From assembly GCA_051294375.1 (NCBI GenBank), contig CM119263.1, positions 17,756,628 through 17,820,627 of the forward strand: a stretch of DNA of 64,000 nucleotides. Direction: 5' to 3'. Source of the DNA: Paraspadella gotoi. Taxonomy: Eukaryota > Animalia > Chaetognatha. A program made the position numbers and the translations under genes. Positions 1 through 64,000 of the stretch are shown here, in pieces. Positions within the stretch are counted from its first letter, which is position 1, and each line of letters starts with the position of its first letter. The notes under the pieces are model-generated. The model was not told the DNA's origin. It was given only the letters and a program-made list of their open reading frames with translations, and did no database searches.

Positions 1-3000
1 GTGTCTCGGTCGGGAGGGATGAGCAACGAGCTGAACAATATTGGTGAGATACAACATTCCTCTCCAAAATACAGATTCAGAAGGCTTCATATTATAAAAT
101 GTGGTACCCCTTTTTTGTGACCAGAACACGTTCCGAGAAAACTATTGAATAGATTTTAATGAAATTTGGTATGAACGATCCCTATGTGAATACAAATTGA
201 AATATTGAGGCGAATTTCAATATTTGACCCCTGAGCCATGGGGGCAAAAAATGTTCAAAATTTGTTTTTAATTTTTTATTTTTTTTTGTTTTGAACAGTT
301 GCCCAGACGTTTACTCTTCCACAAAAATGTATTTATTTCCACAAAAATATTAGTTTACCATAAGTTTCAGCTTTATGAACATCAGCTGTTCAAGTCAGAT
401 TTGGAATAATTCAGGAAAATTTTGAGAAAACACCGATTAATTAGCAAAAAATTTATTAATTTTAGTTTTAAAAAATACTTTTATATGTTTAAACATCGAT
501 GAACCTGATTCTACTAAAAAATGATAAAAAATGAAAAACAATTTTTAGCCTTTTTTGGCCCCCCAGGGGTCCAGCCCCAGGGCCCTGTATCTCTTGTCAG
601 GGGTTGATTATTAAAATTTGCCTCGATAGTTCCATTTATATTGTCATTAGAACTCTAAATGTAAAATTTCATGAAATTTGATCCGGTAGTTTGGTGGGAA
701 CAGATTCTGGTCACAAAAAAGGGGTACCACATTTTATAATATGAAGCCTTCTGTATTTATTATTTGTTGTTCCGGTATTCAAGTGAGTCGAAACACCAAC
801 GGGGTCTACGAGGGCGTGGCCATTGGTGGCGATCGCTACCCAGGCTCCGCTTTCATGGACCACATAGTCAGATACAACAGCGACCCTCAATGCAAGATGA
901 TCGTCGTTCTCGGCGAGGTTGGTGAATACTGAAGAGGGATAGGAGAAGGGGGTTGGGTGTCGATGAATCAAGAAAAAAAAATAAACACAGTATGGCAACA
1001 ACCGGGTTGCCTGTGATGCCTATTGGGATGGGGCATCTCACTGTTGGCTTTGGGTGCTTCCTACCCTCAGGGACGACTCCAGTCACTGGCGCGGTTACCC
1101 TAGGACGGTCTCGCTTTGCCAACGAAGAGGGAAGTCGTTAGGACTGTGGATGGAACACAACGCCTGTGATGGTGTGTTCTCCCTCTGAGCCAATGGTATT
1201 GGCTGAACGATCGTGGATGTGAGGTGGTGTGAATATACCACCACAACTGAAAAATTAAATCGTCATCTTTCGTAATAATAGAGGCCGAATCAGTCTTACT
1301 ACCCCGAAATAGATTCAAAAAAAGTGTGAAGCCAGGGTTTATACCATATTATTGGGAACGCTGAATTATTAAATATGGGTGTTAGGTTGGTGGCATAGAG
1401 GAGTACGCCATTTGCGATGCCATTGCCTCAAAGCAAATCACGAAACCACTTGTGGCTTGGTGTATCGGCACGTGCGCCACTCTGTTCACGTCGGAGGTTC
1501 AATTTGGACACGCAGGTTCGGTCAATGTAACAAATATGTGATCTGATAAATTTAACTCAAAAACATATTTAACTTAAAGGCTAATTGGTCGATTTAAAAA
1601 TATTTAAGGTTACAAGCTTTATTTCATATCATCTTGATAGGTGCCTGCGCCAATGCGGTTCGCGAAACGGCCGTGGCAAAGAACGCGGCCCTTAAGAAAG
1701 CGGGTGCCCACGTCCCAAACTCGTTTGACGAATTGGGAGAGCTCATTAGGGACGTTTACGAAAGTAATTTTTTCTTTTCTGCAGTCTAAGCATCTCCAGA
1801 CCGTAGGCTCTCCTACTAAAATTTTGTGCTTCGGTGACAGGTCTGGTGGATGCGAAGATTATCGTGCCCCAGCCAGAGGTGCCGCCGCCGACGGTGCCAA
1901 TGGACTACAATTGGGCGCGTGAGTTGGGATTAATTCGTAAACCCGCCTCTTTTATGTCTTCCATCTGCGACGAGCGTGGCCAAGAACTACTTTACGCCGG
2001 GATGCCAATCACAGAAGTGTTCCAGGTTTGGGCTCAGGCGATAAACGTCTCTTTGCCTTACGAATCAGTCACGCACCCTTGTCTTCAAACCAGCAAAATA
2101 TCGGTATTGGCGGAGTCCTTTCGCTGCTGTGGTTCCAGCGACGACTTCCCAATTATGCAACGGTGTTCATTGAGAAATGCCTCCAGATTACTGCTGACCA
2201 CGGACCCGCCGTCTCAGGCGCACACAACACTATAGTTTGTACGCGCGCCGGCAAAGACCTCGTGTCTTGCCTTGCTTCGGGGCTGCTCACCATCGGCGAC
2301 CGGTTCGGTGGAGCGTTGGATGGGGCTGCTAAACAATTTACAGAGGGTAAAGTTAGTCATAATAGAGTATTGGCAGGGAGTTCCAACTTTTTAACCAAAT
2401 CTATATTAGGCTATGACGGCAACATGGAACCTCATGACTTTGTAAATTACATGAGGAAAAAGGGCCAACTCATTATGGGCATTGGTCATCGTGTGAAGAG
2501 CATCAATAATCCCGACATGAGGGTGGTTATTCTCAAGGAGTTCGTCAAGGAGAACTTTTCTCAAACCCCTCTGCTGGATTACGCCCTAGAGGTAAACCAA
2601 TAAAGTTTTGGATAAAATTGTTTCATCCCTTCTAAAATTTTTGCTTGCTTACAACCAGGTCGAGAAAATTACGACTGCTAAGAAGCCTAATCTTATACTC
2701 AATGTGGACGGGCTGATAGGGGTGGCCTTCGTCGATCTCCTGCGTCACTCGGGCTGCTTTACTCGTGAGGAGGCAGACGAGTACATCGACATCGGTGCTC
2801 TAAATGGTCTCTTCGTTCTCGGTCGCAGCATGGGTTTTATTGGTCACTTTCTGGACCAGCGGAGGCTCAAACAGGTGAATATCGTTGATCAAAGATCAAT
2901 TTCTCTGTGGGTTTCGGGCAACTGGCTCTAGAATTCTGATTTATTAGAGAATTGTTAAATTGTTAAAAATGGTTTTCTTAGGGACTCTACCGACACCCTT

Positions 3001-3053
3001 GGGACGACATTGCTTATATCATGCCCGACAAGCCCGACTACAACGCTCAGTAG
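1..3053 (+). CDS. ACLY: ATP-citrate lyase, 3' portion (5' end upstream of window)
   Basis: Exons approx. <1-43, 784-917, 1386-1515, 1641-1763, 1841-2025, 2094-2346, 2410-2591, 2659-2874, 2982-3053 (TAG), with GT-AG introns. The spliced product contains [31 protein letters not shown] (catalytic His), [23 protein letters not shown] and [10 protein letters not shown], colinear with metazoan ACLY. Confidence 0.98.
78..753. mobile_element. MITE/foldback element filling an ACLY intron
   Basis: 49-bp perfect inverted repeat: CAGAAGGCTTCATATTATAAAATGTGGTACCCCTTTTTTGTGACCAGAA at 78-126 and its reverse complement at 705-753. The repeat extends imperfectly inward; the interior is non-coding. Confidence 0.8.
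991..1245 (-). mobile_element. 255-bp solo-LTR-like element, copy 1 (carries a degenerate twister motif), antisense in ACLY intron
   Basis: Its reverse complement aligns end to end with 33791-34045 and 23562-23815. Ends are TGTGG...GCCATA; flanks in element orientation are CAGT/CTGT (4-bp TSD, 1 mismatch). Confidence 0.85.
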
Positions 3054-3915
3054 TTATATATTTAGAATATATACGGAAGAAAGCCCTTTTTTTTAGGTAG
3101 ACAATCCAACAGTTTCTATCTAGACGTATTGAAGCGATACACCATAATAACTAAGGCGTAGTAAAAATTCTAAATTAAACTTTAATTAAAATTCTAAAAG
3201 TGAGGATGAACAACATTATAATATATATTAATGAACATATATGTATTAAAAAAAATTATTATAAATTTTAAAATTTACGCAGTAGGCCATATTTATACAT
3301 AGTACTCATCCAATAGATGTTAAAATTTTAAAATAGTTTTAATTTTAATTTTAAAAATAGAATTTTATATATTAAATGTTTTTTTAAAACTTGATTTTAT
3401 AAGGAAAGTAAAAATTAAGAAATTAAAACACATTAATTTTTTTTACAAATTAATGTTCACTGATGGTATGTTGTTTATTATTGATTTTTAGAATTTTCGT
3501 ACGTAACTTTCACTACGCTCTAGTAATAACTTTCCTTCGAACCTTGAATTTAATCTTTCTTTGTAAGTGAATTTGTGCTCCCCATACAATATAGTACTGC
3601 CTATAAAATATTTAGCCTAATTAGTAATTAGACTACTTTTTTTAGAACATATTCGGATATTTAAGTCGTGCGGTTTAAATCCCTTCATGTAAAAAAAGTA
3701 ATATTAGTTTTATTGTTAGTTTGATGAGTTGTTTCTAGATATTAGTGTATATTCGTAAAGTTTCCTTTCTTTTCGTTGCTTGAGTTACAAAGTTGTAGAG
3801 ATTTTATTTTCATTTAAACGAGTTAACAACTTAACATGTATTATCGGACATGTTTCGGTTTAATTTTAAACCTTCTTTTGCGCGTTTGACAAATTGTGAA
3901 AAAATTTTAAGGAAA

Positions 3916-3919
<4 letters not shown>

Positions 3920-3969
<50 letters not shown>
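3920..3969. repeat. (GA)n microsatellite
   Basis: About 25 consecutive GA units. Confidence 0.95.
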
Positions 3970-3971
<2 letters not shown>

Positions 3972-6832
3972 TCACTATACTTTTAAGATTTTTTTAAATA
4001 TTTTTAAAATTTTAACGATTAATGTCTTGATGACTTCTTCTCAGATTGTGTTTAATGAATTATTCTTCTGAACCCTTAGGATCGAACTCAATTTTGCATA
4101 GAGGGGGGTGGGAAGTCTTATTGTTATGCATGTTAAAAGAATAATTTAGTCACGATTCTTCCACAGAAATTTTCTCGACTCTGGTGTTTGTTATAATTTT
4201 TCAGATTTTATGAATCTTGTTACCCTCAAAACGACGATATTTTTTGGGGGGGAAGTCTTAAGGTGCAATATCGGCTTTGCAATTACTAAGGGGCACGACG
4301 CATATTTCTCAACTAACGATTTAACAAAATTATTTAACATTTATGGACGAATTCTATTGTAACGTAGTTTGTGATGATTATTTTCTAATAGAATTGTCGG
4401 CCTGTTATAAACAAATTAATTAGCACTAGCTTTAATATAACCGTATATTTGTCGCCTATAAAATTTACTGTGGATTACTATATTTTTATTATTTTCGAGT
4501 TATCGAACTTACTGCCTTTTTGTGGTCATTTGCTCATTCCACGTTTTTTTCCGTCCATTCATAATATTCTTGTTCGATCTTTTATACCAAGTAAAGTTAT
4601 TTTTTTTACCAATATAGTTCATTAAATTTTTGTACTTTCCATTTGATCAGTGATAATCATCCGATATATGCCTTATTTTTTTCTCGCTATTCGCATTTTC
4701 GACTCTTTCGCGGCATTATTAACTCGACCAAAGTAAATTTGGGTTACTTTTATCAAGACGTAAATATTGTACTTTAAAACTTTGTATTATTAATATGTAG
4801 TATTACTAAGTTTCTAGTCTCTATTTAATATGTAAGAGTCTCTTCCACCTTTTAGATTTTGTAAATGTAATCGAAAATGTAGCAGTGACTCGCTTTCTAG
4901 TCACCGGTCCCTATGCATCATGCTAACGGTTCCATTGCTTCTCGTTGGCTCTGCTTCTGCCTTCGTCCTTATTTACTGTGTTTCCCTCTTTCGGTCCTAT
5001 CCTGGTTCCACTCGCTCTTCCTCATCTCATAGAAGAATTATCCATTTAGCCTCCCTCTTCGCGTGCTTGAGATATTGCCCATTACGTAATAGAGACATGA
5101 ACATTTTTGGTTGCTGGTGATAATATTAATAATGGTAATAATCTTAAATTTCAATTTCTTATAAAATCGTTTTTCAGCAGCAACATTTTTTTAGAATTTT
5201 TTTAATCGGTTCTCATCCCTTAGTCTATTCTTTTTATTGTTTTAACATATTATGAGCGCACAAGAAAGCTTGTTTTTTTATTTTGTATCAATATTTTGGT
5301 TGCCACTTCAAAATGAATCCCAATTTTTGTATTGTTTCACTATTTTCTATTTTTATATTTTATGACGGCGTTACTATTTAATCTATATTATTTAATTATA
5401 TATATATTGCTTTTTTTTTTAAATTGACTTATCATTATATTCTAATATCTCTTTTTGGGAGGGGGGGTCAGTGTTGTCTTCTGGAAATAGAGGGAACATC
5501 TATACAACACAAGGTTAGATTACATTTTTTCTTAATCCTACTTTTTAATTAGTTCTTTTTTGAATATTTTTTTTTATCATTTGTGTTTATACAATGGATT
5601 TCGGCTTTTAATCCCAATATCCAGGTATAGGCGAGCCATACCTTCATTGTTGCTTATCCTCTCTTTTAATATATTATAATATATATATACGTATAATATT
5701 ATAAGCAATTAGTTGATAATTATATAAAAAATATATCCGAATTTTTAATCCAAGTCAAAAACAGTTTGTACGGAAATATAATTTTTTTTAGGTTGAGATT
5801 TTGAGCAACGAAATTTATTACTTAGTACCAAATGTAATTTTTCGTCATTGAGTTTATTTTTTTACTGTTATAAAAAAATTTAATTAATGCTTTTTAATTT
5901 CGGTGGCAATAAATAATTATATATATCTGAATGATGGCAATGTATTTTTTTAAAGTCATGGTCATTTACTATTTACAATTACATGCCTATAAATTGCCTA
6001 TAATTTGTTGGTGAATAGTTAATGATTATTACTCGATTATGCTAAAGCAGAAGCTCATCAATATTCAAAAACTATTCCTCACTATTTTAGTCATTAGATT
6101 TATAATAGTTACTGCTTATCAATTTTTTCTCATATTAAGATATTAAGATATTAAATGTATCGCCTACTGAAATAGTGAATACTTATTTAGAGAATGAATA
6201 TAAACTATATTTTCATGCTTCATATTTATTAAATGATTGAAAAGGACTTACATTCGTTTTATTTTTCTTCAATAGGTGATAGATAAAACTTTTTAGTGTC
6301 CAAAATAGACTGATAAGACGAAAAATCATTCCCAATCAATTTCTAATCGAAGGTTCAAACTTCTATTCCTTAGTTGAAAATCATCGCTTGAATGAGAGGT
6401 AAATTTTTTATGGAGTGTGTTATTATTAGCTTATCGAAAACTACAAATTATTTTAGTAAATTTGTCAGGAGTGAAAAGTAAATAGTTCATACATTTGAAA
6501 TTTTGAATTATTTTTTTTTGTTAGTGTTACATTTTCGTTTCACGATTTATGATTAATTTTTCCCGTTTTGGTGTTTCAGCCCAGGAATAGTTTAAGGAAT
6601 AAGGTCTTTCTTTTTTTTCTCATCTTCGGGCCTCTATTTTTTTTAATTTTCACATTCCTAGACGGATCTAAAACGTCAGTACGAAAGCTGCCTCCTCCGG
6701 AGAGAAATCCCGAAACCCCAACGCTAAAAAAGAGTTTCAGAAAATATGTCTGATCAGGTGTTTTGCTTTGGGAACTCACGGGGATTAACGGACCATGTGA
6801 CTATATTCGCAATCTCTCTCCTTCAGGTCACA

Positions 6833-9800
6833 ATGCAGGAATCACTTCGCGAGTGGATGGCCTCGTGGGGGTCTTCGTGGGGATTTCCTTCGCTCAATCT
6901 CTCGCCGCTGTCGGTGGCGGGGCTGGCCGGGGTCGCCTTCGGCACTTCCGTCTACTTCATGTCGAAGCCGTTGGAGATGAACCCCGCCATCGCCGATCTC
7001 GACGTGTCCCGGGTCTCGGTCGACTCTGGCGACGGCGACCTTTCCCGCATCTCCACTCTTCTCAAGGATGATCGCCTAGTCGGGGCCGCATTCGGCACCT
7101 GCGCTACTCAATACGAATGCTTCCAACACGGCAAGCGGCGCTCCAACGATGGCAAATGCCTCGGATGGAGGCCCGGCCCTGGACAAGAGTACAAGTGGCT
7201 AAGCTATTCGCAGGTATTTACGACTAGAATTTTTTTTCTCGCACGCAAACGCAAATGTGAAAAAATGATCGAAAATCGATATTTATGTATGCCACTAAAG
7301 TTTCTTGGAAAAGGAGAGGAGTCAATGACTTTTAATTGCAGTAAATTCATTATTCTGATAAATTCTGTAAATTTCATTTTTATGTGTATCTCCACCGTCA
7401 CCACTCCTTGATTAGACGGAGCAACAAGCCAAGAACTTTGGCGCTGGTCTCGTAAAGCTGGGCTTTGTAAAGGACCCCAACACCTTTCTCGGCATCTACT
7501 CTCAAAACAATGTGCATTGGATGTTGGCAGCACTCGGATGCTGGATGTACTCTATGAGTGTGGTACCGCTTTATGACACTCTCGGAGCTGATGCGTGCGT
7601 ATTTATCGTCAATCAAACACAAATGTCTACAATCCTTTGCGACACGGCCAAAAAAGCCCTTTCCATTCTTGATAAGATTTTCGATTGCCCATCTATTAAA
7701 ACGATCATAATGGTGCAGGTATGAAGTGAATATTTAATCCCTTTTCGGGCATATTGGGCTATTAAAAAGATGCAAGTCTCCTATAATGAATTCCGTCCAA
7801 TCCGTTTCAATTTTTTTTCCTTTTTCTTAATGTTGTATCTTTAGTGATAATGCTCGCGCTGCCTTTTTAATTTGCCTAATATTTATTACTATAGCTAATT
7901 ACAAATAGAAACATAATTTATCTTTATTAATATAATTATTGTTTATTTAATTTAAAGAACACTTAATAATAAACTATTTATGAGTTATGAAAAGGTCAGC
8001 CAAAATAGAGATAATCTCTAAATCATTAATGTCATAATTATTCATAATTATATCAAATTATCACAAAATTATCTATGAATCAATTAAACTACTAAAAAAT
8101 TTAGAAAAGCATTGTAAAATCCAAAAATATACCTAATAATAAAATGGTACAAAAATCAATTGGTCTTTAAATTATTTACTACTATATGCAAATGAGATTA
8201 ATGAACTCAATCTCATTTAGTTTCATTCTAAGAATTTATCTCTTACACAATCAGTCGATAGATGAAGAAGAAGCTTCCCTAAAACAGCGCGCAAAAGATG
8301 CCAGAGTCAATTTGCTGTTTTTCGCCGACGTGGCAACTTTGGGTGAGACCTGCCCAACTGACATCAAGCCCCCAAAGCCCGATGATCTTGCTCTTATATG
8401 TTACACCAGTGGTACTACCGGCAATCCTAAGGGCGCCATGATGATGCACAAGAACTACAGGTTAACCATGATAGATTGTTGAACTCCCCCCATCCGAGTA
8501 GGTTTTTCGTTTTAAAAAAATGTAAATTGGTGTTATGAAAGTTTTTAGTTTTAAAAACTTTTTATCATTAATGTTTATTATTTTAGTAGTCTCTTAAAAG
8601 GGAATTTAAAAAAAGTTATCGTTGACGTTTCGTCAAAAAATGAGGGTAAATAATAAGTGAAGGATGACGGACAATGATGAAGGTGATTGATGGTTACGAC
8701 AAAGGTTCGATATAATATAATAATAATATAATTAACAGTTCGATAATTATTTGAAGGGTTTTTTCTTGAGTTTGCAATCCCGACCGTCGATCGCTCCGTC
8801 GGTTTCTCTGTCGGTCCTCTGTCCTCACTACTCGGGTTAAAGTCTAAGGTTGAAGTCAGGTCTGTGATTCGTCGGCTTTTTGATGATTCGGGAAGGAAGC
8901 GAACAATCTCATCACTAGGCTAACCAAGTCCGTCGATAGATCTATTCCGTTGATGTTACTATAATAAACCCTTTTTATGTAGTGTAACATAATTACACAA
9001 GAAAGGGAAATAGAGGTGGATGAGATGAAATATTTAAAAAAAAAAATTATCATTAAGCCACGTCAGACAACTATTATATATTAATGATTTATTCATAAAC
9101 ATTTCTTGATAGCGTTTCAAAAAACCGATCTTTTTTCGCCATCCTACCCTAGCGCTTGCGCCGCAGGACTCGAAGAATGGATTCGCCCGTTAAGCATGGG
9201 AGCTGAAGATACCCACATCAGCTATCTGCCCCTTGCCCATGTTTTTGAACAGGTGTGTTATGATATTTTTATCGTCGCAATCGCTTCCTACCTTTTTGTC
9301 GTCGCAAACGCAAAGCGAGATTTTGCTCTGGTTTTGCACATAAGTGGCGTCATCGTCGTTGTCGTCGGCGTTCCAAATTATAGATCGCCTTTTTTATGTT
9401 TAAATTTGGGTGTATGAAGCTGAAAATTTATATACAGCTTCTCATCATCGATGTGCTTAAAATTGAGTCTGAACAGTTATTAAATGTTTTGTTTACGTTT
9501 TATCAAAATTAACAAATTTTCTCTTTTATTTTTTTATTTCTTTCTCTCTCTTTTCTCTTTTAATTACATGTCTCTCTCCCTCTCTCTTTTCCCTAGTCAC
9601 TGATTCATAGGGGAAAAAAACGAGTCTGCAGGGGCTTTCTCTTTTTTCTCCTGCTGCTTCTGCTGCTGCCTTTTGAGTCTGCAGGGGCTCTTTTTTTCTC
9701 TTTTCTCCTGCTGCTTCTGCTGCTGCCTTTTGATTTCTTTCTTTTTTTCTCTCTGCGTTTTTATTAAAAAAAAATTGAAATAGGATTGAACTCGTAAAAT

Positions 9801-12444
9801 TAGGCATTGTATCAACTTAGTAATGGGTACTCTCCTGTGCGTCCTATTAGCGACAACCACTTTACTACGTTCAACAGAGTATATTAGCCATTATGTACAA
9901 CAAGTAGAAGGAGGAGTTTAATACCTAAATTATTTAAATACTTATTATCATTATAACTATCATTTAAACTATCATTTAAACTCACATCTTAGGCTTCCCA
10001 TAGACTAAGTGACATAATTTAGCATAAATTAAAGAAAAAGAAAAATAATTCAAATCTCGTTCTGCTCCGTGTCCTCGGCACCGCGTCTCTAAATCCCTAC
10101 GCGCGGATTCTTAGCGCCGGTTCGCTTAATCGGCGTCCCGACGCTAAGCGTCCGCCACGCCCAGCGCTATGCCAGCGGCGCGCATCGTGCCGTCTTATTA
10201 TACACATTGCATTCGTACATATTATCATTTTGCTATTGCAACATCAGGTTTTTATTTCTTTTTTTTTTCAAAAACTGTAACTTTAATTTATAATTTATAA
10301 AATATAATTTTTTTTCTGTTTATAAATTAATTTTTTTTTTTAATTTAATTTTTTTTAGTATCAAAATTTGTCGTCAATCCAGATTTTTCTTATGCGATTG
10401 CGACGATCCTTATGCTTTTAAGATATTTTTCTCAGGGGCTGCGTCTGCTGATCAGTTTATTTGACAATGACAATGACAAAAAACAAACTTTTTTTTCTTT
10501 TCTTTTTTTTTTTTAGAAACTGTAACTTTAATTTTCCTCGGTACTTTATTATTTTTTTTAATTGACAATCGCAAAATATAATTTTTTCTTTCTGTTTATA
10601 AATTAATTTTCTTTTCTCAAATTTGTCGTCAATCCAGATTTTTCTTATGCTATTGCGACGATCCTTATGCTTTTAAGATTTTTTATAATCATTGTATTAA
10701 TATTTCAATCAAAATCAATGATTTCAAACTTAGATTTAGGGGCTATAATGTGTTGACTGATTTTAGACGAATTTTTAAAAAAAATGTTTACCACTGAACA
10801 GGCCGTATGCATGACGGTGCTAGTCCACGGAGCTAAGATAGGCTTCTATCAGGGGGACATCAAACTCCTAACGGATGATATGCAGGCCTTAAAGCCCACC
10901 ATTTTCTCCACTGTTCCGCGGCTTTTGAACCGAATTTACGACACTATCCAGGTGGGTTTTCCTCATGGGTTTGATTAATTAAAGATTCCTCAATACAGTG
11001 TCTGGAAAGAATGGAAATCTGTACGCGAGTTTCTACGTTAAATTCGTTAATTTATTAAATCGTATTTTTAACACTCTTTTACCTTGGCGCCCGTCCAATG
11101 CCATCCAGGCCCGCGCAAAGGAGTCTGTCATCAAAGAGTTTCTTTTTAACTTCGCTTTACGCAAGAAAAAGGAGGAGATCTCAAGCGGAGTGTTCCGACG
11201 GGACTCTATCTGGGATCAATTGGCTTTCAAGAAAATTCACCAGCTTCTTGGCGGTCGGGTCAAAGCAATCTTTTGTGGCTCGGCGCCCCTTGACCCCAAC
11301 GTCATGGCTTTTGCCAGAGCGGCCATGGGAGCCTATGTCATGGAAGGTTTGACAATTTTTAATTACGAACAGTTTATTTTGTAGTTTTGGTAAAAAAAAA
11401 GCTAATGTCCGTCAACCTTTTTGAAATCATCCTATCTCGACCTTAGGATATGGTCAAACTGAATGCGCTGCTGTGGCGACCGTACAACGTATTGGAGAGC
11501 GAGCCTGTGGCGAGGTCGGACCTCCCAGCCCCTGCGTAAAAATCAAGCTCGTAGATGTTCCAGAGATGGACTGCTACGCTCGACAAAACAGAGGGGAGGT
11601 CTGCATCAAAGGGGACTCCGTCTTTGCTGGGTATTACAAGGTCGGTAATTTTAGTATTTCATTAAGGGTCAATGTACGTGTTGAGGCAACTATCGAGACG
11701 CAGTTCAGATCAAGAATGATTTTTTATTCGAACAAATAAAAAACGGGAACAAACAGTCATTAACGTAATAAGAATTGACCATTTGCCCATAACGAATAAA
11801 TATATAAACGGAGAGAGAGAGTTTTCGTGATCGCTTCGTCGGTGACTTGATCAGGTGCCAGTGTCAAGATTTCAATCCATGTATTTCCTATCACTTTTCT
11901 TAAGGATCCCGAAAAAACTAAAGAGGCTCTCGATGCTGACGGTTGGCTCCACACGGGAGACGTAGGGTCGTGGTCTGCGACTGGCAGTCTCAAGATCGTC
12001 GACCGAAAGAAGAACATCTTTAAACTGGCGCAGGGCGAGTACATCGCTCCAGAAAAGATCGAGAACGTGTACTCGCGATCGTCGCTCGTCGCGCAGATAT
12101 TTGTCCATGGGGAGAGCCTCAAGTCGTGTCTGGTGGCGGTGGTAATACCCGAGCGAACCGCGGTGGAAGCGTGGGCGGCCGAGCGAGGCTCGCCCTTCAA
12201 AGACTCCGACTACGAGACCGTCGTCGCAGGGGACGATCTAAAATCATCCATAATGAAGGACATGGAAAGACTGGCCGGAGAAAATGGCCTTAAATCATTT
12301 GAGTGCGTAAAAGACGTCCTCTTGTCGCCCGATTTGTGGACAGTCGATAACGGGCTAATGACGCCCACCTTTAAGGCGAAGCGGGTCGCGCTCAAGCGAC
12401 TTTTCCAGCGACAGATCGACAGAATGTACGAAGGATTGTGGTAA
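6833..12444 (+). CDS. ACSL: Long-chain fatty acyl-CoA synthetase, ACSL1/5/6 family
   Basis: Exons approx. 6833-7213, 7416-7718, 8255-8460, 9153-9252, 10802-10951, 11109-11346, 11447-11640, 11905-12444 (TAA). Contains an N-terminal hydrophobic anchor, AMP-binding [11 protein letters not shown], gate [50 protein letters not shown] and TPTFK. Confidence 0.96.
9266..10680 (+). mobile_element. Helentron-associated (DINE-1/HINE-like) non-autonomous element with duplicated 3' end, in ACSL intron
   Basis: Starts in a T-run. Subterminal IR ATCGTCGCAATCGC (9271-9284) / GCGATTGCGACGAT (10394-10407); the 3' block repeats at ~10620-10680; internal (GTC)n. The segment GGCGTTCCAAATTATAGATCGCCTTTT recurs at ~24947-24973. 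Confidence 0.6.
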
Positions 12445-13933
12445 CAATAAATTCCAGAGAAGATCCTCGAGTATTTTAATCTATAATTTTGATTTAATAT
12501 ATTGGTGAAGGGCATTGTAAGTGATAAAGATTTAAGGTATTTTAATGATGGTTACGATGCTCATCCCAAGAACCAATTATTATTATTTGTTTTTGTTTTT
12601 TTGTTGTTTTTTTTGTCATTGCGCGACGTCATTTCGGCAAATCCTTTTTAATTTTAACATATTTTAAAATCTCTTTTTTAATCAGTTTCTTTTTCAAATA
12701 CTAAAGCTATAAATTCCTTAAATTTAGTGACCCACCCTTCCTTCTACCATTTTTATTTTCTTAAGCCTTGGTAGACGACGCTGTACACACTAAATTTGGT
12801 TTTCTTGGAAATCAGTCTTCCCACTCTGTCTGATTCATGTGGTCTGTGGGGTTGTTACTTTCGCTTTTCCGATAATTTTAATCTAGCAATTTTTCCTTGA
12901 AAAACATTTATAAACTAATAAATATCTTAAACTATTGTTTTCTATTGAATTATTGAAATCAAAATTGTCTGGTAATTTTTTTAAGAAAATACCCTTTCAT
13001 AAAAACCCGGTTATTTCTCTGCTGAAAATATTGAACCGATAAGCTGACCGACTTGTGTCGCTGCAAACGATGACAATATTACTGATAGTCCCTATAGTAT
13101 TTAAAATCATATTGTAATAAGAATTCCAATAATTTTCCTTTGTTTCAGTTAAATCATGAGATATAAGTCTGAATTGTAGTATTGTTTACTTTTTTATGCC
13201 AAACTTGCACAATTATTTATTTTTTTTCGTTATCTCGTCTGGTCTGTTTTTTCTTTTTAAACAAAACAGTATTCCAGGTAAAGGAAAAGTTTTATAATTA
13301 TATTGACCCAAAATGCGATCTAAAAGTTTTCCCGATCTTAGTGTAAAAACTCTCGTGGTTTAATTTCGGTGGCCTAAAATTGTATAGTTTATCTTAGTCT
13401 TGTACTTAGCACTTAATTTATTAATTTATAATTTTCACGCATTACCACTTTTTTTTTCTTCGCGTCAGGGGTCGCTTTTCGCTTCTTAATTTTTGTGCAA
13501 CAGTGATTAGTTATAAGCTGGTCTAAAATTGTACTAGCGAGGTTTATTTTATTGTAAAAAAAATATTGAAATAAGTGCCATTCCATCTTGAAAATTCAAA
13601 AAATCTTGTCACCTTTTTTTTTTGTTTTTTTATTTCTGTTTCGCAGCCATCATTCGAACATTCAACAATTTAGTTACTCATCCGCAATCCCAGCTAAAAA
13701 CAGGTCTTCAAACCCGACTGAAAAAAAATTGAAGCAATGTAATTGAACTAAAAACTCATTTGAAGCCGTGTCGTCTAAAAATCACGTTAAATATTATTGT
13801 GGGAAAACTCACTATTTTGTTTTAAAAAATTGCTGTCCTATTATCATCGTGATTTTTCAGTTTTAGGCTCTAAAACGCCCATATGTATTATGTAAGCTCT
13901 CATTAAGAACATGTTTTGCGAAATTATTTGACG

Positions 13934-16900
13934 ATGGATAAAACGGATTTACTCGTTCGTACGGGTTTGGGAAGGACGCTGGACCAGACTCTGGAAAAGA
14001 TTCCCTTAAATCGGCGTCTAACATATCGCGTTGGACGAAACCATGACCAGGAAATACGTATTGCCAATGACATGATTTCAAGAGAACACTGCGTGTTCGC
14101 TTATGTCGACGAAGCTTGGACTTTAGAAGATAAAAAATCCCTAAACAAAACGTCTGTCAACGGGGAAGATTTAAATCCGTACCAGCGACGGCCGTTGCGA
14201 CACAAGGATGTTGTGCGTTTCGGGATTGCATTGGAGAAACCGTGTCGAGAGTTTAAATTCTGCCTAAATTTACAAGACGCGGAAGAAATTTATTCCTGCG
14301 AAGGTCAAAAGCGCAAGCGTGAAATAAATACTGGACGTCAAGACTCTGACTTTGAGGTAGAAATTCTCTCAGACGACGACGATGCTAAGCAAGAAGAACG
14401 AATTGCGTCTTGTTCAGCGGAAATCCATTCGAAGAAGAAAACTCGACTTTCGACGCACGACGATACTTGTAGGAATCCCTCTTTAAAACGCCCAAATAAC
14501 GATTTACAAGGCGTGGATGCCATCGCTAAGTCGGGATCGTCGGAAACAGTTATGTCTTCTTCCATCGCTTCGAAACGTAAAAACTCAGATGGAAACAAAT
14601 TTGAAATATCTTCTGTACACTTAACACGTTGCCCAACTTTATTGGCTTCACCATCAAATTCTCCTATGGCAGCGTCAGGAGATGTGAAGGCGTTAAACGA
14701 GGAAATTGTTATAATATCCGATGATGATGATTTCCCTGAAAATGCAGCCACGAAATCTCCGGAGAAAGTAACTTCATCTCCTGTTTCAGAAACTCCATCG
14801 GATAGTTCTAATACTGTTGCTTTACATCCTATAAAAGATGAACAGCATATGCCTGCAGAAACGCCTCACCAGATCCCAGAACGGATTTCATTTAGGGGTA
14901 GCCGCAGCTCGCCACCGATTTTAGCGCCGCCGAATGTGATTAATGAACACAATAGTGAGGAACTATTATTAATCCTCGAACATGCCAAGCCTAATACTTC
15001 TTTAGCCGAGTCTAAAAACGTAGTAGTTTCTGAAGCTGACAGTTCTCTTAGTCCTCTCAGTGACAATTTATTTGAACGCAAAACTCCACCTGATTATGAA
15101 GAATTGTTAAACGATGCTGACAATGATGAAGATGATGATGACTTTAACTTTACTCAAGGGGTGGATGATGATGATGATGATGATTGTATTATCATCTCTG
15201 ACGAGGAATCAACTTTCGTGGGAAACGTGTCCCAGTCTCAGAGAGATATGGAATTTTTAGGTAAAATTAAAAATGAGGTTCCTTACGATAATAGTGATTA
15301 TATAGAAGATGATGTTCATGACGCTGTTACTTTTGAAGAAGACGAAGAAACGACGGTTCATAGCTCAGACAATCCAAACAAAAAGCAGGATGATATCCAG
15401 AGCGATTTGGGGGATGATGATGTCTTTTCTGAAGATGCTCAAGAATTGGTTGACTTAGACGACCATGATTCTCCTCATAATTATCCGCAGGTTACCGCCG
15501 TTACTAATACTGCAAAATTAGTCTTTAATATCAAGGACCTTCCTAAAGGTAAAAGTTTACAAACTGTGTCATCAACAATGGAAAAGGATGATACAGTAAC
15601 AGATGAGCCAGTAGAAAGCATAAAGGAAGCACTATTGCCTATAGCAGACGTAAATAATGCTGAAACAGTTAATAAACCTAATTCAGAATGCAAATCTCCA
15701 TATGCAACTGAAGATGGCGAAGTGGAATGTACTCGGATTCTGCAGCAGAGTAAAACCGCTAAATCTCCGAATTTGGAGGACGAAGCTAAACTTAAAAAAA
15801 AATTGATCAGAGCAAAAAATCGTAAAAATCTGGAGCTTTTGGCCAAAAAGCGTTCTTTAAAAAAACTAGAAGAGAAAACCTCTGATAATTCGAGCGATAG
15901 TGGTAGTGAATCCAGTGAATCCAACACGAGCGATTTTTATTCTTGTCCTGATAGAGATTGTCATTTCAAAACTATCAATGAAAGGTATTTTGAAAACCAC
16001 TGCAAACAACATCGGGAAAGACGTGAAAATGAAGAAAAAGCCTTTAAAGAACAAAATGCAAAAGGGGTTCGACAAAAACATCAATCTTTAGAAGTACCTT
16101 CCAGTTCTCTGATTGGAAATGTTTTTGATTCCATTAAGATACCCAAGTTGTCTAAAGATAATATTTGCAGTTATCCAAAAGTAATCGAACCTCACAACCT
16201 AAAAACCTCTCGTGAATTTCATAGCCTTGCACAAAGAGAAAATTGGAAAAGGGTGAACCCTGAGTCCAATTCAAAAGAAGAAAAATCTCAGAAGAGGGAT
16301 ACGGAAGATCCAAGTTTTATTGATAAGGCACAGTTAAAAAAAAAAATGGACAGAACTCGTAAAAAAATACCAAATGCTCAGGACATAAAGAGAGTGCGGC
16401 AGGAACACCATCAGAGAAAAGAATTATTAAAAAGTGGTATCAAAAAGAAAGCTGAGCGTGGTCCCTTAGGCGATCCCATATCATCAGCTAGAAGTTCAGC
16501 AACTATTGGAACACGTTCAAAAATAGCACAGAAATCTTTTGCACCCGTGAGTTTGGGACATCGCCGACCGGATCCTTATGACGTAAGTGCAACATTTAAA
16601 GAATTCTCGAAAAAAACTTCTTTTACTATTCCCAAAAAGTCATCGAGTTTGTCAGTTGTTTCTAACCCCAAGAAAACTAATGCCACTTCCGGCTCCTTAT
16701 CTGAGTCCGCCTCACACGCAGTGCCTCCTACTCCTCCAACAAAATCTATTTGTAAATCTACAACTAATAAAACCAATATTTCCGAAAAGATTCAAAATAA
16801 TAATAATTGGAACCAATTACAAAAAATGGCACCTTTTTACAATACTCCTACATCCGAAGGGCCTCCTACAAATGTTAAGAGGCATATTTCGATAGTACCA

Positions 16901-19600
16901 GATTCAACCTCAGGAATTCATCAACCTGGAAATTTATTATTATCGGAAGTCACGTTTTCCCAAGCTAAATCTTTATATTTAACCTTAAAGTGGAATGCTA
17001 TTTGGTTAAAAGAACAAAAAAGTAAAACTAAAAAGGACCCTCCGCTTTTTGGAGCAGATTGGGAGCAGCACCGTCTAAATTGTCAAAACGATGTACGCGT
17101 TTACTTACAAGATGACTACAACACTTTTGATGATTATCATCTTGCAATGGAATACGCTATAATGTCGGAAATATGGAGTGAATTATTTCATAGTCACCAA
17201 GAAAAGATGAAACAGTCCTTTAATTCCGATTCTTTCCTTTGGCCGGGTTTAGATAATATGTATATTTATGAGGAAACTTCTGCGACGTTAACAGAACCAA
17301 TTGAGGTTCTACGTTTTCGTTGCAAGCCTTTTAATATCTCTAGCCTGCTACTTGTTGGGTTAATTAGCGTTAGAGACATTAAAAAAATTCCTTCCGAGGA
17401 TAACCTCATCCTGATAAATCCTTTCGTTAGTAGCAAGAATGGAGCTTCTTACGAATATCTTTGTTTTGCAATTGTTAGATTTTCGAAATCAAGAACGGTT
17501 CGTGATGGTATTGAAAAAATTAAAGCAGAAAAAGATTCTTGTCCTCTACTGCAAGAGTTGATTCAAATAAAGGATGATGATTCAAAGTGCGTTTGCTGGA
17601 TTTCTGTTGAAGTTAATCGTAAAAATTTTGATGTGACCAAAAATTTAAAAGTATCGTCTAATCTTTTAAAATTAGACCGGTTTGCGAACCAATTGGCAGG
17701 TGTTTCCGACTTAGAAAAAAAAAATTCTAGACACGAGTTATTAAAAGTAAATGTCGGGTATGCCTCAGATCAAAATTTGAAAAAAGCAATAGAAACGTTT
17801 TCATCCGATTCAAATCATGATAAGAAGAAATTGAACGAGCAACAAAAAGTCGTCAACAGTTTTGAAGTTATGTCAACCTCTGGTATCAAACAGGAATGCC
17901 CTCCAATTACTTTGGTTCAAGGTATTCCAGGTTCTGGAAAAACTCATTTGACCTTAAAATTAATTGAAATGATTTTACAGACTATTAAAGACAAAAAAAC
18001 TAAAGAAGGTTCAACCCTTTTGCTAGTTCCTCGAAAATTTTCTGTCAAGGATATCTTTCATAGGGGGTCAACAAATATAGGAAAGAACTGCAAAAATGTA
18101 GTCTACTTAGAAAAAGATCAATCAATCGACTGTCATTATTTTTTAGAAAACCTTTTACATCAAAATTTTAAAGTGGCACCTAAAAACAAAGTAAATGCCA
18201 AGAAACTATCTCTAGAGAAATTGCGCCAGAAGTGCAAAGAATTGGACAAATTTGGCGATTCCCAATCACAGAAACACGAAAATCAGGCCGCAATAGTTAA
18301 GCAAATTAACTATTTAAAGTCCGAATTGAAAGCTTTAAAAAGTGAAGCTTACGTACCTAGCGAGGCGGAGAAGCACGATATGACCGGTCTTGTCCTTGAA
18401 AAGGCATATTTTATTTATGTTGTCGTCGATGGGGAAAATGAAAAAGATTTCATAAAATTTGCTCGCTGTCAAGGAATGTTTGATGGAAAGTTTTGTAAAC
18501 ATCGAAAAGGAGTGCGAGTGACCAATGTTATTGTAGATGACGCCCATGCAATTTCTGAGCCAAATCTCATGGCGGTGCTGGGAGCCGTGTCTTGGGAACA
18601 TTTGATCCTCATCGGTGATGTAAATCAGATTCCCCCTCTAGTTAAAAGTCTCTCGTTAAAGTCTCAACCGGGCTTGCTAACGCGATATTCGCTTTTCTCT
18701 CGCATGATGAACAAACGTCGAAACGAAGATCCTATCCGCCTTCATCGCCTTCTCTCTCGCCCACGATTTCATCACCCTGTTCTCGGACAAATGCAACATC
18801 GCGTCCTGAATATATCAGGCAACGATAGCATCGAAATTAAAGAAAAAAAATTATCGTCTTTCCACTTATTTCGTGTTCCGGATGATTTGGCAATATTGTC
18901 TTTGAAGCAGCACCCTTGGTCCGACGTCTGGGAAAAGTCTCCTCCCGTTTATCAAGGAATTATTTGCGCCGTAGCAATTTTGTTGAGCGAGGTGATATTG
19001 CCAGCCAACAAAGTTAACATTGTCGTCACTAACAAAAACTTGCTGATACTGCTGAAACAGCAAACAAAAATTAGAACTAACTGTTCGTCTGTTGAACTTC
19101 CCCGCGGCGTCCAAGGTCAGGAGTCTGACATTTCCATCATTGTTCTCTGCCCCGACTCTTCTTTTTCATCTCGACCCTGTTTCTTCGAAAGCACGGCGGA
19201 AAAGAACGTGGCTTTTACCCGCGCACGTCGTGCCGTCTATGTTATCGGCCGCCAACCTGAAATAGAAACTAGTCACGACGTGCGGGATCTCCAGTCTTTC
19301 GCCATTGGAGAATTCGACGAATCCTCGAAGAGACCGATTTACACCTCCATTCTTCCAATGGGCAAGTCTTTGAAGGACGTGCAGGACCTCCTCCGTGCTG
19401 TGATTGACAACCGCGACAAGTTGACGGCGTGGAGCGGGGGGTTTTATTCGGCAATGTCGCCGAGTTACAACGTTGTCGCGCCTCTACCATACTACAGGAA
19501 CCAACCTTCAGCCTCCGCATCAATGGCTCCGGTTATTCGTGAATCGAATCGTGATCCCCGCATTCGAATGCAGCAAATTCAATCTGGAGGCCAACAATGA
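13934..19600 (+). CDS. Single-exon FHA + C2H2 zinc finger + Sen1/senataxin-like SF1B (UPF1-like) helicase, 1888 aa from first ATG
   Basis: Uninterrupted 5.67-kb ORF. FHA (VGR...ISREH...SLNKTSVNG, ~14020-14225); C-x4-C-x12-H-x3-H finger (15944-16012); Sen1-type pre-helicase segment (F..Y....I..EIW). Helicase motifs: Walker A QGIPGSGKT (17918-17944), VIVDDA, LIGDVNQIPP, SLFSRM, VQGQESD, NVAFTRAR. Confidence 0.9.
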   Translation: MDKTDLLVRTGLGRTLDQTLEKIPLNRRLTYRVGRNHDQEIRIANDMISREHCVFAYVDEAWTLEDKKSLNKTSVNGEDLNPYQRRPLRHKDVVRFGIALEKPCREFKFCLNLQDAEEIYSCEGQKRKREINTGRQDSDFEVEILSDDDDAKQEERIASCSAEIHSKKKTRLSTHDDTCRNPSLKRPNNDLQGVDAIAKSGSSETVMSSSIASKRKNSDGNKFEISSVHLTRCPTLLASPSNSPMAASGDVKALNEEIVIISDDDDFPENAATKSPEKVTSSPVSETPSDSSNTVALHPIKDEQHMPAETPHQIPERISFRGSRSSPPILAPPNVINEHNSEELLLILEHAKPNTSLAESKNVVVSEADSSLSPLSDNLFERKTPPDYEELLNDADNDEDDDDFNFTQGVDDDDDDDCIIISDEESTFVGNVSQSQRDMEFLGKIKNEVPYDNSDYIEDDVHDAVTFEEDEETTVHSSDNPNKKQDDIQSDLGDDDVFSEDAQELVDLDDHDSPHNYPQVTAVTNTAKLVFNIKDLPKGKSLQTVSSTMEKDDTVTDEPVESIKEALLPIADVNNAETVNKPNSECKSPYATEDGEVECTRILQQSKTAKSPNLEDEAKLKKKLIRAKNRKNLELLAKKRSLKKLEEKTSDNSSDSGSESSESNTSDFYSCPDRDCHFKTINERYFENHCKQHRERRENEEKAFKEQNAKGVRQKHQSLEVPSSSLIGNVFDSIKIPKLSKDNICSYPKVIEPHNLKTSREFHSLAQRENWKRVNPESNSKEEKSQKRDTEDPSFIDKAQLKKKMDRTRKKIPNAQDIKRVRQEHHQRKELLKSGIKKKAERGPLGDPISSARSSATIGTRSKIAQKSFAPVSLGHRRPDPYDVSATFKEFSKKTSFTIPKKSSSLSVVSNPKKTNATSGSLSESASHAVPPTPPTKSICKSTTNKTNISEKIQNNNNWNQLQKMAPFYNTPTSEGPPTNVKRHISIVPDSTSGIHQPGNLLLSEVTFSQAKSLYLTLKWNAIWLKEQKSKTKKDPPLFGADWEQHRLNCQNDVRVYLQDDYNTFDDYHLAMEYAIMSEIWSELFHSHQEKMKQSFNSDSFLWPGLDNMYIYEETSATLTEPIEVLRFRCKPFNISSLLLVGLISVRDIKKIPSEDNLILINPFVSSKNGASYEYLCFAIVRFSKSRTVRDGIEKIKAEKDSCPLLQELIQIKDDDSKCVCWISVEVNRKNFDVTKNLKVSSNLLKLDRFANQLAGVSDLEKKNSRHELLKVNVGYASDQNLKKAIETFSSDSNHDKKKLNEQQKVVNSFEVMSTSGIKQECPPITLVQGIPGSGKTHLTLKLIEMILQTIKDKKTKEGSTLLLVPRKFSVKDIFHRGSTNIGKNCKNVVYLEKDQSIDCHYFLENLLHQNFKVAPKNKVNAKKLSLEKLRQKCKELDKFGDSQSQKHENQAAIVKQINYLKSELKALKSEAYVPSEAEKHDMTGLVLEKAYFIYVVVDGENEKDFIKFARCQGMFDGKFCKHRKGVRVTNVIVDDAHAISEPNLMAVLGAVSWEHLILIGDVNQIPPLVKSLSLKSQPGLLTRYSLFSRMMNKRRNEDPIRLHRLLSRPRFHHPVLGQMQHRVLNISGNDSIEIKEKKLSSFHLFRVPDDLAILSLKQHPWSDVWEKSPPVYQGIICAVAILLSEVILPANKVNIVVTNKNLLILLKQQTKIRTNCSSVELPRGVQGQESDISIIVLCPDSSFSSRPCFFESTAEKNVAFTRARRAVYVIGRQPEIETSHDVRDLQSFAIGEFDESSKRPIYTSILPMGKSLKDVQDLLRAVIDNRDKLTAWSGGFYSAMSPSYNVVAPLPYYRNQPSASASMAPVIRESNRDPRIRMQQIQSGGQQ

Positions 19601-20707
19601 AGATGTAAAGAACACATTCCTCTGTCATGAGTTACTTTCGTTAATTTTTGCCTCATGAGTCCGGTAGTCCTTAATTTTGGGCGTTCTTAATTTTGTTGAT
19701 TTGCGTCTTCCGTGGATTAATTTCCAGTATTTTCGAAAATCTAAAATAGTCATATCTCAATTGGATCAGTTTGGTTGACTCGTTGATTAAAATGAATTAA
19801 ATTGTTTTTGTTGATTTCCTATTTGGCAATGCTCAAATTATGTTTACACATTAATAAAGCTGCCATATTTATGATTAATTGCGTTCTATGATAATTTTGG
19901 GAAAAAGTGAAGTACTCCACTAACTAAACGAGATAAGTTACAGGTTCAAGGCAAACCGAACAGTTTTTAGTCGCATCTACAGCAGTTACGACTCTAAAAC
20001 ACTGTCGTTCGGTCTGTCGGTCCGTTCTTTTTGGTTAATCATATAAAATAATTTAATTTTTTAAATATTTTATTTAAAATAATTAACATATGTAAATTTA
20101 TATATGTTATTTATATATAATTGGTACAACCAATTTAATATTATCCATTCATTTATTAAAAAAGCTATCTTGCCCCTGACTTTGGACAGAATTTGGTGTT
20201 TAAAGTATATTATTTACATTTTAAAAGGACATCTCAATATATTTCACCTGTGTATATGATAATACATGTGTAATTTTTAATTTTTTGCTAATATTTCGAT
20301 TTACATTAATAAATCATTTGTCAAGGCAGTCCAAGTAAGATTAACACAAAAATATACAATATTGGAGTCAAAGAGAGAGAGAGAGAGAGGGGAAAAAAAA
20401 AGGGCTTCGGCAACTATGTTAAAACAGATGCAATGTAACTCGCTCCTAAAAAATTTAAAAAAACCTTCCTCTCTCTCTCCCCCTCCCCACCTCTTTTCCT
20501 CCCTCCCTACTATATCTTTTATTTTTCTGTTAATCTTACTGAGAGAAAAAAAAGATAAATCGAAATATTGGCAAAAAATTAAAAACTGTACTTGTATATC
20601 CCACCAAATTACCTCAATATTATTAATATACTTTAATATTATTTAAACCTATATAATTTATTTGTAATTATTATAATAAACTAAATTTTAACCCTAAACC
20701 TTCCCCG

Positions 20708-20946
20708 TGAAGTGACCGCCATGCCTCTCTGTGAGTGTAGATAGCCCCGACACTTAGTGTGCCCAGTGGTTCTGGGAGATTTTTCCGTCAGTTGCCCTGC
20801 TTTCCGGGCTTGCTACCGGTGGTTTGACCGGCCCGTTACTCTTTTTGCAAGGACTGTTCCGAGATGAAACATTAGCCCAGTGCGCTATTACGGCACTGAT
20901 GGAAGGAACGGTCGTATCCAACGGGTAGTGATATTACATCACTACA
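20708..20946 (-). mobile_element. ~240-bp solo-LTR-like element, diverged relative of the twister-bearing family
   Basis: GC-rich island in AT-rich DNA. On the - strand it runs TGTAGTGA...TCACTTCA (short terminal IR) with a 5' terminal hairpin GTAGTGAT-GTAAT-ATCACTAC and a twister-like core remnant at 20789-20856. No clean TSD. Confidence 0.6.
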
Positions 20947-21382
20947 CACCCATACCTGATGTTAAAAGCATCCTTCACCCTAAACATATTTTTACAAATA
21001 AAAAAACAAAATTTTAAATTTAGGTATCAGATTTATTTTTTTGATGAAGCCAAATGTTATCTTTTTTTAAACCTTTGTTTATTAAAAAAACCTTACTTTA
21101 ACATTTTGCTTTTGGTCATCGCGGATTTGTTTTTTATGCCTATTTTTGATTTAACTTCTAAGACATGATACCCTCTGTCAACGGGTTGATATCATTTGGC
21201 AAAGTTATTGTTGCTGTTTTGTTTTTATTTAAAACATGCCGCCAGAGTCTCATTTCTTCTCCTTTTCTGACATCATCATCGTCGTATTCAAGTTCATTGT
21301 TTGTTCCTCCTTTTTTCAATCTTGTTTCTGTGAGCTCGATGCGTTTTCATCTAAAACAAATCTTTTTCCTGAGGCGTTAATC

Positions 21383-24300
21383 ATGGAGGCATGTCTGGCC
21401 GTTGAAAAGGAAGTGCAGAAGGTATGCAACCATTACTATATTTTAAGCGATTTAAATTTAAGTGTATTGACTTATTATATCTTTATCGTTATTACAGGTA
21501 TCGTCTAAATTCATTTCAGTGAACGATCACGCCTCTAAAAATTTGTCCGATCTTATCTCATACGTACAGGGATTGAGACAAGAAATTTCAAACGGTTAGC
21601 TAATTTTTTGTGATCTGTTACAAATATATATTTATATGAGATATATATAGTTGAAATTCCTCGAGATTAATACTCTCCAGATGTCTATGGGAAAACGAAG
21701 AGCAAGGTTTTTATCTCGCCAGACGGGCGAAAGCCCGACTTGGGCGAAATGTTAATTCGTTTCTGCTTCTTTTGACCATTGTCGTCGTCGTCGTTACGCT
21801 GTTTTACCATTAAAAATAGTTTAAGTGTGTAACCATAGGAAGCTGAAAATTTAGATATGGTTTTTTATCATTGAGGTCTTTTAAATGTTATTTCATATTC
21901 CTATACTCATTTTTTTGTTTTATTTATAAAACAATTTTTATATATATAAACAAGTTCAGCTCTGCAGCGGTTGTCCAGCGGCTGTCCAGCGGCTGTCCAG
22001 TTTCTCTCTATTTCTCTCTCTTTTAATTATATATATCTTTTTTTTCCCTGTCGCAGCTTTTTCTGATTTGTCTAAAAACGAGTTCGCTCTGCAGCTGTTG
22101 TCCATCGGCTGTCCAGCGGCTGTCCAGCTTCTCTCTTTCTCTCTCTCTCTTTCAGTAATAAGAATTAAAAAGAATCTACAAGAAATATTAAGCCCATGTA
22201 GTAGCTTATCTGATAAATTAAGCGTTTTTAAAATCATTGTTACGGTTCTAATTTTTTTTTTCCTGTCTTGGCGATATAATTGTTTAGAATTGTTTCTTTG
22301 CGCCGTCGTCGTTATTGTCGTTACAATTTTTTACAATTAAAAATTGTAAAAGTGTATAACCATAGGAGACTAAAAATTTAAGGTTTAGGGTTAAGAGTAA
22401 TTTAGGGTTAGGGATGGTTGGGGTTAAGAGGGTTCAGGTTCGGGTAATTAAGTAATAATTTTTAAAATTATTTTTTTAAAAGAAGTATTTTTAAATGTTT
22501 TTTCAAAAGACGCTAAAACCCCGGTTGGCGAAAGTAAAATTTTGCCTGTTTGTTTTATTTACAAAACAATTTTTATATAAAAACTATTATAAATTACAAT
22601 GTAATTAATTATGTCGTTTTTCTTTTAAATATGTATCGTTCTTTCTCTTTTTTTCCGTCGCTGCCTCTTCTGATTCGTTTAAAAACGAGTTCAGTTCTGC
22701 AGCAGCTATCCAGCGATTGTCCAGCTTTCTCACTCATACACGCATTTGTATTATTTATTTATTTATTTTATTTATTTATTGCATCAATATTTCAATAATT
22801 GGTTATCATTGCATCAATAATTGGTTAACATTGCATCAATAATTGGTTATCATTGCATCATTAATTGGTTAACGCATCAATAAATTACGATTACATCAAT
22901 CGTTATTACATAAATTAATTACTATTATATGAATTAATTATTATTACTATTAAATAAAGTATTATTACATAAAATCAATTACCATTACGTCAATCAATTA
23001 TTATTATATCAAACAATTACTATTATATCAATCAATTACTATTACATCAATCATTCGTTTTTTTAGGATATTTTCATTAATTTTCTCTGATAGTAACGTT
23101 TAGCGAGATCACTATACTTTTAACATTTTTTTCATGTTCTTTCTCTTCATTTTCCCATAAGCGTATTAAAATTCGTTGTGTTATCCCCTTATAAGCTCCC
23201 TCCGGCGCCGAACTTAGCGTCGCTCAGGCTTCGGTGCTTCAATCTTCTCTCAAAAAAATTCGTGACGCCGTCGGTAAAATTGCCACTGATCACAAAGACA
23301 TCCATGGATCAGTGTCCAAGGTACAAATTTCTTCATATTTTTTCGATATTTTTTTTCATAGTGTAATTCTGTAATTCACATTTTTAATGAAAAAAATTTA
23401 ACTTTTTTGCATCTTTACACGGATTTCAAATGGGAGTGAAATGAAAAGATCAAATACTGTGGCTTAATTATTTGTTATAGCAACTTCAGATTTTTTTTAT
23501 TATTCAACTCCAAGTAGTCCCACTTGCTACTTTCTTAGTTATGAGCTCATAAATGGCATTGTGTGGCGGTATATTCACCTCGCCTCACATCCACCTTCGT
23601 TCAGCCAATCCCTTTGGCTCAGAGGGGAACACGCCATCCCAAGAGTTGCGTTCCATACGAAGCCCTAACGACTTCCCTCTGCGTTGGCAAAGTGACACCG
23701 TCCTAGTGTAACCGCGCCAGTGACAGGAGGCGTCACTGAGGGTCGGAAGTCCCTAAAGCCAACAGTGAGATGCCCCATCCCAATGGGCATCACAGGCAAC
23801 GCGGCTGTTGCCATATTGGTTGATTTTTAAAAAAGTAAAATTTTTATATTTAAATAGGACATTACTGTTATAGTAAGATTGTAGCGGTAGTATTTCATAC
23901 CCCGTTACTCGTCCGAGAATATTCAAAAAAATCAAAATGTTAAAAAATGTTGGTTCATCTTACAGAAATACTTTGTTGTATGTGCCTGGGCAATCAGAAT
24001 GTCAAAAGCTTTATCACAACCACGATGACAGCCTTTTTCATTTAAAAAAAAAATAGTCTGGCAAAAGCCTGTTGTCTAAACCTCGAAATATATTAATATG
24101 AAATTTTTTGCATGATCCCAAGACTTTATGCTAACTGTTGAATGTAAAAGAATCATAAACGTCAGCAAATTTTTCAACTAATAAAATGAACAAATATTAA
24201 TCAGTCATTTCATTTCACTCCTATTTGAAATCCGTGAAAGAAAGAAGGCAAACGGCCGAAATAGCCTATTCTCTCCCTTTTCCTAATAATGCTTCATAAC

Positions 24301-26885
24301 TTTCGTTCCTTTTCTTGGAAAAGGTTGGGAAAGCAATCGATAAGAATTTTATACACGATTTGTCTACCGTCCACAATCAACATGTTTTCCCTCCATTCGC
24401 TGGGGGTGGCGATGCCTCTGTGTCTTCGGCCGTAGCAGCCAACGAGGGTAACTTTGCTTAAATATTTTTTAAAATTATTGTAGTTACTCGTTAGTGACTT
24501 GGTCCCTTTTTTCCATTATTGCCGCCGTCTGTCCAAAGGTTACGATGGAAACGAGAAAACGAAATTATTAAACCAAGTGGTTTGCGAACATTTTTTTCGA
24601 CAAGGGATGCTGGACATCACTGATTCGTTAATAGCGGTAAGACGAGACTGAATTTCAACCGTTTTATGAATTTTTTGTCTCTATATTTTTTTTAAAAAAT
24701 TTTGCAGGAAGCGAAGCTCAACATAAATGAGTCTCAAAAGGCCCCTTTCATTGAGATCAACTGCATCCTGGAAGCGCTTAAGCGGCGTGACTTAGCGCCT
24801 GCACTTGAATGGGCTCGCAAAAACAGGTTGGTAATTGATGGGACACTTGATTTAATTTTTATTTACGTGTGTTCTTTATTCATTAATTCACTCAGCAAAG
24901 AAATTCGCTTGCGATTGTCCCCATAAATATCATCGGCGGCGGCTGCGGCGTTCCAAATTATAGATCGCCTTTTCTAATATTATTTGTATTTATATATTTC
25001 TATATATTTATTTATTTATATTCATATATTTCTTTATTTATTTTATATACAATACCTGGCTAAATTTTACTTTCGCCGACCGCGAAGTATAAAAAAATAT
25101 TACCTAATTACCCTAAACCCTCTTAACCCTAACTAACCCTAAACCACCCTTAACCCTAACCCCTCCGTAACCCCGGTCGGCGAAAGTAAAAGTAACCCCA
25201 ATACCAATATTAAATAAAAGAATTTGTAAGAAATCATTTCTTTCGTTGTGTTTTCGAAATTCTCTCTTTCCCTCTCACACATTTCTTGTAAAGTAAAAAT
25301 TGTTTATGCTTCACAAGTGCTGAAGAAGACTTGAAACTACACGTCGAAACATATCCACTGTTTTTAAAATAAAAATCGTGTTGTCCAAATTGAAACTTTT
25401 CCGAATAAAATATTTAATTTACACTTTTGAAATATATGATAAAAAAGAACACAACATATCTAGCAAATTTATAAAATTAGTTCATAGCTTTCGAACTAAT
25501 TTTTTGTTATTTTTGGTAACTTCCGGTTTGTAAAATTAATTTTTTAACATAATAAGCTCCTAAAAATATTTTTTAATATATTAACTAACTTGCAATGCAA
25601 AAATTGCATTGAAAATTTGTTACACCTATCCTTTCTACCCCCTTTCCTCTATCCCAAAACCCTCTCTCCCGCCAAACTCCTAATCCTATTCCTCAACCCA
25701 TTAACTCCCGTACCCTTGTACGCCATTGATAGGCTGACCAGTTCAATCATCATTGTGACTGTGGCTGTTTTTTTTTCAGCGAAAATGTTTTATTTAAAAT
25801 ATTTTTGACTGCTCTCTGTTAGAGAACGCCTCTCTGCGGCTGGAAGCACCCTCGAGTTCCGCCTCCACCGTCTTCACTTCGTCGAACTCATCAAGCATGG
25901 CCACGCTCGTCAGTCCGAGGCACTGGCCTACGCCAAGAACTTTGCTGCTTTTGCCAGTACCCACTCTAAAGGTTGTATAGATTTCACATTTTCGCTATAA
26001 TATTATTTTGGAATAATATTAGCAAGATTAGCTTGATAGCTTATTTATTAAATGAATGGATAATTTTTATATTGGTTGTACCAATTTCATTAGTTAATAC
26101 CTAACCCATATTATGAGTCATAATTAATAATTGAATGACAAAAACAATTTCAGAACTGCAATCTCTGATGGGCTCATTGCTGTATCTCCGATATGGTATC
26201 GAAAACTCTCCTTACAGCCATTTGCTCGACCCGCTGCACTGGGCGGAAATACAGGAGATCTTTACGAGAGACGCCTGCTCCTTGCTTGGCCTTAGTGTGG
26301 AAAGTCCATTGAGCGTGAGGTGAGAATAAATTTGTTACCATTTGTTTTTTTAGCCTCTTTTTTTTTCTTTCACACATTCATTTAAGCGTTCGGGCCGGGT
26401 GCACTGCACTGCCTGCCTTGCTCAACATCAAACAAGTGATGGCAGCACGACAATGCAGCGATGTGTGGTCAGCTAAAGATGAGCTTCCCATCGAAATTGA
26501 CCTTGGAAAGGTGGGTCTTCTCTTAGGTTTAATGAAGTCACAATTCAAGTCATACTGACTTTTATTCAACTAAGTTGTCATGTATTTTGTAATTTTGTTT
26601 TTGCTTAAATGCAGGATTGTCGTTATCACTCGATCTTCGCTTGCCCCATCCTACGGCAACAGACCACTCGCAACAATCCGCCCGTCCGACTTGTTTGCGG
26701 TCATGTTATATCTAGGGACGCCTTAAACAAACTCTCCAATGGAAACAAGTGAGACAAAATATAAATATACCCTCTAATATATTCTTCACCACATTTTTAA
26801 AATAAATTAAATTCCCAGCCGGCTGAAATGTCCCTACTGTCCGGTTGAGCAGAATCCGGCAGACGCGAGACAAATATACTTTTGA
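21383..26885 (+). CDS. RMND5: RMND5/Gid2 RING subunit of the CTLH/GID E3 ubiquitin ligase
   Basis: Exons approx. 21383-21421, 21498-21594, 23196-23320, 24324-24447, 24539-24636, 24708-24826, 25823-25971, 26154-26319, 26387-26510, 26615-26748, 26819-26885 (TGA). Peptides: [40 protein letters not shown] (LisH), [10 protein letters not shown] (CTLH), [22 protein letters not shown]...[10 protein letters not shown]...LKCPYCP. Confidence 0.97.
21708..23130 (+). mobile_element. HINE/DINE-1-like non-autonomous element with internal tandem repeats, in RMND5 intron 2
   Basis: T-run start. Imperfect subterminal IR ATCTCGCCAGACG (21713-21725) / CGTTTAGCGAGAT (23097-23109); 5' hairpin CGGGCGAAAGCCCG; (GTC)n; repeated GCTGTCCAGCG blocks (~21955, 22080, 22690); 22-bp tandem ATTGGTTATCATTGCATCAATA (~22797-22880). 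Confidence 0.55.
23418..24236. mobile_element. CACGG-terminal MITE (Chapaev/Transib-like ends) with nested LTR-like insertion
   Basis: TIR CACGGATTTCAAATGGGAGTGAAATGAAA at 23418 vs TTTCATTTCACTCCTATTTGAAATCCGTG ending at 24236 (1 mismatch in 29 bp). No clear TSD. Confidence 0.7.
23562..23815 (+). mobile_element. 255-bp solo-LTR-like element, copy 2 (twister motif with mutated core), sense in RMND5 intron 3
   Basis: Aligns with 33791-34045. ATTG flanks both sides, overlapping the terminal A. Confidence 0.85.
25065..25191. mobile_element. Short inverted-repeat element containing TAACCC-like repeats
   Basis: 17-bp perfect IR TTTTACTTTCGCCGACC / GGTCGGCGAAAGTAAAA enclosing degenerate CCCTAA repeats. 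A related copy lies at ~22380-22545. Confidence 0.55.
25316..25359 (+). ncRNA. Minimal type I hammerhead ribozyme (Penelope pseudo-LTR type), probably degenerate
   Basis: AGTG-CTGAAGA-A-GAC(TTGAAACTACAC)GTC-GAAA-CATAT-C-CACT: stem I AGTG/CACT, core boxes CUGAAGA and GAAA, 3-bp stem II, near-palindromic stem III. An AATAAA-rich tail follows. Confidence 0.6.
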
Positions 26886-28259
26886 CCAATAAATCCGCCC
26901 GACATTATCACTTAAGTCACCGCTGCGCCCGCCCTATTTGTCTGCCCAAGTGCCACTACATACCCCGATCCACGCGTTTTCCTCTGCAAAGACCTTTCGC
27001 AGTTATACGGATAATTAAATTGGCATGCGAAGCTTAGTACTATCAAGTTTTGCAATTCTGTACTAGTTTTTTTCATTCACTTTTGACCAACATTCAGGAT
27101 TTTATTTCGATGATCAATTTTCTGAATCTGAAGCCCCCCGTTTCTCTTAGTCTTACCTCTGCTTACATCTTTTTAGTCGCCTTCTTAGATCGAAGGCCCC
27201 CCTACCTTAGACCTTGGGGTACAAAATTTATTGTTGTGGTTGAATTCATTTTGAACGAGTTATGGTTTGCGTATTGATTATATTTATTAACATTATGTAT
27301 TTATCGAATAGTTTCGTCATCAAGGCGTCACTACTATCTTTAGTATAGAATTCAGTTTATTTGACTTCTCCGTGAGAATTTCGAATTTTAACGTTAATGC
27401 GCCTTAAAGGCGATAACTCAGTTGTCAATAATAAGACTCATGTATTTCAATTTTCCTCAAAATTTTTAGAAAGAATTGAAAAAGATACTAAAGTATGAGA
27501 AAGTTGACCAACTAAGTTAATTTGGATTCGGTTTTAAGATTTGCTGTTATCGAACTCGTGTCGTGATGCGATTGCTTAGGTTTATCAATTATGTAGATTG
27601 CGGTAAATCTTTTCGTGGAAGTGGGATAAATCCAACATGGTATGGCATGTGTATGTCTTTTTTAATTCTTATCAAAAATAAATATTAAGCTCAAATATTT
27701 GTTTTAAATCAGTCATTTTTGTTGCGTTATCATCATTGACCGTAATATGGAGTTATTTTTTGCCAGATTTTTGTGTCAATATGCTTTTCTCGACTTATGT
27801 ATGACAAGTTTTTACCGATTGTGCCCCTATCGTTTAATCTCAAGCCACCACCCATTTTTATTTCTTTGTTTTACCACTTGTGTAATATTTATGAATATGA
27901 AGCCATATTCTTTGAACGTGCGGTCTTCTGCCGAGTCCTTCAACAGCTCGCTATTAGCTGATTGCTTTTTTAGTAGATTTGCGCTGACTCTGATTACAAT
28001 ATCGATTATAAATAAAAGTAATGTGGAATTCAAAAACTTTTTTTTTAAGCCTCTATCAGAGACTTAGTTAGAGGGTTAACTTAGGTAATTTGAGTTACCC
28101 TTTGCTCAGTTAATCAGGCAAAATATTACCTAGGTAAAGATAAGATTTTTCTTAATTAAGATAAACAATTTTTGAATCAGAATTTTCTTTTTTTTAAGAT
28201 AAATTAAATTTTTTTGGTTTGATTTCCTATTAACTCTAACTACCTCAAACTTAAAAATA

Positions 28260-28648
28260 ACAATTAAAATAAATTTAAAACAATTATTACTTATTATAAA
28301 ATTTGTATTACTGAACAAAAAAAATGTATATTATTGCGCAAAGTGAGAATCGACGATAGAGGGAAAACAAAATTAAATGGATTAACAAAGCACCGACCCG
28401 TGTAAAAAAGATGGTTACGGACGTCGAATAGTAAATTTACCCATAATTAAAATAAATTTAAAACAATTATTCAAACAAACATATAATACGAAATATGTGA
28501 AAATATATTTTTTTCAACAAACGAAAAATGAAAAAAATTGTATTACTGCGCAAACTGAGTTTCGACGCTAAAGTAAAGGGAAAACAAAATTCACCGACCG
28601 GTGGTAGCTAAAGTTGGTTGCGGACGTCGAATAGTAAAGTTACTCGTT
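28260..28648. repeat. Diverged ~190-bp tandem duplication, likely a transposon remnant
   Basis: AATTAAAATAAATTTAAAACAATTATT...TGCGCAAA...GGGAAAACAAAATT...CACCGACC...CGGACGTCGAATAGTAAA occurs twice. Confidence 0.7.
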
Positions 28649-28999
28649 AGGATATACAAACAAAAAAGTATAAGAAAATCATTAATAGAAGTTTTAACTC
28701 AGTAAGCAATCCTTTTGCATCAATGAAGTTGTTGACCGTACAACATTGAATTACACTAGTGTTCAGTTGTTTACCCACTGAAATTAAGTCGCTTGAGGTC
28801 TTTCAATGTCCTACTGTTTTAATAATTAGGAAATAATTTTTCAACAAGTGACCATTTTGAAACCAATAAACGTCATTTCTTTTTAAAAATAGACCGAAAT
28901 ATAAACGATCAATAACTGAATAAGAAAACAGACTCGGAGATTACTCTCTAGTTCAATACTTATTTCTAATACAGTTTAGTAGAGTTTCGTTAACAAATA

Positions 29000-29858
29000 G
29001 TTTTTTAAACTTGCATTATTTTTTTTTAACTTGAATTATTTTTTAAACTTTCATCATTTTTTCAATTCGCATTATTATTTCAACTAGCATTATTTTTCAA
29101 ACTCGCATCATTTTTTCGGACGGACGGACATCGGTTTTTTTGTTTAATTTATCATAATTCGAGGTTCTGATATGATAGTGATATGATAGTAATAGTTAAA
29201 AAAAATTATTTGTACTTTATTTGTAATTATTTTTACCATAGTAACAGTTCAGTTCAATCCGTTGCAAGCGATTTACATGTATTGGTACAGCCACTGGTTT
29301 GGTATGATGTATGATTTTATGATCAGCTAGGATCACAAATTGAAAGAATTATCGTGATTTTTCATCTGATTACCGCTAAATTATCGTAGGCAGATCCGAC
29401 ATTGTTTGCTCAAACTTGTTTCATGCAAACTCATTTCCACTTGCACAATTCCGTCGAAACTTTATATCCAGCTTTGTCACACACACAAAATATTATCTCA
29501 ATCTATTATGATTATGATTAATTTCGGTTAAAATTGGTTAAAATATTTTAGTAAATGTGACTTATGTTTTTTCCATTTGAACCCCTTTCTACTCGTACGA
29601 TTCCATCGAAACTGTATATCCAGCTCAATCACACACTTTCCTAACCACACAAATTTCATTTCAATACATCCATCCAATCACGAGTAAATGGAGTTTTTTG
29701 TTAAGGGGGGACAGACGGACGGACATCATTTTTTTGGCATAATTTATCTTAATTTGATATTCTGAAATGATTTAAGTGAATGACCGACAAGATTGAGGGG
29801 TGGACCGACGGACCAATAAAGTGGATTATTGAGTCGGGATCTGTTGACTAAAAAAAAA
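29000..29858 (-). mobile_element. HINE/DINE-1-like element(s) with (GGAC)n microsatellite and ~19-bp tandem array
   Basis: About six degenerate TTTTAAACTTGCATTATT units (29000-29116). CGGACGGACATC...AATTTATC blocks at ~29118 and ~29716. A hairpin AGTC...GACT abuts an A-run at ~29850. Confidence 0.45.
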
Positions 29859-32800
29859 GAAAGAAGGAGATAAAATGAGGGGAAGAAAAACTAAAGAGTT
29901 AGATTAGTACTAGTAGAGACAAAATATTTAAAGTGTTAAAAAAAAAATATGGAAAGAAAGAGTGCAGAATAAAAGAAGAAAGAAAAAATATTTTTTTTAA
30001 AAATTAAAAGATTTTATACAAACAAATTTTAAAAAATTAATTTCGCTTTCCTTTTAAGTTAAATTTATGTTTAACTGTTAATAACCGTTAACGGTTAACG
30101 AAACACTACTCGAGAGGGAAAATAAGCCTAACGAAGTGTACTTTAAACGTTAATTGCAAGTTTGATTTTTAAATGTTTGAATTACTTACTTACAACTGAT
30201 TGACGTCAATTTGGAGTTTTACTCTTTTACTACTGACAAGGATATTCAACCAAAATTTTTGAAAACGCTTTTTTCTAATTAAGAATACATTGTAGTATTG
30301 AATTCAGCTTTGATTTCTTTTTTTTTTTACGTGTTTGTTTGGGCTGGTGGCGTAAAAACTACGCCAAAACGTATTATTTCCTAATTACATATGTGGCGTT
30401 AACAATTTTGAAAAAAAATTGTGGCGTGAAATGAAGGTAAAACCGTTTAATATGATATCATGGTGGGGCGTAAAAACTTTCTGATTATTTTCTAGTAAAA
30501 GGGAAACTGTCAGAGAATTATAAAGATAAACGAAGAAAGGGAAGTTGAAAAGAGGAAAATGGCGTTTCTTTCATCATCGGTAATTTCATTATCCTGCCCA
30601 TTGCGCTTATGATATGAATCATGAAACCGAGAAATCATACGATGCTGAGCGAAAGAGCAATAGCAATAGTCTTGGCCAAAAAAAAGCGGAATGGACTACT
30701 GTAAGAGTCCTATTATCCACACGATCGTTAAAAAAGTTTGTTTTGTACATATAACAATATTTCATATACGTAATAACAAATATAAACAAAACGTTTGTCG
30801 ACGAAAACGTATTATTTAGATGAATGATGACGGGGGAACTGGGGAAATGGATAAAAGGCCCGAAATATCAACTCCATATCTCTTTTCCCCCCCCACTCTC
30901 CCTTTTCGTGCAAGCCTCTTCAAGAGACTGAATCTAATCTAATTTGACCGAAGAAACACGGAGGCTCATCAATAAAAGGGAGATGATGATGGTCTTCTAT
31001 CGTGTTTCGTCCACGGTCGTCAGAGGACGTAGGGAGATCTCTAAATACAATTCATTTCAATATTTATGAGACAAATAAACAATTTATCATTCGATTCTTT
31101 ATAATTGTTACATTTTAACAGGAAAAAAATGGGTCATTTTTTCATATTATTTAACTTTAACTGAAACATATCTACTATGGGATAGAAATTAATGTAATTT
31201 TGAGCCCTGACTTTGGTATACGAGAGTCGAAGTTGCTTTCATTGGCCGCGGCGCAGCGTCACCGTCGCCTGCACGCCTCATATCATGAGGGCAAAGTAAT
31301 AACCTGTCTAATCAAATCTGTAACTCATCTTATTCAAAATGGCAACTTCAATCAGTCCAGCACAGACGAATACCCAGGAATTTCTCTAAGGAAAACAAGA
31401 AAAAACAGGGACACGAGAAACTTATTAGTTTTTATTAATTTATCTTCTGATCATAGGCGGAGAGCTCAGCGCTTCAGCCGTTCTATTATCTTACCCTTTG
31501 AGACGGTGTACACTGTACAGACAATATAGGAGAAGGTATTAACAATAGTTTTTTAATCAATAAACAAAGATCTTATTCTTATAGTGTTTAGATATATAAT
31601 TTTAGATGGCTTGTTTTCACTTTGACGCCCATTTTACTCCGTCTTTAATTTAGAAATCTAAACTACCATTGGTTGTAAAAGTGTCTTTTCTGCTAGACTA
31701 GCGTAAAATTTTTACTAAAAATTAAAACTTAAAACTAAGTCGTGATAATTTTATACTTCGTAGAAAATTTCGTAGCGCAGAGTATGATTTATCTGATTTT
31801 TAAATGATTAAAGATAAACATCAAGCTTGGATTTTTGTATCTTTTTTGGTCTCCAATAACAAATTAATCTCAATGTAACGTCTGTGTAATTACTACGTAA
31901 GACAAAACTGAAAAGTTTACGTCATAAAACTCATAGTTGGGTTTAATTTTTAAACAGTTAATTGTGAAATATCCTTTGTTGTCGTTTTTGTAACAAATTA
32001 ATAGCTATTTCTTTGTAATTGAAACAGTTTAAGTAGTAAACAGCATTAGTACGTATTTTAAAAGTTTCAGTAGTATTCTGTATCCTTTAGGTAGTACAAA
32101 CGCCCTATGATCGCGCGTGCGGAAGGCGATTTTCATTGGAGTAGTACTCCAAACTTTTAACCGTTATGTAGTATTAATGCCCTAAGACCGCTCGTGCGGC
32201 GGGCAAAATTATCCCATTATAAAAATGATTGCCCTCAGAAATGGTTGTACCAATTTCATATAAGCTTTAATAAGTTTTAATATTAATAATACTAATAAAT
32301 ATGTATTTATGTGCCTCTACAATACATTAATATACATCTTATCGTATATTATGATTATCTATTAAATATGAATAACTATGATGTACCGCTAAAATATTAT
32401 TTTAGTTATTAATATTTTTTGTAATATGAATCATTAAATAAAACCGACTCGCGGCGCCACTAAAAAATTTATTTACTTATTAGATAAAAGCGGGCACGAG
32501 AAAATAAAAAAAATGTAGAGGGAATATTCTGGATTATTTTAAACTTTGATTAAGTCATAAAAGATACTCTGAATAGTCTGAATATATTTGTGGTTGGAAA
32601 TGGGATGAATAGTAAGTAATAAGAGACTTTAGCATTCCCATCATCTTCCTCTCTCGTCTTTTTTTTTTGTGGCGAAACATCTCCGGCATCGAATTGATTA
32701 GATTAGAATCGATTCAGAGATGATAAAAGCGAAAAAATGTCGATGATAAAATTTTCGATGATCAAATGGATAAGAAAAAGAAGAAAACTGGAGCAGAAAC

Positions 32801-33790
32801 GGAAAACAATCAGTGTCGTGCGGGAGGCACTACGTACAGTGGCGCCGAGAGAGAGAGAGAGAGAGTGAGTGAGTCTGTCAGCGTCGCTAAAGATTTGAAT
32901 CAAGATTTAGAAATAATATAAATCGAAACGATCCGACGCTTAGAACTCATTTGTTTCGGAGAGACGGAAGGAGCGACGACGACGACAATAACAATAACAA
33001 GGACAACAATGACGCCGTCGATAATATCTTGTATCAACATCATCCCCGAAGACCATAAAAGGAAAATTGCGCCGCCTAAATTTGAAATGAGTTATTTGCT
33101 TTTTATTGACGTCGCCGCCGACGATGACAACGAAGACGGAGATGATCACGAAGACGGCGTGACGGCGTTTCGGGTGAGCAATTCGATCAAATGACCAGAA
33201 ATAAAATGCGCCATGATTCGTGAAATACTAAAAAAAATATAAAAATCTTAATACCTGGAAGATTGGTTAATGGTTGGGTATAAGTAAATTCTACTTGTGC
33301 ATTGTTTCAAACTTGTGTAGTCATGTGACCAATGCACAACTACGGTCACATGATAAGAAAGAAATTGTAGCATATCGTGTCCGCTTTACCTAATACTAAT
33401 AATAAACCAAAAGGTACTTCGTGCGCAAATGTTTCATAGTTATGTAGTCGCGTGATCATCTGAAAATGGTTGGACATAAGAAAGTCACTCCGGGCAGTAC
33501 GGCGGAACCGTTGAACTTGCCGAATCTTGTGAAACCTAGAGTACTTGGTTTCTTTATCGAGGAAGTGAAATAATATTTTTTAACAGTTTCCATAGAACAA
33601 AAAGACAGCTTCCGGAACAATAGTTAATAGGTGATTTTCTAAGACGCGAGAGTGACTGTACGCACAATCGGAATCGGAGAACCTGAATCGAGGGGCCGGG
33701 TCATTTCGCGGGATCCGCTTCTCATTTATTGACTTCGCGCTTTAAGGGATCGAACGGATTCGACTCTCAGTCAAATGAAAAACAGAACTG

Positions 33791-34045
33791 TGTGGCGGTA
33801 TATTCACACCGCCTCACGTCCACCATCCGTCAGCCAAATCCATTGGCTCAGAGGGGGAACACACCATCCCAGGCGTAGTGTTCCATCCACAGTCCTAACG
33901 ACTTCCCTCTGCGTTGGCAAAGCGAGACCGTCCTAGGGTAACCGCGCCAGTGACTGGAGGCGTCACTGAGGGTCGGAAGCCCCCAAAGCCAACAGTGAGA
34001 TGCCCCATCCCAATGGGCATCACAGGCAACCCGGCTGTTGCCATA
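33791..34045 (+). mobile_element. 255-bp solo-LTR-like element, copy 3 (best preserved), intergenic
   Basis: TGTGGC...TTGCCATA termini with perfect 4-bp TSD ACTG (33787-33790 / 34046-34049). Hairpins at both ends (GGCGGT/ACCGCC; GGCAAC/GTTGCC). Confidence 0.88.
33913..33993 (+). ncRNA. Twister ribozyme, type P5 permutation (predicted cleavage U33939/A33940)
   Basis: P5 GTTGGC/GCCAAC; AAA; P2 GCGA/CCGC; GA then T1 CCG/CGG; P1 TCCTAGGG; UAA; T2 GC; P3 CAGTGAC/GTCACTG; A; P4 GGG/CCC with loop T-CGG-AAGC. All twister landmarks occur in the correct order. Confidence 0.8.
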
Positions 34046-34515
34046 ACTGACGCGTTAATGACTTATCCTAGAGAAAAGGCGTTTCACAAAATTTTGGCTA
34101 AGGAGAGAGATTCAAAATGAGAGAGAGAGAGGCAGACCCCATTAAACGGGTTCGTCTCTGCGGTGACGAGTCCCAATTTCCTGCCCGAGGGTCCTTTTTG
34201 AATTCGAGTTGCCACGCCTCCATCGGCTCCGAAATTAATACAGCACTCATACGAAGTGAAGCGGCGTTTTAAGATTCGACATAGCGATAGTATTCGTTCC
34301 CAATTAAAAACCCTAAACATATTTTAAGTTTAATATACATAATTATACTAAATTTTATTTTGTTTTTCGCGTTCGGTATTTAGAATCATCCTAAATAACT
34401 CCATTCCAGTCCGTAACCTTAACACACTTTTCGTCATCGTCGTCTCTTCCACTCCCAACATCCGGGTTTGGTTTCCGCCCACTTCCGTTTCTCATCCTCG
34501 ACCCCCGAAATTTCC

Positions 34516-34518
<3 letters not shown>

Positions 34519-34564
<46 letters not shown>

Positions 34565-34670
34565 GTATCTCTCTCTCTCGTTCCAAGTCGTTTGGCCCCC
34601 GTTAATGTTCATGGCATCCTTCCTTTAATTGTCTAAATCGAGGTGAACTTGCGGTTTTTTGTGGGTTCAG

Positions 34671-34710
<40 letters not shown>

Positions 34711-34898
34711 GCGGTTGTACGAAATCCTTGTCTTGGGTTAATCGTTGCTAACGTATTCACGACTTTCACTACATTTTTCCAATCTGCTAATGATAATCGT
34801 TAACGGTTTCGCGAGTTTTTTAAAGTTTCGCAATTTTATTCGAAGCACCGTTGAGCAATCAGCAGTTTCAAACTTTTTTGATACCCGAAAAATTAACA

Positions 34899-34955
<57 letters not shown>

Positions 34956-35353
34956 CGGGCTGACGAAAAATAACCGCCCGCCCTTCTGGGAGCCTGAACA
35001 AAATAAGAAGAAATGGATTTTTTATTCAAAAAGAAGAGAGAAAACTAAGGAATTGAGTAAGCGGACATCGCGAACGAGATCGGTGTGAGACTGAGCCAAC
35101 ATTTTTTTAAGAATTTTGTATAAATTTTTCAAATTTGTCGCTGATTCGTAAATATTTTCTTGTGAACCGCTAACATCTCCCAATTATTTGTGTACTCCCC
35201 GGTGAAACTCAATTGTCGAATACCGACTCTATCCCACTCTTCACTTACTCAGTTACTGACTTTTCTTGCCTGCCCGAGTCGACTGCAACATTACTTCTGT
35301 CTGTCTCTATTTGTTTTTACATTCTTTCCCCTCATTCGGACATTCAATTTTTT

Positions 35354-35394
<41 letters not shown>

Positions 35395-36127
35395 TCTTCC
35401 TTTCTCTCTGCCTCCCCAATCCTCTTCCCTCCCTTTCCCTCTCGGGGGCCGAAAATGTCTCGTCGTATTCTGTTGGTTCACCGAGAATTGGAGCGAGCAT
35501 TAAAGACATTAGGACCCGCGACGTCGTCGTCATCGTCGTCGTTATCGACGCCGTCGACGTAATCGTCGTCGTTATCATCGCGAATTTCGGAGATGTTACA
35601 GATGTTTTCCGCGTAGTAAGACCGTCGTCGTCGTCGTCCTTTCTGTCGATCTCTTTATAACTGTCGTCGTCGTCTTGCGAATTTCATTGCGGGGGGAGCT
35701 ACTATGCCGGGAGAGCTACTATGCCGGGAGAGCTACTATGCCGGAAGCGGTAATGCGAAATTCTCGTCTCATACACGACGACCATGTGCCACCCTGTTTC
35801 CATTCCGCTTCTACGTAGATGAATGTCTGTAACGATCTTCACCCAGAAATATAAAAAATACGCAAACAATAATATGTAGATTAGTCTTTTTGAATAAATT
35901 GTAAATATCGCCTTGGGCGTCTATTTAATATACATTTATTATTTTATATACATTTTCTGTCGTCGTCGAAGTCGTCAGTCGTCGTCACCACCAGAGAAAA
36001 ATAATCCGTGTTTTGCCATAAAATGATTTTTTTTTATACAGAAGAAAAAAGCTATTCTGAATTCGATAAATGGGATGACAGAGATAGAGAACGTGCGGTA
36101 TCGCAAGAGAGCGGTGAATGACGGATT

Positions 36128-36182
<55 letters not shown>

Positions 36183-36450
36183 TTGAACTTGAAGGCTCCA
36201 TTCTCAAATCCAATAACGTTTTTCAAAATTGGCTCTCACTCGAGATAGATGCAGGCAGTGTATTCCATCTCAAAGGGTTAACGAGATATTCACCGATACA
36301 TGGAAAGAGAGAGAAATGGGAAGAGGAGGGAGGGAAAGAAGGAGGGGAAGGACAGGAAAAAAAAAGAGAGTTATGGTCCGCATTGGTGTTTTTTATCTGA
36401 CTGAAGGTCAAGAACCCAAATTGCTCGTTAGCCTCAGGACCCTCGGAAAC

Positions 36451-36506
<56 letters not shown>

Positions 36507-39500
36507 CGTTCCAACTTCTTCTCATTTTTGCCCATTTCTTCTTCGTGCCCCCTCAGGCTTATCTCTCCCTCTTTTCCTCTCTTCTCTTCCTCCCTTCGTT
36601 GCCCGCACAATGAAAACCCGTTTTTGTGGTTAATTGATTGCGACTTTTACTCAAAGCTATGGGCACCTCGCCTACAGGCTGACGAGAGGACGAGCCTCGC
36701 TGTGACGCCGCTCACTGCGCGGTTTCCCCGACCGGACTTCGCGCCAAGTAATACTGCAAGCGGCGACCAAAACATCGGGCCCAGCATTCACCCAAACAGC
36801 CTGCTCCTCCAGGCGACAGCAGTCAATCAATTGATTGCGTCCTGCGAAAATTATTATTTATTTTGTTGGCCGAGCGAAGGTCGATGGTCGATGGTCGTTG
36901 ACATTCGGTTAACATTTTCTGGTCGTTCGTTATTGTTGATGTCGCTGTTGCAACACGCCCTCTCCCTGTTTTTCCGACACTTACCTCCCACCGACCTTTT
37001 CTTCTTTAACTCCCCTCTTTCCAGCCGTCGCTGTACGGAATTAGCCTCGAACTCGAGACCCTCGCAATGAGATTGGCAGGCGGAGGGACAACGGCTTGGG
37101 ATATTTAAGAAGAGGGTCCAAGGGAACAGAGAGAAGGGGGGTCAAGTCCCGAGGCTAAGTGACGAGGGAAAAACGAATTAACGGAAAAAGAGACATTGGT
37201 TCGCCAAGAGGTCAAAAGAAGAGGAAGGGCGGTGGTTGGGGGTAAGAGAAGCAAAACGGGGAGAGGTGAAAAGAATTGAAACTGAAAGGCGACGTGAAAA
37301 AAAATGGAGTCGCGAAAGCGAAAAAACCTTTTGAATTTCAAATAAGATTCCGTTGCAAGAAAATGAAATGAAAATGAAACGAAAATGAAACTGACTTTTT
37401 TAATTCGACGGTTTCTTCTCTCTTAAAATTGTAGGGGGAGACAGAGACATTTGTTATGTTAAAATAGTAACAAACAATTACTTTTTTTGACGAATAAAGT
37501 AGTTCTAAAACAGTTTTTTGTTTGAAATTGAATAGATTATATCGATTATAAAAGAAGAATTACGGATAATAATGAAAACCGAGATATACACGTGCTTGTG
37601 TGTTTGACAGCGAGAGAGAATATGAAGGCAATTATCTCTTCATTCACATCTTTTCAATATGAAAAACTCATTTTTTCCTCGGCGCTTTTTCATTCAATGA
37701 AAAAAAAAATCCAATTATTCGAAATTGATTCCGTTTTAAATTTCAAAGGGAGAGTGATTCGTTGAGCCCGTGATCTCGTTTAATGGAATTACGCATAGAA
37801 GGTTTTGGATATGATGTATAAAAGCGAACGGTGAGCCGAAGGTGGTTTCACAAAATGGTAAGTTCATTCTCGAATCTAAAAAGACCTTTCTCTTCCTACT
37901 TATTCTTTATCCAATCCGTCTTTTACCCTTTTATCTTTAAAAATCCCCTAATATTTTCCAGCCTCCTCTCGCTGGAGCTTCTCTCTTACGGAGAAATGAA
38001 TTTCATTTTTGATTCAAAAGCGGAAAAAAATTTTTGGGTTTTCACAAAGAATGGGAAAGTTTTGAAAGAGCGGAAATTTCAGTGTCACTCTTTTGAATTT
38101 CGAATATATGCGTTTGTGAAAAATATTCCGTCGGTAGCAAAAAAGATCTCGAGCAAAAATCGTTTTGTGTAAATTTCGTGGCGAAGAGAAGTGTTAACTA
38201 ACTTTAAAAACAATGCTAAATTTAACCTAGATACACAGATGACTAATTCAAGTTACAGAAAAATGAGAATTATGCGTCATATTTATTTCTTTCCAACTCG
38301 AAAGGAATGAAAATATTAACTTCTAATTCACAGAAAACTGATTGACAAAGTACGCGCGATCCTTGACTTGTATACTGACCTTTTGTTAAGCATCAGGTTA
38401 ACTTAATCCAGTTAACTAAATACAAGATTTCTCAAAAGAATAGGAAACCCCTTCAAAAGAAATGGCGGGCGGAGTGAGCTCTTTATCCAAAGCATCCCCT
38501 GCTCCCCCGAAAAATGTGGTCGTATATCATTTTCTCGTCTTTTCACAAAACTCGACAAGAAAGAGAGAAGAGGGGGTAGATATAGCGAGAGAGAGAACGC
38601 GCGAGAGAGAGAAAGAGAGGAAAAGGTTTTTATCTTTTCAATTTTTTTTGAAGAAGTAGCTGTCTCATCACAATTCTATAGAAGATGTCGCTTGAAAAAT
38701 GGTGTAGATGTCGTTACCGTCGTCGCTATGTTTGTCGTCGTCGTCGTCACAGCTCCATAAAATTTTGCGACATCCGGAGAAGAAGAGATTTATGAATAAG
38801 CGCGCGTTTGGAAAGTTGAAATAATTTTAAATCGAGAGAAACAAGAGGATTAAAAAATATTTTTGAAATAATACAACTTTGCGATAGATGTTACTTTGAT
38901 TTAAAGTTAATTCAATAAAATACTGTATATTGTATAATATAATATAATCATATAATTATAATAATATAATAATTATTTAATTTATAATATATAATAATTA
39001 ATTAATGTATAATAGTCATTAATCAAAAAAAAATCTCACAGTGGAGGCTGTGTTGGTACGGATTTGGGTAACGTCAATAAACATTTTTTTTTTCGGATTA
39101 AAATTCGATTTTAGCTTCTCCCTGTTTTACTGAATTGATGGCAGCATTGCACATTTAGGATCACTTGAAACAACAATCTTTCTCAACGACGACGACGACG
39201 AACGAGAACGACGACGAGGAACGAAGACGACGCCGACCACGATGACTACGACGACGATAAATGTCTTAAAATGTGACGTTTTGAAGCTTGACGAGTTAAT
39301 TTTCCCGCGCGTCAAGAGTCGAGATCGAGCGACGCGCGTGACGATTTCGAGCGGTGCACGTGACCGGATGTGATAGGCGGAGGGTTGAGTGTTGAACGTG
39401 ATAAACTTCAAGTAAGAACGTGAAAGGATACATACAATCGTTTTAACGAATGGAAGAATTGACGGAGTCGGAAGTGAAGTAATAATCGAACGGATGCTTG

Positions 39501-39857
39501 CCAGGTTTGCGCCATTTGCCTCAGCCGATGTAAATCTAAGGTAAAAAACAACGAGATTAGATGATGGCGATGTCATATTAATGGTACTTAATTTTGTTTC
39601 CCCTCTCTACTGGCTTCGTTCCTGTCCTCTTCCTTCTTCCTTTAATCCTTCCTCCCTTTCCTCCACGAGGCTGCTGCGTCCTTCTCCTTTCCTTCTCTCA
39701 CCCCCGTCCCTTCTGGACAAACTGCTCTGCCTCCTGACAATGGGGATTCTCTCTTCCGTGACGAACCGACTGTTTCGCAATGGATTGCTTAGACACCGAT
39801 ATGGTTAGACGATTTTAGATGGGCCTTTGTCGCGACCGCCAAGGAAGACCAGAAAGA

Positions 39858-39899
<42 letters not shown>
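34519..39899. repeat. Cluster of (GA/TC)n microsatellites and (GTC/GAC)n runs in non-coding DNA
   Basis: Long GA/TC tracts at ~34519, 34675, 34902, 35359, 36129, 36453 and 39860. These generate the spurious ERER/SLSL ORFs. Confidence 0.9.
35696..35744. repeat. 17-bp tandem repeat x3
   Basis: GAGCTACTATGCCGGGA occurs three times (last unit truncated). Confidence 0.9.
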
Positions 39900-39903
<4 letters not shown>

Positions 39904-40847
39904 CTTCCTCCCTTTCTTTCTTTTTTTCTCTCTCGACTCGTGTCAGACAATATTTATGAATTGTACTTTTTTTTCTGATTATCCGCACAACTGGCCTCAA
40001 CTTGCAAGTCTCTATTCAGTCTCAGCATCTGCTTCTCGGTTTTTTATCTTTATTACTATTATTTATTATCACCATGAAATAATTTAACCAACGCAAAACC
40101 GGTAAAAGTAAGAACCTTAATTAGTTTATAGCAAATTCATGTTTTGTGAACAAACGCTGACTTACATACTCACTTTTTTTTGTCCGCTAAATAGTCTTCG
40201 CACAAATGGATATTCAGCGACTAATTATCCTTTATAAGGCCCACATATCACTTACTTGATATCGTTTTTTTTCCTTCCTCCCCCTTCTCCCTTGCTCCCT
40301 CTCATTTGAATAAAAAGACCCGAACGCGAAATTAATCCAAACCAATATTTTTTTCTTTCTCGTACTTTCCTATCCTTTCTCCATCGCTTATTCTTAGGAT
40401 AGTTCATAAGCCTAAAGGAAAGTCTTCACAAAAAGTAACGATAACTTTACAGTTAATTTTCAGATACATGAGATATCACAAGATTATTATAAATTTTGTG
40501 TGTCCAAAACGAATCAAACCATAACGTTTCGTATCTATAATTCTCAGTATATACTACACACGCAAATGTGAAAAGGATAAATTCCAAATGATCTTAAGCT
40601 CCTAAAGAAGAGATGGGGCGTGCCTCACACTAACAGCCCCCAACCTCCTCCCCGCCCACCCACCCCTGCCCCCCCGCACCCCTCGCCTCTTTTCACGGTC
40701 TGGTCCCTTTTCACAAATGAAAAAACCCCGTCATCCATTTGGCGGCGGATGTGAATTCCGATTCATTCCTTGGCGCTCCCTCTCTTTTTTTCCTCCTCAG
40801 CATAAAGGATTTCGCTCATCCGCTTACGGCCGCCGATTTAGTGGAGC

Positions 40848-41222
40848 GGGCTTTTTTTGGCCGGGGTGTAATTTATCTAAAGAGATGTGTACGATTTTGT
40901 ATTTAACGAAGGGCTTTTTTTTTGGCCGGGGTGTATTTTATCGAAAGGGAATGTTCGGTTTTCTATTTATCGAATGGCTTTTTAGGCAAGGGTGTGTTTG
41001 GATTTAGCGAAGGGCTCTTTTTGGGCAGGGTGAAGTTTATCTAAAAAGATATCCATAACTTATGGCATAAGGCCTGGGCATAATTTTCTAAAACAAATGA
41101 ACTTACGGTTTTCGATAAAGTGAAGGGCTTTTTTGGTGGGGAAGTATTTTATCAAATGAGATATGTACGCTATTCTATTTCATAAAGGGCTTTTTGGGCC
41201 GGGCCGTATAATTTCTCCAAAG
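40848..41222. repeat. Degenerate ~60-bp tandem array (transposon subterminal or minisatellite type)
   Basis: About six units beginning GGGCTTTTT(T)nGGCCGGGGTGTA(A/T)TTTATC, with mutually similar intervening sequence. Confidence 0.7.
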
Positions 41223-44200
41223 AAATCTCTTTTTAAGAAGTGGCAGTGCTATTTTTAGAGACAGTCGTGTTTGCTTTTTTACTTGCAAAGGATTTTTATG
41301 AAAAACTGGTTTCAAAAATATAATTAATGTTTATCAATTTAAATTTTTAGGCCACATACTTCAAAAGGAGATTCATAACTCATATTTTATGTTTCTTATT
41401 TCTCTGCCCTCAACTTAAAGGAAAGGTTCCTATTCTAAATTCACAGATGAACCACAACGCCGGGTGGGTATTTGCACATTCCCAATCCACCCCTCCCCAC
41501 CCCACCACACTCACCCTTTCCCCCTTTCAAAATTCGTCGTAGCGAGTATAATTTGCGTTAATGGCGTTCATTTGTCAGACTCTCGGGTCTTCCTAACTAA
41601 TTCCACCGACGCTCAAAAGAGGGAGACCCTTTTTTGAATGATAATAGAATTGGATGTTCAGAAATGAGGGGAAGGAAAAAAAAATCGTCTGGGGGTAAGG
41701 GCGGGGGCGAGTAAAAGGCGACCCTAAATTACTTTTTTCTTTCTCCGAAACGTTTATTTTTTTCTTTTGCAATTTGAAAAGAGAGAAATTGGATTGAATT
41801 TAAAAAAAGTTGGAAAAATGGAAATTTCTTTGCACTCATAACGAATGAAAGATTTTCTTAAGGGACCAGTGATAAAAATGATATCATAAGCTTAAGGGTC
41901 TATCATCAAAGGAATTTGAATGGTGATAGTCATTATTTTTTCTTTGCGAGGAAAGTGGCAAAAAAATTCCTATCTCTTATTGTAGCGGAAACAAAATTTT
42001 TAATAATTATGAAAAAAAAATTTAGTTGACCCTACCTAAATATTTATATAATCCATTATTTTATTTTTGCATTAGAAGTATTTTTATCTAAATTCCAATT
42101 TTTTATTTTTTACTGTACAAAGCTATAATTTTAGGTTTAAGCCTCATTGAACAAAGGCTTTACAAGACTAATATTTTTTTATTTTTTATATTTACTTAAA
42201 AGCAGACAAATCAAACCTAAATTCTATTCTTACAAAAACAAAAACTGTAATAATTATTAATTAAATATTCATATTCATCCTTTAAATGTATAATTAAACT
42301 ATATTGATCTTAATTATAACAATTAAAAATTTAGCAAAAGTACAGAATCTTTCTCTTCTTTTTATATTAATATTACTTCAAAGAGTTTTATTTTCATCCA
42401 ATTAACAGAATCATTTGAAAAGAAAGTTTAATAAAATCAGTCGATACCTTAAATTTTGATTCATTCCTAGTTTTTTTTTTCTTATAAATTTTTGTGATAA
42501 AAGCTTAAAATCTTTTTAAAATTAGATCTTACCCTTTTTTGGAAAAAAAAAATTTTAAACTTGAAAAAGATTTTCTTCTTACCGATTTTTTAAAGAAAAT
42601 TAAGCTCGCTGATTTTATCGAATTTTTTAACTACTTTCCCAAATGATTATAGAAGAAAAAATTATATGATCAGAACCAGCTTAAGTTAAAGGGTCAAACA
42701 TTATGTTTTCAGCTTTTTACCCCCCTGTTCACTTGGTCCCTTAACCTCCTGTATGGAGCGGTTTAAAGATATAAGTAAATATCCAAGTAAAAAGTATCTT
42801 TTTCTCTTAAAGTCAAGCCTCCCTTCTATTATCTTTTTCTATTTCTTCCTGCTATTAGTCGCTTAATTGTTTTTCCCTTTCTCAGCTTCTTCATTATCCT
42901 ACTTTTTCCCTAGCCTTTCTTTTCTTTTCCTCTTCCTTTATCATCTCATCCTCCTTTTCAAAAAGAACCGCTTATTTTCTCCTATCCTCTCCATCTCTCT
43001 CCTTTACTCTCCTTCTCTCCTCCCTCTTCCCCTTTTTCTTCTCACATTTTCTCCTCCTCTCATCCTCTTCTTCTCCCCTGCCTCTCATTTTAACTCAACT
43101 GCTTCATTTCTCCTTTTCTCTACCTATCTTCTTCTTTCTCTTCTTCCCCCCTCTCTCTTCCTCAACCGCCTCTTCTCCTCTCTCCCTTTCTCTCCCTCAT
43201 CTCTTCCCGCTCTCTCTTCCTCAACCGCCTCTTTTCTCCTTCTCTTATAAAGAGGGACGTAATTTTTCAAAGGAGTTCCGGTCGAAGAGGCGCCACTCGG
43301 TTGGGCGCGCGTGTCGGGGGGCGTCAGCCGCAGCGGGGGCGGCAGCAGCGGCGGAGACGGAATACCGCGGCGTCGATGAACTCTGATTGTTGCTCTTCAT
43401 GCGATTAAAGCGTTGGAGCGAACATGAGAGGACGAGCTCGCCTCCTTTCTCCCTTCCTTCTTCTCCCTTCCTTCCTCCCTTCCTTCCTCCCTTCCTGCTT
43501 CTCCCTTTTTCCCCTCCTTCTTCCCTTCCTTCTTCTCCCTTTATTCCTTTTTCCTTCTTCTTCTCTTCTCTGTTTTTGAGAGCTTTCCGCCGCTCAGCAA
43601 AGTGCATATATTCCTCAACTCTTAATTCTTCTTAACTTTTGTCTAAACTTTCCAATACCCTTTAATTATTGTTCGATGTTCATTAGAGTGGAACACTGGG
43701 GAACTTAAATTTTATTTGAGTGAACAAACATGGATATTTAGACGTGAGATAGTATGATTAAGGAGTACAAAAAATATTTTGCTTATATTGCTTGAGAAAC
43801 AATATCGTTCATTACAATATATTTATAGTAATATCCTTATAAAATAATAAATTTGTAAAATAATTTGTTTTAAATTTTTAGCACAGATATTGTTTTTGTT
43901 ATTAATAAATAAAAAGATAAGAAAACAAACTCATTTTACCTCCATTTTACCGTCAATTTCTGAAGGTCGTAAATGAAATTTTCTTCATTTTTGTCCCTCC
44001 AAATATACAGACGACGGTGGCGAAGGGTTTGAAGATTGTCAGGGTGAGCTATGGGCGCGGCCTTAATTGAAAATGACGCGAAAGGCGTTGCCCTTTGTCT
44101 CTTTCCCTCATTAGCAGCGGCGGTCGCGATGGAGAACGGAGAAACTGGGTCGGTGGTGAAGTTGACACCATCTCTGCTGAAAGATACTCTTCGATCAAAA

Positions 44201-45131
44201 ATGCTGTGGTTGAGGCGGCGACGAAGGATGTGTATAGTTTGAGCACCGGCCAAAGATGAAGTTTACTACTGTTTCCTTTTTCTGTAAATTCTTGAGAGTG
44301 ATCGCCTTCTATTTAAATCATCGACTTCTTTCTATATAGTATTTTTTATGACCGTCACTGGTTGTAATCCAGATAGAGAGAGCTAAATGTAGCACGGTGC
44401 CCGACAAATTGTTTAACTACATCGGTTTTAACCTTATTTTGGTTTACGAAATTAAAAAAATTACGGGAGTGTTGGCTGATCATTGATCAATTAATCTATT
44501 GGGCTATTAGCTTGTGTAGTGTTTAACGTTCGATTTCGTTTCTATCCACAGACCGGATTAAAAAGTTTTTAAACGTTCTTTCGAATCAGATCGTTTCACT
44601 ATGACTATATATTTTTCTTGTTTTTTCTATTTGTCAATTAAATTCTCAAATGAATAAAGAAAGCGAGAAATGGTTCATTCATCTATATTGCACAACTGAA
44701 AAGATAAATGGCGTCGTATATGAGTGATATGCTTAAGACGAAATACACAATGTAAAGGTAGACAAGATTAAAAAAACATCTGACTTAACGCATTCAAAGA
44801 CTTTTTTATTAAGTTTCTCGCATCACTTGGGGTAGAGGGGGAGAAGGAGAGAAGGAGAGGAACGCTATGGATAATGATATGACAAGGGATTTCGCTTTCG
44901 TGGAAAAACGAGGGAAGTATGAAAAACTAAGGAGGAAACAAGGAAAATGTAGTAATAATTTAAGGGCGAAGAAATAGGGTTTTTTAGTTTTAAATTGTAG
45001 TTTGTCCGTTTGACGGCGAGAATCCTAACCAGCGCCATCTCCGTATACCGCTTAGCGCCACTTCGTCGGCAGAGCGCCAGAATCGCCGGAAACGCCGCCT
45101 TTCAGATGACGGTGGCGAATTCTTTTCGGGT

Positions 45132-48100
45132 TCAGACGATGGTGGGACAGGGAGGCGAGAGAAACGCGGGACGCGTCGTCGTCATTGGAGGAATGGAGGA
45201 GAGAATTTGCGGGTTAGATGAGGAGGAGGGGGAGGAGGAGGAGGAGGAAGATAGAGCCGGTAAGGGGTTGACGGGAGCGGTTGGGCTGGGGTGGGAAGCG
45301 GTTGGATGAGAAGCGGTTGGATGAGAAGCGGCTTCCAGTGGAGGAGAGGGAAGTTGATGCGACGGCGTTTGCGAGGAGACAATGTTTGATGTCTGAAAAT
45401 GAAATTGAAATGTTAAGATTAGATTAGTCGAATGTATAAAAATAATTTCTCTCATTATAAAGTTGATTCTCTTCTTATATTTAATCAGTTTTCCTTCTTT
45501 TCAATTTCTCACCTGATACTCTGCCATCGCCGCAGCCGCCGCCTGCTCCTCCGCCGCCCAGGGTCTCAAGTTCTGCAGAGCAGCTAGCGACGCGTTGCTG
45601 AGGCAAAGGGGATCCCGTGCCGACTCGTAGGTCGCGGATTTGCTTGCCTCGGCCGCCTGGTTGTTGAAGCAATAATTTTAAGATTGAGTACTTCAATATG
45701 AAGGCAATCAAACAAACGCCAATCACACCTTTAAACAATCGTCTATTATCTAATAACAATCTTTTATTCCTAGAAAAATTGCTCAATCAGTCAATCAAAA
45801 GTTTTACCAACTTTTTCTCACCTGTTCATTCTCTCACCTGCAACGACATCAGCAGACGATTGGCTGCCTGTCTTTCCGCTTCCCTCTCTTCCGCCGTTTG
45901 ACGCCTGAAAATGTTAACAAAATAAGGAATAGATTTAATTTATAGTAATGTTTTGGCGGGACAACTTAAGCACAATTCAATCATCAACAATTTTTTAATA
46001 TTAAAATGCGTAGTGATTGCACTATTCTTGGACGCAAATAAAAGAAGATAAAGATGAAGAAATCAAGTTTTTGATGAGTTATCGACAATAAACACGACCT
46101 GGCATGAAAAGAAAATAGAGAAAATAGAGGAGGAGAAAAAATATGACAGAGGTAGATAGAACGAGAGGAATGTCATGATCGGTCATTTGTCTGAAGTCGA
46201 CTTCGATTTACGGTTTTTGTCGTCGTCGACGTCATCTCTAATACGTCTCCGAAAGAAACAACGGAACACGAGAAAAACGAAGACATTCGACCCGAAAGTC
46301 AGAAAGACGAGATGGAATCGAAATTGGCAAAGCGAAGGTCAGTAATTTGAAGTAATTCTATAAAACCCCCAATAAAAATTAAATTCGCGCTTTCTTCGAC
46401 GGGAACGACGTTCGGTCCAATTCAAATTCACTTTTTTTCCTTTTAACTTTTATGATCTCTTTATTTTTAAAGACGTTTATTGCGTCCCCTTCTTTTCAAA
46501 ACTTGGTGGTCCTATGGAAGAGACTTTAATATGTTTCTCATGTCGTTAATACAATCCTTAAGCAACAATGAATAAAATGGCGATGAGTCACATTATCACA
46601 AATTGCAGTGTATCGCAGTTGGGCGAGATGACTCAATCTCCGTAACGTCGATTTTGCGATTTTATTACAAAAAAAGTGAGGCTGTTATCATTATCTTTAC
46701 GTCTCGCCAACAACACCGACCGACGCCGACGTCATCAAATATAAATGAAATAAATAAGTATCGTAAAAGGCTAACTACCTCGCGGTCTCGCGACGAAATC
46801 AGATGTTTAGCCTCCTTTATTTGTTGACGTTTATGAGAAAATTAGTCATTCTTCCAGCGATCCATAAATTATCCCCCCGTTTCGCCCGAAACTCGTGGCG
46901 TCGCTTCAATTAACCGAGCGTCTGCTCGACAAACTCCGGGGAGGGCTCCTCTGTACCGCAGTGAACCAGCATTGATTGGTTGATCTATTATAGTCCAAAT
47001 CGGACGATTCAGGTAGTATTATCCACCGACATATTAACCAGTTATCCCCTCTTTAACCCCGTCACTCCGTTTTATTTTTGGCCCATCAATTTCATTAGAA
47101 TCACCGTGATTCCGGTCTTATGGCAAGATTCAGCACTGTAGTAACGACAGGTAACGTTGCCTTAGTCAGTCTTCATTGCCCCCTCTATAATCCATTTGCT
47201 GACGATTTCTCGTATGGACGACTAATCCGGACGAGCAACTTCGACGACGACGACAACGACAACGATCGAATAAAGAAACGAACAATCCTCAGTATCTTGT
47301 GTCTCTTTGTTTCAAATTCATTGATTTCGAATGAATATCTTATTTCCTCTCTCTCTCTCTCTCTCTCTTTCTCGTCTCGATTCTCTGTCCTCATCTCTCT
47401 CTTCATCTCTCTCGTCTCTCTCTCTATTCCTCCGCACGAGATGGAGTCGAGGAGGAATCTTCGTACCATCCATCATCCTTTCGTGTCGAATTAAATGAAT
47501 TACCTTTTTCCGCAGACACGATCCTTGGCCAAGATAAGAACGGATAGACTTACCATTTTTTCGAGGGTTTTCGCCCCTCCCCCCGCGACCTACCTATTCC
47601 GCAAATACTGACCCCGATGTGGATGGACAGTCTGTCTATTATGAGACTTTCATAAGCTGTCTCTCTTTTTTTTTCGAAAAGATGGATGAAATCAATCTAT
47701 CTTACACTTATTTTTAATGAGCTTTTTATTAAGTTTCTTTATTAGTTGATTGATTAACCTCCGTCTTGTTCTTTACTTAGTTTTATTTTAAAATTAATTT
47801 AATTTAAAATTTTTGTTGTTGGTATTTTGGCAATAGAAATTCAAAGATATCTTTGCCTGTTTCGATGAAAGTTATGCATATGTTTTAATTTTTGCGTCTC
47901 AAACTATTTTCAATATAATTCCCGTATTAATAAAAGTAAAAAAAAAGAATAAAAAAATAGAAAAATACTCTTTGTGTACCACATTATACAATAATATTAT
48001 CGTTCGTTTTTTTTTGTCTAACATTAACAATATTTTATGCTTGAAAAGAAGTTTCTCTGCCTCCTCCCTTTTCTGTTATTCTTTCTCCGCCCTCCTCTTC

Positions 48101-48910
48101 CCTTTATTGCCATTTCGATTCCATTATATTTGATTTTCCCTTTTTTCTCTTTGTTTTCTTTCCGTGGATTTCCGGGTAAGTTCTTTCGCCATTCATGGTT
48201 TCTTTTGTCGCCGAAGGTAAGTTTCGAGGAGAGGAAAGAGTGTGAGGAGATCGGCGAAAAGTTTCGCTTGAAATTTCGTCTAATAATGTTCCGGATTCTA
48301 TTTGAAGCGAATGAAGCGTAACATTTGAACTTTAAAACGTCTTTGGCTCTTAATTATAACTTCTAAGACGATCAATTATACGTTAATTGCTCTTCTTTGT
48401 GTCCGTCTGTCCGTAAAAAAAAAAGAGATAATTTGCGTCAAAAATGTTTTTGGAAATGATTCGTCGCTCTCGTCTAAATTCTAGTTAAGAGATAACTTAC
48501 TTCGTCGGTTTTCCAGTTTGTCTTCTTTTAGACATTCGTTTATTTATTTATTGATTTATCGATTGGTTTATTTACTCATTCGCTTATTGAGTTATTGATT
48601 TATTTACTAAAATGTCTTCATTTTTTCTACTCAATTATTTACTCAATAAAACTTGTACATTGAAACATAAATTACTTCAAAGTTCTCAGAGAGATGTATT
48701 TTTTGTCATTTAATACTTCACCTCATATAATTTTTTTTAAAAGAGTTTAATCATTATTTCTATATTTCTCATTATTTTTCTCTCCGTTATTTTCTTCCTC
48801 CTTTTTTTCCCATTTTTGTCAGTAGCGCCGAACTCATTAGTGGCGTCTTTTACGTTGTCTGGAGATTTTATTAACAGAAATCTCATTCGCCAAATTGAAT
48901 GACAATTTCC

Positions 48911-48943
<33 letters not shown>

Positions 48944-49957
48944 NNNNNNNNNNNNNNNNNNNNNNNNNNNNNNNNNNNNNNNNNNNNNNNNNNNNNNNNN
49001 NNNNNNNNNNNNNNNNNNNNNNNNNNNNNNNNNNNNNNNNNNNNNNNNNNNNNNNNNNNNNNNNNNNNNNNNNNNNNNNNNNNNNNNNNNNNNNNNNNNN
49101 NNNNNNNNNNNNNGGATCAAGCGACCGTGGATGTGACAAAGCGTGATATACGATTATGCTAAGTTGTGAAAAGAGGGAAAACTTTTATTTATTCGAGCGG
49201 CAGAAAATTAGTGGATTTTGATTGAAAAGGCGCCTCGGCAATTTGCCTCTCTAATTTATTGGCTATCAACGGTTTAAACAGTTACCTGATCTGCTTCTCG
49301 TCCTCTCTCTCTCTCCTCTCTCTCCTCTCTCTCTCTCATCCTTCTCTCTCTCTCTCTCTCTCTCTCCTCTCCTCTCCTCCTCTCAGCTTTTTCGTTGGCA
49401 TTTAAAAATCATTTGTGATAATTTGTCTTAATGGGGTTTAATAAGTCTGGCTCCATAGTGGTTGACAGAATATTTGGTAAATCAAGACGTCTGTCAATTT
49501 TTCGCCGCGTTTTTTTTTGTTACACTAATGGAGGCAATTTTTTTTATTTTTTAAATGGAGCCGAATTTTGAGAATAATGAAGTCGATGGAGGTCTTGGCT
49601 TTCTTTCTTTTTTTTTTCATGCTTCGACCCTTCGGCGAAATATATCTCGATACTAACTCACATTCGAAAATATTTTTAGATATTATAATTTACATCGAAC
49701 GTAATCTTTGCTCATTTCAGGGTTAATCTTGATTATTACTACAATTCGCACCGTAGTGACGGCCTTTCCGAATCGATTTATTTATATTTCTTTCTGCCGT
49801 TCACGCAGTAGTGACTTCCAGCCTCGCAAATCTCTGGCGGCTAAAAAGTTAATCGTTCAGACAAATGATCAATTCGATCCGTTTAAAGAGAGGGAGGGAG
49901 GGAGGGAGACAGAGAGAAAAAGAGGGAGAGAAAAAAAAAAGAGAGAGAGAGAGAGAT

Positions 49958-50003
<46 letters not shown>

Positions 50004-50887
50004 TATTTAAAGAGACTTTAATTAATCGGCCGGAGAAAAATTGGTGAAAGTTTCGCCTGGATTTTTCGACCTCGACCAACGCGTCATTTCCTTCGGCGCC
50101 ATTAATATATTTATTTAATCTTATTCATTAAATGGAGATTAGGGAGATTTATTTTATATGTTCACTTTTTTTTTGTGTGAGTCGATTATGGTCCAAACGG
50201 TTTCGCCAAATAAATTTGACGCCAAGTGTCGACGCCACATCGAGTCGCCATCGAATGACCAAAAAATACCGAAAATAGATTTACAGTGGAAAAAAGTCCT
50301 GGCAAATTTGGTGATCGATGTGATCAAAAATCTACATTTAAAAAAAAAAGGAAACCAGTGAAAAATAGGAAGAAGGAAGGAGAGCAGAGGACCACGAGAA
50401 CAACGGAAAGTAAAAACAGTGAAAGAACAACTTCCAAATCGGCAAAAAAATTGATTTAAATATTAAATATTAAATTCCCCTCAGAAATCGTACGTTGGAA
50501 GCGTAGTCGTCATTAAAATGATATTTATCGAGTTTCTCGCTCAACATCCGCAATAATCCGTATTTCCGACGTCGACCGAGACTCACCTCCATTTCGTCCT
50601 TCTGTTCTGGAACCAAGTCTTGACTTGAGCGTCAGTCATCTTGAGTTGTTTGGCCAGAGTCGATCTCTCGCTCGAAGCCAAATATTTTTGCCTCATGAAT
50701 CTGAAGGAGACGAAAAAGGAGGGGAAAGTTAAGATTAAGATTGGCGGCGGCGTCTAAGCGGCGAAGGGTGAGGCCTGAACTCACCTTTTCTCGAGTTCGC
50801 AGATTTGCTGCCGCGTGAATGAAGTCCTCGGCTTCTTTCTTTTGGGCGGAGTCCGGTTCTGGTAGGGATGGCCGATCCGACGAGTGA
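45132..50887 (-). CDS. Tlx: Tlx/Hox11 (C15/clawless) NK-class homeobox gene, 3' five exons; 5' exons unresolved
   Basis: Exons: 50887-50785 ([34 protein letters not shown]), 50700-50587 ([38 protein letters not shown]; Thr47 diagnostic), 45904-45838 ([22 protein letters not shown]), 45656-45513 ([19 protein letters not shown]), 45392-45132 (P/S-rich tail, TGA). Canonical splice sites. Confidence 0.96.
48944..49113. other. Assembly gap (170 N) at a CT microsatellite
   Basis: N run. The equivalent region in the duplicate (~60140-60258) is CT repeat. Confidence 0.99.
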
Positions 50888-51187
50888 CTGAGAATAATAG
50901 GGTAAAAATTATGAGATGTTTACCCAAACAATGAATTCATCTATTATTCCTTCCTTCATTCATTCATTCATTAACACATTCATTAGTTTATTATGAAATT
51001 AATTTAACTGCTTTCTTTCGTTCTTTCTNNNNNNNNNNCTTTCTTTCTTTTTCGCTTTATTGTCTTCATGACGTGCGAATTGACGAGTGAGCTGAGGCCA
51101 TAGTGGGCGTGGCCTCTTTCTTCATGGCATTTCCGGTCGAGGCTCGAGACGTGGGATAAATCATCTCACTTACCCGAAAACAAATTG

Positions 51188-51212
51188 NNNNNNNNNNNNN
51201 NNNNNNNNNNNN
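51188..51212. other. Assembly gap (25 N) at the junction of the duplicated blocks
   Basis: Exactly 25 N separate the end of copy A from the start of copy B. A further 10-N gap lies at 51029-51038. Confidence 0.99.
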
Positions 51213-51213
51213 A

Positions 51214-62506
<11,293 letters not shown>

Positions 62507-62725
62507 GTGAGTCAACATAAAATTGGAACAAATACGGACTCTTTACGAGAGCGAAGGAGAGAGAAGAGAGAGAGAGAGAGAGAAGAAGAGAGAGAGGAGA
62601 AGACGAGAGAAGAGAGAGAGGAGAGAGAGAGAGGAGAGAGAGAGAGAGCGTGCGTTTATATATCTGAAACCTTTAGCCCGAAATCTTTCCTTCACTCCTT
62701 TTATGCCTAATCGACGTTGTCATCA

Positions 62726-62762
<37 letters not shown>

Positions 62763-64000
62763 GTTAGTATTCCCAAGACAATCATTGCCAACTCATGAAG
62801 ACGATATTCTCGAAAATGATGAAAGAAGATCGGGAAGAGGAGGAGAAGGAATCGTGCCGAGGGAGAAAGAAAAAAAAAAGACAGAGAGGGAGTAGGGAGA
62901 GAGAGAGAGAGGGAGAGAGAGTCAGGGGAGAGGGAGAGAGAATATTGCGGACCGCGAAAACTTTTCGTGGAAGATAATTGAATTAAGAATAAATTGCATG
63001 AAGAGAACTGAAGAGGAAGAGGAGGAGGAGGAGGAGGAGGAGGAGGCGTGGAGATGAGAAAGAGGCGAGGTTTCAAAAGGTTGCGGATTCTGATGAAAAA
63101 CGAAGGATTTGAAATTGATTTTGACTGACAAGTTGAGGAGCTAAAATTGGCGCCAAAATCTGGAATGAGGGTCTCGCGTTGAGGTGGCGCCCGCAACGTG
63201 GAAATTGGTGACTGACTGATGGAATTCGAGGGGCGACCAAGGGGTGGCACCAAATGTAAATGTATTATGGAATCATGTGTGACCTGAAGGAAAATAAAAT
63301 TTAGTTTAGAAACTAAAAATTCAAAAGAACAATTATTCTTATAAAAAAATTACTAATTATTTACTAGGAATTTTTTTACATTTTATGACTTATTATTTAA
63401 ATGTTTTCCTAAATTTTTCCTACCCTTTTTCCACTTTCCGCTATTTTCTTTTCCTACTCTTCAGGTAGGAAAGGCAAGATGGAAATCTCATCGAAAGAAG
63501 AAAAAGAAAAACAATAACAGATAAAGGAAAAAAAAAGTTCTTGCGTCAACATCATAAAGAGAGAAAGTTTATTGCTTCGGGACTCAATGAAACGATACTT
63601 TGTCGTAGTTCGTCGTCGTCGTCGTCGTCGTCGTCGACTTCCTCTTTATCTTCCTCCACTCATTTCTTTCTTTCTCCCAAAGGTGTTGTTAGGGAATAAG
63701 AGATTCATTTACATATTTGGGTCCGACTTCTATTTCGAATCGTTGTTTCTGTTGTTGTTGTTGTTATTCGGATCGGGCGTTTTTAGTAAGGCGGGACAGA
63801 ATTTAAAGTTATTTAAAGTCTTGTATAAGGTATAATGTAATTATTCTTACATATTAAATTTATGAGTTCTAAAACTTTTTCAACTAGCAAAACATATTAT
63901 GGCTTTAAAATATTTAAAAGGACAGATGTTTTTTAATGATAGTAGTATCCGATCGTAATATTACAAACTTATTGGGCGTCTCACGTATCCGGTTTAACCG

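What the first reader, a model, noticed from the sequence alone, without database searches (positions are those of the whole stretch)
33913..33993. Apparently intact type-P5 twister ribozyme inside a dispersed repeat
Seen: GTTGGC-AAA-GCGA-GA-CCG-TCCTAGGG-T^AA-CCGC-GC-CAGTGAC(TGGAGGC)GTCACTG-A-GGG-T-CGG-AAGC-CCC-CAAA-GCCAAC. Known: twister ribozymes have U^AA-P2-GC-P3-R-P4[U-NNN-AAGC]-P2'-GA-N-NN-P1. The three bases after the catalytic GA pair with the L4 triplet (T1), e.g. GGG/CCC in the rice example as I recall it. Here both sides differ and still pair (CCG/CGG), which is covariation. The strand opens in P5, the least common permutation. The only blemish is a C-A pair at the base of P2. Inference: a functional or recently functional self-cleaving RNA, cutting between 33939 and 33940.
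Basis: partly seen in the sequence, partly recalled or inferred. Interest (0 to 1): 0.92.

Follow-up and report, generated by a model that had tools for sequence, protein, structure and literature searches.

The report
Twister ribozyme inside an animal LTR
A sequence with every core feature of a self-cutting twister RNA sits in the middle of a 255-base, high-copy repeat of an invertebrate animal; the repeat is likely the leftover end (solo LTR) of a Gypsy-type jumping gene, and the motif would let that element cut and probably circularise its own RNA, a design so far described in plants and with a different ribozyme.

Summary
The motif is real. All twister core bases and both pseudoknots are present at 33913-33993, in P5 order; no match in 150 window or 20,000 element shuffles. 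A phage twister carries the same CGG/CCG pseudoknot. Rfam gives only a weak partial hit, because its P5 model has a long P1 and no P3.

The host repeat is 33791-34045: fixed TG...TA ends, a 4-bp target duplication, three copies in the window, at least hundreds in the genome. In two other studies' contigs, different variants continue into the same tRNA-complement sequence two bases past the end. That marks a primer-binding site, probably tRNA-Trp as in CsRn1 Gypsy elements, so this is likely a solo LTR.

Common family variants inside the ribozyme fall only in loops. Weak points: a family-wide C-A pair, a competing fold and a tiny palindromic P1, which suggests cleavage as a dimer. Activity, expression, circles and the internal region are untested.

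Best reading: an animal LTR retrozyme using twister. Ten literature searches found none. The scan had no look-alike sequence; one unchecked note reports a hammerhead in an animal solo LTR elsewhere.

The parts
33791..34045 (+). 255-bp repeat, likely a solo LTR; ends TG...TA (6-bp imperfect inverted ends); no AATAAA or ATTAAA; longest ATG frame 49 aa
   Evidence: sharp ends at 33791 and 34045 in runs X1, X8, X9; fold z = -3.6
33787..33790 (+). left copy of 4-bp target-site duplication (ACTG)
34046..34049 (+). right copy of 4-bp target-site duplication (ACTG)
33913..33993 (+). type-P5-order twister ribozyme motif
   Evidence: partial Rfam twister-P1 match 33945-33988
33913..33918 (+). P5 5' strand, pairs with 33988-33993
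   Evidence: pairing probability 0.87
33922..33925 (+). P2 strand pairing with 33942-33945; innermost pair is A-C in 3 of 3 window copies
33926..33930 (+). conserved GA (G33926, the predicted general base) plus T1 triplet CCG, which pairs with CGG at 33974-33976
   Evidence: same triplets in phage twister L241
33931..33938 (+). P1: 8-nt segment holding the palindrome CCTAGG; no hairpin predicted alone, self-duplex -11.0 kcal/mol
   Evidence: shortest of 39 P5-order examples
33939..33940 (+). predicted cleavage site U^A, after nt 149 of the 255-nt repeat
   Evidence: position in the twister consensus; cleavage untested
33946..33969 (+). T2 GC, 7-bp P3 hairpin, purine before P4
33970..33987 (+). 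P4, loop L4 (TCGGAAGC) and CAAA linker
33799..33804 (+). TATA-like TATATT near the 5' end; possible promoter element (inference only)
23562..23815 (+). second copy, sense strand, likely in an intron of a CTLH-domain gene; catalytic G position changed; 3-bp duplication TTG (or 4 bp if the last base is shared)
991..1245 (-). third copy, antisense, between exons of an ATP-citrate lyase gene; T1, P3 and P4 each carry a mismatch; flanks match at 3 of 4

Best explanation
The twister motif lies inside a 255-bp repeat that is likely the solo LTR of a small Ty3/Gypsy-type (probably CsRn1-lineage, tRNA-Trp-primed) element, and the element likely works as an LTR retrozyme that uses twister instead of hammerhead. 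Shown: the motif, fixed ends, short target duplications, high copy number, and a shared tRNA-complement sequence just past the 3' end in two related contigs. [quoted passage not shown] In the P5 order the two ends stay held by P5, P2 and T1, which would favour joining by a host ligase into a circle. The tRNA would prime reverse transcription at the PBS, and a partner Gypsy element would supply reverse transcriptase and integrase. Most speculative step: the palindromic P1 forms only between two copies, so cleavage would be efficient in two-LTR transcripts and weak in lone copies such as this one, sparing host pre-mRNAs.
For: Twister anatomy complete and beyond chance. Same core and T1 in phage twister L241, Rfam E 9.8e-9. 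T1 pair swaps and single mismatches in P1, P2 and P4 are often tolerated in the rice twister (PMC5113685); P1 is dispensable in env22 (PMC5408937). Of 18 common variant sites in the family, 3 are in the 81-nt motif and all 3 in its 16 loop or linker positions, none in 65 constrained ones (p = 0.007; against the rest of the repeat, Fisher p = 0.013). The variant in run X12 changes the motif only in the P3 loop. LTR signs: fixed ends, duplication 4 of 4, 3 of 3 and 3 of 4 in the three copies, majority flank letters AT on both sides. Contigs in X10 (organism B, study P4) and X12 (biofilm, study P5) carry different variants yet continue with the same 21 letters, A G then TGGTGAGCCC.... The X10 extension matches complements of tRNA 3' halves in its first 6 and last 14 letters; a pattern built on it fell in an ARAGORN tRNA in 19 of 29 genome loci. 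CsRn1 elements have a tRNA-Trp PBS beginning TGGTGACC, 4-bp duplications and LTRs of 179-358 bp (PMC3630058, PMC3587641). No poly(A) signal in any of 3 copies. Plant retrozymes have this layout, solo LTRs included (PMC4918200); palindromic short stems give dimer cleavage in hammerheads (PMC6765202, PMC7229834).
Against: No significant covariance-model hit. A C-A first P2 pair was seen in 0 of 88 phage parses (the parser prefers paired readings). The nested twister fold is 9-10 kcal/mol above the best fold; only 1 of 38 P5-order and 4 of 40 P1-order phage twisters have a gap of 9 or more; P4 pairing probability is 0 and P2 0.14 in the whole repeat. The PBS junction was seen in 2 contigs only, neither from the window's organism, and it is degenerate (9 letters where the tRNA complement has 12). 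The ARAGORN hits were bacterial tRNA-Arg and -Thr; the Trp assignment rests on papers, recall and a weak RSV_PBS match on L253 (E 0.9). The end is TA, not the canonical CA. No two-LTR element, polypurine tract or internal region was seen; none of the 30 joints listed (of 109) goes back on itself. Three single low-depth X11 differences were left out of the variant count, two of them at constrained positions (33927, 33936). Variant shares are depth sums over contigs, not copy counts.
Confidence: 0.55

Rival explanations
1. The repeat is the LTR of an autonomous CsRn1-type Gypsy retrotransposon. The twister makes the 3' end of the genomic RNA in place of a poly(A) signal, or cuts only a fraction of transcripts as a brake on expression.
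For: LTR length, 4-bp duplication and PBS fit autonomous CsRn1 elements. The attenuated features (C-A pair, short P1, competing fold) would leave much RNA uncut. Only 84 and 20 letters beyond the LTR were in the two contigs, too few to exclude gag.
Against: A cut in the middle of both LTRs would remove the cap and the terminal repeat that ordinary LTR reverse transcription needs (established knowledge). No retroelement protein domain among 191 window frames scanned, which only shows none is in this window.
Confidence: 0.2
2. The repeat is an LTR, but the twister is a dead or nearly dead passenger inherited from an ancestor; the family spread by ordinary LTR retrotransposition.
For: Family-wide C-A pair, minimal P1, stable competing fold, no covariance-model support. 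Both other window copies are damaged in the core.
Against: Common variants avoid all 65 constrained positions. The X12 variant keeps the core and changes only a loop; one X8 contig shows a two-sided A-T to G-C swap in P3. Damage in single old copies is expected after insertion.
Confidence: 0.15
3. The repeat is not an LTR but a complete SINE-like or MITE-like unit, and the downstream tRNA-like sequence reflects insertion beside a tRNA-derived repeat.
For: All 3 window copies are single; ends are TG...TA with only 6-bp inverted similarity; junction flanks in the host's runs are diverse (agreement 0.40-0.48).
Against: No 5' truncation, no A-rich tail, no long variable duplications. The tRNA complement includes the CCA end and starts two bases after the repeat in two studies with different variants. 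Contigs collapse a shared junction into one record, so diverse flanks do not exclude full elements.
Confidence: 0.1

Closest known systems
Plant LTR retrozymes (Cervera, Urbina, de la Pena 2016, PMC4918200; passages read)
   Same: Ribozyme inside a short LTR, 4-bp target duplication, PBS next to the LTR end, many solo LTRs, likely mobilised by Ty3/Gypsy.
   Different: Animal host; twister in P5 order rather than type III hammerhead; PBS probably tRNA-Trp rather than tRNA-Met; LTR 255 bp rather than 300-400; internal region and circles not seen here.
CsRn1 lineage of Ty3/Gypsy (PMC3630058, PMC3587641; passages and one supplement read)
   Same: PBS starting TGGTGA, 4-bp duplication, short LTR.
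   Different: No paper in the library holds CsRn1, LTR and ribozyme together; PBS degenerate; gag and integrase motifs not testable.
Rfam Twister-P5 (RF02684) and twister-P1 (RF03160)
   Same: All core bases and both pseudoknots; strand order of type P5; the P3-P4-linker half resembles the P1 model.
   Different: Rfam P5 is 58 nt with an 8-bp P1 and no P3 or P5 stem. This motif has an 8-nt palindromic P1, a 7-bp P3, a closed 6-bp P5, a C-A pair and CGG/CCG in T1; it scores below both thresholds.
T-variant twisters of Schistosoma Perere-3 (PMC8501958; abstract and passages read)
   Same: Twister tied to an animal retroelement; weak P1 tolerated.
   Different: Those sit at the 5' end of non-LTR (RTE) elements and free the transcript; here the motif is mid-repeat in a likely LTR.
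Animal non-LTR retrozymes and Penelope pLTR hammerheads (PMC7229834; bioRxiv 10.64898/2026.07.22.740005; passages read)
   Same: Short, highly folded, high-copy ribozyme repeat in an animal; short palindromic stem suggesting dimer cleavage.
   Different: Those use type I hammerheads, occur in tandem and lack LTR, PBS and 4-bp duplications.

Membership tests
Twister ribozyme class | Conserved core: U^AA, GA, GC, U-NNN-AAGC | tested here: met
   identical to phage twister L241 at these positions
Twister ribozyme class | Pseudoknots T1 and T2 can pair | tested here: met
   3 of 3 and 2 of 2 Watson-Crick pairs
Twister ribozyme class | Stems P1, P2, P4 | tested here: inconclusive
   P4 3 of 3; P2 3 of 4; P1 at most 2 pairs as a monomer, 6 Watson-Crick pairs as a dimer; competing fold
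Twister ribozyme class | Site-specific self-cleavage at U^A | not testable with these tools
   needs in vitro transcription; only contigs, no raw RNA reads, were on offer
Rfam Twister-P5 RF02684 | Score at or above gathering threshold (37.6 bits) | tested here: not met
   no match at E up to 10; own phage P5 model also missed it; model lacks P3 and expects a long P1
Type-P5 permutation | Chain opens in P5 | tested here: met
   order P5, P2', GA, T1, P1, UAA, P2, P3, P4, P5
LTR (Ty3/Gypsy type) | Fixed ends TG...CA | tested here: inconclusive
   ends are fixed and start TG, but end TA; non-canonical ends occur in a CsRn1-like element (PMC3587641)
LTR (Ty3/Gypsy type) | Short target-site duplication of 4-6 bp | tested here: met
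   4 of 4, 3 of 3, 3 of 4 in the three copies; chance about 0.005, 0.018, 0.057
LTR (Ty3/Gypsy type) | tRNA primer-binding site just after the 5' LTR | tested here: met
   2 contigs from 2 studies, neither from the window's organism; degenerate match
LTR (Ty3/Gypsy type) | Polypurine tract and a second LTR | not testable with these tools
   no genome held; loose ends shown only as majority letters
CsRn1 lineage | PBS complementary to tRNA-Trp | tested here: inconclusive
   resembles published CsRn1 PBS and L253/L269; no animal tRNA-Trp gene was retrieved
CsRn1 lineage | CHCC gag motif and GPY integrase motif | not testable with these tools
   no coding part in hand
LTR retrozyme | Hammerhead (type III) ribozyme in the LTR | tested here: not met
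   no hammerhead match; the ribozyme is a twister
LTR retrozyme | Short non-coding internal region between two LTRs | not testable with these tools
   only 84 and 20 letters downstream existed in the two contigs
LTR retrozyme | Circular RNA from double cleavage | not testable with these tools
   no run on record as RNA
Animal non-LTR retrozyme | Tandem monomers, no PBS | tested here: not met
   3 of 3 window copies single; no back-joint among the 30 listed; PBS-like junction present

The most novel reading that the evidence does not exclude
This is the first LTR retrozyme of an animal and the first built on twister: a non-coding parasite of CsRn1 Gypsy elements whose P5-permuted twister cleaves only as a dimer through a palindromic P1, so that two-LTR transcripts are cut into circles while thousands of solo LTRs in host introns stay harmless. 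The near-identical copy (191 of 192) in another organism's run would then point to recent horizontal spread.
Probability: 0.35. Interest if true: 0.88.

Novelty: new variant of a known kind. Interest (0 to 1): 0.72.

Why it matters
A July 2026 preprint still sorts retrozymes into plant LTR forms and animal non-LTR forms, both with hammerheads. A twister inside an animal Gypsy-type LTR would break both pairings and suggest that ribozyme-in-LTR parasitism arose more than once. It would give twister a second biological job besides freeing non-LTR transcripts, and offers a cheap test of whether a natural twister cleaves as a dimer. It also shows that Rfam misses such motifs, so similar elements may be common and overlooked in invertebrate genomes.

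Tried and rejected
Rfam at gathering: nothing in the window. Own covariance model from 30 phage P5 twisters, filters off: 4 matches, all E above 3, none on the motif's correct register. Whole-genome search: no genome held. Sequencing runs: no RNA holder listed; X9 and X10 are only guessed to be RNA and I did not lay a silent stretch, so nothing is claimed on expression. X9 depth is higher toward the 3' end, but contig depth cannot rank parts. The one metagenome scan returned a single chance match in a bacterial-looking coding stretch. Two viral scans with family-like patterns gave no relatives (0 loci; 71 loci, no convincing twister among the 4 partial parses or the 20 loci scanned). The viral scan for the PBS pattern gave 0 loci. 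No tRNA gene in the window. A protein search with an ATP-citrate lyase exon placed the host among animals but found no close named relative. The 17 of 18 match between L269 and the motif's 5' half (E 0.063) lies in an ordinary hairpin and was not accepted as homology. A Tc1/mariner-type TA insertion was rejected because the left flank does not end in TA. Summed depth (about 2 million against 160-285 in the flanks) was not used as a copy number. The bacterial promoter scan is not relevant to an animal. Look-ups of earlier findings by sequence and by place were empty.

Full report
THE MOTIF. Every twister element can be placed: P5 (6 of 6 pairs), P2 (3 of 4), G33926 A33927, T1 CCG/CGG (3 of 3), an 8-nt P1, U33939^A33940 A33941, T2 GC/GC, a 7-bp P3, A33969, and P4 with loop TCGGAAGC. 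A descriptor for the P5 order found this single site on both strands of the window, none in 150 window shuffles and none in 20,000 shuffles of the repeat. It was written after seeing the motif, so it shows 'not chance' more than 'family member'. A consensus fold of the three window copies recovered P5, three P2 pairs and P3 unaided.

COMPARISON WITH NATURAL TWISTERS. Rfam gives nothing at gathering and only a partial twister-P1 match of 15.2 bits, E 3.4. To see why, I fetched 169 phage loci with twister-like patterns and obtained 88 distinct parses, 49 in P1 order and 39 in P5 order. On 20 of these loci Rfam shows that its P5 model is 58 nt with an 8-bp P1 and no P3 or P5 stem, and that 9 of 10 twister-P1 matches fall below that family's threshold. 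A model built from 30 phage P5 examples has the same bias and missed the motif. In the rice twister most T1 pairs can be replaced by other pairs, and 33 of 69 single mutants in P1, P2 and P4 keep over 80% relative activity (PMC5113685, whole text read; its supplement, which holds the value for the first P2 pair, was not consulted). P1 is dispensable in env22 (PMC5408937, passages).

WEAK POINTS. None of the 88 phage parses has C-A as first P2 pair (two have other mismatches, and the parser prefers paired readings). All three window copies have it, and no common variant removes it, so it is a family trait. The nested twister fold scores -21.4 kcal/mol against -31.5 for the best fold; gaps of 9 or more occur in 1 of 38 P5-order and 4 of 40 P1-order phage twisters (pseudoknots are not scored). 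P1 is 8 nt against 14-39 nt and forms no hairpin alone, but it holds the palindrome CCTAGG and pairs with a second copy at -11.0 kcal/mol. Hammerheads with a short palindromic stem cleave as dimers (PMC6765202 and PMC7229834, passages). I infer the same here; it is untested.

THE REPEAT. The unit is 33791-34045, 255 bp, 59% GC in an AT-rich setting, strongly folded (z -3.6), with copies at 23562-23815 and 991-1245. In run X1 8,623 contigs lie on it, with sharp ends; 266 contigs leave at the 3' end in the four groups listed (X1 may be the source of the window). X8, another sample and study, gives the same ends. So there are at least hundreds of copies. Ends are TG...TA. Flanks repeat as ACTG/ACTG here, TTG/TTG and CAGT/CTGT in the other two; majority flank letters read ...AT before and AT... 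after, as expected for a symmetric 4-bp target. There is no tail, no tandem array in the window, no back-joint among the 30 joints listed of 109, no poly(A) signal and no frame over 49 codons. The host is an invertebrate animal. One copy lies between ATP-citrate lyase exons in antisense, another in sense within a CTLH-domain gene with its catalytic G changed.

THE KEY CLUE. Run X10 (organism B, study P4) holds one contig, 191 of 192 identical, and run X12 (biofilm, study P5) holds one contig with 6 substitutions and 4 deleted bases. Both continue past the end with the same letters, A G TGGTGAGCCCTACTATCGA. TGG two bases after the end is the usual place of a primer-binding site (established knowledge). 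X10 shows ten letters more. A pattern made from the first 6 and last 14 letters of that extension fell inside an ARAGORN tRNA in 19 of 29 prokaryote-genome loci (17 Arg, 2 Thr), and a related pattern in 11 of 16 viral loci. So the sequence is the complement of a tRNA 3' half, CCA included, with 9 letters where the tRNA has 12. I recognised it as tRNA-Trp from memory. Support from calls: the CsRn1 lineage is defined by a tRNA-Trp PBS and 4-bp duplications (PMC3630058, passages and supplement 2); the CsRn1-like GyRex2 PBS is TGGTGACCCTGAAGTA with 358-bp LTRs ending CT...AA (PMC3587641, passages); and the matching stretch of L253 weakly hits the Rous sarcoma virus PBS model (E 0.9). Single repeats with short duplications on both sides are what solo LTRs look like (PMC8969392, passages). 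The junction was not seen in the window's own organism, where contigs would collapse it into one record among hundreds.

SELECTION ON THE MOTIF. Pooling sites that reach 4% in X1 or X9 or 1% in X8 or X9 gives 18 sites: 15 in the 174 bases outside the motif and 3 inside, all in loop or linker (33955, 33959, 33984), none in 65 paired or core positions (p 0.007; Fisher 0.013). Left out were rows carried only by X11 or X12: 33874, 33894, 33895, and three single contigs of depth 2-3 at 33919, 33927 and 33936, two of which hit constrained positions. Some outside sites are private to this copy, the 52 bases after the motif also have no variant, and shares are depth sums, so the test is suggestive. 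X12 changes the motif only in the P3 loop; one X8 contig has a two-sided swap in P3.

HOW IT LIKELY WORKS. By analogy with plant LTR retrozymes (PMC4918200, passages; PMC9695139, passages), a transcript through both LTRs would be cut after nt 149 of each, ligated into a circle, primed by tRNA at the PBS and copied and inserted by a partner Gypsy element. The copy at 33791 would be a solo LTR left by recombination or by a short cDNA. I put this at 0.55; an autonomous element with a regulatory twister at 0.2; a dead passenger at 0.15; a non-LTR unit at 0.1. That the repeat is an LTR of some kind I put near 0.85-0.9, and that the motif is of twister descent above 0.9.

NOVELTY. Twisters are known at the 5' end of non-LTR elements (PMC8501958, abstract and passages; PMC7761336, passages) and in viroid-like circles (10.1101/2022.07.19.500677, passages). 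A 2026 preprint still assigns LTR retrozymes to plants and non-LTR ones to animals, all with hammerheads, and never mentions twister (10.64898/2026.07.22.740005, passages). Ten searches listed no paper on a twister in an LTR; CsRn1, LTR and ribozyme occur together in 0 papers. The library lacks most subscription papers; the original twister paper, which lists hosts by type, was not read, and preprint supplements are closed. In PMC8501958, 1.6% of a subset of T-variants have an LTR-type RT downstream, unexplained there. The scan's own notes had no look-alike sequence; one unchecked note (e1-9815640) reports a hammerhead in an animal solo LTR in another genome. Verdict: new variant of a known kind, interest 0.72.

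Noticed in passing
window 40371-51026 and 51214-62275: A block of about 11 kb is repeated in tandem at about 90% identity across N gaps; could be two haplotypes placed end to end or a segmental duplication.
   Followed up: no
window 75-234 and 597-756: 160-bp inverted repeat at 77.5% identity, like a MITE, near ATP-citrate lyase exons.
   Followed up: no
window 13907-19600 (+): A single uninterrupted frame of 1897 aa with an N-terminal FHA domain and a C-terminal superfamily 1 helicase (AAA_11) domain, in a genome whose other genes have many introns.
   Followed up: partly
window 61652-61975 (-): Homeodomain exon.
   Followed up: no
window 33824, 33865, 33884, 34006: The word CATCC recurs four times in the repeat, mostly in predicted loops or linkers; perhaps a protein-binding or packaging signal.
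   Followed up: no
window 33890-34043, runs X8 and X9: Several contigs share the ribozyme half at about 89% but have a different 5' part; one X9 contig is 1998 nt with depth 214, far above the others listed. This suggests a second subfamily that keeps the twister.
   Followed up: no
window 33855-34046, run X10: A different organism label holds one contig 191 of 192 identical to this copy: horizontal transfer, a close relative, prey or contamination.
   Followed up: no
L269 1-1177 (-): An LTR-looking stretch followed by a 32-letter tRNA complement in a short MAG contig; it shares 17 of 18 letters with the 5' half of the motif (E 0.063) but shows no twister.
   Followed up: partly
L253 1501-1532: Eukaryote-looking DNA with a tRNA 3'-half fragment inside a contig filed as a bacterial MAG.
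   Followed up: partly
L241 117-185 (-): Phage twister-P1 with a rare CGG/CCG pseudoknot, 48.3 bits, below Rfam's threshold of 67.2.
   Followed up: yes
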